Source: Candidatus Enterousia sp.
GTDB taxonomy: Bacteria > Pseudomonadota > Alphaproteobacteria > Rs-D84
Length of the DNA stretch: 64,000 nucleotides
Direction of reading: 5' to 3'
Assembly (NCBI GenBank): GCA_045546075.1
Contig: JAZQCF010000001.1
Coordinates: 79,683 to 143,682, forward strand
A model generated the notes under the pieces. That model was not told where the DNA came from. It searched no databases and worked only from the letters and a program-made list of their open reading frames with translations. A program made the position numbers and the translations under genes. Position 1 is the first letter of the stretch, and the number at the start of each line of letters is the position of its first letter. Shown one piece after another: positions 1-64,000 of the stretch.

Positions 1-28
1 CTTCTATTTTCACATCCATTTTTGCCAC

Positions 29-706
29 CTATAACTTTATCAAACCAATTTGTAATGATTTCCATAACACAACATCAATATATCCGCGTGGAAGCCCGGT
101 CGCCGCAACCATATGCGCAAACATATCATCGCACGCCCGTTTTATTTCCGGTGTCAATTTACCATTTTCGTCTATACGGCGGATTCCGGCGTATTGCGCG
201 CCCAAACGGCGAATCCAAACATCATATTTAACGATATTCACACCCAAATTTCGCGCAAGATGATTGGCGGTAATCTTTCCAATATGTGGCAATGTTGCAA
301 GGTACGCCACCCGGTCATCATCGTTTTCACATTTATAGAACCCATCGCACAACGCGCACCGTTCGTTCCATATTTTACAAATTGCGTTTATTTTATTTTT
401 ATTATGAAACATTTGAAAAATCGCATCAAAATCCGCACCATTTTTATAAATATAATCCATAATATTTTTGTGAATACGCTTTGCGGTTTTTTGTGAAAAC
501 CCACCAGCCAAGATTACATAGGCGCACATTTCTGCGAACGCGTCCGGCACAAGTCTGCGCGGATGTGCCAACATTTCGCGAATTTCATCAAAAGATTGGG
601 CGTCACTGTCCGCGCCCATATCTTTTATTTTTTTCTCTAAATCAAAGAACCATTTTGCAGAAAACATATTATTTTTTACCGGAATTTCTTTGCTTAAATT
701 TTGCAA
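29..706 (-). CDS. HhH-GPD-like DNA glycosylase family protein (225 aa; the true start may be Met14 at 667)
   Basis: From the ORF track. LPHIGKITANHLARNLGVNIVKYDVWIRRLG aligns by eye with the endonuclease III helix-hairpin-helix plus catalytic Asp region (LPGVGRKTANVV...VDTHIFRV). It is the last gene in the gyrB-led minus-strand string. Confidence 0.45.
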   Translation of the reverse strand: MQNLSKEIPVKNNMFSAKWFFDLEKKIKDMGADSDAQSFDEIREMLAHPRRLVPDAFAEMCAYVILAGGFSQKTAKRIHKNIMDYIYKNGADFDAIFQMFHNKNKINAICKIWNERCALCDGFYKCENDDDRVAYLATLPHIGKITANHLARNLGVNIVKYDVWIRRLGAQYAGIRRIDENGKLTPEIKRACDDMFAHMVAATGLPRGYIDVVLWKSLQIGLIKL

Positions 707-989
707 TCAAATCTGGCGAAATACCACCCAAAGAATTTCCCTTGGCAAACGCAGACGGATTAAAATCACTTTTAACAAAATCATATCCGCTTTGTTCTAT
801 CTCTGCGCGTCTTTCCTGTTTTTGTTTGTATTCTTCTGGCGAAAAACGTTCCGGATGTGACAAATCATACACCAATTTATTGTATTCTTCATATAACAAA
901 TCTTCTGTTGATTTTCTAAATACAGTTATATTATCGGTATCACGGTGGATAACACCATCTTCATCAATCTGGTATTTACTGTTTGTCAT
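669..989 (-). CDS. Hypothetical protein (106 aa from MTNSKYQ)
   Basis: From the ORF track (669-1007). An SD-like AAGGGGG lies 5 nt before the ATG at 989. The ORF is tightly packed behind the gyrB stop. I recognise no motif. Confidence 0.4.
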   Translation of the reverse strand: MTNSKYQIDEDGVIHRDTDNITVFRKSTEDLLYEEYNKLVYDLSHPERFSPEEYKQKQERRAEIEQSGYDFVKSDFNPSAFAKGNSLGGISPDLIAKFKQRNSGKK

Positions 990-1003
990 AATACCCCCTT
1001 TTA

Positions 1004-3442
<2,439 letters not shown>

Positions 3443-3490
3443 TTATGATATAATTGTCAAAGAAAAAGGCAAAAAATAAAGGAATAAATT

Positions 3491-3751
3491 ATGGCAGATA
3501 AATATAATGCAAAAGACCTTATGACCGCAATCCAGTTCGCAAAAAAACATGGACTAAAACGCGAAGATGTTGAATTGGCAATGAAAAAATTGCGTGGTTT
3601 AATGATGGACCCACCAAAAGATTCACCGCGCCAGGTAAAAAAACCAGTTATCGTTGTAACCGGCAATAAAAACGGTCGTCCAAAAGTAAATTTTGGTGCC
3701 GATGAAATCGTTATCGCAAAAGTTTATGAAATTCAAAACAATGGAAAATAA
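3491..3751 (+). CDS. Hypothetical small protein (86 aa)
   Basis: From the ORF track. It ends 2 nt before the next ORF, so the two look like a coupled pair. I recognise no motif. Confidence 0.45.
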   Translation: MADKYNAKDLMTAIQFAKKHGLKREDVELAMKKLRGLMMDPPKDSPRQVKKPVIVVTGNKNGRPKVNFGADEIVIAKVYEIQNNGK

Positions 3752-3753
3752 AA

Positions 3754-4326
3754 ATGAAATTCAAATTGCTGTATTTTGGTGAAATTTTAATTAACCCCAA
3801 AAAGCGGGCCCAGCATATATCCGATATACGTATGCAATTTCACCCACAATTAAAGAAATTGGTTGAACATCAACCATGGGACAAATTAACACAATATATG
3901 GCACCGAACCCGGCAAAAAGTCCGGTCATTACACGCCACGTTGGCGGCATAGATTGGAATCCAATCATTACACCAAAACTGAAACTGATTGCAGAATTAG
4001 ATATTCAAATGTTGCACCCAGAAATTATCGGTGTTCCGCGTTCCGACATTGACAACCGAATCAAGACATTATTTGACGGTCTGCGTTGTCCACAAAATGA
4101 ACACGAAATCGGTCAAAACGTTCCACGTGATATTGGCCCAATTTATACCCTGTTGGATGATGACCATTTGATTACCAAGATATCTGTTAACACCAGCCAT
4201 TTGCTGTCATCGCATATGTTTCATCCTGATTTGGTGACCACCAGTCCCGATTGTGTATTTATGATGATTGATGTAAACCTGCGTGTCGCCGAAGGTACGT
4301 TGGAAAACCTGCCGTTTATGGTATAG
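3754..4326 (+). CDS. Hypothetical protein with a RusA-like D-x-D-N-x-x-K ... DDD motif (190 aa)
   Basis: PRSDIDNRIKTLFDGL ... LLDDDHLI has the same spacing as E. coli RusA RRDLDNLQKAAFDAL ... LDDAQV (D70, D72, K76, D91), except for a ~16-aa insertion before the last acidic residue. This is a by-eye match only. The TAG stop abuts a repeat element. Confidence 0.4.
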   Translation: MKFKLLYFGEILINPKKRAQHISDIRMQFHPQLKKLVEHQPWDKLTQYMAPNPAKSPVITRHVGGIDWNPIITPKLKLIAELDIQMLHPEIIGVPRSDIDNRIKTLFDGLRCPQNEHEIGQNVPRDIGPIYTLLDDDHLITKISVNTSHLLSSHMFHPDLVTTSPDCVFMMIDVNLRVAEGTLENLPFMV

Positions 4327-4327
4327 A

Positions 4328-4396
4328 GTGGTTAGTGTAAGTGGATAGTGGTTAGTGATTGATGGCCTCTGGAATATTCCAGAAACTGCTAACCAC
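4328..4396 (+). repeat. GTGGTTAGTG-family palindromic element, short form (copy A-left)
   Basis: GTGGTTAGTG at 4328 and 4348, a perfect 16-bp palindrome TCTGGAATATTCCAGA at 4368-4383, and CTAACCAC at 4389-4396. It aligns with the copies at 4810-4892 and with the reverse complement of 20437-20516. Confidence 0.85.
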
Positions 4397-4402
4397 TCCC
4401 CA

Positions 4403-4570
4403 CTAAATATCACTCATCGCCTGCTGTGTTATTGCACAGATTAAACCGACAAACTCTTTTTGGGTCATTCTGTATCCGCGGTGTTTTTTATAAAAATCAA
4501 GAATAGCCGCAATTAATAATTCTTCATGTTCCGCTGCTGGTTTTACTTTCTTTGTTTTTGCATTGTTCAT
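4403..4570 (-). CDS. Small HTH-like protein (55 aa, below the ORF-track cutoff)
   Basis: Hand translation gives MNNAKTKKVKPAAEHEELLIAAILDFYKKHRGYRMTQKEFVGLICAITQQAMSDI*. SD AAGAGGA lies 7 nt upstream of the ATG at 4570. The C-terminus resembles XRE-type helix 2-3 (MTQKEF..L..ITQQAMS). The stop sits at the element edge. Confidence 0.4.
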   Translation of the reverse strand: MNNAKTKKVKPAAEHEELLIAAILDFYKKHRGYRMTQKEFVGLICAITQQAMSDI

Positions 4571-4587
4571 TTTTTAATCCTCTTATT

Positions 4588-4703
4588 AAAAACAAAAACC
4601 GTTAGAAAAAATTCAAACGGTTGGATGTTCACAGCTATTGATATCGGTAAATAGTGGGTTTATTCATATATATCACCCCATCCAACCGATGGTTGGATTT
4701 TTT
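4588..4703. ncRNA. Conserved structured non-coding module, copy A (leader, attenuator or sRNA; strand unresolved)
   Basis: Hairpin 4597-4603/4616-4622. GGTTGGATG (4619-4627) is complementary to CATCCAACC (4679-4687). Conserved block GTTTATTCATATATAT at 4658-4673. Hairpin ATCCAACC-GAT-GGTTGGAT followed by TTTTT at 4680-4703. The same element order occurs at 53427-53550. Confidence 0.35.
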
Positions 4704-4809
4704 ACATCATCGCTGATGCCAATATCATACATGGGCTGTGACACCCACCGATAGAATCCCTATCAACAATTGAAACATACAATAAATTCAATCGAAAATC
4801 AATTAGAAA

Positions 4810-4892
4810 GTGGTTAGTGGATAGTGGTTAGTGACTGGTGGTTTCTGGAATAATTTCATAATTACAAACTAATTCCAGAAACTACTAACCAC
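4810..4892 (+). repeat. GTGGTTAGTG-family palindromic element, long form (copy A-right)
   Basis: GTGGTTAGTG at 4810 and 4824, inverted repeat TTTCTGGAAT (4842-4851) / ATTCCAGAAA (4872-4881), and CTAACCAC at 4885-4892. It contains the TAG stop of the pilR-like gene. Confidence 0.85.
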
Positions 4893-5962
4893 TAACTTAA
4901 AAACGCCGTTATCTGGTCTTGCATTTGGAATGTGCCAAGGACAATCCACGCAATCACCGCGGATATAAGTAATATTCCAACCGTATTCAATGTTTCCGCA
5001 ACCGATTCAATTTTCTTGACCGAATTTTCCAAATAGTCATTTGAAATCTGGGTCAGGTTTTCATCAAAATCGTTCATATCGGCATAAATTGTCAAATCAC
5101 CAATCAATTCCTGATTTGGAAAATCCATACCTGTATTTTGCAACGCATTCCCAAGGTTATCACCATTTGCAATATAATGCAGCGTTTCATCTAAAATCCT
5201 GCGCAGATATCGGTTGGAATTATCGGCCAACATACGCATTGCATCCGGAATCGTAACACCCGCCGCAACCATCGCAGAAAGCGACATCATCCAACCAACC
5301 GACAGACGAATTTTATAAATATTCCACGGGGGCAAACCATCAAATATTGCACGCAAACGACCCGAAAAACGTGGCAAAGACCACCAAACAAAAATACCAA
5401 ACACAACCAATACTATTGAAAACGCCTTCCAATATTTACCGGCAATATTTGACAACCATATCAATGATGCCGCCCCACCCGACCAAACCATATCTTCGCC
5501 GGCAACCGCGGAAAGTGGTGGCACCAAATATAAACCGACCATAATTATAATCGCAAAAACCAAAACCAATAACAACGTTGGATATGCTATTGCACTGAAT
5601 ACCGCACTACCTATTCTTTTATTTGCAACAATAATGCGACCGACATTTTCCAATGCGACAATTAAACTGGACATATTTCCAGATGTTAACAGTAATGTTT
5701 CTTCGGCGGGAACCCAACCACGTGTGGCCTCAGAAAAACTCATTCCGCGTTCCAGGTTTTTTTCCCATTCGCGCATACATATTGCAAACGGTTCATTTGG
5801 TTTTGCGCCACCACGTGATTCAATCATTTGCAATCTGTTCAACGCATTTACCAATGTAAAATCATTTTTCAACAACGATACCAATTTACGCCATATAGAA
5901 ATACGTTTATCATTACTGAAACGACAAACCATTTTGGCATAAAATATTTCCAACCTGTTCAT
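4892..5962 (-). CDS. Type IV pilus/T2SS platform protein (GspF/PilC family; R64 PilR / BfpE position)
   Basis: Polytopic membrane protein of ~356 aa with GspF-like organisation, immediately downstream of the secretion ATPase. I placed the start at MNRLEIF (5962), which has a GGGGG SD, rather than at 6013. Confidence 0.75.
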   Translation of the reverse strand: MNRLEIFYAKMVCRFSNDKRISIWRKLVSLLKNDFTLVNALNRLQMIESRGGAKPNEPFAICMREWEKNLERGMSFSEATRGWVPAEETLLLTSGNMSSLIVALENVGRIIVANKRIGSAVFSAIAYPTLLLVLVFAIIIMVGLYLVPPLSAVAGEDMVWSGGAASLIWLSNIAGKYWKAFSIVLVVFGIFVWWSLPRFSGRLRAIFDGLPPWNIYKIRLSVGWMMSLSAMVAAGVTIPDAMRMLADNSNRYLRRILDETLHYIANGDNLGNALQNTGMDFPNQELIGDLTIYADMNDFDENLTQISNDYLENSVKKIESVAETLNTVGILLISAVIAWIVLGTFQMQDQITAFLS

Positions 5963-5963
5963 A

Positions 5964-7601
5964 TTAATAAACCCCCGGTCTGTCCAACAACCCAACCCAG
6001 CGTTCCAATTCATCTACACCGATTATACCCTGTAACATCAATGAACACGCAGATTCTTTTAATGTGCGACCGTCCATTTCTTCCAACCAGTATTTAACGG
6101 CGGCATCGGTATTCCCGGCCAATGCCAATCGCAAAAATTCACTGTTTGTAATAATAATTTCACCGGCCTTGATACGTCCCAACGTTCCGGTTCCATTACA
6201 CGCATCGCAACCCGGGCCACGAACATAAACCTGGTCCAATCCTAATTCACCGAACGTATCCATAACACGTGCATATTCCGGGTATTCGGGATGATTTTTT
6301 AATTTTTCACGACAATGTGGACACAGCCTTTTGAACAAACGCATTGAAACCAAACCGCGCATCATTGTTTCTTCTTTTAACTTAAATGCTTCGACCCCCA
6401 TATCCAGCAATCGCACCAACGCGGCCATCGCAGAATTTGCGTGCAAAGTTGTCCAAACATTATGTCCGGACAATGCGCCCTTGACTGTTAATTGTGCGGC
6501 GGCCAATGTTCGAATTTCACCAACCATCAATGTGTCGGGGTCACTGCGCAATGCGGCGGCCAAAGCTTCGGTATATTCGTTTTCACGTTGTTCTTCATTT
6601 GCGGTATTTATAACCGGAATTTGATGTGCACCAAATATTTTTTGTTCGACCGGATCTTCCACGGTAATAAGGTTAATTTCATAATTATGTTCTTTTAACA
6701 TCAACACCATATTACGAACCAGTGTTGTAGATTTACCGGAACTGGTTGGACCGGCAACAACGACCAACCCGGTTGGATATGAACGCAAACGTCGCAACAG
6801 TGTTTGTTCATATTTTCCAAATTCTTGTTCGGTTGTTATACTTTCCGACGGGTTATCATACAGCAATCGCATAACAACATATCGCGAACCGAACGCAATC
6901 GGGTTAAATTGCATACGAATACTTAAAACCCCTTGGGGCAGGTATAAATCTTTGGTTCCGCGCAATGGTGTGTGACCGTCTTTTTGTGCAGATTGATATT
7001 CATTTTGTGCATAGTTCGCATTTGAAATATCGGCGGACGCAAACGCGGCACGAACAAACGATTCACCCCAACCCGAATTAAATTCTAAAACGGGTTGCAT
7101 ACTGCCATCTATACGGAAATATATTGTTGTTTGGTCTGCAACCTCGATATGAATATCCGAAACTTTTTGTGCGGCGGCCTTGGCAACAATATCGACAAAA
7201 TCCTTTTGCATTTGGTTGTTAAAATCAACACGCGAACGATTGCCTTCACCCAAAGTATTTTCATAGTATTTATATATCGCCGAAACCAAACCCAAATCCG
7301 AATAGAACGGTATGCGCATTGGACGATTTTTCTTGCGCAACAAATCCATAAATGCCAACACACGACCATCATACCGATGTGTCCGCGAAATAATCAGGCA
7401 CCCACCCGAAAAGTATGCCAACAAACCTTGGGTTTCTTTTGGCAATTCAAATTCCGCACCCATCGCCGTCAACAGATGATTATTTTCTGCAAATAAATAT
7501 TCTATTATTTCTTTATTATCTGCATGCTCTAACCCCGCCGGCACAGACGGTTTTTTTGAATCAGGCACTTTATCTAAAATATCTTTTTCATCGGTTTTCA
7601 T
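5964..7601 (-). CDS. GspE/PilB-family secretion ATPase (R64 PilQ / BfpD position)
   Basis: Walker A GPTSSGKST, His box TTLHANSA, and the tetracysteine CPHC...CDACNGTG. Length 545 aa. Confidence 0.9.
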   Translation of the reverse strand: MKTDEKDILDKVPDSKKPSVPAGLEHADNKEIIEYLFAENNHLLTAMGAEFELPKETQGLLAYFSGGCLIISRTHRYDGRVLAFMDLLRKKNRPMRIPFYSDLGLVSAIYKYYENTLGEGNRSRVDFNNQMQKDFVDIVAKAAAQKVSDIHIEVADQTTIYFRIDGSMQPVLEFNSGWGESFVRAAFASADISNANYAQNEYQSAQKDGHTPLRGTKDLYLPQGVLSIRMQFNPIAFGSRYVVMRLLYDNPSESITTEQEFGKYEQTLLRRLRSYPTGLVVVAGPTSSGKSTTLVRNMVLMLKEHNYEINLITVEDPVEQKIFGAHQIPVINTANEEQRENEYTEALAAALRSDPDTLMVGEIRTLAAAQLTVKGALSGHNVWTTLHANSAMAALVRLLDMGVEAFKLKEETMMRGLVSMRLFKRLCPHCREKLKNHPEYPEYARVMDTFGELGLDQVYVRGPGCDACNGTGTLGRIKAGEIIITNSEFLRLALAGNTDAAVKYWLEEMDGRTLKESACSLMLQGIIGVDELERWVGLLDRPGVY

Positions 7602-7615
7602 CGGTTATGCCAAAT

Positions 7616-8308
7616 CTAATTTTTATTACCAACATTTAATGTTTGAATTTCACCATCTTTGATAAACACAACACCTTCGTCCAATGATATAGATTTAACG
7701 GTATAACCATCTAACTGTTTTCCAACGCTTATACGTTTATTTTGTCCATTTATCAAATCCTGGACAGTTGCCTGTAATTGTGCACCGGCACCAAAGACAT
7801 TTAATAATTTATAATTCTTTTCAATATCAACATCTTTTGGCTTTTCTGCAACAAAAGACTGTTGCTTTACAGGCTGATTTTTTATTTCTTCTTGTTTATT
7901 AATCATAGATTCTTTTTCTAATTCTAAACGCTTTGCTTCGGCCTCTAATCGTGCGCGTTCGGTTTCAAATTCTTGCTGTTGTTGCTCTGCACGACCCGAT
8001 AAGGTATCAATTTCCATATGCAGTTTTATTTTTTCGGCGGCCAATCTGTCCAAATCCAGGTTTAATTGTGCACGTTCTTTTTCCAACTGCATTAAAACCT
8101 TTTCTTGTTCCAAATCTGTGATTTGTTGAAACAGTGAACCATCAACCTGGTAATCTTCGATTGCGTCTGCGGAAAATTCTTCATTTGCCGCATTAACATC
8201 TTCAATAACATCAACAACGTTTTCAAAAACTGTGTCATCACAGTATCCAGATGTAACACCGAATATGACACACAAAGACAAAAATAACATCTTGATTTTA
8301 TTTTGCAT
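7616..8308 (-). CDS. Secreted coiled-coil protein with a PilP-like C-terminus
   Basis: Signal-like N-terminus (LFLSLCVIFGVTSG), a long Q/E/L-rich coiled coil, and a C-terminal ISVGKQLDGYTVKSISLDEGVVFIKDGEIQTL that resembles PilP/GspC-type beta domains. The position matches R64 PilP / BfpU. Confidence 0.45.
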   Translation of the reverse strand: MQNKIKMLFLSLCVIFGVTSGYCDDTVFENVVDVIEDVNAANEEFSADAIEDYQVDGSLFQQITDLEQEKVLMQLEKERAQLNLDLDRLAAEKIKLHMEIDTLSGRAEQQQQEFETERARLEAEAKRLELEKESMINKQEEIKNQPVKQQSFVAEKPKDVDIEKNYKLLNVFGAGAQLQATVQDLINGQNKRISVGKQLDGYTVKSISLDEGVVFIKDGEIQTLNVGNKN

Positions 8309-9560
8309 AGATTATCACCTCATAGTTCCATATTTTTCGGGCCACGTTCCACGCCGCCTTGGTCATATATACGCCGCCAAAATCATCAAATATCATCATA
8401 AATTGTGATGGAATCAATTTAGATTCTGTCGCAATTTCGACCACGTATAATTCCGCCGATTGGGTTTCATTTGAAACCGCATCAACAACAACTGTTATAT
8501 TCGCATCCAGGTTTATTGCCTGAAAACGACTTGTTAAATCACGAACAACCGAATCCGCGTCACGCGCATCCTGGGACGGAATTGCGATGCGTTCAGGTAA
8601 TTTTGCACGTACCAATATTTCATTATCATTTATTTCTTGAACAAACACACCCGGCATAACGTTCGCCGCAACAGAATAAAAATCATCCAACGTTCCAAAC
8701 GACCGACGGAAGGTTGCGAACGCGTGCGTTTCACCACATTCAGCCGACGTTTGATTCCAACCGGTCACAGGCTGCATCAAAAAACCAATCGCGCGATAAC
8801 ATAAATCTGCACGCTCTGCCGGGTCCGGCAATAATTCATATGGCATAACCAATGGTTCAATCGGTGCCGGTTGCCGCATGTTAAATTCTTTATCTAATTC
8901 TTTATTTTTTTCTTCTATTTGCCGATGATATTCCGCGGCCAATTCTGGATTTTGCTTTGCAATCTGGGGTTTCGAAGCAAACATTTCATTTATCGGTTCA
9001 CGGAAAAAATATAATAACAAAAACACAAATAATATAAATAATATCACCGACATCACACCGGCACCAAAATGACTTATCGGGCGTAAAACCCCGTGCGATG
9101 CCCCTGAAATCAAATCTGTTATATCGCGTTCGACCGCACGCGGCATTCCCCAAGACGCGGGTGCAAACAATGCGTTCCAATCAGGAATTTCGATTAATTC
9201 AGCATATTTTTCACGCGCCGCCGTGTCATTATCAAAAATTAAATCATAAATAATCACGCCATTTCTTACGGCAATTAAAATAAATTTATTTTCAACCTGA
9301 AACGCACAGAGCATCGATGCATAACCCGGCAAAGAATCAACAACCTCAACCGCGATAGATGGCATACCTGAACGTTGCCCGTTCACGCGCGCACCCAAGC
9401 CAATCATACCATTATATGAAATATATTGATTTAACCTGTGGTCGATTCCGCGCGCCAATTTGTACGCATATGCACGCGGGGTAAACCCCGCAACCAACGG
9501 TTGCCACAGCAATCCCGCCGCGTATTTTTTTCTTTTAACATATATATATTGCCCTGACAA
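8298..9560 (-). CDS. Bitopic membrane protein, type IVb pilus assembly candidate (R64 PilO / BfpC position); TTG start
   Basis: 420 aa with a single central TM segment (VMSVILFILFVFLLLYFF). It is the first gene of the four-gene block. The call rests on position and topology only. Confidence 0.35.
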   Translation of the reverse strand: MSGQYIYVKRKKYAAGLLWQPLVAGFTPRAYAYKLARGIDHRLNQYISYNGMIGLGARVNGQRSGMPSIAVEVVDSLPGYASMLCAFQVENKFILIAVRNGVIIYDLIFDNDTAAREKYAELIEIPDWNALFAPASWGMPRAVERDITDLISGASHGVLRPISHFGAGVMSVILFILFVFLLLYFFREPINEMFASKPQIAKQNPELAAEYHRQIEEKNKELDKEFNMRQPAPIEPLVMPYELLPDPAERADLCYRAIGFLMQPVTGWNQTSAECGETHAFATFRRSFGTLDDFYSVAANVMPGVFVQEINDNEILVRAKLPERIAIPSQDARDADSVVRDLTSRFQAINLDANITVVVDAVSNETQSAELYVVEIATESKLIPSQFMMIFDDFGGVYMTKAAWNVARKIWNYEVIIYAK

Positions 9561-9622
9561 TTTCTCTCTCTATACCACTTGTGATAGATTATAACATAAA
9601 ACTGTTATTTAATTCCAGTGTA

Positions 9623-9648
9623 AAAAACCGTTATTTTCATAACGGTTT
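9623..9648 (-). terminator. Bidirectional intrinsic terminator
   Basis: AAAACCGTTA-TTTTCA-TAACGGTTTT: 10-bp stem with A/T runs on both sides, 26 nt downstream of the lipoprotein gene stop. Confidence 0.6.
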
Positions 9649-9673
9649 TAATTTTTTTATAATTTAATATTAT

Positions 9674-10105
9674 TTATTGGAAACATTTTCCATCATTAAC
9701 ACCATAGAACACACCACGACACGGTTTTATATCATATTCCGGCATTGGTGAATCCGAACGTGCGGTCCGGACGTTTCTAACATTTGGACAATCATAAACA
9801 TTTGCCACCAAAACAAATGCGCGTTCCGGTCCAAATATCACCCATTCATTTGGTCTTGTTCTTTCACTAACAATCCAATATGCATTACCCGGACGTGCCT
9901 GGTCTGCGATACGGTTTTCCAGATACCGCCGCGCATCGTCTTGGTCATAAACAGAAACCTCGGATTCCAGTTTATACAAAAACGTACATCCAATCGGTTC
10001 CCCGTCCAGTTGTTTTATATATTCACTGCCATTTTCATTTTTTATATAACCGCCGCATCCCCAAAGTACAACCGCAGATAAAATCATAAATAAATATTTT
10101 TTCAT
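9674..10105 (-). CDS. Lipoprotein (143 aa, possibly DUF4156-like)
   Basis: Lipobox VLWGC. The Cys...GNAY...VYDC pattern is reminiscent of DUF4156 lipoproteins; this is a weak call. Confidence 0.5.
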   Translation of the reverse strand: MKKYLFMILSAVVLWGCGGYIKNENGSEYIKQLDGEPIGCTFLYKLESEVSVYDQDDARRYLENRIADQARPGNAYWIVSERTRPNEWVIFGPERAFVLVANVYDCPNVRNVRTARSDSPMPEYDIKPCRGVFYGVNDGKCFQ

Positions 10106-10122
10106 ATGCCTTCCTTTTTCAT

Positions 10123-11058
10123 TTACGCGTCTATTATATCATAATTATCCGGATTACTGAACAATTTTTTAAGCACCATATTATTCATCGCGTGACTGCC
10201 CTTATATGATTCCAAATTTCCAACAATAAACCCGCCCGATGTGAACATATCACCAATCGCATCTATTATTTTATGTCGCACAAATTCATCAGGCCAGAAA
10301 GTTTTGTTTAACGTCCCATCGCCTGCATCATTTAACGCAATAACATTATGTTCGTTTGCGCCGTGTGCCATCCCGTGTTTTTTCAGGTATTCCCATTCCC
10401 CATATTTACCAAATGTCCGTGCACGTGCAACATTTTTAACAAATTCATTTATTGACTTTTTTGTACCGTCATATTTATAAGAAAAATTTTGATACCCAAT
10501 AATTTTTTCACGATAAACCAACGTTGCAGATATATTCAGTGAATTTTTATCTGCCGGTGTCAATTTAACAAAACCATCTAATTTGCGCCCTGACAATAAA
10601 TTCATAAACCAAATTTTTATACGTGATAATTTTGGCAAAGATTTGAATATTTCGTGCGCGCCGACATAAATTGGTTTTCGTACAATAATTTTTTTCATTT
10701 TACCATCTGTCACACCAACCTTGGATATCGCATCATAAAATTCAATCGCACTGCCGTCCAGAATTGGTGTTTCCGGACCATCAATTTCAACAATCGCGCT
10801 GTCCACACCCACCATAAACATCGCCGCCATAAAGTGTTCTATTGTTTTTACATGCGCCCCATCCAAATTACCAATGGTTGTATTACGCATTTTTGTATCG
10901 CCAACATTGTCAAATTTTGCCGGTATTAAATCTTGCCCTAAATCCGTCCGCCGAAAAAATATTCCACACTTTTTTGATGGCCTAACAACCATATGCACCG
11001 GTGCACCCGAATGAATACCAACCCCGGAAAATTTAACAGTCTTTTTTATTGTCGGCAT
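10123..11058 (-). CDS. lpxC: UDP-3-O-acyl-N-acetylglucosamine deacetylase
   Basis: MPTIKKTVKFSGVGIHSG N-terminus and the HKIIDAIGD zinc-site motif. Length 311 aa. Confidence 0.95.
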   Translation of the reverse strand: MPTIKKTVKFSGVGIHSGAPVHMVVRPSKKCGIFFRRTDLGQDLIPAKFDNVGDTKMRNTTIGNLDGAHVKTIEHFMAAMFMVGVDSAIVEIDGPETPILDGSAIEFYDAISKVGVTDGKMKKIIVRKPIYVGAHEIFKSLPKLSRIKIWFMNLLSGRKLDGFVKLTPADKNSLNISATLVYREKIIGYQNFSYKYDGTKKSINEFVKNVARARTFGKYGEWEYLKKHGMAHGANEHNVIALNDAGDGTLNKTFWPDEFVRHKIIDAIGDMFTSGGFIVGNLESYKGSHAMNNMVLKKLFSNPDNYDIIDA

Positions 11059-11956
11059 TTAATTTCTCCTTTAACCAATCAAAGAATTTTTCTTCTATAA
11101 TTGTTTCCAACTTGACACATTTTATTTTTTCACGCGCATTTTCTGGTAACCGCATCCAGTCTTTTTCTGTCGTAACCAGTTTCGCTTTTTTTCTTTCCGC
11201 CAATTTCAATAAATTATCTATATCACGGTCAGTATATTGATAATGGTCCCCAAATGCGCGCCGTGCAACAACGTTTGGTAATGACCGAAAGAATTTTTTT
11301 GGGTAACCAATTCCCGCAAACGCAACAATTCGGTCAAATCGTCCCGCCGGCATAATATTTCTGTTTTTTGCGTAAAATATCGGCACGTCATCTGGTAATT
11401 TTGGCTTTCTTTTAACATTATCACGCCGCACAACAATTATTGCATCCGCCCGATGCACGTGTTTTTTGGGTTCACGCAGCGGCCCCGCCGGTAACAAAAA
11501 ACCATTTCCAAAACCCAAACCTTCATCAATAACTATTATCGAAACATCTTTCTTAATAGACGGATTTTGTAAACCATCATCCATTAAAATTGGTTCATTT
11601 GATGCCTGGCGATTTAATAAAACAACATTGCTTTTTCTGTGTCCAACATGAACGGCGATTCCGTCATTCATTAACATCATTGCTTCATCCCCGATGTTAC
11701 CGGTTTTGGCACTGCGTTTATATCCACGCATAACAACGGGCACATCCAGCCTGTTCGCAATTACGCGCACAATCGGTGTTTTACCAACCCCACCGGCAAA
11801 GATTCCACCGACACATATAATTTTTCTGCGCGATTTATACGCGAATATTTTACGAAAACCGTAAACAATTCGCGAAAAAATATAATACACACCGGCAACC
11901 GGCAATAAAATAAATGCCAGCGGTGTTTTATGTAAAAACCACCAAGGTGTTTTCAT
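11033..11956 (-). CDS. lpxK: Tetraacyldisaccharide 4'-kinase
   Basis: P-loop GGIFAGGVGKTP, an N-terminal membrane helix, 307 aa, adjacent to lpxC. Confidence 0.9.
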   Translation of the reverse strand: MKTPWWFLHKTPLAFILLPVAGVYYIFSRIVYGFRKIFAYKSRRKIICVGGIFAGGVGKTPIVRVIANRLDVPVVMRGYKRSAKTGNIGDEAMMLMNDGIAVHVGHRKSNVVLLNRQASNEPILMDDGLQNPSIKKDVSIIVIDEGLGFGNGFLLPAGPLREPKKHVHRADAIIVVRRDNVKRKPKLPDDVPIFYAKNRNIMPAGRFDRIVAFAGIGYPKKFFRSLPNVVARRAFGDHYQYTDRDIDNLLKLAERKKAKLVTTEKDWMRLPENAREKIKCVKLETIIEEKFFDWLKEKLNADNKKDC

Positions 11957-11957
11957 T

Positions 11958-12737
11958 TTATCTGTACCTTTTGGTCATTTTTGGCGCGCGCCCTTCCCTT
12001 TTCAGGCGTTTGAATTCGGCCGTTTTCAAATCTTGTTCAACCACAAAATGGTTAAATTCTGCATCTAATTCGCGCAGTTGGTTAATCATAATATCTTCCA
12101 ACCGTTGGCGTTTTGCTTCAAATTCAACCGGTGATATTTTTGAATCTATATACATTGGTTCACCAACAACACATTTTATTTTTGTAAAAGGATAAACCAA
12201 CATATACCGGTCCCAGCGGTTTTGTAACCACACGTGGCGCGCCGAAAAACAAACCGGAATAATTGGTGCCCCGGTCATTTTTGCGAAATATAACGCACCA
12301 TCCTGAACGCGCAGCGACGGTCCACCCGGCCCATCGGGCGAAATACACAGTGAATGGTCCCCACGACGCAGAACCCGTACACCTTCGCGCAGAACGGATA
12401 TGCCGCCATTATGCGAACTGCCATAAATGGCGCGCAGACCGAATAAATGTTGTAATTTTGCCATCATTTTACCATCTTTGTGTCTTGACGCAATGGCATA
12501 GGATTTCATACCACCCAAACATACAATAGGCGACAACATCAAACTGCGCCCATGCCAAAATACAAAAATTGCAGGTTTATTATGAAACCGCTTAAAAGTC
12601 GCATAATTTACGATTTGTTTACGACTGGTAAAATATATAAACCAAATAATTGCGGCCATAATGCCGGCAATTAACCATTGGAACCCGGAAAAACCCAGTA
12701 TAGGTTCCCAAAATTTTTTCCATAACTTTCTAAACAT
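11958..12737 (-). CDS. DUF374 / lysophospholipid-acyltransferase-like protein (lipid A or Kdo locus associated)
   Basis: VFWHGRSLM ... ASRHKDGKMMA ... ISPDGPGGP pattern typical of DUF374. It is directly upstream of lpxK. Confidence 0.65.
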   Translation of the reverse strand: MFRKLWKKFWEPILGFSGFQWLIAGIMAAIIWFIYFTSRKQIVNYATFKRFHNKPAIFVFWHGRSLMLSPIVCLGGMKSYAIASRHKDGKMMAKLQHLFGLRAIYGSSHNGGISVLREGVRVLRRGDHSLCISPDGPGGPSLRVQDGALYFAKMTGAPIIPVCFSARHVWLQNRWDRYMLVYPFTKIKCVVGEPMYIDSKISPVEFEAKRQRLEDIMINQLRELDAEFNHFVVEQDLKTAEFKRLKREGRAPKMTKRYR

Positions 12738-12895
12738 AATGCTTAAATTCTAACAAGAAAATTCGCATATTTCAAGTCTGTATTGGGAATAAATCCCCAA
12801 AATAAAAACCGACAAAAACATAAAAAAATATTTAATATTATAAATTCTCTATACGGCGGAAATCGCGGTTTTATTGGCAAATATACAATTTTTAT

Positions 12896-12923
12896 TTGAC
12901 AAGTAATAAATATAGTATATAAT
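12896..12923 (+). promoter_or_regulatory. Sigma70-type promoter for tRNA-fMet
   Basis: TTGACA (12896-12901), 16-nt spacer, TATAAT (12918-12923), ending 12 nt before the mature tRNA 5' end. Confidence 0.65.
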
Positions 12924-12935
12924 ACCCCCTGTTAT

Positions 12936-13012
<77 letters not shown>

Positions 13013-13026
13013 AGATTTAACAAAAG

Positions 13027-13048
13027 ACATCCCTTGTGGATGTTTTTT
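13027..13048 (+). terminator. Intrinsic terminator after tRNA-fMet
   Basis: ACATCC-CTTGT-GGATGT followed by TTTTT. Confidence 0.7.
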
Positions 13049-13057
13049 GTTAAATAT

Positions 13058-13529
13058 GTGTGTTGTGTTGGATTTGAACCACCGAATAAAGGTGGTTCAG
13101 TGCAAGGATTAGGCGATTGGAAAGCGCCGGTTTGCGCGTCGCGCAAAAATCCGCAGCCAATGAAGCAAAGCGAAATAAATCCATCCCCCGCAACCAGTTT
13201 TAATAAAAAATGTGCCCCTGTGGCGCATTTTTTATTTAAAGTGTGTTGTGTTGGGTTTGAACCACCGAGGCAAGGTGGTTCACCACAAGCGAAAGCCGGA
13301 CGGAAGTACGGCGGTCAACCAATGGTTGATGAGCGCAGTTGGCGCGAAAATTTTATTTTCGCGAAATCCATCCAACCTAAATTTCGAATAACTACAAATT
13401 TGCGCGCAGCCGGCACATAATGTACCGCGCGAGCGACAACAAGTAGATTTTGGGAAGCGCAGCGCAGCAAAATCGCTATGGTTGCCCAGCAGACACCAAT
13501 GGTGTCGATGGAAATCCATCCCCCCGCCA
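13058..13529 (+). repeat. Tandem copies of the tRNA-fMet 3' end with associated hairpins (att-like scars)
   Basis: AAATCCATCCCCCGCAACCA (12993-13012) recurs perfectly at 13177-13196, in degenerate form at 13364-13377, and near-perfectly at 13512-13529. Homologous units GTGTGTTGTGTTGG(A/G)TTTGAACCACC-N7-GGTGGTTCA lie at 13058-13099 and 13241-13281. A second terminator lies at 13210-13233. Confidence 0.8.
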
Positions 13530-13622
13530 AAACAAAAAAAATCGAATATATTTATATATAAATATATTATTTACTTGCGTTGATTTTTTCTATTTTGCTA
13601 AGATTTTTTTAACCGAGGATAT

Positions 13623-14798
13623 ATGCAGGCAATTAAACGGATAATTTTTACCGTATTTTTACTTATTGTGGTACTTTTCCGCGCCCCGGCCTATGCAGAA
13701 GATGAAAATAATTTCGAAGCAAAATTTACATTTACCGTGAATGTGACAAGTACACGAAATAATACAACCTTATTCAAATTGGCATCAACTGGAACTTTCT
13801 ATATTGATTACGGTGATGGTTCAACCGGAACAATAAACTCAACATCAACAAATCAACAAACAATTTCACATCGTTATACAACAACCGGAACCAAAACAAT
13901 CAAACTTGGTGGACTTGCCACAGGTTATTCAACCGGCAGTGAAGAATCAGATTCATCTATACTTTTCGCAGATAATACTTATATAACCGGAATTTCCGGG
14001 TCATTGGGTCAAATATTCCCGACACTTGAAAACGGTTCACAACCATTGTTCAAGGCAACATTTGCCGAATGCACAAACCTGGCAGGGTCAATTCCAGCTG
14101 AATTGTTTGACGGTATAACCGGTCAACCACGCGCAGAAATGTTCCGCTCTTTGTTTTGGAACGACAAAAAATTAACCGGTTCTATTCCAGGTGAATTATT
14201 TTCCGGATTATCCGGCACCCCAACAAGTAATTTATTTTATGGTGTATTTTATTATTGCAGCGGTCTTACTGGTTCTATTCCCGGTGAATTGTTTGCTGGT
14301 ATTGTCGGAAACCAACAGGAACGATTATTCCAAAATACATTCAATTACTGTTCTAAACTTTCCGGTTTTATTCCACCAGAATTATTTGCCGGTATAAATA
14401 AAACCCCGGCTGTTACAGGGACAAACGGCGCATTTACAAATGTTTTTGCAAATACAACCAACATGTCTACAACATGCCCGACAAATTACAAAAAATACAC
14501 AACCGGTTTTGAAAATTATTTTAACAGTCGTGTTTCGTGCGAGCCAGATGTTTCGTGTTCAACGGGTTATGCGGCATATGGTGCAAGTTGTTATAAAACT
14601 TGTTCATTTGGTAAAAAATTTATGGTTTCAACCGGACTTAGTTTCGATGTATTTGGTGAACCCGAACCATCGGGAAATCCATCTATGCATATAAAACTGG
14701 GCGACACAGAATGTTATGTATTTTCAAAACCCGGCAGTGGCAGTTTCAATTTCAAATACACCGATGGAAAAACATATCATTTGGTTGGCGCAAATTAA
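13623..14798 (+). CDS. Secreted BspA-like leucine-rich-repeat protein with a Cys-rich C-terminus
   Basis: Signal peptide ending APAYA/ED. There are 4-5 repeats of ~29-30 aa of the form F..F..C..L(T/A/S)GSIP.ELF.G..G. The repeats are also similar at the DNA level (for example 14173-14215 versus 14263-14305). Confidence 0.6.
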   Translation: MQAIKRIIFTVFLLIVVLFRAPAYAEDENNFEAKFTFTVNVTSTRNNTTLFKLASTGTFYIDYGDGSTGTINSTSTNQQTISHRYTTTGTKTIKLGGLATGYSTGSEESDSSILFADNTYITGISGSLGQIFPTLENGSQPLFKATFAECTNLAGSIPAELFDGITGQPRAEMFRSLFWNDKKLTGSIPGELFSGLSGTPTSNLFYGVFYYCSGLTGSIPGELFAGIVGNQQERLFQNTFNYCSKLSGFIPPELFAGINKTPAVTGTNGAFTNVFANTTNMSTTCPTNYKKYTTGFENYFNSRVSCEPDVSCSTGYAAYGASCYKTCSFGKKFMVSTGLSFDVFGEPEPSGNPSMHIKLGDTECYVFSKPGSGSFNFKYTDGKTYHLVGAN

Positions 14799-15874
14799 TT
14801 ATTAAACAAGAAATGGCAAATATCACCTTCTTGCATAACATAGTCACGTCCAACCAGGCGCATTTTACCGGCCTCTTTTACCGCGACTTCGCCACCATAT
14901 TTTATATAATCATCTGGGGAAATAACCTCGGCCCGGATAAAACCCTTTTCAAAATCTGTATGGATTTTTCCGGCCGCCATTGGCGCGGTCATACCGCGTG
15001 TAATTGTCCACGCGTGCGCTTCTTTGGGACCAACGGTATAGAAAGTTTGCAGGCCCAATGTTTCATATCCGGTTTTTATCACTTGCTCTAACCCGGAATG
15101 AGATAAACCCAAATCATCCAAGAATATTTTGCGTTCCGCCGGATCAACAATCTGCGCAATTTCCATTTCGATTTTTCCAGAAATAATCAAAACAGGGTTT
15201 TTATCACCAAATTTTTCTTTAACCGTATTTGAGTATTTATTTCCGGTGGCGGCCGCGGCCTCGTCCACATTACATACATAAATAACCGGTTTTGCGGTTA
15301 ATAAGTTAAACGGTTTTGTATCAACCATTGAATTCCGCGCCGGAACAGATTTTTCCAAGTTTTCTTTGATTATATTTGCATCCGCCAGTAATTTTATTGC
15401 GGTTTTATCCAACCCGTGTGCTTTTTTTTCCAGGTTTTTAATCTGTTTCACCAGGCTTTCCAAATCCGCCAACATTAATTCTGTTTCAATCGTTTCAATA
15501 TCACTAATTGGATCTATACGGCCATCAACATGAACAATATCATTATTTTCAAAACAACGAACAACGTGAATAATCGCATCTGTTTCCAAAATATTGCCTA
15601 AAAATTTATTTCCCAATCCTTCTCCGTTTGATGCCCCCCGCACCAGGCCCGCAATATCAACAATTTCCAACTGGGTCGGTATAATTTTTGCAGAATTATC
15701 AACCGCCGCCAATTTATGCAATGTTTCATCCGGCACAACAACACGTCCGGTATTTGGCTCGATAGTACAAAACGGATAATTTTGCGCATCCGCCGCGGCA
15801 CTTTGCGTCAATGCATTAAACAGTGTGGATTTTCCCACATTTGGCAAACCAACAATTCCACAATTGAAACCCAT
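14795..15874 (-). CDS. ychF: Ribosome-binding ATPase YchF
   Basis: MGFNCGIVGLPNVGKSTLFNALT, 359 aa, with a C-terminal YchF/TGS-type region. Confidence 0.95.
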   Translation of the reverse strand: MGFNCGIVGLPNVGKSTLFNALTQSAAADAQNYPFCTIEPNTGRVVVPDETLHKLAAVDNSAKIIPTQLEIVDIAGLVRGASNGEGLGNKFLGNILETDAIIHVVRCFENNDIVHVDGRIDPISDIETIETELMLADLESLVKQIKNLEKKAHGLDKTAIKLLADANIIKENLEKSVPARNSMVDTKPFNLLTAKPVIYVCNVDEAAAATGNKYSNTVKEKFGDKNPVLIISGKIEMEIAQIVDPAERKIFLDDLGLSHSGLEQVIKTGYETLGLQTFYTVGPKEAHAWTITRGMTAPMAAGKIHTDFEKGFIRAEVISPDDYIKYGGEVAVKEAGKMRLVGRDYVMQEGDICHFLFNN

Positions 15875-15901
15875 AACAAAATCCTTTATAATATATATAA
15901 T

Positions 15902-16588
15902 ATGTCATACATGTGGGACGAATTCAATATAAAAACATTCCCCGCGGAAACACTTGTTTACCGCGATGGTGTTTTTCAACCGGAAATTTCAACTTTACCG
16001 GAATTAAAAAAAATATCTAAAAAATACGATTTACCAATACATATTATATATGTTGGAAAAATAACCGGGAAAAACACATTAAATATTGAATTAAATACAC
16101 CAAACCAACCGGTATTTTTAAGTATAAATGTAAAAAATAATTTGCCGGCTTTTTTGAACATTTTTATCAAAAATGCCGGGAAAAATTCTGTAATTCGTGG
16201 TCATATTATGGTAAAAAATTCATCCAAATTGGATGTAAATATATTGGCGGAACACCAAAAACCAAACACCGGTATTTTATTACAAACAAAAATAATTGGT
16301 GAAAAAGACAGTATTTCAAAAATTTCTGGTACCGCGGTAATAGGTAAAAATTGCGAAAACACACAATCTGATATTAAATTTGCGGGTTTTTCAACCGACA
16401 TCAGCGCAAAAATATCATTTACACCATCACAAAGAATATCATCTGTCCCTGAATTTGCCGAACACAGTGCATATATGTTTCATATAACCCCGCCCCAAGA
16501 AACATACCTGCGTGAATCGGGTCTGTCGGGTCCAGAAGTTAAAAAGATTATGAGTGACGCATTTATTAACGATTTTGATTTATTCTAG
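15902..16588 (+). CDS. Short stand-alone SufD/SufB-like beta-helix protein (228 aa)
   Basis: The C-terminal end ...YLRESGLSGPEVKKIMSDAFINDF resembles the SufB/SufD terminus (..FYL.sRGi..eA..ll..gF). I placed the start at MSYMWDEF, because the ORF-track start at 15716 would overlap ychF. Confidence 0.45.
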   Translation: MSYMWDEFNIKTFPAETLVYRDGVFQPEISTLPELKKISKKYDLPIHIIYVGKITGKNTLNIELNTPNQPVFLSINVKNNLPAFLNIFIKNAGKNSVIRGHIMVKNSSKLDVNILAEHQKPNTGILLQTKIIGEKDSISKISGTAVIGKNCENTQSDIKFAGFSTDISAKISFTPSQRISSVPEFAEHSAYMFHITPPQETYLRESGLSGPEVKKIMSDAFINDFDLF

Positions 16589-16655
16589 GGTTATATAAAA
16601 AATACGGCATTCAAATACAAGAATACCGCAAGTTAAAAATAGGAAAATACGGGGT

Positions 16656-16790
16656 TTATTTTCTCTTAAAACCCTGTTTAGCCTTAAACTTAGGATTATC
16701 AGGATCAATCAGGACAACCTGTTTACCACGACGAACCTGTTTGATATTCCCGCGTTTCTTCCATGCCTTTAACGAACTTAAAAATTTCAT
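16656..16790 (-). CDS. rpmJ: 50S ribosomal protein L36 (44 aa, not in the ORF track)
   Basis: Hand translation gives MKFLSSLKAWKKRGNIKQVRRGKQVVLIDPDNPKFKAKQGFKRK*. This matches the alphaproteobacterial/type-B L36 pattern MK..SLK..K.R.....VRRKG...VI....PRFKA.QG. Confidence 0.85.
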   Translation of the reverse strand: MKFLSSLKAWKKRGNIKQVRRGKQVVLIDPDNPKFKAKQGFKRK

Positions 16791-16876
16791 ATCAATATCC
16801 TTTTTGCCTTGGCATTATAAACACTTTTTAACAAAAATCAAATAATATATTAATATTTTATTGTTGTTGTTTATCC

Positions 16877-17061
16877 TGTTGAAATTGTTGAAAAATGGTT
16901 TTTAACAAAGTTTTCAACAAAAATATCCAATTTTTCCGGTATTTTTATCAAAATTGTTGAAAAATGCCGGCTGTTGAAAACCTGTTAAAAAAAACATAAG
17001 TTTTCAACAATTTCAACAATTTTACGTTTTTGTTTTTTATGCTTGTTGAAAATTGTTGAAA
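16877..17061. promoter_or_regulatory. Array of nine TGTTGAAA / TTTCAACA 8-mers (operator- or iteron-like)
   Basis: Forward copies start at 16877, 16886, 16955, 16972, 17044 and 17054. Reverse copies start at 16912, 17002 and 17011. Degenerate copies also occur. Three doublets have 9-10-bp spacing. The array lies in the rpmJ / virB3 divergent intergenic region. Confidence 0.6.
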
Positions 17062-17071
17062 TTGTTATAAT
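17043..17071 (+). promoter_or_regulatory. Candidate virB3-virB4 promoter
   Basis: TTGTTG (17043-17048), 17-nt spacer, extended -10 TGTTATAAT (17063-17071). AAGGAGG SD at 17085-17091. The -35 and spacer overlap two TGTTGAAA motifs. Confidence 0.45.
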
Positions 17072-17104
17072 AAATAAAGTCCATAAGGAGGGAAGTTTTA
17101 TAAA

Positions 17105-17410
17105 ATGAAACAACAGGTGCTGAAAGCTTTGGCGAATCCTTCGCATTTGTTTTATGTGCCATATACTTTGGCGGTGCTGAACTTTATGATTCAGTTCATT
17201 ATTTTTACTGTCCTGTTTATAATTGGAATATTTGTACTTGGCACCGATAAAGTGAATGATTACCTGAATCCGCTGTATTTTTTAATATCTGTTGTTATTG
17301 TTCATATGATTTTGGCAACATTTTCAAAGCGCGATGCACAACTGGGCCAGATTTTAATTGCGAAAATAAAAATGATTAAAGACAGAATTCCACGGAGATT
17401 ACCCGCATGA
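17105..17410 (+). CDS. virB3: Type IV secretion system protein VirB3
   Basis: 101 aa with two TM helices and a VirB3-like N-terminus (LANPSHLFYVPYTLAVLN). The stop overlaps the virB4 start as ATGA. Confidence 0.8.
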   Translation: MKQQVLKALANPSHLFYVPYTLAVLNFMIQFIIFTVLFIIGIFVLGTDKVNDYLNPLYFLISVVIVHMILATFSKRDAQLGQILIAKIKMIKDRIPRRLPA

Positions 17411-19824
17411 TGAACAATTTTTTTAGATTTTTTGCCGGCGGCGGGATTTCCAGCACTGTTACCTTGACGGTTATGGTGGTGGCGGTGATTTTGGCATTTA
17501 TTATATTAATGATGTTTATTCCAACAATAATTAAATATATGTTTCCAAAATTTGGATATAAACACTATGCGGAATATATACCTTTCCGGACGGTTTATAC
17601 CGATGATTCTATTGAATTAGATGACGGATGCCTGGTTCGGGTTTATTCTGTGGCGGGTGTCCAAACCAGTATGCAAACCGAAGAAAATCGTGAAAAATTC
17701 TTGGACCTGCGTGCCCAGTTATTTAATCAAATACACGACCCGAATGTTGTTATGCGATTTTTTACAATTCGTGATGCGGCGGGCGAAAACACAAACTATG
17801 AATTCGACCAACCTGTTTTACAAAAAATATATGATAAATGGCATTCCCAGGGATTAAAAATATTCCTTAATAATTATTATATAGTATTGTCTGTGCGTGG
17901 GTCCGGCGCGCGCGACAAATTAAATCAATATGGAAATTATATTGAATCTATATTGGCACCATATAAGCCAAAAATGTTAAAAAATAATTCGCGTGATAAT
18001 ATGGCGCGGTTTTTCGGTCGTATATTTTCCCCGATAACAAAGCCCACCCCGGTGGTTTGTGATGATAAAATCAAAGAATTATCAACCGTTGACGATGTTG
18101 AATTTTTACGTAATGGAACCGTTAAGTATATAAGTGGCGCGCGCGAATATTATGCGGCATTGGTTTCTTTCCGTGGTGCGCCGGATTATTTGGACGAAGA
18201 TTTCTTTGATTCTGTAAATACCATACAAACAGAAATGATTTGTATGAACGGTTTCAAAATTATGGATTCTGCATCTATTGATATGACATTGCGTCAACGG
18301 CGCAGCGTTGCAGATAAAGAAAATGATTCAACCGAACAACAAATTTCACGTGCGGAATCTGTGATGGATGAAAATGTTTCAGGTAATCAAACATTGGTAA
18401 ATTATTATCCTTTATTTATATTGTTTGGTAAAACACCTGATGAATTAAAAGAATATGTTGATGAATTCAAAAAAATATCTGCGTCGTTTGGTGTATCACC
18501 AATCCAGGAAAATTTTGCATCCAAGGTTTCTTGGTTTTCTGTTATCCCGGGTTTTGATACATTTCCGCGCACATTCAAAATGTTATCACGTGCGGCGGCA
18601 ATATCTGTTCCAATGTCAACAACACCGCGTGGTGTTGCAAATTCCGATTGGGGTCCGGGGCCATTGGTTGTATTCCCCACGGCCCAGGGAACACCATATC
18701 AATTTCAATTTCACGTTTCGGATAAGCCCGCCGCGGTTGGTCATACATTAACAATCGGTCCAACGGGTGGTGGTAAAACAACATTGTTCTCGTTCTTGAT
18801 TGCGCAATCACTGCGACATAAAAAATTAAAGGCGTTTTTCTTTGACCGCAACAAAGGGGCCGAGATATTTACACTTGCGACCGGCGGAAAGTATATAACT
18901 ATGCAGGGTAAAGAAAAGACCGAGGCATCATTTTTAACACACCTGAATCCATTAAAGATGCCGGATACGGTGGCGAACCGCGCATTTTTGCGGCGTTGGT
19001 TTGCGATGATATCTGAACAAAATGACGCGGCATCGGCGGATGAAATTGCACGCGCGGTTTCTGTGAACTTTGATTATTTGGCGGATAAAGACCGTATGCT
19101 TAAAAATTTGTATGAAAGTTGTTTTTCATCCACTGGTAAGATGCGTGCCGCATTAAAGAAATGGGTTGACCCATTGCAATATGGTGAAATATTTAACGAA
19201 GATACCGATACATTGGATTTACAATCACGCCTAACAACATTTGATTTTACCGATATTTTGGCGGACCCAACACTTGCGCCCGCGGTAATATCATATATTT
19301 TACATCGAATAAATAATACAACGGTGTCCGGTGGAAATCCGTCCCTGATTATGATTGACGAAACCGCGCCAATGTTGGAAAACAAGATGTTCCGTGATAA
19401 TTTTATAACCGGCCTGCAAGAAGGACGCAAAAATCGCCAGGCATATATGGTCGCGTTCCAACGTGCAAATGTTTTGGATAAACTGGGTATCGGTGATGTT
19501 GTTCGTGGCCAGGCGCAAACAATAATGTTCTTCCGTAACCCGGCGGCGGATGCGGCGGATTATGAACATTGGAATTTGAATCCACTTGAAATGGCGTTTA
19601 TCCAGGGCAAAGCCTATCCAAACCTGAAACGTGCGGTTTTGTTGTCGCGGCCGGTAAATAATGAATCGGTAATTTTGAATACAGAACTTGGTGGACTTGG
19701 GAATTTATTGCGGTTGTTTGAATCGGGTCGTTCATCGGTATTATTGGCCGAAGAATTATATAACCAATTCGGTTCGGCTTTTGTGGCGGAATACCTGAAA
19801 AAACAAGGCGCAGGCGATTTTTAA
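17407..19824 (+). CDS. virB4: Type IV secretion system ATPase VirB4
   Basis: 805 aa, Walker A GPTGGGKTT, a Walker B-like IMIDETAP, and typical virB3-virB4 coupling. Confidence 0.92.
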   Translation: MMNNFFRFFAGGGISSTVTLTVMVVAVILAFIILMMFIPTIIKYMFPKFGYKHYAEYIPFRTVYTDDSIELDDGCLVRVYSVAGVQTSMQTEENREKFLDLRAQLFNQIHDPNVVMRFFTIRDAAGENTNYEFDQPVLQKIYDKWHSQGLKIFLNNYYIVLSVRGSGARDKLNQYGNYIESILAPYKPKMLKNNSRDNMARFFGRIFSPITKPTPVVCDDKIKELSTVDDVEFLRNGTVKYISGAREYYAALVSFRGAPDYLDEDFFDSVNTIQTEMICMNGFKIMDSASIDMTLRQRRSVADKENDSTEQQISRAESVMDENVSGNQTLVNYYPLFILFGKTPDELKEYVDEFKKISASFGVSPIQENFASKVSWFSVIPGFDTFPRTFKMLSRAAAISVPMSTTPRGVANSDWGPGPLVVFPTAQGTPYQFQFHVSDKPAAVGHTLTIGPTGGGKTTLFSFLIAQSLRHKKLKAFFFDRNKGAEIFTLATGGKYITMQGKEKTEASFLTHLNPLKMPDTVANRAFLRRWFAMISEQNDAASADEIARAVSVNFDYLADKDRMLKNLYESCFSSTGKMRAALKKWVDPLQYGEIFNEDTDTLDLQSRLTTFDFTDILADPTLAPAVISYILHRINNTTVSGGNPSLIMIDETAPMLENKMFRDNFITGLQEGRKNRQAYMVAFQRANVLDKLGIGDVVRGQAQTIMFFRNPAADAADYEHWNLNPLEMAFIQGKAYPNLKRAVLLSRPVNNESVILNTELGGLGNLLRLFESGRSSVLLAEELYNQFGSAFVAEYLKKQGAGDF

Positions 19825-19825
19825 T

Positions 19826-20437
19826 ATGTTGAAAAAATTTCTAATTTTTGCAATTTGTTTTTCATCAATATCGTGTTTTGCGAACGATTGTATTAAATAT
19901 AAACAAACCCCGAAAGTTAATATTGCATCCCCGATATATCGAAAATCTGTTTCGCAATCAAATATTCAAATAAATAAAAATCATGGAAATGTAATTGCGA
20001 CATTGGTTGAAGATTATGATATTGCCGTTGATATATTTTCGGCCCCGGGTGGTTATTGTGTTGTATTAAAATCTGTTGATGCGTTAATTGGGTACGATGA
20101 TTTTTCTGTTAAAATTGATTATTCACATAAATATGGTTCGTGTTCATATAACGCGATTTTGAATCACGAAGATAAACACATCGATGCATATTTATCTGTT
20201 ATAAATGATTTAGAATTTGATATAGAAAGTTCGGTATTTAACGCGGCGGATTCAATGATGCCGATATTTGTATCATCGCGCGATGATATAGAATCCGCCA
20301 TAGAAGAAATAAACTATGAAATGCGTGGTCATCCAGAATTAATTTTGATAAAACAAAAAATCAATGCGGCAATGGAAATTCGCAATAAACGCATAGACCA
20401 AAATGAAGATAATCACGAATTAAAATCGTGCTTTTAG
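19826..20437 (+). CDS. Secreted protein with an HExxH motif (203 aa; possible Zn-metallopeptidase-like protein)
   Basis: Signal-like N-terminus MLKKFLIFAICFSSISCFA and LNHEDKHIDAY (HEDKH = HExxH). It starts 2 nt after the virB4 stop. Any family assignment (DUF922-like?) is not verifiable here. Confidence 0.35.
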   Translation: MLKKFLIFAICFSSISCFANDCIKYKQTPKVNIASPIYRKSVSQSNIQINKNHGNVIATLVEDYDIAVDIFSAPGGYCVVLKSVDALIGYDDFSVKIDYSHKYGSCSYNAILNHEDKHIDAYLSVINDLEFDIESSVFNAADSMMPIFVSSRDDIESAIEEINYEMRGHPELILIKQKINAAMEIRNKRIDQNEDNHELKSCF

Positions 20438-20516
20438 TGGTTAGTAGTTTCTGGAATTAATTCACGATTATGAAATTATTCTAGATACCACAAGTCACTA
20501 ACCACTTACACTAACA
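20437..20516 (-). repeat. GTGGTTAGTG-family palindromic element, solo copy C (inverted relative to the A copies)
   Basis: The reverse complement aligns with 4810-4892 at roughly 85 percent identity by eye. It spans from the TAG stop of ORF 19826-20437 into the last codons and stop of dnaG. Confidence 0.85.
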
Positions 20517-22119
20517 ATTCAAACTTTTCACGCATACGGGAAATTTCTTCGTCTATACGGCGGATTTCGGCACTTACATCACTTTCACCGGAAAGTCCGC
20601 GTATGGTTAAATCACGTTTTTGTTTTTCCAAACTTTCAATATATTTTTGTATTTTTAATGACACAATATATTTTTCCGCAGATTTCAAATCAAAATCAAA
20701 ATCCGGCCGCATATTAGAATCCAGGTCCAAGTTAAATTTACTGATAAAATCACCATAGCGTTCTGCGATCTCGGGGAATTTGTTTACAATATAAATAAGA
20801 GTGTTCTTCATAATGTTATCTATTTCCGGGACATCAATGTTTGACACTTCTTTTTGATTACTATAATTTCTCCATTCTTGGTATTTACGATTTTTGTAAT
20901 CACGTTCATATTCATATTTTAATAAATTATCTTGTATTTTATCTGTATGTTGTTTCAAGAATTTTTCTGCCTGAACCCGACCGGATGGGGTTTTTATTAA
21001 AAAATTCTTATTCGCAATATTCCACAGAAAATCAACCAAAGGTGTCGCAGAATCTATAATTTTTTTCATTTCATCTGCCCCGCCCTTTTTTAATACTTCA
21101 TCTGGGTCTTTGCCACCGGTTACAAACGCAAAACTAACGTTCGAATTATCACGCAAGAACGGTAATATAATACCGCACGCCCGCGCAGCGGCCTTTTGCC
21201 CTGCCGTATCCCCATCAAAACAGAAAATAATATTTCTGTTCGCCTTGCATAATATTGCGATATGGTCTTCGGTCAATGCGGTTCCCAACGGTGCAACCGT
21301 TTCGCCAAAACCATTACATTGCATTTGAATCGCATCGATTTGACCTTCTACAATAATTGCGCGGTTTGCCCGGTGAATTGATTCGCGTGCAAAGTTAAAC
21401 CCGAACAGTGTTTGTCGTTTATGAAACATTTCTGTATCGGTTGTGTTTATATACTTTGGTTCAGACCCGTCCAAAGAACGTCCCGAAAAAGCAACAATTT
21501 GGCCGTGCGCGTTAAAAATTGGAAACATTAATTTATCACGAAAGAAATCATACAAACCATAATCGCCGCGGCGAACAAGCCCTGTTGCAATTAATTTATC
21601 TTGTTTTGTATTTGCGAATTTGTTTGAAATAATATTGTTTTTTGGTGCATAACCGATGCCATATTTTTTTATCATTTCATCACTGAAACCACGCCGGCGT
21701 ATGTATTCCAATGCATACGCGCCATCGGGTGAAAATAATTTTTCGGCATAAATTTTTGCCGCCGCCGATGTGATTGTTATATATGTTTCTTCGGCTTCGA
21801 TTTGTTGTTGTGTTTTTGGTTTGTATGTTGGCAACTTTAATCCCGCCATATCGGCCAATTCGGCAATAGCGGTTTTGAAATCAACGTGTTCAGTTTCCAT
21901 TGTAAAAGAAATAATGTCGCCATGTTTTCCGCAACCAAAACAATGAAAAAATCCTTTTTCTTCACTGACCGAAAAAGACGGTGTTTTTTCGTTATGAAAT
22001 GGGCAACATCCCCAATAATTTTGACCTTTTTTAACCAACGGAACACGGCGGGATACAACGTCCACAATGGATAATCGTTCACGTAATTGGTCGGTAAAAT
22101 TATTATCAAATTTTGCCAT
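20506..22119 (-). CDS. dnaG: DNA primase
   Basis: Zinc ribbon CCPFHNEKTPSFSV...CFGCG, Toprim IIVEGQIDA, 537 aa. Confidence 0.95.
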   Translation of the reverse strand: MAKFDNNFTDQLRERLSIVDVVSRRVPLVKKGQNYWGCCPFHNEKTPSFSVSEEKGFFHCFGCGKHGDIISFTMETEHVDFKTAIAELADMAGLKLPTYKPKTQQQIEAEETYITITSAAAKIYAEKLFSPDGAYALEYIRRRGFSDEMIKKYGIGYAPKNNIISNKFANTKQDKLIATGLVRRGDYGLYDFFRDKLMFPIFNAHGQIVAFSGRSLDGSEPKYINTTDTEMFHKRQTLFGFNFARESIHRANRAIIVEGQIDAIQMQCNGFGETVAPLGTALTEDHIAILCKANRNIIFCFDGDTAGQKAAARACGIILPFLRDNSNVSFAFVTGGKDPDEVLKKGGADEMKKIIDSATPLVDFLWNIANKNFLIKTPSGRVQAEKFLKQHTDKIQDNLLKYEYERDYKNRKYQEWRNYSNQKEVSNIDVPEIDNIMKNTLIYIVNKFPEIAERYGDFISKFNLDLDSNMRPDFDFDLKSAEKYIVSLKIQKYIESLEKQKRDLTIRGLSGESDVSAEIRRIDEEISRMREKFELLV

Positions 22120-24353
22120 TATTTTTTAGAAAACCTTTTGGTTGGTTTTTTATTGTTTATCAAATCTATTGCGGTCTCTAAATCTGGTTGTGCATCCACA
22201 CTAACATTAACACGGTTGCTTGAAATATATGCACCATAACGCCCGGTTGGATAAAAATAAATCATTTTATCTGTTTTTGGATTTTTTCCAATTTCAATGG
22301 GTTCAACTTTCTTTTTTTCACCCGATAATAATTCACGCGCGATATCCAGTGTAATTGTATCGGCATTATATTTTTTTGCCGATGCGTTTTTTGTGCCGTC
22401 TGTTACATATGGACCAAATTTTCCAACACGGAAAACAATCCCATCACCCAATTCACGCGCATCATTTTTATTTTGCACCTGAACCTCTGTTTCCGCCGTA
22501 TTCAAGCGTTTCGTATAATCACATTTTGGATAATTTTCACAACCAATAAATGGTCCAAATTTTGAAAGTTTTATACCCAATGCACCACCACACTTTGGAC
22601 ATTTATTATCGCCAGACGGGAATAAATGTTTTTTCATAAATACATTTATGTTGTCAATAATATCACCGGTTTTAATATCACGCGCCCCGGCAATCATATT
22701 TTTTGTGTCACCCCAGAATTCATTAAGTGCGGAAATTTTTTCTGTTTTTCCATTTGAAACATCATCCAAAGTATTTTCAGTGTTCGCGGTAAAATTCACA
22801 TCAACCAAATCGGCAAAATATTTTGCCAAATATGCCGCAATAACCCATCCGCCGGGTGTTGGATGAAAACGGCGTTGTCGGTCTTGTTCAACATATTGAC
22901 GGTCAACGATTGTTGACATAATTGTTGCATACGTTGATGGCCGGCCGATTCCCAATTCTTCCAATTTTTTAACCAAAGATGCTTCGGTATAACGTGCAGG
23001 CGGTTGTGTAAAATGTTGTTCGGGTATAATTTCAACAACATTAATTTTATCACCAACATTCATTGCCGGTAATTTTGCATCTGTTTCCTCGTCGTTATCA
23101 TCGCGGTCTTCGATATAAACCTTCATAAACCCGTCAAATGTGCGGGTGCGACCGACCGCGTGAAAAGTTGCAATTTTATCATCGGTTAAAATATCTGCGG
23201 CAACCGAATCAAATTCTGCATTTGTCATTTGGCACGCAATGGTTCGTTTCCATATCAAATCATATAATTTTTTGTCATCCCCCGCCAATTCATTTGTGGC
23301 CGTATCAAAGTGTGTTGGACGAATTGCCTCGTGCGCTTCTTGTGCATTTTTAGACTTTGTAACATAAACGTTTGGCGTGGATGGTAAAAATTTTGAACCA
23401 TAATTTTTTTCAATAAACTTTCTTATATCGGCAACCGCCTCGGCGGACAGATTTGTTGCATCGGTTCGCATATATGTTATAAAACCGTTTTCATATAATT
23501 TTTGTGCAACCGACATAGTGCGTTTTGATGAAAAATGTAATTTACGCGCGGCCTCTTGTTGAAGTGTACTGGTTGTAAAAGGTGCATATGGTTTATTTGA
23601 TATTTTTTTTCGTTCTATACGGGACACATTGGCGCATAGAGGCGTTTTTAATTTTGATAAAATTTTATCGACATCATTATTATTTTTTAACGTCATCTTG
23701 TCGATTTTTTCACCATCAAAAATAATCAAATTTGAATCAAAAGATTTTTTATCAAAATCACATTTTGCACCCACAGACCAATATTCTGTTGGAATAAAAT
23801 CTTCGATTTCACGTTCGCGGTCAACAACCAATTTTACCGCAACCGATTGCACGCGTCCGGCGGATTTCCCAAGGTTGCGCCGCCACAACAACGGTGATAT
23901 TTCAAATCCAATTAAATAATCCAACGCGCGCCGAACCAAATATGCATCAACCAAATTTGAATCAATTTCACGTGGATGTGCGATTGCGTCCAAAATTGCA
24001 TTTTTTGTTATTTCGTGAAACGCAACACGATAGACCGGTGTTTTTCCAATCAGTTTTTTTGAATTCAATATATCCAAAATATGCCACGCAATGGCCTCAC
24101 CTTCGCGGTCCGGATCGGATGCAAGGTATATTGCATCGGCACGTTTAACATTATCGGTAATCAATTTTATTTGTTTTTCTTTGCCCGGCATAATTTGCCA
24201 ACGCATTTCAAAATTATGTTCTGTATCAACACTGCCATTTTCGGGAACCAAATCACGCACGTGACCAACAGACGCAATAACGTGCCACCCGGACCCCAGG
24301 TATTTTTCAATGGTCTTTGCCTTTGACGGAGATTCCACAATCAGTAAATTCAT
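22119..24353 (-). CDS. topA: DNA topoisomerase I
   Basis: Toprim N-terminus MNLLIVESPSKAKTIEKYLG, C-terminal zinc ribbons (CPKCGG..., CENYPKC), 744 aa. Confidence 0.96.
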   Translation of the reverse strand: MNLLIVESPSKAKTIEKYLGSGWHVIASVGHVRDLVPENGSVDTEHNFEMRWQIMPGKEKQIKLITDNVKRADAIYLASDPDREGEAIAWHILDILNSKKLIGKTPVYRVAFHEITKNAILDAIAHPREIDSNLVDAYLVRRALDYLIGFEISPLLWRRNLGKSAGRVQSVAVKLVVDREREIEDFIPTEYWSVGAKCDFDKKSFDSNLIIFDGEKIDKMTLKNNNDVDKILSKLKTPLCANVSRIERKKISNKPYAPFTTSTLQQEAARKLHFSSKRTMSVAQKLYENGFITYMRTDATNLSAEAVADIRKFIEKNYGSKFLPSTPNVYVTKSKNAQEAHEAIRPTHFDTATNELAGDDKKLYDLIWKRTIACQMTNAEFDSVAADILTDDKIATFHAVGRTRTFDGFMKVYIEDRDDNDEETDAKLPAMNVGDKINVVEIIPEQHFTQPPARYTEASLVKKLEELGIGRPSTYATIMSTIVDRQYVEQDRQRRFHPTPGGWVIAAYLAKYFADLVDVNFTANTENTLDDVSNGKTEKISALNEFWGDTKNMIAGARDIKTGDIIDNINVFMKKHLFPSGDNKCPKCGGALGIKLSKFGPFIGCENYPKCDYTKRLNTAETEVQVQNKNDARELGDGIVFRVGKFGPYVTDGTKNASAKKYNADTITLDIARELLSGEKKKVEPIEIGKNPKTDKMIYFYPTGRYGAYISSNRVNVSVDAQPDLETAIDLINNKKPTKRFSKK

Positions 24354-24355
24354 TT

Positions 24356-25501
24356 CTAACTTCCTTTGGCAGATAATTGTTGGTCTTTATGTATATGCGC
24401 ATTTTCACAAAGTCCAAAGCCGAACATCAATGATAAAAGACTGCTGCCGCCAAAGGACATAAGTGGTAATGGCACCCCCACGGTCGGGACCAGCCCCAGT
24501 ACCATAGATATATTTATAAAATAATAAATGAAAAAGTTCAACATAAAACCAAAACAAACCAGTTGTCCAAACCGATTGCGGCACGTTTTTGCGGTCCAAA
24601 ACAAAACAACAACAATTATACTGTAAAGAATTAATATTATAAATGCGCCGATAAAACCGAATTCTTCACCAAGCATAGTGAATATAAAATCGGTCTGTTT
24701 TTCGGGCAAGAAAGATTGTTGTGATTGTGAACCGTTCATATATCCTTTGCCAAATACGCCGCCACTGCCGAATGCTATTTTTGCCTGGTTTATCTGGTAT
24801 CCGGCACCGCGTGCATCGTGTTCCGGATTTACAAATGTTATAATTCTTTCACGTTGATACTGATGCAGTCCACCATACCAAACAACCGGTGCCGCCATAA
24901 CCGCAAGTATTGCGCCAATAATAAACCATTTCTTGTTTGCACCAACAATATAGAACATTCCAACCGTAATCATCGCGATTGATAATGCGGTCCCAAGGTC
25001 CGGTTGCATAACAATCAATATAAATGGAATTAACATCATAAGTGCCGGAACAATATAGTTTTTGAATTTATCTAAATCCACAGAATTCATCCACGCAAAA
25101 TATCGCGCCAATGCCAAAACCAGTGCCATTTTGAACATTTCAGACGGCTGGATATGTATAAACCCAAGGTTTAACCAACGTTGGGCACCCATACCGGTAT
25201 GACCAACAAATGTAACCAAAATAATCAATATAAGTGCAATTACGTAAATAACATTTGCAGATTTTATCCACAGTTTTATATTTGTAAACGCCGCAATAGA
25301 AAACACACCAAACCCAATAATAATTTTCATCAGTTGTGAAAGTGCAAATGGTTGCCACGACCCGCCACCCGCCGAATACAGCATAACCACAGATGTAATC
25401 AAAACCAAACACATCGGCACAAACAATACCCAAGAAAAACGTGAAAGTTTTTCAGGAAAACTCATCATATTTGCATTTGAAACGCGTGTTTGTCTGGTCA
25501 T
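24356..25501 (-). CDS. rodA: SEDS peptidoglycan polymerase RodA
   Basis: Polytopic protein of 381 aa with SEDS-family motifs (QPSE..K, GG.S), immediately downstream of mrdA. Confidence 0.9.
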   Translation of the reverse strand: MTRQTRVSNANMMSFPEKLSRFSWVLFVPMCLVLITSVVMLYSAGGGSWQPFALSQLMKIIIGFGVFSIAAFTNIKLWIKSANVIYVIALILIILVTFVGHTGMGAQRWLNLGFIHIQPSEMFKMALVLALARYFAWMNSVDLDKFKNYIVPALMMLIPFILIVMQPDLGTALSIAMITVGMFYIVGANKKWFIIGAILAVMAAPVVWYGGLHQYQRERIITFVNPEHDARGAGYQINQAKIAFGSGGVFGKGYMNGSQSQQSFLPEKQTDFIFTMLGEEFGFIGAFIILILYSIIVVVLFWTAKTCRNRFGQLVCFGFMLNFFIYYFINISMVLGLVPTVGVPLPLMSFGGSSLLSLMFGFGLCENAHIHKDQQLSAKGS

Positions 25502-25502
25502 A

Positions 25503-27278
25503 TTATTGTTCGTTTTCTAACAGTTTTTTTATTGTTGCGGCGGCGGTGCGTGCGGCACTGCCACTGGATCCGGAATGTTCTGTAATGACGCATACGGCGT
25601 ATTTAGGATTGTTCACCGGGGCATACCCAACAAACAATCCATGATTACGCATATTCCATTTTAATTGTTCGTTTGTCAATACCCCACTTAATCGTTCTGC
25701 GCGTGAAATACTGCGCACCTGGGACGTGCCGGTTTTACCACCCATTTTTGCGCCGTTAACATTTATTGCACTGCCGGATGCGGTTCCACCCTGCTTTAAC
25801 ACTTCTTCCAAACCGTTCAGGACGATTTTTATATTTTTTTCTTGTAATCCCATTGATTTGAAATTCACCTTTTTATCGTCTTGGATAATTCGTGGAACAA
25901 CGCGTTTGTTTGATGCAACGCGTGCCATCATAACCGCCAACTGCATACAATTAACCAAGATAAAACCTTGCCCAATACCAGAAATAATCGTGTCACCGTG
26001 AACCCATTTTGAACCAACATTGGATTCCTTCCATTTTCGGTCAGGTATAATACCGGTCATTTGCTTTGGAATAATGCTTTCAAGGTATTTTTCTGTCATT
26101 CCTAATCTAATTGCCATACGCTTTATTGCATCAATACCGATACGCAGTGCAAGTTGATAAAAATAAATATCGCACGAATGTTTTAACGCGCCAACTATAT
26201 TAACTTTGCCGTGACCTTTGGCCTCCCAACAATGGTATCGGCGGTCACCATAATCCCAATGTCCCGGACAAAACACAGTTTCATTTGGGGTGACCGCGCC
26301 GGCCTCAAGTGCCGCCAACGCAACAATAATCTTGAAAGTTGAACCCGGTGGATACAGGCCTTCAAAAACTTTATTCATAAATGGTTTTGCAAAATTTTGA
26401 CGCAGTCCATCCAAATATTCTTCGGCATCGTCACCGGAAAAGTTATTTGGGTCAAACCCCGGTGTTGATGCCATTGCCAAAATATCACCTGTTCTAATAT
26501 CCAACGCAACCCCGCATCCGGCCTTGTGCAATGTTAATGCATCATACAGTGTTCTTTGTGCATTGTCATCAATCGTGGTTTTTACATCTGTTCCTGTAAT
26601 TGGTGCCTTGAATTGAGTTTTATCTTCACCGGTAATGCGGCCAACGGCATTTGTTATCATAACGGTTTGACCCGGCACACCACATAGATTTTTGTTAAAA
26701 ACTTTTTCTAATCCGGTAATGCCCGTTGTATAGAAAGGTGCATTTGCGACCGGTTTATCGGGTGCACCAACGTATCCAAAAAATTGCGCACCGGCCGGTC
26801 CCAATTCATACACACGCCCGTATCCACTTTGCACATGTAATCCGGCAAGGTTTTTTGCCTGGACCCGGGCAAGTGTATTCCAATCGGTATTCTCGCTAAT
26901 CAACACAGGTTGAAATTTTTGTTGTTTTTTTATACGTGCCCATATTTTATCAACACGTTTTTTCGACAGTTTCAAATCTGTTGCAACCGTTTCAACCAAT
27001 TTTTCCAAATCTTCGGTTTCTTCGGGAACAATGTATATGCGGTAAATTGGGGCATCGTGCGATATTGCCGAACCACTGCGCGACAGGATTTTTCCACGTT
27101 CCGGCATATTTATTTGTATACGAAAAGAATTATTTTCGCTTTTCTTTTTATAACCACGATATCCAAAAATTTGCATTTGCAACATTCGCAACACCAATCC
27201 AGACGTAAGTATCGCACCGGTTGTTAGAAACAAAGCACTGCGGCGGTCAAATTGTTTTGATATTTCTGTATCAATCAT
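25503..27278 (-). CDS. mrdA: Penicillin-binding protein 2 (elongasome transpeptidase)
   Basis: PPGSTFK (SxxK) and GKTGTS (KTG) motifs, 591 aa, located between mreD and rodA. Confidence 0.92.
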   Translation of the reverse strand: MIDTEISKQFDRRSALFLTTGAILTSGLVLRMLQMQIFGYRGYKKKSENNSFRIQINMPERGKILSRSGSAISHDAPIYRIYIVPEETEDLEKLVETVATDLKLSKKRVDKIWARIKKQQKFQPVLISENTDWNTLARVQAKNLAGLHVQSGYGRVYELGPAGAQFFGYVGAPDKPVANAPFYTTGITGLEKVFNKNLCGVPGQTVMITNAVGRITGEDKTQFKAPITGTDVKTTIDDNAQRTLYDALTLHKAGCGVALDIRTGDILAMASTPGFDPNNFSGDDAEEYLDGLRQNFAKPFMNKVFEGLYPPGSTFKIIVALAALEAGAVTPNETVFCPGHWDYGDRRYHCWEAKGHGKVNIVGALKHSCDIYFYQLALRIGIDAIKRMAIRLGMTEKYLESIIPKQMTGIIPDRKWKESNVGSKWVHGDTIISGIGQGFILVNCMQLAVMMARVASNKRVVPRIIQDDKKVNFKSMGLQEKNIKIVLNGLEEVLKQGGTASGSAINVNGAKMGGKTGTSQVRSISRAERLSGVLTNEQLKWNMRNHGLFVGYAPVNNPKYAVCVITEHSGSSGSAARTAAATIKKLLENEQ

Positions 27279-27726
27279 TTTGCACCGCCTGGATTGTTGT
27301 GATTATTGGAATATACATTGCAACCAGAATTAAAAACATTAATGTTCCAGATGCAATATTCGAAAAACTTAAATGTGTTGCAATCAACATCAAAATAATT
27401 GTTCCAACAAATCCCATAAACGCATATATACCATTTATTTTTGTATGCGTTAAATCAATAAATGTTTGCAAATTTACCGCAACATAAAATATACAATAAA
27501 AAACCGTCCACATCAAAAGAGTATTAAATTTATAATCAATCATAAAGCACAACAATATCGCAAACGGCGTAAAATACGGTACAGGCCGTATAAACGAACA
27601 ATAAAATATTGGTATAATTGCCAATATTCCACCCGGATTTATCCACGGCACAGACAGCCGCCACAGTGCCACGGTAATTAAAAATGGAAACGAAACCTGA
27701 AAAAATTTTATAATATTTTGCTTCAT
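27271..27726 (-). CDS. mreD: Rod shape-determining protein MreD
   Basis: Multi-TM protein of 151 aa in the conserved mreC-mreD-mrdA position. The call is mainly positional. Confidence 0.6.
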   Translation of the reverse strand: MKQNIIKFFQVSFPFLITVALWRLSVPWINPGGILAIIPIFYCSFIRPVPYFTPFAILLCFMIDYKFNTLLMWTVFYCIFYVAVNLQTFIDLTHTKINGIYAFMGFVGTIILMLIATHLSFSNIASGTLMFLILVAMYIPIITTIQAVQND

Positions 27727-28547
27727 TTGTATATGTTTTTATCAGAGTTAAATTTTAATACCATAACACGTGATAATTCGTTTGGCGTTATAACATCTAC
27801 GTCTGTATCGTTTTTCATTTTTCCAACAAAAATATCGGGCGGTAAAACACCACTGATACCACTGGTAACCAATTTCACGCCGGCCGAAGGTTGAAATTTA
27901 TGGTCACTGAAAAAACCTATTGTCGGTGTATTTGAACCGTTTCCGGCCAAGAAACCATAAACCTCGGATCCGGCGATGCGCACCGCAATATTTGTGTTTG
28001 AATCAATCAAAGACCGGACGCGTGCGAAATTTGCACCGGCATCTATTACTATTCCGGCCAATGTATTATCAAAAGACACAACAACCATACCCGGCCCAAC
28101 CCCATCACGCGAACCGCGGTTTATCAAAAACGTTCCATGGTGCAGTGCCGAATTATCAAACACAACATCTGCAATAATACTGGCATACGGTTCATCACGA
28201 ACAATATCCAATTCACGTTGTAATTCCTGGTTTTCCAACAATGCAATATCGCATTTATTTTTATCGGTTAATGCCATATCTAGCCGTGCGCGTAATTCTT
28301 CGTTTTCCTGTTCCAGGTTTGATATTTTATGAACTTTTTTAATGATGTTTCCGCCCGCCCTTACCGGCCATGTTACCAAATCCCCAACCCCATTTGCAAT
28401 CGGCATCAGTATATGTGCAACCCCGTTCATAATGCGATAATCCGGCTTTGCGACCACAATATATATGAATATAAACGGCAAAATTGCCGCAACAATCGCG
28501 GATTTTATAATTGTGTGCAATCTGGAAGATACTTTTTTCGGGTTCAT
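27723..28547 (-). CDS. mreC: Rod shape-determining protein MreC
   Basis: N-terminal TM helix, coiled coil (NLEQENEELRARL), then beta-rich domains. 274 aa, in the expected position. Confidence 0.85.
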   Translation of the reverse strand: MNPKKVSSRLHTIIKSAIVAAILPFIFIYIVVAKPDYRIMNGVAHILMPIANGVGDLVTWPVRAGGNIIKKVHKISNLEQENEELRARLDMALTDKNKCDIALLENQELQRELDIVRDEPYASIIADVVFDNSALHHGTFLINRGSRDGVGPGMVVVSFDNTLAGIVIDAGANFARVRSLIDSNTNIAVRIAGSEVYGFLAGNGSNTPTIGFFSDHKFQPSAGVKLVTSGISGVLPPDIFVGKMKNDTDVDVITPNELSRVMVLKFNSDKNIYK

Positions 28548-28697
28548 TTGGAACTCAGTTTAACCAGAAAAAAACGATTATTCAATAAAATTCAATAAAA
28601 ACTTGATTTTTCATTTATTTGTGTCAAAATGGCGAACGTGAAACGCCTGAAATGGCAAAGGCATTGCCATCAAGGTATATAAAACAAGAGGTTAAAA

Positions 28698-28901
28698 ATG
28701 CCAAAATTAAAAACTAAGTCATACTTGAAAAAGCGTGCAAGAGTGACCGCGACCGGTAAAATCAACGTTCGCAGAAACGCCCACAAGAAACTGTTGCGTA
28801 AAAAATCCGCGCGTGCAAATAACGCCGGTTCAAAACCGCAATATTTGAATGAAAACATGGTTGGTCAGGCTAAAATCCTGGCACCGTATGGTTTGAAATA
28901 A
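28698..28901 (+). CDS. rpmI: 50S ribosomal protein L35
   Basis: [22 protein letters not shown]..., 67 aa, upstream of rplT. Confidence 0.95.
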
Positions 28902-28914
28902 AAGGGGGCGTATT

Positions 28915-29280
28915 ATGGCAAGGGTAAAACGTGGAACAACGGTTCGTCAAAAACACAATAAAATTCTGGAACGGGCCAAGGGTTATCTTGGTCGCCACAG
29001 CAGCACATATCGTGCCGCACGTGAAAAATCTGAAAAGGCGGGTCAGTATGCATATCGTGACCGCCGGACCAAAAAACGTGATTTTCGGTCTTTGTGGATT
29101 GTTCGTATCAATGCGGCGGTGCGCCCATCTGGGATTACATACAGCCAGTTTATGAACGGTCTGCGCAAGGCGGGCATCGAACTGGACCGCAAGGTTTTGG
29201 CGGAAATGGCATATGCGGGCGATAAAAACTTCGCCACGTTGATTGACACCGCAAAACGATTTATCAAGGGTGAAAAATAA
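28915..29280 (+). CDS. rplT: 50S ribosomal protein L20
   Basis: [18 protein letters not shown]...YAYRDRR..KRDFR.LWI.RINAA, 121 aa. Confidence 0.97.
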
Positions 29281-29359
29281 ACCCTTGGCGGCAAGTTGTT
29301 TTTTGTTTATGATTATGGGGCCGCGTATGCGACCCCATATTTATTAAAAAGGTAATGTT

Positions 29360-30310
29360 ATGTTAAAACAGCAAATTGAACAAACAAAATCGTTAAATGA
29401 ATTACAGGAACTGTATACATCCGTGTTCGGTAAAAATGGTACAATGACCGTGCGATTGAAAGAGATGAAAAACCTGGATAATAATGCACGTGCAGAATTA
29501 AATCGCGAAAATGCGGAACTGCGCGAATTATTCAAAAATCGCCAGGCCGAATTGGAAAACGCGGCATTAAATGCGGCATTGGAAAATGAAAAATTAGATA
29601 TGTCGTTAAATGCGGAACCCGAAAATCGCGGGACAATTCATCCATTGACACAAAGTCTGCACGAAATATCAAAAATATTGGAATCATTTGGTTACACGCG
29701 TCATACCGGTCCGGAAATAGAAGACGATTGGCATAACTTTACCGCACTGAATACCCCGGCCTATCATCCGGCGCGTGATATGCAGGATACTTTCTTTTTG
29801 CCAAATGGAAACGTTATGCGCACGCAAACATCGGCGGTCCAGATTCGTGCGATGGAATCCGGTGGCGTGCCGATTAAAATGTTTGCCGTTGGTTCAACAT
29901 ATCGCAAAGAAATGGATGCAACACACGGGCCTATGTTCGGGCAAATAGAAGGTTTGTATATAGATAAAAATGTAACACTGGCCGATTTGATTGGCGATAT
30001 ACGCGCGTTTTTTAAGCGGTTCTTTGAATTGGATAACGTTGAATTGCGTATTCGTCCATCGTACTTTCCATTCACCGACCCATCTATCGAGGTTGATATG
30101 AAATGGAACGGCGACAGATGGTTGGAAATGATGGGTGCGGGTATGGTCCATCCAAATGTTTTGCGTAATTGCGGTGTTGACCCAAATGAATATCAGGGCT
30201 TTGCATTTGGTTTTGGCTGGGACAGACTTGCAATGTTAAAATATAACCTGCCGGATTTGCGTGATTTATATGGCAATGATGTTCGGTGGTTAAAATCGTG
30301 TGGCTTTTAA
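29360..30310 (+). CDS. pheS: Phenylalanine--tRNA ligase alpha subunit
   Basis: Class II core motifs (HPARDMQDTFF, FPFTDPSIEVD, GFAFGFGWDRLAM), 316 aa. Confidence 0.95.
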   Translation: MLKQQIEQTKSLNELQELYTSVFGKNGTMTVRLKEMKNLDNNARAELNRENAELRELFKNRQAELENAALNAALENEKLDMSLNAEPENRGTIHPLTQSLHEISKILESFGYTRHTGPEIEDDWHNFTALNTPAYHPARDMQDTFFLPNGNVMRTQTSAVQIRAMESGGVPIKMFAVGSTYRKEMDATHGPMFGQIEGLYIDKNVTLADLIGDIRAFFKRFFELDNVELRIRPSYFPFTDPSIEVDMKWNGDRWLEMMGAGMVHPNVLRNCGVDPNEYQGFAFGFGWDRLAMLKYNLPDLRDLYGNDVRWLKSCGF

Positions 30311-30325
30311 TACGGGGGTGTTGAT

Positions 30326-32632
30326 ATGAAATGGACATTTGATTGGTTGCGTGATTATTTGAAAACGGATTTATCCGCAGAACAAATTGCAGATACGCTT
30401 ACGCGGACCGGGCTTGAGGTTGAAGAATTGACCGTGCCGGTGCCACCGATTGCGGCAAAAATTGTGGAATGTAAACCCCACGAAAACAGTGACCATTTGC
30501 ACGTACTGATGGTTGACGATGGGTCCAAAGATTTGCGCCAGGTTGTATGTGGTGCACCCAATGCGCGCGTGGGTTTAATATCTGCGTTGGCGGTGCCGGG
30601 TTGCGTTATCGAAGGACATAAAATTGAAAGTGGAAAACTGCGTGGTGTTATTTCTAACGGTATGATGTGCAGTGGACGCGAATTGGGGATAAACGATGAC
30701 CACAGTGGTATTATTGAATTACCGGAAAACACAAAAATTGGCGCGCCAGTTATTGATTGTCCCACCGTATTTGATGCGGGTATTACGCCAAACCGTCCGG
30801 ACTATTTGGCGGTGCGCGGTGTTGCGCGTGACCTGGCCGCGGCCGGTGCGGGTGAATTTATTGCGGTGGCGGATGAAAAATTTGCGGTTTCCGGCAATGC
30901 GCGCGGTGTGAAAATCAAGACCGATAAGTGCCGCGCATATAAATTGGCAGAAATTCACAATATTAATGTTGGTCCGTCAAATACAAAAATTGCAAATCGT
31001 TTGCGTGCGATTGGCATAAATCCCAAGAACGCACCAATCGATGCAACAAATTATATTTGCTTTGATATGGCACAGCCTATGCATTGCTTTGATGCCGATG
31101 AAATCAATGGTGATATAACGGTGCGTATGGCAACCGATGGCGAAGAATTTACCGACCTGTTTGGAAACAAACACGAATTGATATCAACCGATATGGTTAT
31201 TGCGGATGATAATGGAATTCTGGCATTGGCGGGTGTGATTGGTGGTGCACGTGGTATGACCGGCGACAAAACAAAAAACATTATTTTGGAAAGCGCATAT
31301 TTTGACCCGGTATGCGTTCGCAAAACATCCAAACGTCTTGGTATATCAACCGATGCATCTTATCGTTATGAACGTGGCATAGATCCAACAATAACCGGTC
31401 CGGCGTTAATGTGCGCGGTAAAAATTATAACCGACGCGTGCGGTGGAAAAATTATCGGCTTTTCGGCATCTGGTGATGATTCGCCGATAAACCCGGTAAT
31501 TAAATATTCACCGGACGCGTTTGCCAAGCGGACGGGCCTTGAAATGTCCACCGATGATATGCGCGATATTTTGACGCGTTTGGGTTACACCGGCAAATTT
31601 ACCGGTAAAGTGTGGGAAATAACCGCACCATCTGCGCGTGTTGATGTCGCGATACCGGAAACGGTTGTTGCAGATTTAATTCGTATATATGGATACGACA
31701 AAATCGCCCAAAACGATACGCATACAACGGGTGATGCGCGTTACAGTGATGAATTTGATTTGATAATCAAGAAATCTTTGGCGGCGCGTGGTCTTAACGA
31801 ATGTCGTTCCTATGGTTTTGGTAATTCACAGGTTGAAGAATTGTTATCAAACAAACCGATTGTTCGCGTGGCAAATCCAATTATTGCCGATTTTGATACG
31901 GCGCGGAATAGTTTGCTTGGAATATTGCTGAACGCGGTTGCAAATAATGAAAAACGCGGCTATCCGGATTTGAATCTGTTTGAGGTGGGAACCGTGTTTG
32001 ATGGCGATATGCCGAACGAGCAACATACATCAATTTGTATTGTTCGTACCGGCGCAACGGCCCCAAAACATTGGCAAAAACGCAATAGGCCCGTTGATGT
32101 ATATGACGTCAAGGCCGACATAGTTTCCCTGTTAAATGGGCAAAACTTTACAATAGATACGGAAAATCCGCCACTTTGGGCGCACCCATATCGTTATGGT
32201 AAAATTGTCCAGGGTAAAAAGGTTTTGGCGGAATTCGGCGAATTGCATCCATCGGTTGCGAAAAAATTAAAGATAAAAACAAATGTATGTGTTGGAATTA
32301 TTGAAGACATAGAAAACCTGCCGCACAGGGTTTTACCACACGGCCCGATTGTGATGAGTGAATTCCAACCAATAACACGTGACTTTGCGTTTGTTGTACC
32401 AAATGATTTTCCGGCGGAAAAATTAGTTGCGGCGGCGCGCTATGCCACAAACCCGATATCAAGCGCGGTTGTATTTGATTCGTTTGAAATGCCAGATGGA
32501 AATAAATCTGTCGCGTTTACTATTACTTTCACACCAACCGAAAAAATGACCGAACAAGACCTGGCAAAAATGCACGCCGATATAATCGCGGCGGTGGAGA
32601 AAAAGTGTCCCGCCCATGTGCGTGATAAATAA
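30326..32632 (+). CDS. pheT: Phenylalanine--tRNA ligase beta subunit
   Basis: N-terminal tRNA-binding domain, then B3/4, B5 and a C-terminal FDX-ACB-like region. 768 aa, directly after pheS. Confidence 0.95.
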   Translation: MKWTFDWLRDYLKTDLSAEQIADTLTRTGLEVEELTVPVPPIAAKIVECKPHENSDHLHVLMVDDGSKDLRQVVCGAPNARVGLISALAVPGCVIEGHKIESGKLRGVISNGMMCSGRELGINDDHSGIIELPENTKIGAPVIDCPTVFDAGITPNRPDYLAVRGVARDLAAAGAGEFIAVADEKFAVSGNARGVKIKTDKCRAYKLAEIHNINVGPSNTKIANRLRAIGINPKNAPIDATNYICFDMAQPMHCFDADEINGDITVRMATDGEEFTDLFGNKHELISTDMVIADDNGILALAGVIGGARGMTGDKTKNIILESAYFDPVCVRKTSKRLGISTDASYRYERGIDPTITGPALMCAVKIITDACGGKIIGFSASGDDSPINPVIKYSPDAFAKRTGLEMSTDDMRDILTRLGYTGKFTGKVWEITAPSARVDVAIPETVVADLIRIYGYDKIAQNDTHTTGDARYSDEFDLIIKKSLAARGLNECRSYGFGNSQVEELLSNKPIVRVANPIIADFDTARNSLLGILLNAVANNEKRGYPDLNLFEVGTVFDGDMPNEQHTSICIVRTGATAPKHWQKRNRPVDVYDVKADIVSLLNGQNFTIDTENPPLWAHPYRYGKIVQGKKVLAEFGELHPSVAKKLKIKTNVCVGIIEDIENLPHRVLPHGPIVMSEFQPITRDFAFVVPNDFPAEKLVAAARYATNPISSAVVFDSFEMPDGNKSVAFTITFTPTEKMTEQDLAKMHADIIAAVEKKCPAHVRDK

Positions 32633-32663
32633 TACCGGTGTTTTTGAACGGTTTTATCATTTC

Positions 32664-32685
32664 GGCCGGCATTGCCGGCCTTTTT
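32664..32685 (+). terminator. Intrinsic terminator after pheT
   Basis: GGCCGGC-ATT-GCCGGCC followed by TTTTT. Confidence 0.75.
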
Positions 32686-32801
32686 AATATTTTTTTACAA
32701 AAAAGCCGGGAAAAACATGTTTTATTTTTGTGAAATATTTTTTTGTTGAAATTGATATACAAAATGAAAAAATAAATGAAATTTAATAAAAGGATTACAA
32801 T

Positions 32802-34163
32802 ATGACCGATATTATAAATGTAAAACAAATTGCCGAAACAAATGTTGAACCAACAATTCTGGCATCGCATGCGGCGCGTACATGCTATGCGGCAAATGTT
32901 CCGGAATTGGGCGAAAAAATTGATGTTGAAAACCGTCTGTTTAAAACGGGGCATCACACAACATTGGAACATAATTATTTTACATTTAATATCGATGGTA
33001 TCCCGGTGTCCAGTATGGTATTTGGATTGCACCTGACCGCACCTTTTTATAATACCGACCAACGTTCGGGCCGTTTTTCAAAAATGTATGATAATCCAGA
33101 TATGGCGGAAATAAAAAATATGTTGGAAACATATTATCCAGATACTACACCAAACACTGTTAACAAAGTAAGTGATTTTATTGAACATGGTTTGGATATA
33201 TATGCAAAAAATAAAAATCGCGTAACGGAAATTGCGCGTGATGCGATAAAACGCGAACGTCCATATGCAAGCGATAAATATATTGAACAAAATGCACCAA
33301 AATTTGCCCAGGAACAATTACGTATGTTTGTGTCTATGATTGCACCAACGGCGTTGGATTATACTATCGATTTGCCAACACTGTGCGCATTGTACCGGAC
33401 GGCATGGACACCGTTTATGCGTGATGCGGTAAACAAAATGGTCAATATTGTAAAAACGAATCATCCGGATATTTCATATATGTTTGATTCAAACACATCG
33501 AATTCATATTGGGCACCAAAATTTGCAGATTACTATGCGGGAATAAAAACACGTCCAGAATTCAAATTGTTGGGCCATTATTACGATGATAAAAAATTTG
33601 AAATCGACAATTCGCAAGATACGGTCGATACAATGCAATTCCGTCCGGATTCAATGAATAATTCAATGATGTATGTGCACAGTAAAATTCATATTGATGC
33701 CGGTGCAACAATGGGCCAAGACCAACGTCACCGTACCATTAAACGTTCTGCACCACAATTTACCGGATATTTCTATTTGCCACCATTATTGGCGGCGGCG
33801 GGATTGGAACGCGATGCTGATAAATTTATGAAGCAATTTTATGGTATTAATATTTGTGATAATATGCGTATGTCGGTTGCACCATACGGTGCGATGGTTG
33901 AATATGAAAAACGTGCAGACCTGAACGCCATTGTTCATGAACAGGCAAAACGCACATGTTGGTGCGCACAAGAGGCGATATATCATATCTCTTGCGATTT
34001 GCGCCGTGATTTGGGGCAATACATTGGAATAAATGCGAAACTTATGAAATATTTGACCCCGCCGTGTTTATCGCACGGTAAGTGTCCGGAGGGTCCGCGC
34101 TATTGTGGTCGCGACATTATTAATGATAAATTCAACGGATATTTCAAACAAAGACAAATATAA
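32802..34163 (+). CDS. Long ThyX-like (flavin-dependent thymidylate synthase family) protein with two ThyX-like half-repeats
   Basis: HHTTLEHNYFTFNIDGIPVSSMVFGLHLTAPFYNTDQRSGRFSK aligns with T. maritima ThyX [41 protein letters not shown], but RHR is replaced by LHL (aa 76-78). A second segment, QDQRHRTIKRSAPQFTGYF ... CWCAQEAI (aa 307-393), carries an RHR. The protein is 453 aa versus ~220-300 aa for a usual ThyX. Confidence 0.5.
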   Translation: MTDIINVKQIAETNVEPTILASHAARTCYAANVPELGEKIDVENRLFKTGHHTTLEHNYFTFNIDGIPVSSMVFGLHLTAPFYNTDQRSGRFSKMYDNPDMAEIKNMLETYYPDTTPNTVNKVSDFIEHGLDIYAKNKNRVTEIARDAIKRERPYASDKYIEQNAPKFAQEQLRMFVSMIAPTALDYTIDLPTLCALYRTAWTPFMRDAVNKMVNIVKTNHPDISYMFDSNTSNSYWAPKFADYYAGIKTRPEFKLLGHYYDDKKFEIDNSQDTVDTMQFRPDSMNNSMMYVHSKIHIDAGATMGQDQRHRTIKRSAPQFTGYFYLPPLLAAAGLERDADKFMKQFYGINICDNMRMSVAPYGAMVEYEKRADLNAIVHEQAKRTCWCAQEAIYHISCDLRRDLGQYIGINAKLMKYLTPPCLSHGKCPEGPRYCGRDIINDKFNGYFKQRQI

Positions 34164-34576
34164 TGCCAGATTCCGCCACAGATTTTCATACAAATCGCCG
34201 GGCATTTATAATAATGCCGGATACGGGCCTTACCGTTGCGCCCGCCCATTTTTCCGGCGGTCATACAGAATTTCTAATGCGGTTGCATTATCCGCGTGTG
34301 CGTTATGCGATGGATAATTTTCCGCGTGGATACTATATGAACGGGGAAATATGTGTTTATACCGGACACGATATGACCCCGGGCGCGGTTTGGGAAATAA
34401 GGGCGGAACAAATGGCCAAGGTTGTAAAAACCGTGCCCGATTTTCGTCGTATGTTTGATGCCACCGACGACACCCCGGTATATCTTGGTGTGCGTGTTGG
34501 TAAAATTGGGGATGTGTGGGAAAAAATTCGTAAAACGAACATCAAAATGCTTGAAAAAGGAAATATTGTTATGTAA
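34163..34576 (+). CDS. Hypothetical protein (137 aa), translationally coupled to the ThyX-like gene
   Basis: From the ORF track. The TAATG stop/start overlap sits at 34161-34165. I recognise no motif. Confidence 0.45.
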   Translation: MPDSATDFHTNRRAFIIMPDTGLTVAPAHFSGGHTEFLMRLHYPRVRYAMDNFPRGYYMNGEICVYTGHDMTPGAVWEIRAEQMAKVVKTVPDFRRMFDATDDTPVYLGVRVGKIGDVWEKIRKTNIKMLEKGNIVM

Positions 34577-34591
34577 AGTGTGTTTCACGAT

Positions 34592-34667
34592 GCCGGTGTA
34601 GCTCAGTTGGTAGAGCATCTCATTCGTAATGAGGGGGTCGTAAGTTCGAGTCTTATCACCGGCACCA
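34592..34667 (+). tRNA. tRNA-Thr (anticodon CGT), CCA encoded
   Basis: GCCGGTGTAGCTCAGTTGGTAGAGC, anticodon loop TTCGTAA, T-arm GTAAGTTCGAGTCTTAT, then CACCGGCACCA. Length 76 nt. Confidence 0.92.
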
Positions 34668-34702
34668 CGAAAATTTGTATATGAGAACAAGTGTAAACGC
34701 AG

Positions 34703-34729
34703 TTCGAATAACTACAAATTTGCGCGCAG
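34703..34729 (+). repeat. 27-nt repeat shared with the tRNA-fMet locus
   Basis: TTCGAATAACTACAAATTTGCGCGCAG is identical at 13383-13409 and 34703-34729. Confidence 0.9.
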
Positions 34730-34755
34730 GTATTTATACCGAGCGAAATTTTGTT

Positions 34756-34779
34756 AGCCCACGCAAAAAAGCGTGGGCT
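34756..34779 (+). terminator. Terminator-like hairpin downstream of tRNA-Thr
   Basis: AGCCCACGC-AAAAAA-GCGTGGGCT, a 9-bp stem followed by TAAAATTTTT. Confidence 0.5.
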
Positions 34780-34877
34780 TAAAATTTTTCAGTGTCGCGC
34801 CGTAGCAACATTCATATCAAGAGAAAAAATTTCACACCTGTCAGCGCAGGCGGACAGTGTCGCGCCACGTGGCGATT

Positions 34878-35435
34878 TTATCGTACTTTCTGCATCGCCA
34901 TTTTTGCTAAATAATCGGACAGTTCTGGTGAAATTGTGGCAATAGGTCTGTTTGTGCCGTGGACATCAGTTATGCTGATGTACCCTTTTCCGCGCATTCC
35001 ACCACACCAAATCGTTCCATCGGATGCAAAGTTTATTGTATAATCGCCAACACGGCAAAACTGTGGCATACGACGTTGGTGTTCTGTTTCTTCAAAAAAC
35101 ACCACAGATATCCAATCGGCAGTTTTTATTTTTTCAACAACATCACCAAGTTTTTTCGCTTCAATTTCCGAAGTTGGATAATAATCCCTTTTTGTGATAT
35201 ATCGTACAAATGCCCGGCAAGACAGTCGGTCATTATTGTGTTTTTTTACATGTTCAATAAAGTGTTTTTTATATGTTTTGAATACGGGAACCCATTTATT
35301 CAGATTATCTAAATCTGTCATATCGTCACGAAGTTTGTGTCCCGCCACAAAAATACCCGTTGCAGCCGCGACTGCATAGTCACCAAACCATGCGGCGTGT
35401 CCCAAAAAAGAATCTAATTTTTTATTATTTTTCAT
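34878..35435 (-). CDS. Hypothetical protein (185 aa)
   Basis: From the ORF track. No recognisable motif. It lies between the tRNA-Thr-linked repeats and the ileS leader. Confidence 0.5.
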   Translation of the reverse strand: MKNNKKLDSFLGHAAWFGDYAVAAATGIFVAGHKLRDDMTDLDNLNKWVPVFKTYKKHFIEHVKKHNNDRLSCRAFVRYITKRDYYPTSEIEAKKLGDVVEKIKTADWISVVFFEETEHQRRMPQFCRVGDYTINFASDGTIWCGGMRGKGYISITDVHGTNRPIATISPELSDYLAKMAMQKVR

Positions 35436-35554
35436 ATTTTACCCGTCCTTTTTTGTTTAATTTTACTATTCCATAAAAAAGGTTAGTGTCAATAATTTTA
35501 TAAAATACAATAAAATACTGGAAATTTGAAATTTTATATATTAAAGTGGTTTAT

Positions 35555-35587
35555 ATGAACAAGAAAACAATAATTATTATTATATAA
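35555..35587 (+). CDS. Candidate ileS leader peptide MNKKTIIIII (10 codons plus stop)
   Basis: ATG AAC AAG AAA ACA ATA ATT ATT ATT ATA TAA: five consecutive Ile codons directly before the stop, 76 nt upstream of the ileS ATG. Confidence 0.55.
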   Translation: MNKKTIIIII

Positions 35588-35588
35588 A

Positions 35589-35636
35589 CCGGCGGCGCGC
35601 TTTGGCGTTGGCTGGGGCGCGCATGCGCCCGTTTTT
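35589..35636 (+). promoter_or_regulatory. Candidate transcription attenuator of ileS (antiterminator/terminator alternative)
   Basis: The terminator has a GC stem (35615-35620 with 35625-35630), loop GCAT, then GTTTTT (35631-35636). GCGCGC at 35595-35600, plus 3 G:U pairs, can pair with 35614-35622 and so sequester the terminator 5' arm. Confidence 0.55.
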
Positions 35637-35662
35637 AATGATAAAAATACGGAGTAAATAAT

Positions 35663-38600
35663 ATGGCATATCCAAAAACAGAACCCAAGGCAGATTTTGT
35701 ATCGTTGGAACACGGTATAATGGAATTCTGGCGCGCCGATGATACTTTTCATAAATCTTTGAATAAAACCAAACAGGGACACCCGTTTTCGTTTTATGAC
35801 GGACCGCCCTTTGCAAATGGGTTGCCACATTGGGGACACCTTGGGGTATCTGCGGTCAAAGATATGGTATCCCGCTATCAAACAATGAAGGGGCGTTATG
35901 TGGAACGTGCCCTTGGGTGGGATTGTCACGGTCTGCCGGCAGAGGCATCGGTTGAAAAGAAACAAAAACGCACCGCCAAAGATATTGTTGCAACCGATGG
36001 TATGGCGGCGTTCTGTGATATGTGCCGGGCGGATGTTATGACGTATTCCAATGAATGGTTAAAGTTTATTGAACGCGTTGGCCGTTGGGTTGATGGTGGC
36101 GATGAATATGGTTATCGCACAATGGATAAAAACTTTATGGAATCTGTGATTTGGGCAATCAAAGAAATGCACAATCGCGGTTTATTGTATAAAGATTTCA
36201 AGGTTAATCCGTTTGATTGGAAATTGGGAACAGTTCTGTCCAACAGCGAGGCATCCAGTGAATATCAAGACGTTGTTGACGATACGGTCACGGTTTGGTT
36301 TGAATTAGAAAATGGCGACCGCGCGATTGCGTGGACAACAACGCCGTGGACATTACCGGCAAATTCTGCATTGGCGGTAAATCCAAATATGAAATATGTT
36401 CGTATGCAACACGATGATGGCCATGTATATGTTTTGGCGGAATCACGCCTGGGGGCATACGAAAAAATATTTGCAAATTCAACAAATCTTGGCACGGTTA
36501 TGGGGGCCGAATTGGTTGGAATGCGCTATACGCCGATTTTCCCGTATTACACAAATTTGGCAAATGATGGGCATGGGCTGTATACGGTGATTTCTGCCGA
36601 TTACGTGTCTGATGGCGATGGTACCGGTATCGTTCATATCGCGCCGGCATATGGTGAAGACGATTATATCGCGGCCAAGGCAATCGACCCAATGTTCCCG
36701 GTAATATTAAATGTTGATGATTATGGTAATTTTGATTCAACCGTTGCCGATTGGGCGGGCGAAAATATATTTGTTGCGAACCCAAAGATAATCGATTGGT
36801 TGCGTGCCAATGGCCGCCTTGTTAAAAAAGACCAGCACAAACACAGTTATCCGTTCGGCCCGCGCAGTAAAGAAAAATTGATATATCGTGCGACGGACGC
36901 GTGGTATATCGATGTTCCAAAAATTCGCGAACGCCTTGTTGAAATAACCAAGAACGAAACAACATGGACATCGGCGGGTAACCGATTCCTGTCCTGGATT
37001 GAAAACGCGCGCCCGTGGGGTATATCGCGCAATCGTTTCTGGGGTGTGCCATTACCGATTTGGGAACGGAACGGCGAATATAAAATCTTTGGTTCTATCA
37101 AAGAATTGGAAGAATTCTTTGGCACCAAGGTTGACGATTTGCATCGCCCAACATTGGACGCGTTGACGCGTGACGGTTGGAAACGTATCCCCGATGTTTT
37201 GGATTGTTGGTTTGAATCGGGTTCTATGCCGTTTGCGTCCCTGCACTATCCGTTCGAAAACAAAGATTTATTCGAAAAAACTTTCCCGGCCGATTATATT
37301 ATCGAAGGCCAAGACCAAACACGTGGATGGTTTTATTCACTGATGGTTGTGGCGGCGATATTGTTTGATAAACCGGCATTTCGTGTTGTGTCTGCGAACG
37401 GAATGATTGTTGATGAAAATAAACGCAAGTTTTCAAAATCGTTGGGCAATTTCGAAAATCCGGAACAACAGTTGGATACATACGGTGCGGATGCGGTTCG
37501 TTTGTTTATTTTGGGCAGTAATTTCTTAAAGGCCGAACCGGTCCCCGTTGATAAAGCGGGCAAAGTCTTTGCGGAATCTATCAAAACAATATTGACACCG
37601 CTTTGGAACGCGTATCATTTCTTTACATTGTATGCGAATGCCGGGAACATCACCGCGCGCGATGTGTGGGGTGCACCCGCCCGCAACAATTTGGATGAAT
37701 ATATATTGGCGGAAACAAATATGTTGATAAAAACGGTGGATGCCGCGTTGGCGGAATACAAACCGGATGTGGCCGTCAAAGAATTTGTTCGATTCTTGGA
37801 TGTATTGAATAATTGGTATGTGCGTCGTTCGCGTGCACGTTTCTGGGACGAAGACACCGATGCGTTTAATACGCTGTATACGGTGCTGGTTATGGTGTGT
37901 CGCGTCCTTGCACCATTTGCACCGTTCGTGGCTGAATACATCTATAAAAACCTGACTGGGGCGGAATCTGTGCATTTGACGGATTGGCCAACCACGTTTG
38001 ATGCGGATGAAAAAATCGTCACCGATATGCGCCGTGTCCAAGAAATAGTATCTGTTGGAAAACAGTTGCGCGAACAGTATAAATTGCGCAATCGTTTGCC
38101 ACTGTCTAAATTGACGGTGGCGGGTGGTGCGCCAATGGACGCATATACGAATATCATCCGTGATGAATTAAATGTGAAATCGGTTGAATGGGTTGATAGC
38201 GCATCCAAGGTCGCCGACAGTTTCATATACCTGGTGACACCAAAGATAGGTAGCCGCCTGGGGTCCGCGTTGCGTGAAATCATCCCAATGGTAAAACGCG
38301 GTGATTATGAATTGGACGGCGATAAATTGGTCGTTGGTGAATACACATTAAATGCCGATGAATTTGAAAAACGCCTTACTATACGTGACGGGGTAACGGG
38401 TATGGCATTGCCAGATAACACCGCGGTTGTCATTTTGGATACAGAATTAAATTCCGAATTGATTGCCGAAGGTTTGGCAAATGATGCATTGCGCTTTATC
38501 CAAGACACGCGTAAGGCATTGGGACTGGATGTGTCGGACCGTATAAAATTGACCTATACGGCGGATTTGGCCCTCTCTGGCGCGATTGAACAACACCGTA

Positions 38601-38713
38601 AACGTATAATGGCGGATGCGTTGATTCGTGAAATGTCGGCGGGTCCCGCAGAACACTTTACGGATGTCGAAGGTTATAACTTTGGCATTTCAATCGAACG
38701 GGTGAAACAGTAA
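35663..38713 (+). CDS. ileS: Isoleucine--tRNA ligase, type 2 (eukaryote-like)
   Basis: HIGH-type PHWGHLGV, KMSKS-type KFSKSLGN, 1016 aa, N-terminus MAYPKTEPKADFVSLEHGIMEFW. Confidence 0.96.
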   Translation: MAYPKTEPKADFVSLEHGIMEFWRADDTFHKSLNKTKQGHPFSFYDGPPFANGLPHWGHLGVSAVKDMVSRYQTMKGRYVERALGWDCHGLPAEASVEKKQKRTAKDIVATDGMAAFCDMCRADVMTYSNEWLKFIERVGRWVDGGDEYGYRTMDKNFMESVIWAIKEMHNRGLLYKDFKVNPFDWKLGTVLSNSEASSEYQDVVDDTVTVWFELENGDRAIAWTTTPWTLPANSALAVNPNMKYVRMQHDDGHVYVLAESRLGAYEKIFANSTNLGTVMGAELVGMRYTPIFPYYTNLANDGHGLYTVISADYVSDGDGTGIVHIAPAYGEDDYIAAKAIDPMFPVILNVDDYGNFDSTVADWAGENIFVANPKIIDWLRANGRLVKKDQHKHSYPFGPRSKEKLIYRATDAWYIDVPKIRERLVEITKNETTWTSAGNRFLSWIENARPWGISRNRFWGVPLPIWERNGEYKIFGSIKELEEFFGTKVDDLHRPTLDALTRDGWKRIPDVLDCWFESGSMPFASLHYPFENKDLFEKTFPADYIIEGQDQTRGWFYSLMVVAAILFDKPAFRVVSANGMIVDENKRKFSKSLGNFENPEQQLDTYGADAVRLFILGSNFLKAEPVPVDKAGKVFAESIKTILTPLWNAYHFFTLYANAGNITARDVWGAPARNNLDEYILAETNMLIKTVDAALAEYKPDVAVKEFVRFLDVLNNWYVRRSRARFWDEDTDAFNTLYTVLVMVCRVLAPFAPFVAEYIYKNLTGAESVHLTDWPTTFDADEKIVTDMRRVQEIVSVGKQLREQYKLRNRLPLSKLTVAGGAPMDAYTNIIRDELNVKSVEWVDSASKVADSFIYLVTPKIGSRLGSALREIIPMVKRGDYELDGDKLVVGEYTLNADEFEKRLTIRDGVTGMALPDNTAVVILDTELNSELIAEGLANDALRFIQDTRKALGLDVSDRIKLTYTADLALSGAIEQHRKRIMADALIREMSAGPAEHFTDVEGYNFGISIERVKQ

Positions 38714-39364
38714 ATGATAACGCCACGGCAATTTTTCGAAATCGTGCCAAATAACCTTAATATGGATATTCGGTCGGAACTGTATTCCACAAACGATTTT
38801 ACATTTGCCGTGGCGGTAATTTTATCGGCCCAGGCCACCGACAAGAAAGTCAACGAAGTGACCCCCGCCCTGTTCCGCGTGGCCGGAACGCCACAAAAAA
38901 TGTTGGAATTGGGTCTTGACGGGTTAAAGCAATATATACGCGTAATATCTTTCTTTAATAACAAGGCCAAGAATATAATCGCACTGTCCGGGCATTTGGC
39001 AAAATATGATAACACCGGTGCCGATTGGACATTTCCCAAAAAATATCATAATCGCGCCGAACTTATGAAATTGCCGGGCGTTGGGCAAAAGACCGCAAAT
39101 GTTATAACAAATGTTTTATGGGGTGCGCCGAATATTGGGGTCGATACGCATGTATTCCGCCTGGCCCATCGGTATGGTTGGGTTGACGCATCCGCAAACA
39201 CCCCCGAAAAAGTCGAAGCCGAATTGTTAAAAAAGATTCCAAAAAAATATCATGACATAGTAAATCACGTTATGGTCCTGTTTGGGCGATATACGTGTAC
39301 GGCGCTGCGCCCAAAGTGTGCAAATTGCCCATTGCGGAAATTGTGTGAATACAATAACCACTAA
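38714..39364 (+). CDS. nth: Endonuclease III
   Basis: HhH LPGVGQKTANVITN, VDTHVFR, and the 4Fe-4S cluster CTALRPKCANCPLRKLC. 216 aa. Confidence 0.93.
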   Translation: MITPRQFFEIVPNNLNMDIRSELYSTNDFTFAVAVILSAQATDKKVNEVTPALFRVAGTPQKMLELGLDGLKQYIRVISFFNNKAKNIIALSGHLAKYDNTGADWTFPKKYHNRAELMKLPGVGQKTANVITNVLWGAPNIGVDTHVFRLAHRYGWVDASANTPEKVEAELLKKIPKKYHDIVNHVMVLFGRYTCTALRPKCANCPLRKLCEYNNH

Positions 39365-39368
39365 ATAC

Positions 39369-39396
39369 TTGCAAATCTAAATTTCTCTGTTATAAT
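39369..39396 (+). promoter_or_regulatory. Candidate promoter of the tRNA-Val locus
   Basis: TTGCAA (39369-39374), 16-nt spacer, TATAAT (39391-39396). Confidence 0.5.
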
Positions 39397-39408
39397 GCCC
39401 GTTGCCTT

Positions 39409-39475
39409 GGGTGGTTAGTTCGGTTGGGAAGCCGCGTACGTTGACATCGTAAAGGTCGTTGGTTCCCGGCCCGAG
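39409..39475 (+). pseudogene. Degenerate partial copy of tRNA-Val
   Basis: It shares GGGTGGTTAG and a 29-nt block TACGTTGACATCGTAAAGGTCGTTGGTTC (39437-39465) with the adjacent tRNA-Val. The D-arm, the T-stem 3' half and the acceptor 3' strand do not pair. Confidence 0.55.
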
Positions 39476-39491
39476 AACACTTGAAGAATAT

Positions 39492-39568
39492 GGGTGGTTA
39501 GCTCAGTTGGTTAGAGCGTTACGTTGACATCGTAAAGGTCGTTGGTTCGAGTCCAATACCACCCACCA
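39492..39568 (+). tRNA. tRNA-Val (anticodon GAC), CCA encoded
   Basis: GGGTGGTTAGCTCAGTTGGTTAGAGC, anticodon loop TTGACAT, T-arm GTTGGTTCGAGTCCAAT, then ACCACCCACCA. Length 77 nt. Confidence 0.95.
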
Positions 39569-39596
39569 AATTTTCAAGCGAGCTTTGCGAGCGTTG

Positions 39597-39728
39597 AAAA
39601 TTTGAGTGTCGCGGCGTAGCAATCGTAAGATTGCGTAGACGGACAGAAAGTTCGTTTATGCGCACGATTAAAAAAATTTGAGTGTCACGCCGTGGCAATC
39701 GCAAGATTGCAAAGGCGGACGAAGTTCC
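39597..39728 (+). repeat. Two tandem ~76-bp repeats with GNRA-type hairpins
   Basis: Each unit starts AAATTTGAGTGTC(G/A)CG(G/C)CGT(A/G)GCAATCG(T/C)AAGATTGC...GGCGGAC. The hairpins are GCAATC-GTAA-GATTGC (39619-39634) and GCAATC-GCAA-GATTGC (39695-39710). Related AGTGTCGCGCCGTAGCAA motifs occur at 34791 and 34856. Confidence 0.8.
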
Positions 39729-39790
39729 AGAGAATAAAAAATGAAACGAATGCAAATATAATCTTTATAAAATATTAAACGGGATTCCAT

Positions 39791-39817
39791 GGGACGCCCC
39801 GTTTGCGTCCCATTTTT
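39791..39817 (+). terminator. Intrinsic terminator upstream of metG
   Basis: GGGACGC-CCCGTTT-GCGTCCC followed by ATTTTT, 28 nt before the metG ATG. Confidence 0.6.
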
Positions 39818-39844
39818 ACAGAAAAAAATCAAAGGGGCGCATAA

Positions 39845-41467
39845 ATGAGTGAAAAATATCTTATAACTTCGGCATTACCATATGTGAACAATCAACTGCA
39901 TATCGGGCATTTGATTGGTTGCCTGTTGCCAAGTGATGTTTATGCGCGTTTCTGTCGTGCGCGTGGCCGAGATGTTTTGTATATTGGTGGTTCGGACGAA
40001 CACGGCACCACCAGCGAGATTGGCGCGGCACGCGAAAATATGCCCGTTGAAGAATATGTTGAAAAATATCGTGCGAAACACCTTGATGTGGTGCGCGATT
40101 TCAAATTGTCTTTTGACCATTATGGCCGCACACATACCCCGCAACAGGAAAAATTAATTCACGAATTGTTTAATCGCCTTGAATCCCAGGGTATGATAGA
40201 AGAAAAATCATCTATGCAGCCCTATTCTGTTGCCGAAAATAAATTTTTGGCGGACCGTTATGTTATTGGCACTTGTCCACGTTGTGGATATGACCGCGCG
40301 TATGGTAATGAATGTGAAAAGTGTGGTGCATCATTGGATCCGGCGGATTTGATAAACCCGCACAGTGCGATTGACCCATCGTCCCCGGTTGAAATGCGCG
40401 AAACGAAACACCTGTATTTCAAATTAAGTTCTGTAACGGATAAATTGCGCGCGTGGGTTAATTCACGCACAGGTTGGCCAAAAACGGCAACGGCGATTGC
40501 GAATAAATGGTTGGACGAAGGTTTGCACGATACACCAATTACACGTGATTTGAAATGGGGAATTCCGGTAAATAAACCGGGTTACGAAGATAAAGTTTTC
40601 TATGTTTGGTTTGATGCGCCGTGGGGATATGTTTCCATTTCGCAAATTGCAAATCCAGATTGGGCATCGTGGTGGAAAAACCCGGATTGCCATTATACAC
40701 AATTTATGGGCAAAGACAATGTATCTTTCCACGCGGTGTTTTTCCCGGCCCAGGAAATTGCGGTGAACGATAATTGGAAAACGGTTGATGTGTTAAAGGC
40801 ATTGAACTTTATGAACTTTAATGGTGCAAAAATTTCAAAATCAACCGGCAACGGAATATTCTTGGATGCGGCGTTGGAAATCGCGCCAAGTGATTGTTGG
40901 CGGTATGCCCTGCTCGCTTCGGCCCCGGAAACGGATGATACAGATTTTACAATGACGCGATTTGCAGAAATTGTGAACAAAGATTTGAATGGTTTGCTTG
41001 GCAACTTTGTGTCGCGCGCGTGTAAACTGTCGAACAAAAACTTTGGTGATACTGTGCCGGCCGGCGCCGCGATGGATGAAGATTTGGCGCACCGCATAAA
41101 TGAAAAATTGGCGGAATTGACCGGTTGCCTGGACGCGTGCGAATTCCGGAAATCGATTGTTGCACTGCGTGATATTTATGGAATTGCAAATGAATATATG
41201 ACCGCACGCGAACCGTGGGCATTGGTTAAAAACGGCGATACGGCGGGCGCGGCGGCGGTGCTGAACGAATGTTTCCAACTGATTGATTTGTTTGCACGCG
41301 TGTCTGCACCGATTATTCCGGATGCGGCGGAAAAAATTCAAAACATATTTGCCGGTGCGCATGATTTATCTTGGCCAACAATGTACGAACACAGAATCGA
41401 ATCAGGCGAAAAATTCACTGTTCCGGAAAACCTGTTCACACGGATTGAATTAAATGATGCAGAATAA
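39845..41467 (+). CDS. metG: Methionine--tRNA ligase
   Basis: HIGH region YVNNQLHIGHLIG, zinc knuckles CPRCGYD...CEKCG, KMSKS-type GAKISKSTGN, 540 aa. Confidence 0.96.
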   Translation: MSEKYLITSALPYVNNQLHIGHLIGCLLPSDVYARFCRARGRDVLYIGGSDEHGTTSEIGAARENMPVEEYVEKYRAKHLDVVRDFKLSFDHYGRTHTPQQEKLIHELFNRLESQGMIEEKSSMQPYSVAENKFLADRYVIGTCPRCGYDRAYGNECEKCGASLDPADLINPHSAIDPSSPVEMRETKHLYFKLSSVTDKLRAWVNSRTGWPKTATAIANKWLDEGLHDTPITRDLKWGIPVNKPGYEDKVFYVWFDAPWGYVSISQIANPDWASWWKNPDCHYTQFMGKDNVSFHAVFFPAQEIAVNDNWKTVDVLKALNFMNFNGAKISKSTGNGIFLDAALEIAPSDCWRYALLASAPETDDTDFTMTRFAEIVNKDLNGLLGNFVSRACKLSNKNFGDTVPAGAAMDEDLAHRINEKLAELTGCLDACEFRKSIVALRDIYGIANEYMTAREPWALVKNGDTAGAAAVLNECFQLIDLFARVSAPIIPDAAEKIQNIFAGAHDLSWPTMYEHRIESGEKFTVPENLFTRIELNDAE

Positions 41468-41999
41468 TATAAAACTTGTTTTGGTATCTTGTTGTGCGCC
41501 GTGCAGCGCGGGCGCGATAAAACAATTGGCGGACGGGAAAATTCCCGGTGTTGATGATTTTATTGTTCTGTTTTTTAATCCAAATATTTATCCCGCCGAT
41601 GAATATATGCGCCGTATGCAAGAACAAGTAAAATATTGCGAAAAATTGGGTGTGAAATATAAAATCGGCGAATACGATCACAACGCGTGGCGTGCGGCGG
41701 TACGCGGGCTAGAGGCCGAGCCAGAACGCGGCGCGCGGTGCAGTGTTTGCTTTGCATATCGGTTTGAATACGCAAAAAAATTTGCGCGTGAAAACGGCTA
41801 TAACGCGGTGGCATCTGTCTTGGGTGTGTCGCGCCACAAAGACCAGGCCCAGGTTGACGCGTCCGGCCAATCTGCGCCCGGCGATACAGAATATTTGCCC
41901 ATAAAATGGGACGAGGCATTGCGCCAAAAAATCAATCGTGAAAGTGATTTTTACCGCCAAAATTATTGCGGTTGCGAATTCAGTATTCGTAAAGTATAA
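41454..41999 (+). CDS. queH: Epoxyqueuosine reductase QueH (DUF208)
   Basis: Cys motifs SCCAPCS, CSVCFAYR and YCGCEFS. 181 aa. Overlaps the metG end by 14 nt. Confidence 0.8.
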   Translation: MMQNNIKLVLVSCCAPCSAGAIKQLADGKIPGVDDFIVLFFNPNIYPADEYMRRMQEQVKYCEKLGVKYKIGEYDHNAWRAAVRGLEAEPERGARCSVCFAYRFEYAKKFARENGYNAVASVLGVSRHKDQAQVDASGQSAPGDTEYLPIKWDEALRQKINRESDFYRQNYCGCEFSIRKV

Positions 42000-42029
42000 T
42001 CCACATATAACATAACCAAAGGTGTGATT

Positions 42030-42905
42030 ATGTCATCGATACTTGTATTCCCCGGCCAGGGTTCCCAAAGCGTTGGTATGGGGCGCGATTTGTATGAAAA
42101 TAATGCGGCCGCACGCGCGGTCTTTGACGAAGTGGACGATGCGTTGAACCAGAAATTGTCCAATATCATTTTTAACGGTCCAATGGAAGATTTAACATTG
42201 ACGACAAATGTGCAACCGGCAATTATGGCAACGTCTATTGCGATGTTGCGTGCATCCGGTGTGCCATTGACGGAATATGTTGCGGGGCATTCATTGGGTG
42301 AATATACGGCGCTGTGTGCGGCGGGTGCAATATCGTTGGCGGATACGGCGCGCCTTTTGCGCCTGCGTGGTGATGCGATGCAACGCGCGGTGCCAGTGGG
42401 TGCGGGCCTGACGGCCGTCATTTTGGGGCTTGATATAGACACGGTTCGTGAAATATGCGCGAAAAACGATTGTGATGTTGCAAACGATAATTCCCCGGGC
42501 CAGGTTGTAATTTCCGGCGCACGCGAAATTGTTGAAAAAACATTGGAAGACGCAAAATCTGCGGGTGCGCGGCGCGCGATGCCACTTGCGCTGTCGGTGC
42601 CGGTTCATTGCCGTATCCAGGCCCCCGCGGCGATTGAGATGCGTGAAGCCTTATCAAAAATAGAAATCAAAAAGCCGGCGGCAAAATTAATTTCAAACAA
42701 AACCTGCACGCCGATAGATGACCCCGATGAAATCCGTGACGCATTGGTCTATCAAATAACCCACGGTGTGCGTTGGCGCGAAAGTGTTTTGGCAATGCAC
42801 GATTTGGGCATTCATGAAACGATAGAGGTTGGACCGGGGGCAGTACTTACGGGTTTAACGAAACGTATTTGTGCCGATATGGACGGCAAGAAATTAGAGG
42901 TGTAA
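42030..42905 (+). CDS. fabD: Malonyl CoA-ACP transacylase
   Basis: FPGQGSQSVGM and GHSLGEYTAL. I placed the start at the ATG (42030), behind an AAAGGTG SD, rather than at the ORF-track GTG at 42024. Confidence 0.93.
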   Translation: MSSILVFPGQGSQSVGMGRDLYENNAAARAVFDEVDDALNQKLSNIIFNGPMEDLTLTTNVQPAIMATSIAMLRASGVPLTEYVAGHSLGEYTALCAAGAISLADTARLLRLRGDAMQRAVPVGAGLTAVILGLDIDTVREICAKNDCDVANDNSPGQVVISGAREIVEKTLEDAKSAGARRAMPLALSVPVHCRIQAPAAIEMREALSKIEIKKPAAKLISNKTCTPIDDPDEIRDALVYQITHGVRWRESVLAMHDLGIHETIEVGPGAVLTGLTKRICADMDGKKLEV

Positions 42906-42907
42906 AA

Positions 42908-43180
42908 ATGGCTACTGAAAATACTGTTATTAAATTTGATAGGGGGACAGATATAAAGATTGCTATTCAATCTGTTATAGAAGTGGCAAAATCGACACAA
43001 AAGAATTATGAAATGGTTTATAATAACTGGTTCAAAATGACTGTGACGCCAACAACAACAGTAGAATATGGTGTGAATTTATTCTTTTCAAAGTCTATGT
43101 CGCAAGCAAATTTGGGAATGCGTCCAATGAAAGCAAACCAAAGTATATATCGTAACAAAATGTTGGGGTGGAACAAATAA
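42908..43180 (+). CDS. Orphan hypothetical protein (90 aa from MATENTV) inserted between fabD and fabG
   Basis: A GAGGTG SD lies inside the fabD end. The ORF is more AT-rich and uses more ATA/AGA/AGG-type codons than its neighbours (by eye). I recognise no motif. Confidence 0.4.
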   Translation: MATENTVIKFDRGTDIKIAIQSVIEVAKSTQKNYEMVYNNWFKMTVTPTTTVEYGVNLFFSKSMSQANLGMRPMKANQSIYRNKMLGWNK

Positions 43181-43195
43181 AATATGGGGGCAAAA

Positions 43196-43924
43196 ATGTT
43201 CGATTTGAAAGATAAAGTTGTTTTAATTACCGGGGCAACCGGCGGAATCGGTGGTGCAATCGCACACAAGATGAAAGATGCCGGTGCAACGGTTGTTGTG
43301 TCGGGCCGCAATATTGCGAAAATGAACGCGGAATTTGACGATTCTTACATTAAAATTCCGGCGGATTTATCGGTCGAAGGTGCAGCCGTAGAATTGGTTA
43401 TGGACACCATTGAAAAATGTGGCCGATTGGATGTTTTAATAAACAACGCGGGAATTACGGCGGACACATTACTTATGCGGATGACAGACGAACAATTTGA
43501 TAATGTTATAAATACGAACCTGCGGTCTTGTTTCAAGATGTGCCGTGCGGCCATTATGCCAATGATGAAACAGCGTTTCGGTCGCATTATAAATATGGCG
43601 TCTATTATCGGTGTTATCGGTGGCCCGGGCCAGGCGAACTATGCCGCAAGCAAGGGCGGAATGATTGCGATGACAAAATCTATCGCGGCCGAGGTTGCAT
43701 CCCGCGGCATTACCGCAAACGCAATCGCGCCGGGATTTATCAAAACACCGATGACCGATGTTTTGCCGGATGAATTAAAGAAAAATTATTTGTCGCAAAT
43801 ACCGGCCGGCCGATTTGGCGAACCCGAAGACATTGCGAACGCATGTGTATTCTTGGCAAGTGACGAGGCATCATATATCAACGGTCAAACATTACACATC
43901 AATGGCGGATTGGGACGTTTTTAA
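43196..43924 (+). CDS. fabG: 3-oxoacyl-ACP reductase
   Basis: TGATGGIGGAIA, NYAASKGG, ~242 aa. I placed the start at MFDLKDK, which follows a GGGGG SD. Confidence 0.93.
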   Translation: MFDLKDKVVLITGATGGIGGAIAHKMKDAGATVVVSGRNIAKMNAEFDDSYIKIPADLSVEGAAVELVMDTIEKCGRLDVLINNAGITADTLLMRMTDEQFDNVINTNLRSCFKMCRAAIMPMMKQRFGRIINMASIIGVIGGPGQANYAASKGGMIAMTKSIAAEVASRGITANAIAPGFIKTPMTDVLPDELKKNYLSQIPAGRFGEPEDIANACVFLASDEASYINGQTLHINGGLGRF

Positions 43925-45561
43925 TGAAAAACTTTGATGTCATTGTTATTGGTGGTGGGCATGCCGGGGTCGAGGCCGCCGCGGCCGCGGCACGACGGGG
44001 TGCAAAAACGCTGCTTTTGACAATGCGTGAAACTGATTTAGGCGCAATGTCGTGCAATCCGTCCATTGGTGGTCCGGGCAAATCGCAAATGGTGGCGGAA
44101 ATGGACGCTTTTGCCGGTGTGATGCCACGTGCGGCGGATTGTGCAGGCATACATTTTCGAACATTGAACGCGTCGCATGGTCCGGCAACGCGCGCATTGC
44201 GGGCGCAAATTGATCGTGAACTTTACCATAATGCCACGGTAAAAATTTTGCGTGAATATGAAAATTTAACAATTATTTTTGAAACGGTTGAATCGATTGA
44301 TTTAGAAAATAAAGTTATAAACGGCGTATATACGGCGAAATCCATTGTGTTCACAACGGGGACATTTTTACGCGGACTGGTCACGATGGGAAATGAAAAA
44401 ACACCGTCTGGGCGAATTATGGACGATGGCGAATACCAATCGCCGGACGCCTTTATTTCCGATGTATTGCGCGGTGCGGGGTTTGATATAATGCGCCTTA
44501 AAACCGGAACGCCGGCACGCATATATCGTGATTCGATTGACTTTTCGGTGTGCGAAGAACAATTACCTGACAACCCGCACGATTGGTTTTCGGCCGGTTG
44601 CGATACCGACAATAATGTTGCGCTTTGCTTTATAACGCACACAACGGAACAGACGCATAAAATTATTCGTGAAAATATATCGGGTGCGCCAATGTATAAC
44701 GGCGACATTGTTGGCACCGGTCCGCGATATTGCCCGTCATTGGAAGATAAAGTTATGCGTTTTCCCGAACATACTTCGCACCATGTTTTTTTAGAACCCG
44801 AAGGTTTACACAGTGATTTAATTTACCCCAACGGCATTTCAACCAGTTTTGGTATTGATATTCAAGATAAATGGATACGCACGATTCCGGGATTGGAAGA
44901 TGCGCGTATTGCGCGATATGGATATGCGATTGAATACGATGCAATAGACGCACGTGCATTAAATTCGTGTTTGATGGCACGTGGGCACCCGGGGCTGTTC
45001 TTTGCGGGGCAAATAAATGGCACATCTGGTTATGAAGAGGCCGCCGCCCAGGGATTGGTTGCGGGTGCAAATGCCGCGGCGTTCGCGCTGGGTGCCCCGA
45101 CACTGAATTTGGACCGAACAAATTCTATGATTGGGGTTATGATAGACGATATTACGACGATGGGTGTTGACGAGCCATATCGTATGTTCACATCACGCGC
45201 AGAATACCGATTAAACCTGCGTGCGGATAATGCGATTGCGCGCCTTGGGCAAACGGCGGTTGATTTGGGGTTATTGTCCGCGCCGGCTTTTTTGAAAAAA
45301 ATGCAAGAAAAGGCCGGGGAAATTGAAAAAAATGATAAATTTTACGCGGGATATATTGCGCGAAATAACCGGGAAATAGAATCATACAATCGCGACAAAA
45401 CAATAAAAATTCCCACAGATTTTGATTATGATGCTTTGTCGGGGCTGACCAACGAATTGCGTGAAAAAATGAAACGTGTGCGTCCGGCAACACTGGCTGA
45501 TTTACAAAAAATACCGGGGATGACCCCGGCAGGAATAATGGTTGTTTTGCGTGCAATTTGA
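43924..45561 (+). CDS. mnmG: tRNA uridine 5-carboxymethylaminomethyl modification enzyme MnmG
   Basis: DVIVIGGGHAGVEAA, GPRYCPSLEDKV, and a C-terminal ALSGLTNELREKM...IPGMTPAGI. It is 545 aa, shorter than E. coli's 629 aa because of a shorter C-terminal helical region. Confidence 0.9.
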   Translation: MKNFDVIVIGGGHAGVEAAAAAARRGAKTLLLTMRETDLGAMSCNPSIGGPGKSQMVAEMDAFAGVMPRAADCAGIHFRTLNASHGPATRALRAQIDRELYHNATVKILREYENLTIIFETVESIDLENKVINGVYTAKSIVFTTGTFLRGLVTMGNEKTPSGRIMDDGEYQSPDAFISDVLRGAGFDIMRLKTGTPARIYRDSIDFSVCEEQLPDNPHDWFSAGCDTDNNVALCFITHTTEQTHKIIRENISGAPMYNGDIVGTGPRYCPSLEDKVMRFPEHTSHHVFLEPEGLHSDLIYPNGISTSFGIDIQDKWIRTIPGLEDARIARYGYAIEYDAIDARALNSCLMARGHPGLFFAGQINGTSGYEEAAAQGLVAGANAAAFALGAPTLNLDRTNSMIGVMIDDITTMGVDEPYRMFTSRAEYRLNLRADNAIARLGQTAVDLGLLSAPAFLKKMQEKAGEIEKNDKFYAGYIARNNREIESYNRDKTIKIPTDFDYDALSGLTNELREKMKRVRPATLADLQKIPGMTPAGIMVVLRAI

Positions 45562-45583
45562 AATTGCCAACCAACAGTAATTT

Positions 45584-46180
45584 TTATAACAGGCATGATA
45601 ACGCCGCACCGGTGTTCTTTAATAAAAACCAACCTATGTGATAATTTGTTAAATATACCGTTATCATAAATATTGCAAATATGCCGATTATTACAATAAC
45701 CGCCGCGCGTCGTCCGTGCATACAATACAGTGCAATATTATAAAACAAGAATAATACATACAAATCACCAATAATGCTGATTATCCACATAGATGTACAA
45801 TTAAAGGCCAACGCATTTAATACCAATATTACCGGATAGATAAAAAATATGGATGCCAATCCTTTGATTGCAATTTCCCAATCACGTTCGCCACCCGTTA
45901 TTTCCGAAACCAACATCATAAGGCCACCACCCACAAACAGCAATCCAACCGCAATCACCGGCACAATCACTATCGCGGTAAAAACAGAATTTATCGTTAT
46001 TGTTGCACCACCAATCAACCGCAGCGCCAAAACCAAAATCCCCCCAATCAGGCCATATATAAACGCCTTTAACATAGATTCTTCGATATCGCCGTCTGCG
46101 ACAATTTTGGAAAAATACCTGCGTGGATTTATAACAACGTCTTTGATAGATTTATACCATTTTTTAATTTTTTTCATCAT
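45584..46180 (-). CDS. Yip1-domain-like membrane protein
   Basis: 198 aa with five predicted TM helices and an N-terminal ...PRRYFSKI... pattern seen in Yip1/DUF1282-type proteins. This is a weak call. Confidence 0.45.
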   Translation of the reverse strand: MMKKIKKWYKSIKDVVINPRRYFSKIVADGDIEESMLKAFIYGLIGGILVLALRLIGGATITINSVFTAIVIVPVIAVGLLFVGGGLMMLVSEITGGERDWEIAIKGLASIFFIYPVILVLNALAFNCTSMWIISIIGDLYVLFLFYNIALYCMHGRRAAVIVIIGIFAIFMITVYLTNYHIGWFLLKNTGAALSCLL

Positions 46181-46235
46181 GGCGTGTCCCTTTATTTGAT
46201 TATTTATATTTTTGCTTTATAATTAAAAAAAATCA

Positions 46236-47573
46236 ATGGAAAAACACATGGCAAAGATAACTATCGCCGGACGACCAAATACTGGCAAATCGACTTTATT
46301 TAATGCATTGACGGGAACGCGGGATGCATTGGTTCATGACCGCCCGGGTGTTACGCGTGATACGATACGCGCCGTTTTGGTAAATCGCCCCGATTGCGAG
46401 ATATGTGATACCGCCGGACTTGAACGTGATAAAAACGGTATCGCGGCCGATTCAACCAATATGGCAATGGATGCTGTTGCAACGGCAGATGCGCTTTTGT
46501 TCGTGGTGGATGGACGTGTTGGATTGTTACCCGAAGATATGGATTGGGCGCGTATGGTTCGACGCAAAACACGGGCACCGATTTTACTGGTGGTGAACAA
46601 GGCCGAATCGAACAAGCGGTTGGCCGATATAAATGAATTCTATAAATTGGGTTTTGGTGCGCCGGTGTTGATTTCGGCCGAACATAAAAATGGTTTTGAC
46701 AAGATTTATGAATTCTTGGAAAAAAATGTTCCGGTTAAACAAACCGAATCTGCGCCTGATAACCGCATAAAAATCGCGGTTCTGGGTCAACCAAATGTTG
46801 GTAAATCAACATTGGTAAACCGGGTGTTGGGCGAAAACCGACAAATTGTCAAAGACGAACCCGGTGTTACACGTGACACGGTCAAGATTCCGGTAAAATT
46901 TTATGGGCGCGATATATTGTTGATGGATACGGCGGGATTACGCCGAAAATCAAATGTGCGTGATGATGTTGAAACTTTGTCGGCGTTGAAATCATTGGAT
47001 GCGATTGGCAAGGCCGATGCGGTAATATTGGTGGTGGATGCCACGCGCGATATTGAAAACCAGGCATTGGGTATTGCCGCACGTGTTTATGACGCAGGCA
47101 AGATTTTATGTGTCGCCTTGAATAAGTGGGACTTGGTTGAACCCGAATTGCGGGATGAAAAATTGTTAAAATTAAAACATCATTTCACAAATTCTTTTCA
47201 TCAAATTATAAAGCCTATGATTTTGGTGATTTCGGCGGAAACCGGAACCGGTGTACAAAATATGTTCAAACGCATATATGAACAGTGGGATATTTCAAAT
47301 GCGACCGCCCCAACCAGTTTGATAAACAAAATCATTGGTGAATTGGTTGCATCACGTCAACCGCCTATGTCGCGCCTTAAACGCCCGATGAAGATAAAAT
47401 TTGCGGCCCAGACCGGTCGCCACCCAATGCGTATAACAATAAACGTTGGCGGCGCATCTGACATTCCGGAATCATATACTCGGTACCTGCGGCGCGGTTT
47501 GGCGAACGCGTTAAAATGGGAACATTTACCGATAAGTATAGAATATAAAAAGGCCGACAACCCATTTGATTGA
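46236..47573 (+). CDS. der: Ribosome-associated GTPase Der (EngA); the start may be MAKITIAG at 46248
   Basis: Two G domains (GRPNTGKST, GQPNVGKST) plus a KH-like C-terminus. Confidence 0.95.
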   Translation: MEKHMAKITIAGRPNTGKSTLFNALTGTRDALVHDRPGVTRDTIRAVLVNRPDCEICDTAGLERDKNGIAADSTNMAMDAVATADALLFVVDGRVGLLPEDMDWARMVRRKTRAPILLVVNKAESNKRLADINEFYKLGFGAPVLISAEHKNGFDKIYEFLEKNVPVKQTESAPDNRIKIAVLGQPNVGKSTLVNRVLGENRQIVKDEPGVTRDTVKIPVKFYGRDILLMDTAGLRRKSNVRDDVETLSALKSLDAIGKADAVILVVDATRDIENQALGIAARVYDAGKILCVALNKWDLVEPELRDEKLLKLKHHFTNSFHQIIKPMILVISAETGTGVQNMFKRIYEQWDISNATAPTSLINKIIGELVASRQPPMSRLKRPMKIKFAAQTGRHPMRITINVGGASDIPESYTRYLRRGLANALKWEHLPISIEYKKADNPFD

Positions 47574-47578
47574 TAATC

Positions 47579-47598
47579 AACCGTCCGTTTGGGCGGTT
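47579..47598 (+). terminator. Terminator-like hairpin after der
   Basis: AACCGTCC-GTTT-GGGCGGTT (8 bp including one G:U), followed by TATTATTT. Confidence 0.5.
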
Positions 47599-47616
47599 TA
47601 TTATTTATATAACTTG

Positions 47617-47644
47617 TTGACATTTTGTCTTTTTGTATTATATT
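47617..47644 (+). promoter_or_regulatory. Candidate sigma70 promoter
   Basis: TTGACA (47617-47622), 16-nt spacer, TATATT (47639-47644). Confidence 0.5.
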
Positions 47645-47678
47645 ACGTTTGTACAAGCAAAACCAAAAGGACAAAACG

Positions 47679-48020
47679 ATGAATGAATTCCATTGGGTTT
47701 TGTTTGATTCTTTGCGAACAATCATACCCCAAGATAATATTGTAATAACGTATGCCGAACCAAATAAATACATGGCCAGTTATACAATTAAAACCGTTCG
47801 CGGACAATTTGTTTGTTTGATTCGGCGTGAATCACAAATTGGTCGTATTATTTTTGATATCAAGGTTCACGAAAATTGGATTCCATATTTCCCGCGTGAA
47901 TATGCCCAAGAATTATTCGAACGCACAGAAGATGAATATACGCGCCGTCAAGAAATCGCGGCGTGGGACAAGATTGAAATAAATACGGTAAAATTTTTGA
48001 ACAAAATAAGACAAAAATAA
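47679..48020 (+). CDS. Hypothetical protein (113 aa from MNEFHWV)
   Basis: From the ORF track (47625-48020). The upstream ATG lies inside the predicted promoter, so I prefer the start at 47679, which has an AAAGGA SD. Confidence 0.4.
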   Translation: MNEFHWVLFDSLRTIIPQDNIVITYAEPNKYMASYTIKTVRGQFVCLIRRESQIGRIIFDIKVHENWIPYFPREYAQELFERTEDEYTRRQEIAAWDKIEINTVKFLNKIRQK

Positions 48021-48043
48021 ACGGCGCAAAAACGCGCCGTTTT
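48021..48043. terminator. Bidirectional terminator between convergent genes
   Basis: ACGGCGC-AAAAAC-GCGCCGT followed by TTT, and preceded by an A-run. Confidence 0.6.
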
Positions 48044-48061
48044 AATTATATCAACCGATGG

Positions 48062-48736
48062 TTAAAAACCCTTTGGTGTTTCCATTTTTACCGTGGAAAC
48101 TTTCTTGTTCAATGAATTGATAACATCGTTTGTGATATCCAGGTTTTCAACATTTGCGCCCGTACGTGCGAAACGTCCATCCATTACCAAAGACAAATTC
48201 TTTTTTGTGATAATTGCTTCGATAATTGGGTCCAAGTGTTTTTCCTGAATCGTTGCCAATGCGCGTTGGAACGAAGATTCAATCGATTGTGCGCGTTCGG
48301 TCAAATCACGTTGCAGTTTTGTAACCTTGCCCTGGTATTCAACGACACGGCGTTGCAATGCTTCACGCGACAGAACATCTTGGGATTTTTCAATTTCGGC
48401 CTTTTCTTTTTCCAATGCCTTTTGCTGTTTGTCTAATTCACTGCGCAGTTTGTTTTCATAGTTTTCTTTTTGTTTGCGCAAATCTTGTAATGCGTTGGCA
48501 TCATTTTGAATTGCATCCATACGAACAACCGCGATACGTAAATCTGCACCATTTGCGGCATCGGTGGAAACTTCACTGATTGCGGCATCGGCGCTGACCG
48601 TTTTTTCGCTGCATCCGCGCAAAGCGAACACACCGACCAAGGCAACCGCAATCACGATTGCGGCGATGACACCGTATTTAACATAATTTTTTGTTGTGGA
48701 ATTGTTTGTTTTTTTTGTATCTGTCATATTTTCCAT
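48062..48736 (-). CDS. skp: OmpH/Skp-like periplasmic chaperone
   Basis: N-terminal hydrophobic anchor or signal, then a long K/E/Q-rich coiled coil (LRKQKENYENKLRSELDKQQKALEKEKAEIEK) and an Skp-like C-terminus. Confidence 0.65.
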   Translation of the reverse strand: MENMTDTKKTNNSTTKNYVKYGVIAAIVIAVALVGVFALRGCSEKTVSADAAISEVSTDAANGADLRIAVVRMDAIQNDANALQDLRKQKENYENKLRSELDKQQKALEKEKAEIEKSQDVLSREALQRRVVEYQGKVTKLQRDLTERAQSIESSFQRALATIQEKHLDPIIEAIITKKNLSLVMDGRFARTGANVENLDITNDVINSLNKKVSTVKMETPKGF

Positions 48737-48807
48737 CCTTTTGTTTTTGTTGACGTGGTCAGTATAGCAATAAAATTTATAAAATAAAAGAGAAAGTTAT
48801 CGGTTTT

Positions 48808-49482
48808 CTAACGCACCGGTGAAATGCGCAATTCAACACGCCGATTGGTCAGGCGACCCCATTCATCCTGGGCGGCAATGGGGCGCGCAGAACCGCGGCC
48901 AACAATAAACATACGCGTCGGTTTAATTCCTGCGCGTGCAAAATATACCGCCGTGCGTTCCGCCATATCGGTGGACAATGCCCGTGCCGCGTTTTGGTCC
49001 CGCATAGAATCTGTGTAACCTGAAACCTCGATAAACGTGGCATCGTATTTATTTAATATCCGTGCGATGGTTTTCAAATTTTCGTCACCGATGGGTGATA
49101 TTTCCGGCGCGTTTAATTCCATAATCGCATCACGCACCAAAATTACCACTACATCGGTTCCGGCACGTTGGACCGACATACCCGGGCGACGCAAAGCATC
49201 ATATAATTTATTTTCTAATTCCGCCATATATCCCAAATACATTGCCGATTCATTTAATGCTTTATCACCATATTCCATTTCGGGTTCTGGTATAATCGCA
49301 TCCATAACGGTGCGCCCCCCTGCCCCAAGGTAGATTGGTTTTTTCGCACTGCGCGAAACATCGTTCATATCGGCAAATGTTGCGCCATACAGGTAATTCT
49401 TCCACGTGGTGCGTTCCGGGCTTTGATATGGGCTGCACCCAACAAGAATCGCGACAAAAAATCCAATCAGTATTTTCTTCAT
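48808..49482 (-). CDS. OmpA-domain lipoprotein (peptidoglycan-binding)
   Basis: Lipobox ILVGC and a C-terminal OmpA-like domain GYTDS....N..LS..RA..V...L...G........GRG...P......W....NRRVEL. Confidence 0.8.
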   Translation of the reverse strand: MKKILIGFFVAILVGCSPYQSPERTTWKNYLYGATFADMNDVSRSAKKPIYLGAGGRTVMDAIIPEPEMEYGDKALNESAMYLGYMAELENKLYDALRRPGMSVQRAGTDVVVILVRDAIMELNAPEISPIGDENLKTIARILNKYDATFIEVSGYTDSMRDQNAARALSTDMAERTAVYFARAGIKPTRMFIVGRGSARPIAAQDEWGRLTNRRVELRISPVR

Positions 49483-49483
49483 A

Positions 49484-49939
49484 TTATCTTACTATGAAAG
49501 ATATATTATTATCGGCACCACCAAAGCACGCGGCCGAATTGTCCAATCGATAGCCGTTCACAAACATATCATACGCCCAATTCGGCAACGCCGTCGCAAA
49601 GAATTCGCATTCACCACGTGACAGCCCAACCAGGTCTATTGAAAAACTGGTAACATCGGTGCCAACATTTATTGACCAAGATTTTCCAACGGGTGCTTTG
49701 TCGGTTTTTAATGCACCGGCCTTGACCAAATAATCAACCGAAACACCGGTGTAATCACCCCGCATTTCCATAAGCAGTTTTGTATTCTTGGCAACCTCGC
49801 GCAATTCGGCGGATGCGATGGTGTTTTTTTGATTATGGCGAATTGAATTATAAATGCCAACGGCGGATGCCGTCATAACGGCGGTTATCGCCAACACGCC
49901 AATAATTTCAATCAATGAACGTCCTGATTCTGCTCTCAT
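49484..49939 (-). CDS. Type IV pilin / pseudopilin-like protein
   Basis: MRAESG|RSLIEIIGVLAITAVM: a short leader ending in Gly, Glu at +5, then a hydrophobic helix. A GGGGG SD precedes the ATG at 49939 (the ORF-track start is 49951). C-terminal Cys pair. Confidence 0.6.
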   Translation of the reverse strand: MRAESGRSLIEIIGVLAITAVMTASAVGIYNSIRHNQKNTIASAELREVAKNTKLLMEMRGDYTGVSVDYLVKAGALKTDKAPVGKSWSINVGTDVTSFSIDLVGLSRGECEFFATALPNWAYDMFVNGYRLDNSAACFGGADNNISFIVR

Positions 49940-49953
49940 ATTTACCCCCATTT

Positions 49954-51489
49954 TTATTGTTTTGAAATTCCTACAATTTCTGCGCCTTCGAACAAAGACA
50001 TCGCATCGGCAACCATTGGGTCGGCCACGGCATCATTTTGTATTTGTTCGCGCACAGTTGTATTTTGATGTGATTCTTCGATTTTATTCAGTTCCCATTT
50101 TGCGCCGGTTTTTGTATTCAGCCATACAATTAATTTCTTTTGGAAATCTGCATCATCGCCCCGGTCAAAATATGTTATTTTATTATCCGCCAGATTTGTA
50201 ACCTCAATATTCTTTGTAAAGTATGAATAAAGCATCATTTCACGGGCCGTCGATAACGCATCCGCCAAATCCGCCGCAGAATTTATTTTGATTGTTTTAA
50301 CCTCTGGTTTTGGGGTGGGTGCACTTTGTGTCGGTGTGGGCACATTACCATTTTGTTTCAAAATATCTGGGATCGATGGCATATCGGCGATATGCATCAA
50401 TCGAATTACCAACATATCAAAGCATTGTTTTTGATTACCCGCCGCCGCCATTTCAGGCACAGACGCAACCATAACCTGCCACAGACGGGACAGCGTATTC
50501 AAAGACACGTGTTTGTTAATTTCGTTTATACGTTCACGTTGGTCTGCGGTATATGGAATACTGTCACCGACACCGGCGCGTAAAACCGGATGCATACGCG
50601 TTGCCCAATGTGTCCATTCCATCATATCGGTAAGCAACATTGATAAATCTGCGCCATTGGTATAAATCTCGTCTGCGCGGGCCAATGCCGCCGAAACATT
50701 ACCCGACAAAATTGTCTGCATAAAATCGACAACCACACCGCGGTCGGCACGCTTTAACATATCCATAACGGCGGATTCATCAACGTGGCCGCCGGTTTGG
50801 GCAATCGCCTGGTCCAACAGGGACAATCCATCACGAACCGAACCATCCGCCGCCCGTGCCAACAATTCATTTGCCGCATCGGTTAATTCAATTTTTTCTT
50901 GTTCTGCAATCCACGCGAAATGTTTTTTCAATGTTTCAACCGGCACGCGCACCAAATCAAATCGTTGGCAACGCGACAGAATCGTAACCGGAACCTTGCG
51001 TATTTCGGTGGTTGCCAAAATGAATATCACGTGTGCGGGTGGTTCTTCCAATGTTTTCAACAGCGCGTTAAACGCACTGGACGACAGCATATGAACTTCG
51101 TCAATAATATATACCTTGTATCGACCATTTGTTGGACGATATTGGGCCGCATCCAGAATTTCGCGCATATTATCAACGCCGGTATGGGACGCAGCGTCGA
51201 TTTCCAATACGTCAATATGTTGGCCGGCCGCAATCGCACGGCAATTATCACATTTCCCGCACGGTGTGGCGGTTGGCCCATCGGCCGAAAGGCAATTTAA
51301 TGCCTTGGCCAAAATACGCGCCGTACTGGTCTTTCCGGTTCCGCGAATTCCGGTAAAAATATATGCGTGCGCGATGCGCCCAGTCTTGATTGCAGTGGTC
51401 AGGGTTTTAACCAAAACATCCTGGCCAATAAGTGATTGAAAATCCTGACTGCGATATTTGCGCGCCAAAACCGTGTAATTGGTATCCAT
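49954..51489 (-). CDS. dnaX: DNA polymerase III subunit gamma/tau
   Basis: [10 protein letters not shown], Walker [10 protein letters not shown], zinc module CGKCDNC, DEVHML. I placed the start at MDTNYTV. Confidence 0.93.
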
Positions 51490-51589
51490 ATTATCTTCCT
51501 TTGGAAAAAAGAATAGCAGACCAATATCAAAATTCAAGGCAAATATAATTTACACTTTTCTTTTATTTTTTTTCTATTATAATGCCGGT

Positions 51590-52636
51590 ATGTTAAAAAG
51601 TATTAAATCTTGGTTTGGGCCACGCGGTGTCAAAATGACTGCCGGTGAATTGGCCGAAAAGTTTGGTTTGGAATTGCGCGGGAATCCGGACACAGTGATA
51701 TGTGGCATCGCGCCAATCGCCGATGCACGGCCGGGCGATGTTGCGTTCTATTCCACCGAACAAAACAGTAATGCGTTCAAAATATTGCCAATCACGGTGT
51801 TGGAAAACACTCGCGCATCGGTGATATTGGTTCAACCCGAAATGGCATCGCATGCACCAAACGGTGCAACACTGTTGGTATGCAACAGTCCGCGTGGCGA
51901 AATCGTCAAAGTCTTGGGCGAAATATATCGCGAACCACCACGCCGTGGCGTGTCAAGTGACGCATATATCGAACGCGGCGTGTTCTTTCGTAATCGACGC
52001 AGTGTATATATTGGACAATTTGCAACAATTGAACGCGGTGCGGTGATTGAGGCAGATGTGAAAATATATCCAAACGCCTATATCGGGCGTAATGTCACAA
52101 TCGGGCGTGGAACGGTTGTTCATTCGGGCGCACATATTGAAAACGCCACAATCGGCGCAGAATGTGTGATTCACAACGGCGCGTCTATTGGTAAAGACGG
52201 TTTTGGTTATACACGTCAAGACGGTCATAATGTATTTATTCCGCACGTTGGGCGCGTTGTTTTGGGGGACCGCGTTTCGGTGGGTGCAAATTCCTGTATC
52301 GACCGGGGTGCATTAACCGATACAATGATTGGTGACGGGACCAAGATTGACAATCTGTGCCAGATTGCGCACGGCGTGGTTATTGGGCGCGAATGTTTCT
52401 TGGCGGGTGGTGTTGGTATTGCCGGTGGGGTCAAGATTGGTGACCGTGCATTATTGGCCGGACACGTGGGTATTGCAAACGGTGTTAAAATTGGAAATGA
52501 TGCCGAGGTTGGTGCAAACAGTGGTGTTTTCCGCGATGTGCCGGATGGCGCAAAACATATGGGTTACCCGGCGGGCCCCGGAACGGAATTCCTGCGCCAT
52601 TATGCGTGGATTAAAAAACATATAAATAATGATTGA
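51590..52636 (+). CDS. lpxD: UDP-3-O-acylglucosamine N-acyltransferase
   Basis: N-terminal [11 protein letters not shown], then an extended hexapeptide-repeat left-handed beta-helix. I placed the start at MLKSIKS; an alternative is MTAGEL at 51635. Confidence 0.9.
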
Positions 52637-52651
52637 TAATCAGGGGGAAAA

Positions 52652-53092
52652 ATGGTTGATACCAAAGGTATAGAGGCGGTAATTCCGCATCGTGGCGATA
52701 TGCGCCTGGTTGATGAAATTCGCGAATTTACGGACAAAACCGCGGTGGGGATTAAACACATCACAAATAACGAATTCTGGTGCAAGGGTCATTTCCCGGC
52801 CAAGCCGATTATGCCGGGTGTCTTGATTGTCGAGGCATTGGCCCAAACCGCGTGTTTTACAATCCTGAACGCGATTGGTAATAATGGCGGGCGCGCATTG
52901 GGATACTTTGTGACGATTGAAAATGCCAAGTTCACACATATGGTTGTTCCGGGCGATACATTGGAATTACATATCGAAGAAATCGGTTCTAAAATGAAAC
53001 TGCATAAATTTAACGGCACGGCATTCGTAAATGGCAAACGTGTCGCGGTTGCAACATTTTCTGCAATGTTGGACAACGACCCGGTGATTTAG
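52652..53092 (+). CDS. fabZ: 3-hydroxyacyl-ACP dehydratase FabZ
   Basis: PHRGDMRLVD, HFPAKPIMPGV, 146 aa, directly after lpxD. Confidence 0.95.
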   Translation: MVDTKGIEAVIPHRGDMRLVDEIREFTDKTAVGIKHITNNEFWCKGHFPAKPIMPGVLIVEALAQTACFTILNAIGNNGGRALGYFVTIENAKFTHMVVPGDTLELHIEEIGSKMKLHKFNGTAFVNGKRVAVATFSAMLDNDPVI

Positions 53093-53149
53093 TGGTTAGT
53101 CCGTCACGACCGCGGCGCGGCGTGCCGCGACGGGTGTTAGTGGTTAGTG
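53092..53149 (+). repeat. GTGGTTAGTG-family motifs flanking a GC-rich hairpin (copy B-left)
   Basis: GTGGTTAGT at 53092 overlaps the fabZ TAG stop, and GTGGTTAGTG lies at 53140. GC-rich imperfect palindromic sequence sits between them. Confidence 0.7.
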
Positions 53150-53172
53150 CGGGCGCAATTGCGCCCGTTTTT
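53150..53172 (+). terminator. Intrinsic terminator after fabZ
   Basis: CGGGCGC-AATT-GCGCCCG followed by TTTTT. Confidence 0.75.
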
Positions 53173-53398
53173 ATTTGTGTTTTGGGGGCACGCGCCGGCA
53201 CCGCAACAGGCAAAACCCGTGATAAAATACAGATTGTAAAATATTGTCCGGAATTATCTCTTTACCCTGTTCATATTTATGTAATTGCCGTGCAGATATT
53301 GAAAACATCCTTGCAACGTCATCTGCGCCCAGGCAATTATGCCGCCGCGCATTACGCAACGCGCGCCCAAAATATTTTGAATCAACCAATGTAACCAT
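53171..53398 (-). CDS. XRE-family helix-turn-helix protein (75 aa)
   Basis: GRALRNARRHNCLGADDVARMFSISARQLHKYEQGKEIIP is a canonical XRE HTH. A GGAGG SD lies 6 nt upstream of the ATG. Confidence 0.65.
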   Translation of the reverse strand: MVTLVDSKYFGRALRNARRHNCLGADDVARMFSISARQLHKYEQGKEIIPDNILQSVFYHGFCLLRCRRVPPKHK

Positions 53399-53426
53399 TT
53401 TATACCTCCATTTTGGTTATAAAAAT

Positions 53427-53550
53427 ACCGTCAAGACATTTGACGGTTGGAGGTTAGAAACCTGTAAGATACAACAGTGTCGTTTATTCAATATATTCGC
53501 GACCCTCCAACCAAATGGAGTTTTCGTATCTTAAGAGGGTTTCTAATCCT
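53427..53550. ncRNA. Conserved structured non-coding module, copy B
   Basis: Hairpin 53427-53433/53441-53447. GGTTGGAGG (53445-53453) is complementary to CCTCCAACC (53504-53512). Conserved block GTTTATTCAATATATT at 53482-53497. Local hairpin followed by TTTTC at 53505-53525. A long imperfect stem pairs 53451-53472 with 53526-53550. Confidence 0.35.
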
Positions 53551-53587
53551 CGCACTGGTTGTCAACCAATGCAGAAATATTATAATT

Positions 53588-53615
53588 GAAAACGGTTGCG
53601 CTTGCAACCGTTTTC
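53588..53615. terminator. Strong bidirectional terminator hairpin
   Basis: GAAAACGGTTGC-GCTT-GCAACCGTTTTC, a 12-bp stem. Confidence 0.7.
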
Positions 53616-53616
53616 G

Positions 53617-53655
53617 CACTAACCACTAATCACTAACACTAACCACTAACACTCG
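53617..53655 (-). repeat. GTGGTTAGTG-family motifs, inverted orientation (copy B-right)
   Basis: CACTAACCAC at 53617 and 53637, with related CACTAAC units between them. It ends 4 nt before the stop of the VIT-family gene. Confidence 0.75.
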
Positions 53656-53658
53656 CCA

Positions 53659-54165
53659 CTATATCGCTATCCCGAAAAATATTTTTGCGCATTCGCCAAT
53701 CGCAAACGCAACAAACGTCACAATCGCACAGATTATCAACATCTCGATAAACGATGGCCAAAGGCGCACCCCCATTAACACAGAACGCAAATAATTAAAC
53801 ATAAATATTATTGACGCGCCGATAACAAAGGTCATTGTAATCGCAATAAAGGAATTTTCGATAAATATAAATGGCACCAATAACATAAGCGCACTGAACA
53901 TATAGGCAATGCCCGTCATTATGCCGCGCCATAATGCGACCCGCGTGTTACCGCCCGCCTTTTGCGACAGGTATTGCGATGCCGTCATTGACAATCCCGC
54001 CGATGCCGCGGCAATAAGACCCGTTAAAACGATTACATATTGTGTCGCATCGGCAAACACCAACCCGGTAATCAAACCCAGTGTTGATACCAATGCGTCG
54101 TGCATTCCCAAAACCAGTGAGGCCCAAACAGGTTCTTGTTCTTTCATTTTCGTCATACTTTTCAT
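53659..54165 (-). CDS. VIT1/CCC1-family membrane protein (iron/manganese transporter-like, no ferritin-like domain)
   Basis: LGMHDALVSTLGLITG motif and five TM helices. 168 aa. Confidence 0.65.
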   Translation of the reverse strand: MKSMTKMKEQEPVWASLVLGMHDALVSTLGLITGLVFADATQYVIVLTGLIAAASAGLSMTASQYLSQKAGGNTRVALWRGIMTGIAYMFSALMLLVPFIFIENSFIAITMTFVIGASIIFMFNYLRSVLMGVRLWPSFIEMLIICAIVTFVAFAIGECAKIFFGIAI

Positions 54166-54220
54166 TTCTGTTAAAACATACCCCCAAATCGGGGGTATAA
54201 CAACCGGTTAAAATTCCGCC

Positions 54221-54838
54221 CTACCACGTTGGGGCATGGTCACCTTCTTTGACGATTGGTTGTTCGTCTTCCCACAGGGCAAGGCCCGTTTTAACATCGC
54301 TTAATGTTAATTGCAGGTAGTATTCTACGCGTGTGTCCACGGACGAAAACCAACCAGAGCGCAATTTCAAATTACGTTGCAACATTTTTCCCGACAAAGA
54401 CATATTTGGCGCAATCAATGTGCCCTTGCCCACAATCGTGGACGCGTCGTATTCATCGTTTCCGCGTGTATTGCGAACATTGTATGTGGTTGCATCTTCG
54501 GCGGCGCGACCATTTTCAAACCCGGTTGTAACCTGGGCACGACCGGAATTGATAAGTGTTGTGCGAATCTTTTTGGTTAAAATATCTGTATCAAAACGTT
54601 GCATAGTATCGTTCTTGATGTTGCCCATCGCAATAACCGGATTTTTTACGCGCGCAAATGCGCCACTGGCCAACATAGATTTGGTCATTTTTTCGGCGGT
54701 CGATGTCCAATCGCGATATTCTAATTCCATAACGTTTTGCATGGCGGCAACTTCGTCCGCGTTATTCAAATCAACCACCGTTGTTTCACCACACCCGGCA
54801 AGCACCGCGCACAGCGCAATCGGTAAAAGTTTTTTCAT
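54221..54838 (-). CDS. LpoB-like (COG3417-type) lipoprotein
   Basis: Lipobox VLAGC, then ...YRDW...M..SML.SGAF......VIAMGNIKNDT....D...LT.KIRT.L, which resembles the LpoB family. Confidence 0.5.
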   Translation of the reverse strand: MKKLLPIALCAVLAGCGETTVVDLNNADEVAAMQNVMELEYRDWTSTAEKMTKSMLASGAFARVKNPVIAMGNIKNDTMQRFDTDILTKKIRTTLINSGRAQVTTGFENGRAAEDATTYNVRNTRGNDEYDASTIVGKGTLIAPNMSLSGKMLQRNLKLRSGWFSSVDTRVEYYLQLTLSDVKTGLALWEDEQPIVKEGDHAPTW

Positions 54839-54862
54839 ATTTTCCCCCTTTGTTTTTTTGTT

Positions 54863-56110
54863 TTATTTTTTTAATGTTATAACCTTGATATCCGTATCGT
54901 TCGGTCCAACGCGCACATATACCAAATGATTACCCGATGTCGGCACCGAAACCCTTTCCACCAGGTTACCATGCGCACGTAAATCAATCAAGCCACTTTT
55001 ATTATTTTGAATACGCATCACAGATATCGTTTTCGGTAATGTTGCCCAGGTACGAACATCGGCCCCGGTTGTAATTTCTGCATACAGCGTGGACATCAAA
55101 CCCATCCATGGGGCGTTTTTAGAATTTGAATTATACATCGCCGATTGTAATGCTGTGCGTGATGCAGTTGCCGCCACCGCCCGCAATGATTCATTTATTT
55201 TATATTCACCATATTCCGTCATAAACATCGCATCAACATCCGCCAGTTTTTGCGCCCCATCTATGGTTGTGAAATTCGCCAAGAATTTTGGTTCGGTTGT
55301 CGCGATTGTCATCGGCACCATACCGCCGTCAACAAAAAACGGCAGTGTCACGCGTTTTTCGATAAGTTTCGGCGCAAAGCCGTCTTCGATAAATACCCAG
55401 ACCGTATTTTGCGGGCGTGTCTTTGATTCCGCCAATTTCAAATCTTTTTTAATAAACGAATTATTTGGCATCATACCATTTGCACGCCGCAGGTATGTTT
55501 CGGCATCACCAAATTCACCCGCGTTCAGGAAATATATGCCCGACAAATACATCAATGCCGGATTCATAATATCACGATATGCCGTCCAGTTAGGGTTTTC
55601 ATTTCGCAATTCGGTTGCCAGGCTGGAATTTTCCGCCAATGATTTCTGGTTTGATTCTATCAATTTTTCATATTCGCGGGACATATCGGTTTGGCGCGCA
55701 TAGGATTGATTGATAATCACGCGCGCATCATTATTGCGTCCGGTCGCCAATGCCGCCCATAATTGATAATACGACACGAACAGTGAATCCATCATATAGG
55801 GTCGATAATCATTTGTGTTTGCGCCAAATGCCAGTGTGGAAATTTCCCGCAATGTGTCGCCACGGGTTTGAATACCGGGATTTTTGCGATTGAATATTTC
55901 ATATGCCGCATCCGCACCGGCATAGTCGTCATAGTGAAACAATGTGTCTGCCGTAATCAGTAAATCCAGGTTATTTTTGTCTTCTAAATCAGTTGCGGTC
56001 GTGGGCGCGGTCATATAACCCGCCCGCACCGAATCAAGGCGTGATTCAACCGCCGCGCTGCATCCGGCAAGCAAAACACACACAATTAAAAATCGTATTG
56101 GTTTTAACAT
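54863..56110 (-). CDS. Conserved lipoprotein (415 aa; usual partner of LpoB-like lipoproteins, helical-repeat N-terminal half)
   Basis: Lipobox LLAGC. It starts 6 nt after the virD4 stop and lies 24 nt upstream of the LpoB-like gene. The family assignment (COG3014-like) is from memory only. Confidence 0.4.
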   Translation of the reverse strand: MLKPIRFLIVCVLLAGCSAAVESRLDSVRAGYMTAPTTATDLEDKNNLDLLITADTLFHYDDYAGADAAYEIFNRKNPGIQTRGDTLREISTLAFGANTNDYRPYMMDSLFVSYYQLWAALATGRNNDARVIINQSYARQTDMSREYEKLIESNQKSLAENSSLATELRNENPNWTAYRDIMNPALMYLSGIYFLNAGEFGDAETYLRRANGMMPNNSFIKKDLKLAESKTRPQNTVWVFIEDGFAPKLIEKRVTLPFFVDGGMVPMTIATTEPKFLANFTTIDGAQKLADVDAMFMTEYGEYKINESLRAVAATASRTALQSAMYNSNSKNAPWMGLMSTLYAEITTGADVRTWATLPKTISVMRIQNNKSGLIDLRAHGNLVERVSVPTSGNHLVYVRVGPNDTDIKVITLKK

Positions 56111-56116
56111 TTGACC

Positions 56117-58363
56117 CTATTTTACCACAGGTGCCAATTCAATCAATTCATTTGTTTGCGGATTATAATACCGCGGGTTGCCGCTGTATTCCAAAATCGC
56201 GTGGTGCATTGGTATAAGGAATTCCGGCAACGGCGATGACCGCCCCATTTTTTGATAAGTGGACATTACCGGATCACTGAACGACATACGCAATTCCGCC
56301 TTAATCGGGCGATGATACCAACCTTCATAAATAACAAGTGCTTCGCCAGGTTTGCCATTTACGGTTGTTTTTAATTTCATAATATCAAATTCACTGAATA
56401 ATGGTTCGGTCTTGGGAACCTCGGTTTCTTTTCCGTCCGGCCCTTTTTCTTTTTTCATTGTGATTTTTGTTCCCATCATTTCAGAAAAACGTTTTGCGGT
56501 GTCCGGGTCATTTTGACGCAAAACAACCTTGGCCGCGGTGGTTGATATAATTGTCGCGGCGGCATCCGGGCCATACTTTTCTTGAATCTGGTGTAAATCC
56601 TGGCCAATAAACAGGTATGAAATCTGCTGACCACGACCAACATCGGGCCCCTGAATAATGGCCTGCATTTTTTGCATTTTCGGCATTTCATCCAGTAAGA
56701 ACAACACCGGATATGGTCCCATCTTTTCGCCACTGCGTCCCACGTGTTCTGGCGGGTTCGCCAACAAGAAATTCGACATCGTTTCAATAAACATCGCGGT
56801 AATTGGATTTAATGCCTTGGCATCAACCATATTGATGGACAGGTAAACCGTTACCGGCTTCATTTTACCATCACGTGGGTCAATCATTCCGCGCATATCG
56901 GCAAAGTGAAAATCCGAATGGCTGGTTCGGTTGCGGACCGCCGCGTTCCGGAATATCGCAAGGCCTGTTAAAATAGTTGAAATAATTGACCCACGTTCGG
57001 TTGACGGGGTGTTTGCCAATTTGGTTAATTCCGCCACCGCACGGTTTGAATACGCGAACATACGGCATTCATTGACCGCCGATTCCAACCAATCTTTCAT
57101 TGGGTCCGCCATCATAACACTTTGGTCGCCCTGACGCTGACGTTCCGCCAAATCGTTGGCAACGGCAATTTGCGCCTCGGTAATCCAATCCAACATCATT
57201 GAAAAAGATGCCTCTTTACCCAACCACATTTGTGGAATATTCGCCCATGTCCCAATATGCACATAGTTCATCGCATTTAATTCGCCATTTTTAATCAGGG
57301 CCTGTGCCGCAAATGCGTTTGGGTCATTTACCATTGAAAAATAGTAATCGGCCAAAACCGCGGCATCTTCGGCATCAAATTCGCCGGATTGCAGGCGCGC
57401 ATAGAAATAATCGTCCGCCTTGGCCCGTTCAATTTTCGAAACAATAAATTGTATAAACCCGGCCAATCCCGCACGCCCAGATTGGGTCCAGTGTGGGTCG
57501 GCACTGCTGCCTTTGGCATCGGGGACCAAAACGTCACAGATATAATCCACATATAATTCGCGTTGTTCAATACTGAACGGAATATGACCCGGCGATAGTG
57601 GATTCCACGATGGATAATAAATACCCTTGTCTGGTTCGTCTTGACCGCCCCAATCCATAATAAACACCGGACCAACCTTGGCGGCACGATATGCACTGGA
57701 TATGCCATCCAATTCAGGTTTTGGGTCGTTGATAATCATTGAAACATTTGTACATTCAAAAATGGTCGGCAACACGATACCATATGTTTTACCGGTTCCC
57801 GGGGGTGCCAAACATAAAACAGATAATGTTTTTGGTAATTTTAACGGTTTCTTTTTGAAGTATCCCAAAACCATCATAAACCCGTCAAACAGCCCCATCG
57901 CCTTGACATCCGCCTCGTTTGCCTCACGCGAAGATTTTTTATCAAATTTATCTTTGCCGTGGGGGTTAAATTCGCCCTTTAATGTATCATCGGTCAACAA
58001 GAAATATGCGATAAATGGTATAATCGGCACAATGCACGGGAAATCCGGATGCATAATGCAACGAATAATCCAACTTGGAATTTCTGCAATAACCGACAGG
58101 CCTGCACTGGACACCATATTTGCCAGGTATAATTTTATCCAATCGGCCGTGGCTGGCGACCATCCATACCGCCAAATGTGTTCAATAATAAACGATGCAC
58201 AAAACGCCGCCGCACATATCAGCCACACACCAACCGACCATCGCAGTGCCCAAAAAACCTGGGCCATGGGGGTTTGTTCGTGTTCTTTATATGCGCTGGA
58301 TTTGAATATATTCAAACCCTTGCTGTCGCGGCCCGCAGATAAAATCTTGAACTTTTCAACCAT
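56117..58363 (-). CDS. virD4: Type IV secretion coupling protein VirD4/TraG
   Basis: N-terminal TM helices, Walker A LAPPGTGKTYG, and TraG/VirD4-type length and pattern (748 aa). Confidence 0.88.
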   Translation of the reverse strand: MVEKFKILSAGRDSKGLNIFKSSAYKEHEQTPMAQVFWALRWSVGVWLICAAAFCASFIIEHIWRYGWSPATADWIKLYLANMVSSAGLSVIAEIPSWIIRCIMHPDFPCIVPIIPFIAYFLLTDDTLKGEFNPHGKDKFDKKSSREANEADVKAMGLFDGFMMVLGYFKKKPLKLPKTLSVLCLAPPGTGKTYGIVLPTIFECTNVSMIINDPKPELDGISSAYRAAKVGPVFIMDWGGQDEPDKGIYYPSWNPLSPGHIPFSIEQRELYVDYICDVLVPDAKGSSADPHWTQSGRAGLAGFIQFIVSKIERAKADDYFYARLQSGEFDAEDAAVLADYYFSMVNDPNAFAAQALIKNGELNAMNYVHIGTWANIPQMWLGKEASFSMMLDWITEAQIAVANDLAERQRQGDQSVMMADPMKDWLESAVNECRMFAYSNRAVAELTKLANTPSTERGSIISTILTGLAIFRNAAVRNRTSHSDFHFADMRGMIDPRDGKMKPVTVYLSINMVDAKALNPITAMFIETMSNFLLANPPEHVGRSGEKMGPYPVLFLLDEMPKMQKMQAIIQGPDVGRGQQISYLFIGQDLHQIQEKYGPDAAATIISTTAAKVVLRQNDPDTAKRFSEMMGTKITMKKEKGPDGKETEVPKTEPLFSEFDIMKLKTTVNGKPGEALVIYEGWYHRPIKAELRMSFSDPVMSTYQKMGRSSPLPEFLIPMHHAILEYSGNPRYYNPQTNELIELAPVVK

Positions 58364-58419
58364 CGTGCTATGATTATACCAGAAAAAAAGATAATTATAA
58401 ATATGGAAATTTAGTTTTT

Positions 58420-59079
58420 ATGAAAAATATTCCAAGAATCTTTGTCGGCAACGATATCGCGTGCGGTAATATTATACCGGTGGATAAATCGGTGGCGCAC
58501 TATTTAACACACGTTATGCGGACGCACGAATTTTTGGCATTTGGGGGCGGAAATGAATTCCACGCGACCATATCGGCGGACGGAAAAAGTATTGTTATCG
58601 GTGATAAAACGGCGCACGCCGACCCGTCAAACAACATAACACTTTACTTTGCGCCAATTAAACACAGCGACGATTTGATAAATATGGCAACGCAAATGGG
58701 GGTGGCGCGATTTGTGCCTGTTGTCACAGACCATACAACCGCGCATCACGTAAATTGGGAACGTATGAAAAAAATCGCGACTGAATCCGCCGAACAATCA
58801 AACCGCAACAGTGTTCCGGAAATATTAAGCCCGATACAATTTTCTAAATTGGATTTGAAAAATCTGTGCTTTGCCGATGAACGTTTCGCATACGATGAAA
58901 ATCGCCCGGACAAAATACCGCAAAACATTGATTCCATACTGATTGGACCCGAAGGCGGTTTTTCAAATGCAGAATTCAATGCGCTGGATGCGGCGGGCGC
59001 GACACCGATATCGTTGGGGAAAACAATCCTGCGCGCCGAATTGGCCGCCGCAATCGCCATTGGAAAGGTATTAAAATGA
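58420..59079 (+). CDS. rsmE: 16S rRNA (uracil1498-N3)-methyltransferase
   Basis: PRIFV N-terminus and LIGPEGGFSNAEF SPOUT motif. 219 aa. Confidence 0.85.
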   Translation: MKNIPRIFVGNDIACGNIIPVDKSVAHYLTHVMRTHEFLAFGGGNEFHATISADGKSIVIGDKTAHADPSNNITLYFAPIKHSDDLINMATQMGVARFVPVVTDHTTAHHVNWERMKKIATESAEQSNRNSVPEILSPIQFSKLDLKNLCFADERFAYDENRPDKIPQNIDSILIGPEGGFSNAEFNALDAAGATPISLGKTILRAELAAAIAIGKVLK

Positions 59080-59777
59080 AAATACGTATCGCAAAATTTA
59101 TCGCAGATTCAGGTATAACATCACGGCGCGGCGCAGAACAGTTGATTGCGGATGGTGCGGTTTCTGTTAACGGTGAAATAATTAAAACACCGGTGCATTT
59201 TGTTGATGATAACGATACAATTACAATCAATGGTAAAAAAATTGAAAAACGTCGCGATACACGTGTCTATGCATTTCATAAACCGATTGGAACGGTTACA
59301 ACAACACGTGACCCACGTGGGCGCAACACTATATATGATATACTGCCGCCGGAATACAGGAACCTTAGGTACGTTGGACGGTTGGATTTTAATACGACCG
59401 GTTTATTATTGATGACGAACGATGGATTGTTGGCGCGAAAATTGACTATGCCGGATTCAAACATACCGCGTGTGTATCTGGCGGATGTGGCGGGCAACAA
59501 TATGTCAAAATTGGACCGTGCGCGGCGTGGTGTAACAATCGATGGAATAAAATATCGGCCTATGGATATTGTGATTATGCCCGATGGTCGTTTGCGTGTT
59601 ACGGTTACCGAAGGCAAAAAGAATGAAATCCGCATTGTGTTGCGCCACTGTGGTTTACCGGTGCGCAAATTGCACCGCATTATGTATGGCCCGGTCAGTA
59701 TAAAAAATATTCCATCTGGAAAAATTATCGAATTGGATGAAAAAACAATTGACGCGTTGATAAAAACTTCTCTATAA
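59076..59777 (+). CDS. RsuA/RluB-family pseudouridine synthase
   Basis: S4 domain (IAKFIADSGITSRRGAEQLI..G.V.VNG) and the catalytic GRLDFNTTGLLLMTNDG. 233 aa. Confidence 0.85.
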   Translation: MKIRIAKFIADSGITSRRGAEQLIADGAVSVNGEIIKTPVHFVDDNDTITINGKKIEKRRDTRVYAFHKPIGTVTTTRDPRGRNTIYDILPPEYRNLRYVGRLDFNTTGLLLMTNDGLLARKLTMPDSNIPRVYLADVAGNNMSKLDRARRGVTIDGIKYRPMDIVIMPDGRLRVTVTEGKKNEIRIVLRHCGLPVRKLHRIMYGPVSIKNIPSGKIIELDEKTIDALIKTSL

Positions 59778-59804
59778 TCCAATCATAGGAAAGGGAGTTT
59801 TTAG

Positions 59805-60818
59805 ATGAAGAAGCAAACCACAAAGAAAGCACAAGTCAAAACAGCCGCGGTACGTGGGGTGAAAATTAAATCTGCCACACGGGCGCGCACCACATCGTCT
59901 TGGTCGATGTCAATTTATGTTTATTGGTTTATTATTTTGTTTTTCATTGCGGCAACTTTCTATATCTTGGGGCGTTCGCACCTGGTAAATAAAGATGCCC
60001 AAAAATTGTTGGACGGCAATGCCGAACGTATAGAGGTTATCGATTCGCAAAACGGTGAAGAACAATTAATGAGCGCCACCGATTATTATACCCACGGAAA
60101 AAGTGAAATATTGGCCGGAAATGTTGATGGCGCAATCGCAGATTTGAACGCCGCGATTCAGGCCGATTCCACAATGGCTGATGCATACATTCTGCGTGGC
60201 GAAGTTTATATGCAAACCGGAAATTACAATGCCGCGATGAATGATTTTAATACGGTGTTGGCAATGGATGCGGCAAATTCTATTGCGTATTACGACCGTG
60301 CATTGTTGAATATGCGTTTGGAAGATTTTAATTCTGCGATGAACGACATCAACAACGCGTTGGCAACATACGCATCAAATCCAAATGAAATTTTACAGTT
60401 GCGTGATTTGTATGCAAAACGCGGTCAATTAAATCTGTGGATGAAGAATTGGGAAGGTGCGATTGCGGACTATACCAATTCGTTGGCGCGCCCCGAAGGG
60501 ATTGTTAATCCATCCGTATATGCCGAACGTGCCGAAGCATATACCGCAACCGGTGAATACGCCATGGCAATTAATGATTACACATCGGCGATTCGTGTGA
60601 TTTCTGAACAAATCCAGGGCACAACAACAATGGAACAAAAAGAAGACCTGTCAATGCGTGCAATGAATTATTTTGAAAAATCTGCGGCGTTGAATTTGAA
60701 CATTGGAAACATCGCATCCGCGAAATCAGACTTGGAATCTGCGTACGCGATTGCGGCATCATTAAATGATGCGGACACAACAGAACGTTTGCAAAAATTG
60801 ATTGAGGCATTACAGTAA
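59805..60818 (+). CDS. Membrane-anchored TPR-repeat protein
   Basis: N-terminal basic region plus a TM helix, then repeated A..D...A......A.AY..RG TPR-like units. Confidence 0.6.
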   Translation: MKKQTTKKAQVKTAAVRGVKIKSATRARTTSSWSMSIYVYWFIILFFIAATFYILGRSHLVNKDAQKLLDGNAERIEVIDSQNGEEQLMSATDYYTHGKSEILAGNVDGAIADLNAAIQADSTMADAYILRGEVYMQTGNYNAAMNDFNTVLAMDAANSIAYYDRALLNMRLEDFNSAMNDINNALATYASNPNEILQLRDLYAKRGQLNLWMKNWEGAIADYTNSLARPEGIVNPSVYAERAEAYTATGEYAMAINDYTSAIRVISEQIQGTTTMEQKEDLSMRAMNYFEKSAALNLNIGNIASAKSDLESAYAIAASLNDADTTERLQKLIEALQ

Positions 60819-60836
60819 AAATATTAAATCATAATA

Positions 60837-60858
60837 AAACCGCCAAATGGCGGTTTTT
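60837..60858. terminator. Bidirectional terminator between convergent genes
   Basis: AAACCGCC-AAAT-GGCGGTTT followed by TT. Confidence 0.7.
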
Positions 60859-60865
60859 ATTTTTA

Positions 60866-61894
60866 TTAAAATGTTGCGCGAACACCGGCCGCCAAAAATG
60901 GTTCGCCACGCGACATTCCAACCGATGTCCAACCATCAACATACTTGCTGTATTTATAACGAAATGATGCAACAACCGTGTGGTCATCATAGTCTTTAAT
61001 ATCATTATCCCATATACCCGTATCAGAAAACATATATGATAACGACATTGTATAGTTCAATAAATCATAACTGACCCCGGTGCCAAGAACGATTCCATCA
61101 GCCGCCGGACCCGTTGCGTCCCGGTCATAAATCGCGCGTCCCGTCAGGCCGACAATCCAACTGTTATACTGAATATTTAATCCGGCATATGCCTGGGCGC
61201 GCCAATCGGCGGTGACACCGGGTGTAAATGTGTCGGTTGAAAAATCATCGGGATGATTTATAAAAGATGCCCCCAACGATAACGCATATTTTGTCTTGGA
61301 TGATGAATGTTTGATTTTTATGCCCGCATCAACATTAAAATCATATTCTTTATCAAATCCCGCCACAGATACACCATATTGCACCCGCGGATTTGTTGCC
61401 ATAACCAAATTAACACGCGGCGCAGATGATCCGTTCGTAATTGCTGGATTTGCAATCACCGCCCCACCCGTTCCCATTTTACGATAAATCAAGGAATCGT
61501 TATTAATTCGCATACCGCCGACATCGGGCAAACCCAATCCTAATTTATGTGACACAGAATCGGTAAGGCCGACCTCTAAACGCCCCACCCCGCGCCATTG
61601 CCAAAAACCAAATGCTTCGTGATACCAATCATCTTCATACAGTGCGATTTCATCCATCATATACACCGCACCAAACGTATGTTCATCAAACCGATTATAT
61701 GTGGCCTGGGCACGAACACGGAAATCCCCGATAAAATCAGGTTTTTCAAAATTCGGTTCTATAATTCCGGCCGTGCCATATCCCGTTAGTGAAAAATTAA
61801 AATCGCCGGCCCTGTGCGCCAATGCCGATGCATTTGTTGCACCAAACGCAGATAAAATCGCGCAAATTGATATTGTATTAAATTTATTCATCAT
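60866..61894 (-). CDS. Outer-membrane beta-barrel porin-like protein
   Basis: Signal peptide ending NASA/LA, alternating amphipathic strands rich in Y/G/D, and a C-terminal ...GVRATF with terminal Phe. Confidence 0.6.
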   Translation of the reverse strand: MMNKFNTISICAILSAFGATNASALAHRAGDFNFSLTGYGTAGIIEPNFEKPDFIGDFRVRAQATYNRFDEHTFGAVYMMDEIALYEDDWYHEAFGFWQWRGVGRLEVGLTDSVSHKLGLGLPDVGGMRINNDSLIYRKMGTGGAVIANPAITNGSSAPRVNLVMATNPRVQYGVSVAGFDKEYDFNVDAGIKIKHSSSKTKYALSLGASFINHPDDFSTDTFTPGVTADWRAQAYAGLNIQYNSWIVGLTGRAIYDRDATGPAADGIVLGTGVSYDLLNYTMSLSYMFSDTGIWDNDIKDYDDHTVVASFRYKYSKYVDGWTSVGMSRGEPFLAAGVRATF

Positions 61895-62807
61895 TGTTGT
61901 TGCCTGTGGTATCGTTCAAAATTGCATCACGCAGTTTATTGTATGCGCGTTCTTCAATTTGGCGCACGCGTTCGCGTGAGATGTTGTATTTTTTTGCCAA
62001 AACTTCCAATGTTGCCGCGGGTTCGGTTAAACGTCGTGCGCGCAGTATCTCGCGGTCGCGTTCCGGCAATGCCGCCAAATGTTTTTTAAGCAACGCACCG
62101 CCGCGCACCATCATTTCGTGCCGTTCAACATTATCAACAATGCTGTCGCCGGAATCCGCCATATTGGACAGCATATCGGCACCGTCCTGTTCGGTACTGC
62201 GCGCCGGCGCGTTTAATGATAAATCACGTGCAACAATACGCGTGGACATACGTTTTACGTCTTCGGCCGGAACACTAAGGTATTCTGCGATTTTATCCGC
62301 CTGGGCATCAGTAAGGTTTCCATCCATAATTCCCAACGCCCTTTTGGCCCGCGCCAGGTTAAAAAACACGCGTTTTTGATTTGCCGATGTTCCAATTTTC
62401 ACAATGGACCAATTATTCAGTATTGTTTCATAAATTTCGGCCCGAATCCAAAACATTGCATAGGTTGAAAACCTGAATCCGCGTTCGGGGTCAAATTTTT
62501 GTAACGCCTGCATAAGGCCCATATTACCACTGGCCACCAATTCACCAACGGGTATGCCATAGTTACGAAAATCGTATGCCACCGACACCACCAGGCGCAA
62601 ATGGCTTTCCAACAATTTTTCGGCCGCATTTTGGTCGTGTTCGCGCACCCATTTTGATGCATATTCGTATTCTTGTTCCGGGGAAAGTATTGGGAATTTT
62701 GAAATTGTTCGAATATATCCCCCCAACGACGAATCTTCGCCATATGTTGGGACGACCATCCCCGTCCCAGATTTTGTTACCAAAGCGTTCTTGATTTGTT
62801 TTGTCAT
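61884..62807 (-). CDS. rpoH: RNA polymerase sigma-32 factor
   Basis: Region 2 (FRFSTYAMFWIRAEI), an RpoH-box-like QKRVFFNLARAKR, and a region 4 HTH. 307 aa. Confidence 0.93.
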   Translation of the reverse strand: MTKQIKNALVTKSGTGMVVPTYGEDSSLGGYIRTISKFPILSPEQEYEYASKWVREHDQNAAEKLLESHLRLVVSVAYDFRNYGIPVGELVASGNMGLMQALQKFDPERGFRFSTYAMFWIRAEIYETILNNWSIVKIGTSANQKRVFFNLARAKRALGIMDGNLTDAQADKIAEYLSVPAEDVKRMSTRIVARDLSLNAPARSTEQDGADMLSNMADSGDSIVDNVERHEMMVRGGALLKKHLAALPERDREILRARRLTEPAATLEVLAKKYNISRERVRQIEERAYNKLRDAILNDTTGNNNDE

Positions 62808-62816
62808 TATGTTTAT

Positions 62817-62844
62817 AGTATAGCAATAAATTAGAAATTATCAA
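62817..62844 (-). promoter_or_regulatory. Candidate rpoH promoter giving a near-leaderless mRNA
   Basis: On the minus strand: TTGATA (62844-62839), 16-nt spacer, TATACT (62822-62817), then only 9 nt (ATAAACA plus AT) to the G of the ATG. There is no SD. Confidence 0.35.
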
Positions 62845-62874
62845 GGTACCAAAAACATAACCAGGAGAATTATT

Positions 62875-63525
62875 ATGGCAAATATGTTGGAAAGAAACAA
62901 AAAAATTAAAACCCCGCAAAAAACATACCAGGAACACGCCCAAGATGCCCTGTATCGCGAAGTTTGGGAAGATGTGAACAATGAAAAAACACAAGAATTC
63001 TTGAAAAAATATGGTAAATATATTATTGCCGTGGTGTTGGTAATTATGATTATTGTAACCGCAATTCAAATCGGCGTGCGTGCACACCGCGCGGCGAAAA
63101 TGTCAACCGCCGAAAATTATGAGGTTGCAATCGAAAACACCGATGTAAATGCATTGGTTGGAATCGCACATAACGCCGGTGGCGCAACCGCAGATTTGGC
63201 GATGTTCAACGCATATTTGTTAAGTAAAGATGTTTCAAAACTGGACGAATTGGTTAAGAACGGCAATACCCGTGAATTCCGCGATTTGGCACGTATGCAC
63301 ATTATTGGCATTCGTGGCGATGAAATGGATGCAGACGCGGTTGCTAAATTCTTGGCACCAATGGACACGAAAAGTTCACCGTTCTATTACACGGCGTGCC
63401 TGACCATTGCCCAGAAATACATCGCCGACGGCAATCGTGCGGCGGCAAACAAATGGTTGGATAAAATATTAAACGATAACGATGCGCCGGCGGTTATTCG
63501 CGCCGATGCAGAAATGTTAAGGTAA
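62875..63525 (+). CDS. YfgM-like membrane-anchored TPR-like protein
   Basis: Single TM helix after ~45 aa, then a helical periplasmic part. It occupies the conserved position directly upstream of bamB. Confidence 0.45.
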   Translation: MANMLERNKKIKTPQKTYQEHAQDALYREVWEDVNNEKTQEFLKKYGKYIIAVVLVIMIIVTAIQIGVRAHRAAKMSTAENYEVAIENTDVNALVGIAHNAGGATADLAMFNAYLLSKDVSKLDELVKNGNTREFRDLARMHIIGIRGDEMDADAVAKFLAPMDTKSSPFYYTACLTIAQKYIADGNRAAANKWLDKILNDNDAPAVIRADAEMLR

Positions 63526-63530
63526 ATATT

Positions 63531-64000
63531 ATGCGTAAAACCACTCTATTCATCTTGTGTGCGTTGGCATTGGTGGCGTGCGATAAACACGACCCTATTT
63601 TGCCGGGTGTGCGGGATGATATATTCAGTACAAAAACATTGAATATTTTGAATACGCCTGTGCCGAATGCACCGGAAAATATCGTACAAACTGAATCTGT
63701 CGATTGTCCATATACGCAAAATGCCGACAATACAGTTTGGGACGGTACGCGAAAAATATTTTCCGGATTCGCAACGGGCAATTCTGTGGCGGGTACGCGC
63801 AATCCTGTGTGTAATGGAAAATATGTGTATGCGGGGCTGTCAACCGGGGAATTGGTTAAAATAAATCCGCGTACACGTGAAATGGTTTGGGTTGCAGATA
63901 TATATCGTCGCAGCAATATGACCGGTGGCGCATCGGTTTTGGATATTATTGCGCCAATTCAAATTCACGGAAAATACGTTTATGCAGGCGGTTTGGGCGA
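63531..64000 (+). CDS. bamB: Outer membrane protein assembly factor BamB (partial, cut by the window end)
   Basis: Hand translation gives MRKTTLFILCALALVACDK (lipobox LVAC), followed by beta-propeller-like GKYVYAG..GELV..N repeats. The frame stays open to 64000. Confidence 0.6.
   Translation, partial: MRKTTLFILCALALVACDKHDPILPGVRDDIFSTKTLNILNTPVPNAPENIVQTESVDCPYTQNADNTVWDGTRKIFSGFATGNSVAGTRNPVCNGKYVYAGLSTGELVKINPRTREMVWVADIYRRSNMTGGASVLDIIAPIQIHGKYVYAGGLG

Follow-up and report, generated by a model that had tools for sequence, protein, structure and literature searches.

A recurrent structured leader RNA in apparently movable gene units of Candidatus Enterousia

Results

Gene content and layout of cassette A

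The window, i.e. the whole 64-kb stretch of DNA that was analysed, contains a unit referred to here as cassette A. An earlier note, made from the sequence alone, had described it as a small gene and a structured spacer framed by two direct copies of a palindromic element, and each of these parts could be read from the sequence at the following coordinates.

4327-4896: cassette A overall, with a palindromic element, a 55-codon minus-strand ORF, about 220-230 nt of structured non-coding DNA and a second palindromic element
4326: stop of a 190-aa gene upstream of the short element
4327/4328-4396, no strand: palindromic element, short form, with GTGGTTAGTG-type repeats, an imperfect hairpin (..TCTGGAATATTCCAGA..) and then CTAACCAC; it lies between the stops at 4326 and 4403
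4403-4570, minus strand: ORF A, 55 aa (MNNAKTKK...QQAMSDI), complete and conserved, with two predicted helices
4578-4584, minus strand: Shine-Dalgarno sequence AAGAGGA of ORF A, read from the sequence
4572-4792, minus strand: whole leader unit A including the promoter region (covariance model R1, 129.6 bits, E 4.6e-33)
4810-4892/4896, no strand: palindromic element, long form, with a 26-nt loop
4892-6013: PilC-type gene, whose stop at 4892 abuts the long element

The gene at 4892-6013 had been called 'pilR-like'; it actually belongs to the T2SS-F/PilC type (PF00482). Type IV pilus genes adjoin the cassette.

Both the 55-codon ORF and its Shine-Dalgarno sequence were confirmed on the minus strand. 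The ORF had been regarded as truncated by the neighbouring element, and its TAG stop codon does lie inside the first repeat unit. However, six of the eight homologue clusters end with the same SDI-stop, and dN/dS is 0.10; of the other two clusters, one continues into the repeat and the other is shortened by it. Judged from these homologues, ORF A is a complete gene that is subject to purifying selection. The description as 'HTH-like' did not hold either. No Pfam match was obtained at E<=0.01, and the AF2 model (pLDDT 76), a structure prediction that the earlier note had suggested as a check, shows two helices (residues 11-29 and 37-53) rather than a helix-turn-helix. A structure search with this model gave no PDB fold match. 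Relatives of ORF A make up only 4 representative clusters among 1.84 billion proteins.

A leader RNA family in Candidatus Enterousia and relatives

The spacer between ORF A and the long element, about 230 nt in length, is indeed structured: upstream of ORF A, and on its strand, lies a 5' leader RNA of ~190 nt. What had been seen as structured DNA is a conserved leader with a terminator that is common to many unrelated genes, and not a partner specific to HTH genes. A pattern scan yielded 81 loci, nearly all in Enterousia-like MAGs; three of these, one each from a Bacilli, a Gammaproteobacteria and a Kangiella MAG, were left out as apparent chance matches. The alignment comprises 83 distinct copies from ~46 species-level MAGs of Ca. 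Enterousia / Rs-D84 and relatives, with up to at least nine copies per genome in genomes of less than 1 Mb. Since the search pattern fixed the blocks GGTTGGA.G, GAATAA and TCCAACCGT, their invariance is partly imposed, and only the few copies that were found by the covariance model and not by the pattern escape this bias. The leader units are mostly solitary and occasionally 2-5 kb apart; tandem cassette arrays were rejected as a description of these scattered units.

In the 64-kb window, R1 detected exactly two copies on the minus strand, at 4572-4792 and at 53401-53597 (166.6 bits), and the next-best match reached 17.7 bits. Neither nhmmer nor the covariance model with filters off revealed further copies in the window. 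The leader family had no match in Rfam 15 even at E<=10, and only three tRNAs passed the gathering threshold in the whole window; the Rfam matches at E<=10 within 4300-4920 and 53080-53680 were far below threshold and lay on the palindromic element or were at chance level. The literature searched (Enterousia and Rs-D84 combined with riboswitch, and the core motifs) contained no description of the leader, in line with the former statement that no described system matches. A viral collection returned only two matches, both to the same Enterousia-like leader before a secreted protein, and a phage origin was rejected on these grounds.

Structure of the leader RNA

The elements of leader A are listed from the promoter towards the start codon.

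4797-4802 and 4774-4779, minus strand: leader A promoter, -35 TTGATT and -10 TATGTT, inferred from the alignment; weak and below the promoter-scan threshold
4748-4767, minus strand: P0 hairpin at the 5' end of the predicted transcript
4735-4741, minus strand: P1 5' strand UCACAGC, flanked by GGG...CCC (P1a)
4679-4698, minus strand: P2 hairpin, with the 5' partner AUCCAACC at 4691-4698 and the middle switch segment GGUUGGAUG at 4679-4687
4656-4679, minus strand: P3 hairpin with a conserved A/U-rich loop (GAUAUAUAUGAAUAAA)
4629-4635, minus strand: P1 3' strand GCUGUGA, partner of 4735-4741
4620-4628, minus strand: 3' switch segment CAUCCAACC, with a 4-nt overlap with the terminator 5' arm
4586-4622, minus strand: intrinsic terminator that closes the leader at its 3' end, with the stem AACCGUU/AACGGUU and a U-run behind it

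The leader contains a conserved structured domain with covariation support. In the alignment, 89.9% of the cells in paired positions were paired compared to 75.5% in shuffles, and the covariation score was 0.426 versus 0.175; none of 500 shuffles reached 0.426, and slid controls stayed at or below 0.123. Changes on both sides were found for six of seven pairs in P0, all seven in P1, all four in P3 and three of four in P4. The many G-U pairs place the RNA on the ORF (minus) strand. P1a covaries as well (GAGG/CUC and GGAU/AUCC), and together with P1 it plausibly forms an H-type pseudoknot. The hypervariable helix P1b is complementary in every copy. As the P1 and P1b helices are shared among many copies, a cross-pairing control separated poorly, and support for these two helices comes from the listed compensatory variants and the alignment covariation instead. 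The fold given here is provisional, because P4 and P1b both covary yet could hardly coexist.

Two other readings of the same sequence were rejected. A plus-strand sRNA was suggested by a terminator-like match at 4680-4698 (plus strand) and a weak OmrA-B match (E 0.57), which are the complement of P2; the G-U pairs and the model scores assign the RNA to the minus strand. Leader-peptide attenuation was considered as UUG or AUG precedes AAUAA in the P3 loop of some copies, but others have UAG, UCG, CAG or AAG in place of the 'start', and the alignment contains no conserved upstream ORF in the leader.

Terminator and candidate switch

In 81 of 84 leaders, the structured domain is followed by a terminal hairpin (median -9.4 kcal/mol) with a U-run, which lies immediately ahead of the Shine-Dalgarno sequence and the start codon. 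The predicted start codon follows 31-62 nt past the core in nearly all copies, and 83-100 nt past it in four copies with an extra GC-rich element. GGAGG occurs in 35% of the leader-preceded genes compared to 2.8% of the control genes.

The middle segment GGUUGGAKG is complementary to both the upstream and the downstream copy of CMUCCAACC. Both pairings are held by compensatory changes in three separate variant forms of upstream, middle and downstream segment (AUCCAACC/GGUUGGAUG/CAUCCAACC, CCUUCUGCC/GGCAGGAGG/CCUCCUGCC and ACUCCAAC/GGUUGGAGU/ACUCCAGCC); one variant form of the middle segment is common to a clade of five copies. Preservation of the dual complementarity in three forms argues for a terminator/antiterminator switch, and from these sequence features on/off switching is the probable function of the leader. 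The alternative pairing crosses P1 and overlaps the terminator stem by only 3-4 nt. In leader B, the minimum-energy fold (-57.2 kcal/mol) has the terminator formed, and the enforced alternative pairing reaches -44.1, i.e. it is ~13 kcal/mol weaker. Given this short overlap and the weaker antiterminator, switching would need a factor or kinetic control.

Unit B and the genes behind the leaders

The second leader copy in the window belongs to unit B.

53092-53149, no strand: left repeat array of unit B, GTGGTTAGT...GTGTTAGTGGTTAGTG, broken by a GC-rich 33-nt palindrome at 53101-53133
53149-53168, no strand: hairpin after ORF B, bordered by an A-run and, at its opposite side, a T-run
53171-53398, minus strand: ORF B, a 75-aa XRE-type HTH protein (Pfam HTH_19, 30.9 bits versus a cutoff of 30.2)
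53401-53597, minus strand: leader B, from the -10 box to just before the start codon
53607-53579, minus strand: predicted leader B promoter, TTGCAA-17-TATAAT
53590-53615, no strand: hairpin AAAACGGTTGC..GCAACCGTTTT, which contains the leader B -35 box and is also the terminator for the upstream VIT1 gene
53617-53647, no strand: right repeat array of unit B, of the CACTAACCAC type and in inverted orientation to the left one

The region 53092-53655 had been proposed as a twin of cassette A. The layout and the conserved core bear this out, but two full palindromic elements are not present, and unit B is flanked by inverted repeat arrays instead. With its A-run and T-run, the hairpin at 53149-53168 should be able to terminate transcription in both directions; the hairpin at 53590-53615 is kept in B-type units of other genomes. 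The 33-nt palindrome of the left array is missing in the near-identical strain L095.

The proteins of the two units share no sequence similarity. ORF B (dN/dS 0.17-0.18) has a match of the HTH_3/HTH_19/HTH_31 type, by which membership of the XRE family was judged, whereas ORF A has none. Altogether, the genes behind the leaders encode small XRE regulators, tiny proteins of two helices, to which ORF A belongs, and secreted proteins; the latter, of ~310 aa, have no Pfam domains, and one leader heads a 1660-aa protein. None of these genes hints at a particular ligand.

Palindromic repeat elements

Each of the two elements framing cassette A is an imperfect palindrome, and they are direct copies, as claimed before: the short and the long form have in common a 40-nt left arm that is 88% identical in the same orientation. 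Their arms are arrays of a 7-10-nt GTGGTTAGTG unit, and the elements can be described as REPIN-like palindromes. Allowing at most one mismatch, GTGGTTAGTG occurs 20 times in the 64-kb window compared to 2.2 expected occurrences, a number that none of 100 shuffles reached. One further element of the family stands alone:

20434-20510, no strand: solo element between two convergent genes, overlapping both stop codons and 89% complementary to 4823-4895

The 'repeat' matches at 39351-39420 were discarded, as they belong to a tRNA-like pseudo-copy and not to an element. Four of the five true repeat sites in the window flank units A and B. Of 89 repeat clusters, 60 are no more than 500 nt away from a leader, whereas such zones make up only 15% of the sequence, an approximately four-fold enrichment; GTGGTTAGTG clusters are found near only ~1/3 of the leaders. 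The elements also vary between strains. Length, repeat number and loop of the short element differ among strains with identical ORF A, and the loop of the long element is flipped in strains L097, L099, L101 and L102.

Comparison across strains

Comparing related genomes for insertion or deletion, as had been suggested, we found that cassette A is missing from the orthologous loci L085-L091. None of these contains a leader, and in L087 and L088 the orthologous gap is 52 nt without the unit. A composite of element, unit and element that is a close relative of cassette A is present at a different locus in L103. In strain L095, unit B is inverted exactly between the repeat arrays. The unit has 94.0% identity to its L095 counterpart, compared to 99.5% for fabZ and 98.3% for VIT1; being more diverged than its flanks, the inverted allele may be a replacement and not a simple flip. 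The comparison supports the view that the cassette behaves as a movable or exchangeable unit.

The idea of a mobile cassette in the earlier note is thus upheld as far as presence/absence, relocation and inversion are concerned, but the cassette appears to be neither an integron cassette nor a classical MITE. Against the former speak a promoter of its own and copies that are scattered in varying orientation and form no same-orientation array. A scan of the 49 large ORFs of the 64-kb window brought up neither an integrase nor a transposase or invertase, and no Y1 (RAYT) transposase was found in the window. Inverted arrays, as required of the terminal repeats of a MITE, do flank the B-type units, but a conserved gene under purifying selection lies inside and no target-site duplication was recognised at the units.

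Discussion

Our preferred reading, to which we assign a probability of roughly 0.6, is that cassette A is one copy of a lineage-specific unit of promoter, leader, terminator, Shine-Dalgarno sequence and small gene, in which the leader is a cis-acting attenuation switch and the repeats are recombination substrates. Its parts would follow each other in the order own promoter, multi-helix leader of ~190 nt, intrinsic terminator, Shine-Dalgarno sequence and small gene. The leader would most likely control transcription attenuation in cis, and masking of the Shine-Dalgarno sequence is a probable second effect. In the OFF state, which corresponds to the favoured fold, long-range P1 together with P1b would close a junction around P2, P3 and P4, and the terminator would form. 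In the ON state, GGUUGGAKG would leave its upstream partner and pair with the downstream CMUCCAACC, a pairing that is incompatible with P1 and would cost the terminator stem 3-4 bp. We infer that the two folds interchange in vivo upon a trigger, and our best guess for the latter is that the junction or the conserved loop of P3 binds a small ligand or a protein. The GTGGTTAGTG palindromic elements would constitute a separate repeat family travelling with the units, and we propose that they act as recombination substrates through which units are gained, replaced, inverted and relocated.

What the RNA does could be explained otherwise. An RNA of ~190 nt that ends at its own terminator might act in trans as an sRNA, its exposed CCUCC seeding GGAGG sites, with the ORF being transcribed by incidental read-through. 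Many copies per genome, strong terminators in 81 of 84 copies, a terminated fold that is the energy minimum and a C-rich single-stranded stretch just before the terminator would suit such a role, as would the enrichment of GGAGG in the associated genes. However, each copy is tied to a gene, and with the start codon so close to the core in nearly all copies there is no room for a separate ORF promoter. In addition, CCUCC is paired with a 5' GRGG in the predicted ground state, and the complementarity of the middle segment to both copies fits an internal switch. We regard this explanation as unlikely, keeping in mind that a trans role and a cis role are compatible and not mutually exclusive. Highly improbable, in our view, is a type III-like toxin-antitoxin or addiction module, in which a structured RNA antitoxin would neutralise a small protein toxin; an addiction module had been one of the options in the earlier note. 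The order of structured RNA, terminator and small ORF is that of ToxIN-type loci and the units are multi-copy and movable, but the leader RNA is without tandem repeats, the encoded proteins, a helical hairpin of 55 aa and an HTH protein of 75 aa, are not nucleases, and the very same leader heads secreted proteins of ~310 aa and a protein of 1660 aa.

The role of the repeats also has to be weighed. If they were generic REP-like terminators that happen to frame an ordinary gene for a small regulator whose 5' UTR is long, one would understand the solo element between convergent genes at 20434-20510, the elements at the 3' ends of neighbour genes, the presence of repeats near only about one third of the leaders and the failure to find a recombinase in the window. 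Such a coincidence appears improbable given that four of five true repeat sites in the window flank the two units, that repeats are enriched about four-fold near leaders, that a composite occurs at a second locus, that the inversion of unit B ends exactly at the array borders and that A is absent from orthologous loci. At the other extreme, a dedicated site-specific system (integron, RAYT/REPIN or invertase-like) might move the cassette using the palindromes as recombination sites. Presence/absence, relocation and inversion have all been observed for units with palindromic flanks, element loops are flipped between strains, and the hairpins at both unit ends could terminate transcription in both directions and insulate the unit. 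We consider this scenario quite unlikely: the 49 large ORFs of the window include no integrase, transposase or invertase, the scattered units come with promoters of their own, target-site duplications were not observed, and the inverted B allele is ~6% diverged whereas its flanks differ by 0.5-1.7%, a pattern that homologous exchange fits as well as site-specific recombination. Altogether, the interpretation in the earlier note stands in part. A gene-plus-RNA unit that recurs, with repeats non-randomly associated and apparently movable or exchangeable, is supported; an integron-like cassette, a classical MITE, an addiction module and a truncated HTH-like ORF are not.

With riboswitches, T-boxes and ribosomal-protein leaders the leader shares a multi-helix junction closed by a long-range P1, with terminator and RBS following directly, a common segment complementary to two partners that would exclude each other, and many copies before different genes. 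Unlike these, it has no Rfam 15 match at E<=10, antiterminator and terminator overlap by only a few nucleotides, the leader units are apparently movable, and the genes are small regulators and lineage-specific secreted proteins and not those of a metabolic pathway. Cuckoo or CcsR-type RNAs of Alphaproteobacteria are multi-copy sRNAs with anti-Shine-Dalgarno-like C-rich CCUCCUCCC motifs and a terminator, like the leader family; the leader differs in its length of ~190 nt, its likely pseudoknot, a motif outside the hairpin loops and the fusion of each copy to a gene, and it has no Rfam match.

The flanking elements resemble REP/REPIN/BIME sequences, Neisseria Correia elements and Rickettsia palindromic elements in being short, imperfect, strain-variable palindromes at gene ends that in some cases overlap stop codons or extend an ORF (in the variants P0130 and P0137 the repeat is translated as VVSVSG). 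They differ in that their sequence is unrelated, their arms are GTGGTTAGTG arrays and they bracket a promoter-leader-gene unit. Integron gene cassettes are likewise small gene units between imperfect palindromes that are present or absent per site, but here promoter and leader are part of the unit, orientation is variable and no IntI is encoded among the 49 large window ORFs. Like gut-bacterial invertons, unit B lies between inverted repeats and occurs in both orientations in near-identical strains; unlike invertons, it has end hairpins capable of acting in both directions, its two orientations differ by 6%, and an invertase is lacking among the 49 large window ORFs. In contrast to invertons, inversion of unit B should not switch expression, because promoter and gene flip together.

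To our knowledge, almost nothing is known about gene regulation in Rs-D84 / Ca. Enterousia. Large structured RNAs with comparable covariation are uncommon finds, and the present family comprises 83 distinct copies of ~190 nt with at least six helices and a likely pseudoknot. The lineage consists of uncultured gut symbionts with reduced genomes (PMC12306168).

One may go further and propose that the leader supplies both aptamer and expression platform to a new riboswitch-type sensor, which would respond to a small molecule or an ion. Small regulators and secreted proteins would form its movable regulon in gut Alphaproteobacteria that have reduced genomes and probably depend on partners, and the GTGGTTAGTG palindromes would then be portable homology or uptake sites for exchanging sensor-gene modules between loci and strains. 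We put this forward tentatively and regard it as rather doubtful. Should the RNA turn out to be a sensor, it would define a new regulon and provide an orphan riboswitch candidate open to testing. With promoter, leader, gene and terminators enclosed by palindromic repeats, the unit would represent a natural insulated, orientation-independent expression module, and the secreted orphan proteins and small regulators preceded by the leader are likely mediators of the interaction with host or partner cells.

Cassette A and its twin

The segment 4327-4896 (cassette A) contains all the parts that the earlier note had assigned to it:

4327-4396: palindromic element, short copy, directly after the stop (4326) of a 190-aa gene
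4403-4570, minus strand: ORF A, 55 codons, with the Shine-Dalgarno sequence AAGAGGA at 4578-4584
4810-4896: palindromic element, longer copy, touching the stop of the following gene

Between the ORF A region and the longer element, ~220 nt carry no credible ORF. The following gene, previously regarded as pilR-like, is actually of the T2SS-F/PilC type and precedes a PilB-type ATPase gene; gyrB is located on the opposite flank. The same layout indeed recurs at 53092-53647 (unit B), flanked by fabZ and a VIT1-family gene. The proposal of a gene-plus-RNA cassette bracketed by repeats was broadly right, but the decisive part is a conserved leader RNA acting in cis, which includes a terminator and an internal two-way choice of pairings.

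Discovery and distribution of the leader RNA

Alignment of the minus strands of A and B revealed a common core, ..UCCA..GGUUGGAKGG, then a stem with the loop AUAUAU(U)GAAUAA and then ..CMUCCAACCGU. On its 3' side come, in this order, a hairpin with its U-run, then the Shine-Dalgarno sequence and finally ATG. The core had no match in Rfam. Homologues of the B protein are scarce (9 clusters), and their gene contexts vary but the upstream sequence is conserved. A degenerate core pattern detected 81 loci in a collection of species-representative genomes; three of these, in MAGs of Bacilli, Gammaproteobacteria and Kangiella, were set aside as apparent chance matches. The remaining loci came nearly all from rumen or gut MAGs labelled Candidatus Enterousia, Alphaproteobacteria or Rickettsiales. 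About 46 assemblies were represented, as counted from accession prefixes, and the pattern scan found at least 9 copies in one MAG and 7 in another. Enterousia belongs to the order Rs-D84, with genomes mainly below 1 Mb (PMC12306168). In a viral collection only two matches were obtained, both to one identical Enterousia-like locus. Within the window, the covariance model R1, run with filters off, recovered A (129.6 bits), B (166.6 bits) and no further copy, and nhmmer gave the same two copies. That these sequences form a structured leader RNA family is near certain. Searches of Rfam and of the searchable literature found no account of this system, in line with the earlier statement that no matching described system was known.

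Structure of the leader

From 83 distinct copies (alignment A2) the following order of elements was derived:

5' part: sigma-70-type promoter, hairpin P0, GRGG, P1 5' strand, CYC(C), P1b 5' strand
middle: optional hairpin Px (present in A), hairpin P2 (CMUCCAAC..GGUUGGAKG), hairpin P3 with a conserved A/U-rich loop, P4
3' part: P1b 3' strand and P1 3' strand, CMUCCAACC, intrinsic terminator

With the proposed structure, 89.9% of the cells in A2 were paired versus 75.5% in shuffles, and the covariation score was 0.426 versus 0.175 in shuffled alignments, a value reached by none of 500 shuffles; a control with slid partners stayed at or below 0.123. Pairs changed on both sides were observed in P0 (6/7), P1 (7/7), P3 (4/4) and P4 (3/4). 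P1 and the hypervariable P1b occur in dozens of distinct sequences without ever losing complementarity; in A the strands are UCACAGC/GCUGUGA for P1 and UGAUAUUGG/CCGAUAUCA for P1b. Likewise, GAGG always occurs with CUC, and GGAU with AUCC, so that this GRGG-CYC(C) pairing together with P1 plausibly forms an H-type pseudoknot. Since G-U pairs are frequent, the RNA strand is the strand of the ORF.

Terminator and alternative pairings

A hairpin (median -9.4 kcal/mol) with a U-run closes 81 of 84 leaders. The predicted start codon is situated 31-62 nt 3' of the core in nearly all copies, and 83-100 nt from it in four copies bearing an additional GC-rich element. The middle segment GGUUGGAKG has two complementary partners, CMUCCAAC upstream (forming P2) and CMUCCAACC downstream. 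Because the downstream pairing crosses P1 without a linker, it is mutually exclusive with P1; it also overlaps the first 3-4 nt of the terminator stem. Three separate variants of the middle segment each preserve both pairings: AUCCAACC / GGUUGGAUG / CAUCCAACC in the five copies of the A clade, CCUUCUGCC / GGCAGGAGG / CCUCCUGCC in a diverged copy in L004 and ACUCCAAC / GGUUGGAGU / ACUCCAGCC in L061. The latter two fall outside the search pattern and were therefore not imposed by the way the set was gathered.

The minimum-energy fold of B (-57.2 kcal/mol) contains P0, P1, P1b, P2, P3 and the terminator, versus -44.1 kcal/mol when the alternative pairing was enforced. Thus, the default state would be the terminated one and read-through would have to be promoted by something. 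The leader is likely an attenuation switch, in which a cis-acting RNA with a terminator would choose internally between two pairings. In addition, GGAGG is carried by 35% of the leader-associated genes versus 2.8% of control genes at the same loci, which is compatible with masking of the Shine-Dalgarno sequence by the CCUCC stretch without proving it.

Genes behind the leaders

Leader-associated genes encode many paralogous 70-75-aa XRE HTH proteins (B type; Pfam HTH_19), 94-96-aa HTH proteins and A-type proteins of 41-63 aa, as well as ~310-aa signal-peptide proteins, Cys-rich secreted proteins and one protein of 1660 aa; in these last three groups no meaningful Pfam domain was detected. ORF A had been described as having an HTH-like C-terminus and as seemingly truncated by the element. 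It has no Pfam match, and its AF2 model consists of two helices (pLDDT 76) with no fold match in PDB. It is also complete; ...SDI-stop terminates six of the eight homologue clusters, one of the others continues into the repeat and one is shortened by it. In a set of 1.84 billion proteins the family accounts for just 4 representative clusters. dN/dS was 0.10 for ORF A, compared with a relative of 80% identity, and 0.17-0.18 for B.

Two ORF A variants from other samples, P0130 and P0137, are both translated into the repeat element: one passes the stop (...SDIQWGVVSVSGQW...) and in the other the C-terminal helix is replaced by repeat (...RMGQVVSVSG). Repeats can therefore invade or lengthen coding sequence, as do the palindromic elements of Rickettsia.

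Palindromic repeats

The two elements of A, each an imperfect palindrome, share a 40-nt arm (88% identity) in direct orientation. GTGGTTAGTG occurs 20 times in the window with at most one mismatch, versus 2.2 expected, and true repeat sites are the four flanking A and B and a solitary element (20434-20510). When all loci were taken together, 60 of the 89 repeat clusters were no more than 500 nt away from a leader, versus 15% of the sequence so placed, and clusters accompany only about one-third of the leaders. The repeats are a separate palindromic family accompanying the units. B-type units in many genomes have this order:

gene stop, (GTGGTTAGTG)n, hairpin with -35 box, leader, ORF, hairpin, (CACTAACCAC)n

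The solitary element sits exactly between two convergent genes, a 203-aa ORF with its end at 20437 and dnaG with its end at 20506, and overlaps both of their stops. The 203-aa ORF uses the TAG within TTAGTGG of the element as its stop codon; repeats therefore supply or overlap stop codons, as also seen for ORF A, fabZ and the 190-aa gene. The left array of unit B contains an inserted 33-nt GC-rich palindrome, CCGTCACGACCGCGGCGCGGCGTGCCGCGACGG (53101-53133), which is missing from the near-identical strain L095. Small GC-rich hairpins of the type GGGG..CCGGCGGAGCCGGTGGGG were found in L004, L021, L064, L061, L030 and L083, either upstream of leaders or between leader terminator and ORF; together these seem to form a second family of miniature insertions.

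Repeat matches at 39351-39420 were rejected as true elements, being part of a tRNA-like pseudo-copy. Here (39370-39565) a promoter-like TTGCAA..TATAAT precedes a degenerate 58-nt copy (39408-39465) that matches the 5' portion of the tRNA 39492-39565, the anticodon of which we read as GAC, at 84% identity. The copy may be a duplicated or decayed tRNA, or an integration scar. The 5' end of this tRNA, GGGTGGTTAGCTC, resembles the repeat unit GTGGTTAG. A duplication was also noted at 12936-13290, where the tRNA 12936-13009 has its 3' end and downstream sequence repeated ~183 nt on (12993-13048 and 13177-13232; 13058-13106 and 13241-13289). It is att-like and could be the trace of an element that integrated or was excised. 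The 391-aa ORF 13623-14798 contains a 93-nt periodic repeat in four copies (14082-14392) and encodes a protein with 31-residue repeats and no Pfam domain.

Presence or absence, relocation and inversion of units

The orthologous locus (gyrB / 86-aa / 190-aa, pilC / pilB) was retrieved from five other genomes. This comparison, as proposed earlier for exactly the cassette A segment, showed that the leader is absent from all of these loci (L085-L091). The locus comprises a 52-nt gap with a plain terminator in L087 and L088, a different, leaderless 40-aa A-type ORF in L085 and L086, 432 nt of unrelated sequence in L089 and L090, and two other genes in L091. L085/L086, whose 190-aa protein is 93% identical, represent the closest relative. 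Their 40-aa ORF MQTPLYAAILEFFVKNPGYKISPDEFVGLVNMLSKEALKN (L085 2006-2128, L086 1329-1451) occupies the same pilC-proximal site and overlaps the 190-aa gene at its stop; without a leader it is presumably co-transcribed with pilB and pilC.

In strains with an identical A protein the unit stays at the A locus, and the flanking elements vary in repeat number and loop length, the loop being reverse-complemented in some of them. Units with an 80%-identical protein were found at A's own locus (L104, L105) and, in L103, at a site between UDG and a different gene, where elements again border the unit on both sides. L103 (2273-2493) and L104 (2268-2493) share an identical 55-aa protein and the leader 3' end but differ in the leader 5' domain (AUCC type versus CUCC type with a different Px hairpin). 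This difference points to recombination inside the conserved CCAACCGU region and hence to modular shuffling of leader and ORF.

Three loci with an identical FabZ protein were informative for unit B. In L095 the unit lies between fabZ and VIT1 in opposite orientation, and the borders of the flip coincide exactly with the GTGGTTAGTG and CACTAACCAC arrays; identities are 99.5% for fabZ, 98.3% for VIT1 and 94.0% for unit B. In L094 and L096 the leader 5' half was lost between two CGAAAAC direct repeats. Relative to L095 (515-625), ~85 nt are deleted at L094 1385-1400 and L096 470-485, which removes the promoter, P0 and the 5' strands of P1 and P1b, and in L094 the HTH ORF seems to be frameshifted. 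This copy is decaying.

The integron-cassette, classical-MITE and toxin-antitoxin readings each miss defining features of those systems. Neither an integrase nor a transposase or invertase was found among the 49 large window ORFs scanned, which encode housekeeping, pilus or type IV secretion proteins or are orphans without Pfam match. Pilus genes (T2SS-E, T2SS-F, PilO-like) adjoin cassette A, and type IV secretion genes, VirB4/TrbE-like and VirD4/TraG-like, lie at 17407-19824 and 56117-58363, far apart amid housekeeping genes. Evidently, the repeats furnish substrates for exchange, inversion and relocation of the leader-bearing units. These events might proceed by homologous recombination, perhaps following DNA uptake, or by a dedicated enzyme, and the pilus and type IV secretion genes would matter if DNA uptake or transfer helps to exchange units.

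Follow-up and report, generated by a model that had tools for sequence, protein, structure and literature searches.

Two copies of a probable folded leader RNA

The window, a 64-kb stretch (64,000 nt) of Candidatus Enterousia DNA, carries chromosomal housekeeping genes (gyrB, pilB/C-like, lpxD, and fabZ) and two dispersed single units, A and B, of one and the same element. Counted from the promoter through the U-run, unit A occupies positions 4588-4802 and unit B positions 53419-53607, and in both a small gene starts ∼17-20 nt after the terminator U-run. Judged from their sequences, these look-alike stretches are copies of an uncatalogued, elaborately folded leader RNA of ∼170-190 nt that is predicted to come with its own promoter and a terminator/antiterminator switch and to precede many small regulator and secreted-protein genes in gut Alphaproteobacteria with tiny genomes.

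The initial annotation, which was limited to positions 4588-4703 and read the plus strand, described five elements shared by the two loci, and all five were located in the sequence. These are hairpin 1 (4597-4603/4616-4622 in A and 53427-53434/53440-53447 in B); segment 2 (GGTTGGATG at 4619-4627 in A, GGTTGGAGG at 53445-53453 in B); block 3 (4658-4673 and 53482-53497); segment 4, complementary to segment 2 (CATCCAACC at 4679-4687 and CCTCCAACC at 53504-53512); and local hairpin 5 (4680-4698 and 53505-53520). The compensatory T/G versus A/C difference between the two copies is real. However, the span 4588-4703 covers only the 3′ 60% of the whole element, with the 5′ domain, the pseudoknot, and the element's own promoter lying outside it. 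The features of the two copies, with the RNA read on the minus strand, are as follows.

Copy A
4774-4802, minus strand: predicted promoter TTGATT (4797-4802), 17-nt spacer, TATGTT (4774-4779); string location, matching the family promoter position
4588-4773, minus strand: predicted leader RNA, ∼186 nt, from the predicted start to the end of the terminator U-run; cmsearch and manual helix parse
4750-4764, minus strand: hairpin P0, GAUAG/CUAUC; string location, family covariation
4630-4740, minus strand: long-range helix H2, CACAGC (4735-4740) with GCUGUG (4630-4635), enclosing the core; string location, family covariation
4719-4726, minus strand: H3a, GAUAUUGG, predicted to pair with H3b, CCGAUAUC (4640-4647), in the H6 loop as a pseudoknot with one U.G
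4705-4718, minus strand: optional inserted hairpin CAUCA-GCGA-UGAUG with a GNRA tetraloop; string location
4691-4698, minus strand: segment a, AUCCAACC, putative anti-antiterminator strand, 5′ arm of hairpin H4; a:b covaries in the family
4679-4687, minus strand: segment b, GGUUGGAUG (segment 4 above), partner of a or c; pairing analysis
4656-4678, minus strand: hairpin H5, GGGU/ACCC, with conserved loop GAUAUAUAUGAAUAA (block 3 above); family covariation
4635-4654, minus strand: hairpin H6, CUAUU/AAUAG, whose loop bears H3b; string location, family covariation
4619-4627, minus strand: segment c, CAUCCAACC (segment 2 above), 9 bp with b, last 4 nt common to the terminator
4588-4622, minus strand: predicted intrinsic terminator AACCGUU-(12-nt loop)-AACGGUU, then UUUUGUUUUU (hairpin 1 above); -9.7 kcal/mol
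4403-4584, minus strand: Shine-Dalgarno sequence (SD) AAGAGGA (4578-4584) and 55-aa ORF (4403-4570)

Copy B
53579-53607, minus strand: predicted promoter TTGCAA-17-TATAAT; generic scan with 10/12 matches, family position
53419-53578, minus strand: predicted leader RNA, ∼160 nt, without the insertion hairpin; cmsearch, 139.3 bits
53553-53571, minus strand: hairpin P0
53538-53546 with 53454-53462, minus strand: helix H2
53526-53533 (H3a) with 53465-53472 (H3b), minus strand: helix H3
53516-53520, 53504-53512, and 53445-53453, minus strand: segments a, b, and c, respectively
53479-53503 and 53462-53477, minus strand: hairpins H5 and H6, respectively
53419-53447, minus strand: predicted intrinsic terminator ACCGUCAA-AUGUC-UUGACGGU, then AUUUUUAU; generic scan, -10.8 kcal/mol
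53171-53410, minus strand: SD UGGAGGU (53404-53410) and 75-aa Xre-type HTH ORF (53171-53398; Pfam HTH_19)

A and B resemble each other far more closely than chance would allow. A covariance model made without copy A scored A at 56.4 bits (E value of ∼1e-14) and B at 139 bits, and there was no other real match to it in the 64-kb window, even with the filters off; the cmsearch match of model R1 to copy A spans 4587-4757. The 55-aa ORF of A has no Pfam match, and conserved relatives of 51 to 55 aa follow the same RNA in two other loci (L044 and L061).

Distribution of the family

Because a homology search with the HTH protein of copy B gave only 9 close clusters, further copies were collected by DNA-pattern scans as well as with the covariance model. 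In total, more than 150 copies were recovered from Candidatus Enterousia and Rs-D84-like gut metagenome-assembled genomes and from gut, rumen, and termite metagenomes. They include 10 copies in GTDB genomes (one of the 11 genome matches, L019, was a chance match) and at least 120 metagenomic loci; cmsearch gave ∼150 matches. Family statistics were obtained on an aligned set of 124 copies. At locus A, the strain-level copies (L001-L008) do not differ in the RNA and therefore carry no covariation information. With only 3 loci found in a scan of viral contigs, nothing points to a phage element.

At the gathering score, a search of the whole window against Rfam 15 returned only 3 tRNAs, and E-value scans of A, B, one array, and 20 further loci found nothing that reached this score. 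The sub-threshold matches included sRNA-Xcc1 as well as, at chance level, c4-a1b1, OmrA-B, and others. Full-text literature searches with the motif sequences, Enterousia, and Rs-D84 found no description of this RNA.

Fold and covariation

The predicted fold consists of the 5′ hairpin P0, the long-range helix H2, and a core three-way junction that is closed by the 9-bp helix b:c (GGUUGGAGG:CCUCCAACC) and has H5 and H6 as its arms; the H6 loop is predicted to pair with an upstream strand (H3), which makes a pseudoknot. In the alignment, 92.3% of the cells pair, compared to 72.9% in shuffled and 38-51% in slid controls. Of the 37 pairs, 34 change on both sides, with a covariation score of 0.494 vs 0.154. 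These data, together with the covariance model, bear out the view of the initial annotation that this is a paralogous structured noncoding module.

Support is spread over the helices. P0 (helix 1) is paired in 95.3% of cells and all six of its pairs covary; 10 of the 12 pairs of H2 change on both sides; the H5 stem is 98.6% paired with every pair covarying; and the terminator stem is 96.6% paired, also with covariation. The G-run:CCUC extension of H2 shows almost no covariation and has been kept only as a possible alternative partner of c. H3 is a hypervariable helix of 7-9 bp that was supported by a complementarity test, in which complementarity averaged 7.6 within the same sequence and 4.0 in cross-sequence pairs. 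The insertion hairpin is found in about half of the copies and has a GNRA loop in 21 of 123, compared to 1.4% of shuffles. Hairpin H5 combines its covarying stem with a near-invariant loop, GA-WWWW-NUUGAAUAAR, whose AAUAA is unchanged in 122-124 of the 124 copies. The minimum free energy (MFE) fold of copy B reproduces P0, H2, H3, H4, H5, and the terminator.

Strand, promoter, and downstream genes

The RNA is read here as a minus-strand transcript, sense to the downstream gene, running from ∼4773 to 4588 in A and from ∼53578 to 53419 in B. The family alignment contains 313 G.U and 78 A.C cells, which favors the minus strand. A sigma-70-like promoter sequence, TTGnnn-16/18-TAnnnT, precedes 102 of 123 copies, and in 79 of these 102 its -10 element ends 0-1 nt before model position 1; a U-run follows the last stem in nearly all copies. 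The generic scan also found the promoter and the terminator of copy B. The promoter of copy A is weaker than the consensus and was not picked up by that scan. Judged by these sequence features, the element is a sense-strand leader that starts at an upstream promoter and has an intrinsic terminator between its structured domain and the ribosome-binding site; this terminator, hairpin 1 of the initial annotation, lies just upstream of the SD and the ATG.

An SD and an ORF follow in 90 of the 124 copies, at 2-98 nt past the match end (median, ∼20 nt), and another unit follows in 15. Those 90 copies leave no room for another promoter, so that expression of the respective genes would depend on passing the terminator. 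The downstream ORFs include 33 members of a single Xre-HTH cluster and ∼35 proteins with signal-peptide-like N termini, often Cys rich. Together with assorted small ORFs, these genes do not form the coherent pathway that would be expected of riboswitch targets. Tandem arrays of 2-4 full units were seen in relatives (L032, L132, L134, and L121). Orphan copies with no gene behind them, such as L015:6383-6545, are few.

A candidate attenuation switch

Segment b can pair with either of two strands. Its pairing with c, which the initial annotation had proposed as segments 2 and 4, proved to be a true helix with covariation: all of its pairs are intact (9/9) in 107 of the 124 copies, 5 of the 7 aligned pairs change on both sides, and none of 500 shuffles reached the observed values. 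Compensated variants include GGUUGGAGU:ACUCCAACC, ..AGA:UCU.., ..AUG:CAU.. (window copy A and L097), ..GGG:CCC.., GGCUGGAGG:CUCCAGCC, and GGUCAGGAG:CUCCUGACC. Segment a, an upstream near-copy of c, competes for b by forming hairpin H4, and a:b covaries too; in the fully recoded unit L132:5632-5819, the segments read CCAGUUCC / GGGACUGG / CCAGUCCC. The statistics for a:b come from per-sequence searches, since model R1 misaligns a in copies with the insertion hairpin. Helix b:c is mutually exclusive with H4 (local hairpin 5) and overlaps the terminator, as positions c7-c9 also serve in the terminator stem; this overlap amounts to only 2-4 nt. Predicted energies are -7 to -10 kcal/mol for H4, about -10 to -11 kcal/mol for the terminator, and -13 to -15.5 kcal/mol for the b:c duplex.

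Such an arrangement would follow the classical four-segment logic of 1:2 / 2:3 / 3:4 pairings. Pairing of a with b, and of c with the 3′ arm of the terminator, would result in termination, leaving a discrete ∼170-190-nt RNA with the gene off. Formation of the full b:c helix would remove the 5′ arm of the terminator and allow read-through into the ORF. The 5′ half of c could pair instead with the 5′ G-run. Both the MFE and the nascent-transcript folds correspond to the terminating form, so that read-through probably needs an effector. This effector would be expected to recognize the invariant junction and the H5 loop, thereby stabilizing b:c, and could be a small molecule (in which case the RNA would be an ON riboswitch) or an RNA-binding protein. 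The organism would in this way coregulate dispersed small Xre-type regulators and secreted or surface proteins.

This conserved and portable module of promoter, structured leader RNA, and intrinsic terminator is probably best viewed as a new effector-dependent transcription attenuator, either orphan riboswitch-like or protein responsive; the attenuator or expression-platform logic of the initial annotation is retained. One argument for it is the conserved alternative helix, with its compensatory variants, that excludes the terminator. Several observations count against this assignment. Segment a follows variant b less faithfully than c does (a mean of 5.75 to its own b vs 5.1 to the consensus b), and the G-run:c pairing, almost without covariation, shows a compensating change in 2 copies only. 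As just 2-4 nt are contested, a shortened b:c helix and the terminator could coexist. An array in L033 consists of 5 mini-units (b-H5-H6-c) without terminators, which shows that b:c serves first of all to close the structure and does not have to act as a regulated antiterminator. Finally, the presence of a promoter and a terminator in each unit, the tandem arrays, and the few orphans are equally typical of sibling small RNAs (sRNAs).

Alternative readings

The latter interpretation deserves the most attention among the alternatives. Each unit would be an independent gene for a free-standing, trans-acting sibling sRNA or for a multivalent RNA scaffold or sponge that binds a protein, the H5 loop would be the seed or the protein-binding site, and read-through into the ORF would be secondary. 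Beyond the independent units, arrays of 2-4 full units, the 5-fold array of core mini-units, and the orphan copy, this reading draws on the best, if sub-threshold, Rfam likeness, which is to sRNA-Xcc1, an experimentally detected 88-nt sRNA. However, 90 of the 124 copies are located directly before an SD and an ORF with no space for a separate promoter, and the conserved a/b/c complementarity that overlaps the terminator would serve no evident purpose in an sRNA that acts only in trans. The b/c “codes” differ between neighboring units of an array, which indicates intramolecular pairing. As the main function, a trans-acting role appears unlikely, and it can coexist with the role in cis.

Far less credible is the possibility that the conserved sequences are DNA sites, a promoter with operator half-sites (GGTTGGAK in three copies, with the palindrome ATCCAACC-N3-GGTTGGAT) bound by the adjacent HTH protein, which the initial annotation had offered as its alternative. 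An 8-mer does occur three times beside an HTH gene, twice as the halves of a palindrome, and the concerted change of all three in A mimics operator-repressor coevolution, with the operator specificity altered. But the same module and 8-mers precede HTH proteins with very different recognition helices, as well as the non-HTH secreted proteins; block 3, part of the supposed promoter, is the loop of a covarying hairpin, and the real promoter is ∼110-125 bp upstream of the palindrome. Moreover, many other hypervariable helices keep their complementarity, b:c complementarity reaches a ninth position that is absent from a, and the G.U over A.C excess is a strand asymmetry not expected of duplex DNA sites. 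This reading has already been largely refuted.

It is equally hard to credit ribosome-mediated attenuation of the trp type, in which NUG AAU AAR in the H5 loop would begin a very short leader ORF (MNK...) or the ORF would overlap a. Most copies do have an in-frame NUG-AAU-AA(A/G), in which the alternation of AAA and AAG looks synonymous, with a GGAGG in b upstream of the NUG. Yet the would-be start codon begins with U in 93 copies, with C in 17, and with A in 13, whereas G never occurs there; ∼10 copies lack the UG, and the invariance of the AAUAA extends to every codon position. Since the alternating A or G covaries with Y at column 238, it represents a base pair that closes the H5 loop, and codons 4 and 5 covary with the noncoding 5′ strand of H5. 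The reading frames vary from 6 to 27 codons in length, the GGAGG-NUG spacing of 12 nt exceeds the usual SD spacing, and no conserved ORF overlaps segment a.

There is also very little to recommend a divergent plus-strand sRNA, one of the options of the initial annotation, that would end at the terminator-like hairpin (4680-4703 in A and 53505-53525 in B): the generic scan reports terminator-like sites at 4680-4698 and 53505-53520, but a conserved promoter is lacking on the plus strand, the excess of G.U over A.C cells favors the minus strand, a conserved minus-strand promoter, U-run, and SD/ORF frame the element, and the hairpin is H4 seen in reverse, its T-run being only the complement of the moderately conserved A-rich linker that precedes it. 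An integron attC site, which has the core R″(RYYYAAC)...R′(GTTRRRY) in an imperfect palindrome of at least ∼55 bp, was rejected after a by-eye comparison with the published consensus: only ATCCAAC/GTTGGAT of copy A fits this core, CTCCAAC/GTTGGAG of copy B and the family consensus do not, and the palindrome is 19 bp. Overall, the structured module, the covarying helix, and the attenuator logic of the initial annotation stand, whereas its strand, its operator alternative, and its size for the element do not.

Implications

Enterousia and other Rs-D84 members are uncultured gut Alphaproteobacteria with genomes of less than ∼1 Mb (PMC12306168). In the searched literature, nothing was found on gene regulation in Enterousia or Rs-D84. 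Given how compact these genomes are, an RNA of 170-190 nt that they maintain in many copies, with its alternative pairings conserved almost perfectly, is likely a central regulatory device. It represents a well-supported new orphan riboswitch-like candidate, given that it occurs in more than 150 copies, covaries strongly, and has a pseudoknot and invariant loop nucleotides, and for an organism that cannot be cultivated the leader supplies a regulon definition ready for use. The clean natural three-way covariation of a, b, and c, in which the units of a single tandem array have different codes, could be useful for studies of cotranscriptional folding and for the design of orthogonal synthetic attenuators.

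A broader proposal, which is tentative and falls somewhat short of being probable, is that the family forms a new class of effector-sensing RNA: a riboswitch for a small molecule, possibly gut or host derived, or the RNA partner in a regulon of protein and RNA, with arrays of the three-way-junction core serving as sponges. In the <1-Mb genomes of the Rs-D84/Enterousia lineage, the unit would then be a portable, promoter-bearing “regulated expression cassette” that makes up the main network controlling Xre-type regulators and secreted or surface proteins, and it might be anciently related to the integron-borne sRNA-Xcc1.

Comparison with known systems

The closest parallels are attenuators and riboswitch platforms that work through an intrinsic terminator, such as the trp leader with its 1:2 / 2:3 / 3:4 pairings and ON riboswitches like the pbuE adenine riboswitch, in which the terminator overlaps with the 3′ strand of helix P1 of the aptamer. 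Like these, the RNA described here is a sense-strand leader between the promoter and the ribosome-binding site, has a GC-rich hairpin and a U-run right before the SD, uses the 5′ arm of the terminator in a conserved alternative helix, b:c, with a competing for the antiterminator strand, and includes a complex, covarying, aptamer-like domain with a three-way junction, a pseudoknot, and invariant loop nucleotides. Unlike these, it has no leader peptide, no metabolically coherent gene set, and no known ligand; the module, its own conserved promoter included, is dispersed through each small genome in many copies, which are sometimes arranged in tandem, every unit having a promoter and a terminator; and its switching strands are part of the folded domain itself and not of a separate platform, contesting only the 2-4 nt.

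The CI immunity RNA of phage P4 and the c4 RNAs of phages P1 and P7 (Rfam families C4 and c4-a1b1) operate by a seqA-seqB-seqC logic. They share with the present RNA a segment b that is complementary to both a and c on one leader, the choice of pairing deciding on termination before the downstream genes, and an RNA that is part of the leader it controls. However, the scores are at chance level (15.7-18.2 bits for c4-a1b1 vs a gathering score of 46.7), the structure is different, and there is no phage context.

Alphaproteobacteria also have arrays of sibling sRNAs, such as CcsR1-4 of the “cuckoo” family, found next to a small ORF, and the alpha-r14 family, which are short, simple stem-loops with a C-rich motif exposed in the loops. 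The present RNAs are likewise multicopy, sometimes tandem, carry C-rich CCUCC-like motifs, and adjoin small protein genes. In contrast to those families, to which there were no Rfam matches, their CUCC motifs are paired in a 170-190-nt multihelix fold.

The remaining relative, sRNA-Xcc1 (Rfam RF02221), is an 88-nt sRNA from Xanthomonas integron cassettes, where it is found upstream of symE. It was the best Rfam match to the b...c core, with 34.2, 32.3, 31.1, and 30.6 bits in four related copies; the gathering score of 53 was not reached, and window copies A and B had no RF02221 match at an E value of ≤10. Here, the 5′ domain (P0, H2, and the H3 pseudoknot) and segment a are extra, the conserved loop is different, and the units belong to another host lineage and precede Xre HTH or secreted-protein genes; whereas sRNA-Xcc1 is located in integron cassettes, transposons, or plasmids with symE-like genes, the two window units lie among chromosomal housekeeping genes, and no integron context was seen. 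Both RNAs are closed by a 9-bp helix whose sequences are similar (GGCCGGGGG/CCCCCGGCC in sRNA-Xcc1 vs GGUUGGAGG/CCUCCAACC here), and both are positioned directly upstream of a small gene in a cassette-like unit. A full-length (1-87) alignment over the b-H5-H6-c core also matches, as a resemblance only, a first hairpin whose large loop is A/U rich, another hairpin, a short linker, and an ACC...UUUU tail. Their homology is a lead, not a result, and the present RNA may hint at the function of the sRNA-Xcc1 family, which is poorly understood.

Organization of the leader RNA

All five elements described in the initial annotation were recovered at the same positions in both window copies, A and B, and the compensating T/G versus A/C difference between the copies is real. 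On the minus strand, which is the coding strand of the small downstream gene, the order of elements at the two loci is identical.

Features of the leader RNA in copies A and B, 5' to 3' on the minus strand
53607-53579 (minus): sigma-70-type promoter of copy B, TTGCAA-17-TATAAT, also found by a generic scan
4802-4774 (minus): sigma-70-type promoter of copy A, TTGATT-17-TATGTT
After the promoter: hairpin P0, the G-run, variable strand H2a, and variable strand H3a, in this order
Between H3a and segment a, copy A only: additional hairpin with a GCGA tetraloop
5' of segment b: segment a, A/CUCCAACC
After segment a: segment b, GGUUGGAKG
After segment b: hairpin H5, with loop GAWAUAUNUGAAUAAA (conserved block 3 of the initial annotation)
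After H5: hairpin H6, with a loop complementary to H3a
Between H6 and segment c: strand H2b
After H2b: segment c, CMUCCAACC
3' end: GC-rich hairpin re-using the final nucleotides of c, then U-run, SD, and ATG

The earlier elements had each been read as the complement: segments 2 and 4 are c and b, local hairpin 5 is the a:b hairpin (H4), and hairpin 1 is the terminator. The span originally proposed, 4588-4703, is part of the element but covers only the 3' 60% of the full unit, which occupies 4588-4802 in A and 53419-53607 in B. Among the aligned copies, 313 cells are G.U or U.G and 78 are A.C or C.A, an excess expected only if the minus strand is the RNA. On this sequence evidence, the structured RNA is that of the minus strand, and its promoter and terminator are regarded as established.

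Distribution of the RNA family

With copy A excluded from model building, a covariance model scores this copy at 56.4 bits, against 139.3 bits for B, and even an unfiltered search of the window gives no third copy above terminator-like noise. Strain-level contigs encoding the identical 55-aa protein are uninformative because their RNA is identical, too. When one genome of every GTDB species was scanned for the exact pattern, 10 true copies were found in five MAGs, with five of these copies in a single MAG; the taxonomic labels of the MAGs (Candidatus Enterousia sp., "uncultured Rickettsiales," and similar) are MAG titles. A relaxed pattern retrieved at least 120 loci from gut, rumen, and termite-gut metagenomes and 3 from viral contigs. 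The scan of relatives with a covariance model, suggested in the initial annotation, was performed by cmsearch with the family model R1 and yielded ~150 copies (with rough E-values), many of them outside the search pattern.

The window genes are housekeeping ones (gyrB, pilB/pilC-like, lpxD, and fabZ), copy B is syntenic with the related locus L014, beside fabZ-lpxD, and the genomes of this lineage are smaller than ~1 Mb (PMC12306168). The A and B loci are stable chromosomal loci in a small-genome lineage.

Conserved fold and alternative helices

In the alignment of 124 copies, standard pairs fill 92.3% of the cells, compared with 72.9% in column shuffles and 38 to 51% with slid partners. Both sides change in 34 of the 37 pairs, with a covariation score of 0.494 (shuffles, 0.154; slid controls, at most 0.09). 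A mutual-information scan recovered the known helices and added a pair closing the H5 loop (columns 238:262; C-G, U-A, or U-G) and a long-range pair of the bases that follow the G-run and H5 (columns 52:268; U-A or C-G). H3 is a loop-to-strand pseudoknot of 7 to 9 bp with hypervariable sequence; its best duplex averages 7.6 within the same copy and 4.0 across different copies. About half of the copies have an additional hairpin between H3a and a, and 21 of 123 copies contain a GNRA loop, compared with 1.4% of shuffles. The AAUAA of the H5 loop is invariant in 122 to 124 of the 124 copies, an apparent invariance inflated, as for b and c, by collecting patterns that demanded parts of all three; their conservation is likewise seen in the off-pattern copies that the model recovered.

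Segments b and c form a 9-bp helix, perfectly Watson-Crick in 107 of the 124 copies and near-perfect in 117. Compensated variants affect positions 3, 7, 8, and 9, and one more has an insertion; five of the seven scorable aligned pairs change on both sides, and none of 500 shuffles reached the observed values.

Compensated and G.U-paired variants (loci of relatives with coordinates within the locus)
b:c: GGUUGGAGU:ACUCCAACC, GGUUGGAGA:UCUCCAACC, GGUUGGGGG:CCCCCAACC, GGUUGGGGU:ACCCCAACC, GGUUGGGGA:UCCCCAACC, GGCUGGAGG:CUCCAGCC, GGUCAGGAG:CUCCUGACC
b:c, independently in window copy A and L097: GGUUGGAUG:CAUCCAACC
b:c with G.U pairs: GGUUGGAGG:CCUCCAGCC
a:b: L032:407-588, L134:8415-8595, L035:4067-4225, window copy A
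Fully recoded unit, L132:5632-5819: CCAGUUCC / GGGACUGG / CCAGUCCC

Hairpin a:b is kept as well, with covariation in all six pairs and 84% pairing, measured on an alignment in which a is in part misplaced; variant b sequences are tracked less strictly by a than by c. The terminator stem, which uses c7-c9, is 96.6% paired and covarying. Thus, b can pair with either of two conserved partners, though not with both at once, and c is common to b and the terminator, which amounts to a 1:2 / 2:3 / 3:4 arrangement. Once H2 is in place, b:c has the topology of an H-type pseudoknot. Another possible partner for the 5' half of c is the G-run; this pairing is nearly invariant, except for a compensating G-to-U in the two copies with A at c2. 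Independent covariation backs the attenuator logic of the initial annotation, albeit on the opposite strand and within a larger fold.

Downstream genes and tandem arrays

Of 123 copies, 102 have a promoter-like motif at a fixed distance, and the U-run is found in nearly all. An SD sequence and an ORF follow 90 of the 124 copies, 2 to 98 nt past the match end (median, ~20); another 15 precede the next RNA unit, 7 reach the contig end, and the other 12 include several with an ORF behind an inserted GC-rich palindrome or a weak SD. The regulated ORF immediately adjoins the RNA, which is likewise taken as established. The largest cluster of downstream ORFs consists of 33 Xre-HTH proteins (Pfam HTH_19, HTH_3, and HTH_31); the remainder comprise several small-protein families and ~35 proteins whose N-termini resemble signal peptides; these are often Cys-rich, and a Listeria-Bacteroides repeat occurs in one of them.

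The 55-aa product of locus A (window 4403-4570, minus strand), an HTH protein in the initial annotation, matches no Pfam family. It is a member of a conserved family of 51- to 55-aa proteins encoded behind the same RNA elsewhere (L044 and L061), with a 76-aa relative in L082; the family ends just past a helix-turn-helix-like stretch. Truncation by the adjacent repeat was rejected because this family is conserved in other samples.

Relatives also carry full units in tandem, with a separate promoter and terminator for every unit.

Arrays of three to four full units (coordinates within each locus)
L032:151-1006
L132:5632-6435
L134:7979-8595
L121:340-993

The b/c "codes" differ between units of one array, which argues for intramolecular pairing and multi-unit transcripts. 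A small ORF lies behind the last unit of these arrays. L033:160-570 consists of five consecutive mini-units with only b-H5-H6-linker-c, devoid of the 5' domain and terminators, in which no b matches the neighboring c better than its own. There, c of one unit, the U-rich linker, and the next b together resemble hairpin a:b. This resemblance suggests an origin of segment a from the c segment of the unit in front. An orphan copy in L015:6383-6545 (minus strand), convergent to a canonical RNA-HTH cassette, has no SD or ORF behind it, and read-through would run antisense to the 3' end of the neighboring HTH gene. Its terminator differs in sequence and keeps an overlap with c, of 2 nt.

Proposed mechanism and alternatives

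For copy B, the predicted minimum-energy fold takes the terminating form (P0, H2, H3, a:b, and H5), and so does that of the nascent transcript ending at c. The full-length fold adds the terminator, at -57.2 kcal/mol versus -44.1 with b:c forced and pseudoknots excluded. With the terminating fold as the energy minimum, the default is probably termination, which would free an RNA of 160 to 190 nt. Read-through into the ORF should require stabilization of the three-way junction closed by b:c. Because the sequences of a, b, and c tolerate recoding, whereas the nucleotides of the H5 loop and of the junction do not vary, junction and loop are most likely the recognition site of an effector, which would be either a small molecule or a protein, with neither favored. 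Core arrays could provide extra checkpoints or titrate the effector.

Judging from the sequences, we consider this RNA likely to be an effector-dependent cis attenuator. A free-standing sRNA or sponge, which would be compatible with cis attenuation, appears rather unlikely. A promoter with operators for the HTH protein, the alternative in the initial annotation, is contradicted by the non-HTH downstream genes, divergent HTH types, strand-asymmetric substitutions, and hypervariable compensated helices. The plus-strand sRNA also proposed there was rejected, as it lacks a conserved promoter and its T-run is the complement of an A-rich linker. A leader peptide was dismissed since variation tracks pairing, not codons, and the "start" has U, C, or A, never G; an attC site was dismissed since its core consensus is fitted by copy A alone.

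Other repeats in the window and in relatives

A REP-like palindromic family, with GGTTAGTG/CACTAACC repeats around a central hairpin, is found on the flanks of both RNA-gene cassettes and at gene 3' ends; GGTTAGTG occurs 9 times versus 0.64 expected.

REP-like elements (window coordinates)
4326-4405
4811-4896
20434-20520
35481-35488
53136-53170
53590-53660

In the strain-level relatives L001 and L003, the 4811-4896 element has a flipped or shortened center, which suggests inversion or variation of the hairpin center. GC-rich palindromic insertions between the RNA terminator and the SD/ORF in L079, L119, L081, and L054 appear to be a second type of REP-like element.

Two tRNA genes adjoin duplications. 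A partial copy of the 5' part of tRNA-Val (39408-39465, 84% identical) lies just upstream of the intact gene (39492-39568), which is followed by a 48-nt direct repeat pair (39597-39644 and 39673-39720); together, these may be the scar of an integration or duplication event. Downstream of tRNA-Met (12936-13012), a tandem duplication (12993-13106 and 13177-13289; period, ~184 nt) has segments that begin inside the tRNA 3' end, each with hairpin-like segments.

Comparison with known RNAs

Rfam 15 gave no match at the gathering score, and full-text literature searches found no description of this leader RNA. By sequence comparison, the family is real, large, and apparently uncatalogued; the initial observation was correct and understated. 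For the b-to-c core, the best sub-threshold Rfam match is repeatedly sRNA-Xcc1 (RF02221), at 30.6 to 34.2 bits versus a gathering score of 53, with a full-length alignment, the three-way-junction layout reproduced, and a similar closing helix. sRNA-Xcc1 is an experimentally detected 88-nt RNA, located upstream of symE in Xanthomonas integron cassettes and of an ORF6N-domain gene in some APSE phages. This resemblance points to possible distant homology and does not make the leader RNA a member of the sRNA-Xcc1 family. Although the RNA has none of the features that define the P4 immunity or trp leader families, its a/b/c logic can be seen as analogous to the seqA-seqB-seqC scheme of P4 immunity and to the trp leader.

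Follow-up and report, generated by a model that had tools for sequence, protein, structure and literature searches.

A conserved isoleucine-codon leader and putative transcription attenuator upstream of ileS in Rs-D84 Alphaproteobacteria

Introduction

The pheM leader peptide and attenuator of the Escherichia coli pheST operon are an experimentally established case of leader-peptide control of a synthetase operon. The pheM-pheST system, which has been cited as a gamma-proteobacterial example of attenuation (PMC1262725), is the closest established system to the element described here. In both, a short leader peptide with many residues of the cognate amino acid is combined with alternative antiterminator and terminator helices, and both are placed to control a synthetase gene. 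The likeness is one of logic and parts, and no sequence homology is expected. The element studied here contains isoleucine in place of phenylalanine codons, precedes ileS in place of pheST, has a leader open reading frame (ORF) of ten codons within a unit of about 82 nt, and belongs to Alphaproteobacteria of the order Rs-D84. Its leader ORF is probably leaderless, whereas that of pheM is led by a Shine-Dalgarno sequence.

The same tandem codons, mutually exclusive helices, and intrinsic terminator are found in the leaders of the ilvGMEDA and ilvBN operons (ilvL and ivbL) and of the trp, his, thr, and leu operons. These leaders control biosynthetic operons, whereas Enterousia-type bacteria, the lineage that carries the ileS element, are reported to lack amino-acid biosynthesis pathways (PMC12306168). 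The reported loss makes a synthetase gene the natural target for a sensor of this kind.

Apart from the element described here, ileS is to our knowledge either controlled by T-boxes or not controlled at all. T-boxes precede ileS in Firmicutes, and translational T-boxes are found in Actinobacteria (PMC1262725). They resemble the present element in the gene, in the signal, which is the charging of tRNA-Ile, and in the output through an antiterminator and terminator or a sequestor. Their sensor, however, is the direct binding of uncharged tRNA and not a ribosome on a leader ORF. Classical attenuation of synthetase genes outside Enterobacteria has been predicted for Streptomyces trpS and leuS, whose leader peptides were proposed from comparative genomics without experiments (PMC1262725); they belong to another phylum and concern other amino acids. 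In Caulobacter crescentus, an 'ileS leader CDS' (CCNA_03934) is a small ORF found to be translated by ribosome profiling (Schrader et al. 2014, PMC4117421). The parts of that paper covered here mention it only as a control construct, without mechanism or sequence.

An earlier note on the DNA analysed here, made from its letters alone, had proposed a leader-peptide attenuator in front of ileS and had taken such control to be undescribed for this gene. No account of an ileS attenuator with an Ile run was found in the literature that we searched, most subscription journals being outside its coverage; given the Caulobacter 'ileS leader CDS', small ORFs before ileS are nevertheless not entirely unreported. 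A Molecular Biology paper of about 2010 from the Lyubetsky group reportedly deals with attenuation of synthetase operons and may hold a prior description. Here, we present a comparative analysis of the element. It gives good support to reading the element as a further, well-conserved example of a textbook attenuator, with an unusual target and a probable leaderless twist.

Results and discussion

Architecture of the ileS leader

The window, that is, the whole stretch of DNA that was analysed, comprises 64,000 nt of a Candidatus Enterousia sp. genome. The genome is a metagenome-assembled genome (MAG) of about 0.97 Mb (969,781 bp), which is 94% complete. The ORF downstream of the element encodes a class-I synthetase of 1016 residues, in which a domain search identifies the core (PF00133), the anticodon-binding domain (PF08264), and DUF5915. 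Its relatives in public genomes are isoleucyl-tRNA synthetases (IleRS). The closest named ileS loci are those of 'Candidatus Enterousia merdequi', of rumen and gut 'RUG' MAGs, and of KH370_54, which is an Enterousia of the order Rs-D84 (PMC12306168).

The leader ORF starts 108 nt and ends 76 nt upstream of the ileS start codon (Table 1). It reads ATG AAC AAG AAA ACA ATA ATT ATT ATT ATA TAA, base for base as given in the earlier note, and its five consecutive Ile codons lie directly before the stop codon. When both strands of the 969,781-bp genome are scanned for ATG-initiated mini-ORFs of up to about 19 codons that end, 0-2 codons before the stop, in at least four Ile codons, this is the only one. 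A single such mini-ORF, placed directly before ileS, is not a chance match. ATA accounts for 29% of the Ile codons of the genome, which rules out a role of ATA as a rare codon.

The leader ORF is followed by an all-GC hairpin of 6 bp, in which GGGCGC pairs with GCGCCC around a GCAT loop, and by G and five T residues (35631-35636). The same hairpin is present in the list of an intrinsic terminator scan, in line with the earlier identification. The alternative pairing proposed in the earlier note, between GCGCGC at 35595-35600 and 35617-35622 with three further U·G pairs, belongs to the minimum-free-energy fold of positions 35540-35662. This fold lengthens the antiterminator to 15 bp (35592-35606 paired with 35611-35626) and has a z-score of -3.75 relative to shuffled sequences. 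The gap of 26 nt between the T-run and the ileS start codon (35637-35662) contains the Shine-Dalgarno sequence and leaves no room for a promoter; therefore, all ileS transcription must cross the terminator.

A cmscan search of positions 34800-36200 at E ≤ 10 gave no T-box match, and a T-box riboswitch is thereby ruled out. The best Rfam matches in the same scan were at chance level (E ≥ 1.3), and the match to Atu_C8, which scored 18.6 bits (gathering score 50), was merely the terminator.

Table 1 Features of the ileS leader region in window coordinates.
Feature	Position	Strand	Description
ORF, 185 aa	34878-35435	-	No Pfam match; between tRNA-Thr and the ileS leader
Predicted promoter	35519-35547	+	-35 TGGAAA 35519-35524, 17-nt spacer, -10 TAAAGT 35542-35547, 7 nt to ATG; prediction
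Leader ORF	35555-35587	+	MNKKTIIIII, 10 codons and stop; direct reading; conserved
Proposed sensing codons	35570-35584	+	ATA ATT ATT ATT ATA; direct reading; conserved
Leader-ORF stop codon	35585-35587	+	
Candidate helix A	35590-35614	+	35590-35598 paired with 35605-35614; anti-antiterminator or pause hairpin
Conserved antiterminator core	35597-35620	+	35597-35606 (GCGCTTTGGC) paired with 35611-35620 (GCTGGGGCGC)
Intrinsic terminator	35615-35636	+	Stem 35615-35620 paired with 35625-35630, loop GCAT, G, TTTTT 35632-35636
ileS Shine-Dalgarno sequence	35651-35654	+	GGAG; direct reading; outside the switch helices
ileS	35663-38713	+	1016-aa long-form isoleucyl-tRNA synthetase, C-terminal DUF5915; proposed regulated gene

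Distribution of the element

The following genome counts were obtained with a covariance model of the element. Within the genus, 148 of 152 genomes contain exactly one match, and so do 14 of the 20 genomes that represent seven other genera of the same family. No match was obtained in 29 genomes from other families of the order Rs-D84, nor in 398 further Alphaproteobacteria, which cover about 300 genera. Given the latter result, the ileS leader CDS of Caulobacter is not the same element; the Caulobacter ileS is, moreover, a gene of 969 aa in a ribF...ileS-lspA context, unlike the 1016-aa ileS of the window. The element is also absent before the long-form ileS genes of Rickettsia, Oceanicaulis, Kaistia, Actinobacteria, and others. 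The four misses within the genus comprise one locus cut by a contig end, two assemblies without the 5' end of ileS, and one real loss. The conservation is thus deep, with one copy in each of about 160 species-level genomes, and the element, an uncatalogued RNA, can be used for the annotation of Rs-D84 genomes.

The covariance model and the comparison of individual loci agree in that a mini-ORF with an Ile run and a terminator hairpin precede ileS across the family. The ten-codon Ile-run ORF and two GC-rich helices are present in all of the first 24 same-genus loci compared, in which IleRS identity ranges from 70 to 86%. They also occur in L031, L033, L035, L075, and L037, the last of which has an IleRS that is only about 40% identical. 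Two further genera have diverged leaders that the model misses, encoding MTTIIIF and MSIREIIIIKI, each followed by a stop codon, a hairpin, and a T-run. Two genera of the family have no leader of any kind before ileS.

The element is always positioned upstream of ileS, or upstream of a gene for a GNAT-like acetyltransferase that is itself followed by ileS. The latter arrangement, with an acetyltransferase gene of about 180 codons between element and ileS, is found in some genera, at L034 (element at 2338-2418), L145, L149, and L150, where the Ile sensor would control a GNAT-ileS operon.

Predicted promoter and leaderless start

The predicted promoter of the window is a weak match to the consensus. 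Since the promoter scan does not list it, its assignment rests on conservation. The layout of CTGGAAAT or TTGAyT, a spacer of 16-17 nt, TAnnnT or TATAAA, 6-8 nt, and ATG is seen again in almost every one of the 49 distinct loci in which the leader is not adjacent to a tRNA gene, and L150 has better boxes (TTGACA-16-TATAAT-7-ATG). Thus, the predicted promoter precedes the leader ORF, and no further one is predicted between terminator and ileS. A -10 box located 6-8 nt before the ATG leaves no space for a Shine-Dalgarno sequence, so that the leader mRNA probably has no 5' leader or one of 1-2 nt. Translation of the leader ORF from a leaderless mRNA, probable on this layout, was not part of the earlier note.

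The CTGGAAAT motif is located at the -35 position of the ileS leader in the window (35518-35525) and in L002, L003, L007, L031, L037, L111-L117, L146, L148, and L152. It also occupies the -35 position before tRNA-Thr in L008, L018, and L033, and other species have TTGATT or TTGCAA in its place. It may represent a -35 variant typical of the clade, or else a site bound by a factor.

Antiterminator, terminator and helix A

Pairing and coding statistics were calculated from an alignment of 62 distinct sequences. The antiterminator helix was not included in the model from which this alignment was built. Nevertheless, 96% of the cells of the antiterminator core are paired, in comparison with 36-58% in slid controls, and three pairs have double changes, a result that none of 500 shuffles reached. 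The terminator stem has 94% of its cells paired, far above slid controls, and none of 500 shuffles attained its covariation score. Behind the stem, nearly all relatives have a T-run; in three of them it is degenerate (TTTATT). The terminator is located between the leader ORF and the gene and shares a strand with the alternative helix, as the sequences of attenuators do.

Two loci exhibit covariation of all three strands involved. The change of C to U in the shared arm of L007 is accompanied by changes of G to A in both of its partners, in the 5' arm of the antiterminator and in the 3' arm of the terminator. In L147, the shared G is changed to A and both partners from C to U. Such three-way covariation at a shared strand is what one expects of two functional helices that exclude each other. 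The amount of covariation is limited because both helices are highly conserved.

Candidate helix A is located between the leader ORF and the terminator. It is paired in 86% of cells and has six pairs with double changes in alignment A2, which was fitted to helix A, and it is not above shuffles in the MAFFT alignment A1. Helix A belongs to the minimum-free-energy fold of most relatives; it can coexist with the terminator but not with the antiterminator. Its counterpart in enterobacterial leaders would be the 1:2 protector or pause hairpin, and we regard helix A as a candidate with weaker support than the antiterminator and the terminator. An extension of the antiterminator by an outer helix (columns 40-44 with 79-83) was rejected, as only 66% of its cells are paired.

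Proposed mechanism and ribosome position

We interpret the element as a ribosome-mediated transcription attenuator that would set ileS transcription by the supply of charged tRNA-Ile, and assign this reading a probability of about 0.8. At the level of comparative sequence, the attenuator proposed in the earlier note is supported by the in-frame Ile-run ORF, the overlapping antiterminator and terminator, and the lack of space for an ileS-proximal promoter. From this architecture we infer the transcription start, the translation of the ORF, the ribosome footprints, the order of folding, and the response to isoleucine.

Transcription would start at the promoter with its -10 box 7 nt before the leader ATG, and translation of the ten-codon ORF would begin at or almost at the 5' end of the RNA. 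With ample Ile-tRNA, the ribosome would pass the Ile codons and reach the stop codon, where its leading edge would cover about 35597-35600, the GC-rich start of the 5' arm of the antiterminator. With the antiterminator blocked, the terminator (35615-35630) and its U-run would form, and RNA polymerase would halt 26 nt before ileS. When Ile-tRNA is scarce, owing to a lack of isoleucine or to too little IleRS activity, the ribosome would lag on the Ile codons. The free 5' arm would then allow the antiterminator core to form before the 3' arm of the terminator is made, resulting in read-through into ileS.

The earlier note had held that the ribosome geometry fits the classical model. For the window, constrained folding bears this out: the antiterminator is favoured by 2.4-4.4 kcal/mol for ribosome masks that extend no further than +9 relative to the stop codon, and the terminator is favoured by 3.5-6.3 kcal/mol when the mask ends at +12 to +15. 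The claim does not extend to most relatives, in which the unmasked fold consists of the terminator and a third helix upstream. The terminator is present in the unmasked equilibrium fold of 46 of 61 relatives, as a rule accompanied by helix A. Among the relatives, the antiterminator is less stable by about 3 kcal/mol on average and wins only for masks at +9 to +11, in 18-27 of the 61.

As the terminator with helix A is the default fold in most relatives, the switch would be kinetic, or more similar to that of trp than a two-helix model assumes. The regulatory codons of trp are located inside segment 1, whereas the Ile codons here end 5-6 nt upstream of helix A, so that a stalled ribosome would not mask this helix. 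A ribosome stalled on the first Ile codons leaves helix A unmasked, and the model therefore needs co-transcriptional kinetics. The outcome must be set by the order of synthesis, in which the antiterminator precedes the 3' arm of the terminator, by pausing, and by the exact footprint of the ribosome.

Coding constraint on the leader ORF

The fold preference of the relatives, which form the terminator at equilibrium without a ribosome, could also point to a switch that is independent of translation. The leader would then be riboswitch-like or bound by a protein, for example by IleRS acting on its own leader, and the Ile run would be a DNA element resembling a -10 box or UP element. The very strong conservation of the nucleotide sequence ATAATTATTATTAAATAA would suit this explanation, as would a promoter-like match, TGAACA-16-TATTAT, which the promoter scan lists inside the leader ORF and in which the AT-rich Ile run resembles a -10 box. 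However, promoter-like matches are no commoner in the region than in shuffled sequences (4 versus 4.2), a separate promoter is conserved at a fixed 6-8 nt before the ATG, and neither a T-box nor any other Rfam family matches the leader.

The pattern of substitutions argues further against a translation-independent switch. The first and second positions of the four aligned Ile codons are essentially invariant among the 62 distinct sequences, and the third position is T, C, or A and never G. The substitutions are thus codon-like and confined to third positions, and a -10 box would be weakened by a change of ATT to ATC. In nearly all 62 sequences, the leader ORF begins with a start codon (ATG, or GTG in a few cases), and the stop codon comes 0-2 codons past the Ile run. 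The frame is kept while codons 2-5 vary freely, with an entropy of 1.1-1.6 bits, and never become a stop codon. The encoded peptides retain the pattern M-x3-4-(T)-IIII-(K/R/E/G)-stop, with the consensus M-x3-4-T-IIII-K. A leader that acts without translation is hence improbable, and the short ORF with its tandem cognate codons has the form expected of an attenuator leader.

Leader ORFs of ileS and thrS

A second explanation retains translation and drops the amino acid. The translated ORF would gate the terminator as a general sensor of translation rate or of coupling, as in pyrBI, and would not be specific for isoleucine. The ORF is very short and probably leaderless, and any slowing of initiation or elongation would shift the ribosome relative to the polymerase; equilibrium modelling, moreover, reveals no clear geometry specific to the Ile codons in most relatives. 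Nevertheless, selection maintains three to five consecutive Ile codons across the 62 distinct sequences while other codons drift, and the target is always ileS.

The leader of thrS provides a further argument against a general rate sensor. Upstream of thrS (contig C14:13053-13112), a TTGACT-17-TATAAT promoter sequence is followed after 9 nt by the ORF MKQFLFIFTTTTTTPFGVR, which contains six consecutive Thr codons before its stop. Of 18 same-genus thrS loci, 17 have a Thr-run leader ORF upstream, as do three genomes belonging to other families of the order (L177-L196, L201). The ORF ends in a conserved CCCCnnnGGGG hairpin; no clean intrinsic terminator was seen, and a conserved TATAAT-like box is located downstream. 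The identity of the repeated codon thus tracks the synthetase, and a sensor blind to the amino acid is as improbable as the translation-independent switch. The presence of the Thr-run leader in the same genome and genus indicates that leaders with cognate codons are in use on synthetase genes in this clade.

In a genome-wide scan for mini-ORFs with runs of at least four identical residues before long ORFs, only those of ileS and thrS were convincing. A stricter scan, in which a run of at least three of one residue had to be followed by a strict terminator, missed the thrS leader that the looser scan had found. Its other matches were 3' terminators or GTGGTTAGTG-repeat elements and were rejected as attenuators.

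The tRNA-Thr gene upstream of the leader

The nearest plus-strand gene upstream of the ileS leader is that of tRNA-Thr (34592-34667), and tRNA-Thr directly precedes the leader ORF in 9 of 58 distinct loci. The one real loss of the element, in L163, has a plain terminator after tRNA-Thr in its place, and the unit from promoter to terminator would yield an RNA of 82 nt. That the hairpin is just the terminator of a tRNA-Thr unit, or of an independent gene for a small RNA or small protein, and is adjacent to ileS without regulatory meaning is nonetheless the least probable explanation. In the window, tRNA-Thr is separated from the element by a divergent 185-aa ORF, by other hairpins, and by a separate promoter. 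A plain terminator would have no use for the conserved antiterminator and its three-way covariation. As no promoter fits into the 26 nt before ileS, termination at full efficiency would shut off an essential gene. Linkage to ileS is, furthermore, kept in loci without tRNA-Thr and in those with an intervening GNAT gene.

The minus-strand 185-aa ORF intervenes between tRNA-Thr and the leader in the window and in L031. In several other species, tRNA-Thr directly abuts the leader ORF without this ORF between them.

A possible compact switch in reduced genomes

The ribosome-mediated attenuator may be considered in a more specific form, which we put forward tentatively and consider somewhat less probable than its opposite. 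The element would be an ultra-compact leaderless attenuator of about 82 nt from the transcription start to the U-run, and cognate-codon leaders would be the sole amino-acid sensors remaining in the lineage. Because the first ribosome would bind directly at the 5' AUG while the RNA is still being made, the coupling of transcription and translation would be obligatory. The leaders of ileS, with its Ile run, and thrS, with its Thr run, would form a small set, and the near-invariant order of ATA and ATT codons would sample both isoacceptors of tRNA-Ile. If this is true, obligate symbionts tune the levels of synthetases, and not biosynthesis, to the amino acids obtained from their partners.

The element is of interest as a very small natural switch, with 82 nt and a probable leaderless start, and as an attenuation mechanism placed on ileS in Alphaproteobacteria with genomes of about 1 Mb that are reportedly unable to make amino acids. 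Together, the ileS and thrS leaders suggest that, in symbionts with reduced genomes, ribosomes still serve to sense charged tRNA at synthetase genes.

Additional observations on the genome

Aragorn identifies 42 tRNA genes in the whole assembly, three of which have the anticodon CAT. It finds neither tRNA-Ile(GAT) nor tRNA-Tyr in this 94%-complete assembly; both are probably missing together with the rRNA operon of the incomplete MAG.

Arrays of GTGGTTAGTG-like repeats recur beside GC-rich terminators in contigs C1, C6, C14, C15, and C17 (for example, C17:46650-46760 and C14:37167-37262), and gave false mini-ORF matches in the genome scan.

A terminator-like hairpin, TGGGACGC...GCGTCCCA followed by TTTTT, is located at 39790-39812 of the window, 33 nt before metG (39845-41467). 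It is positioned downstream of tRNA-Val and two repeats of about 76 bp, with a mini-ORF encoding MKRMQI and a stop codon just upstream. The hairpin could be the terminator of tRNA-Val or part of another leader.
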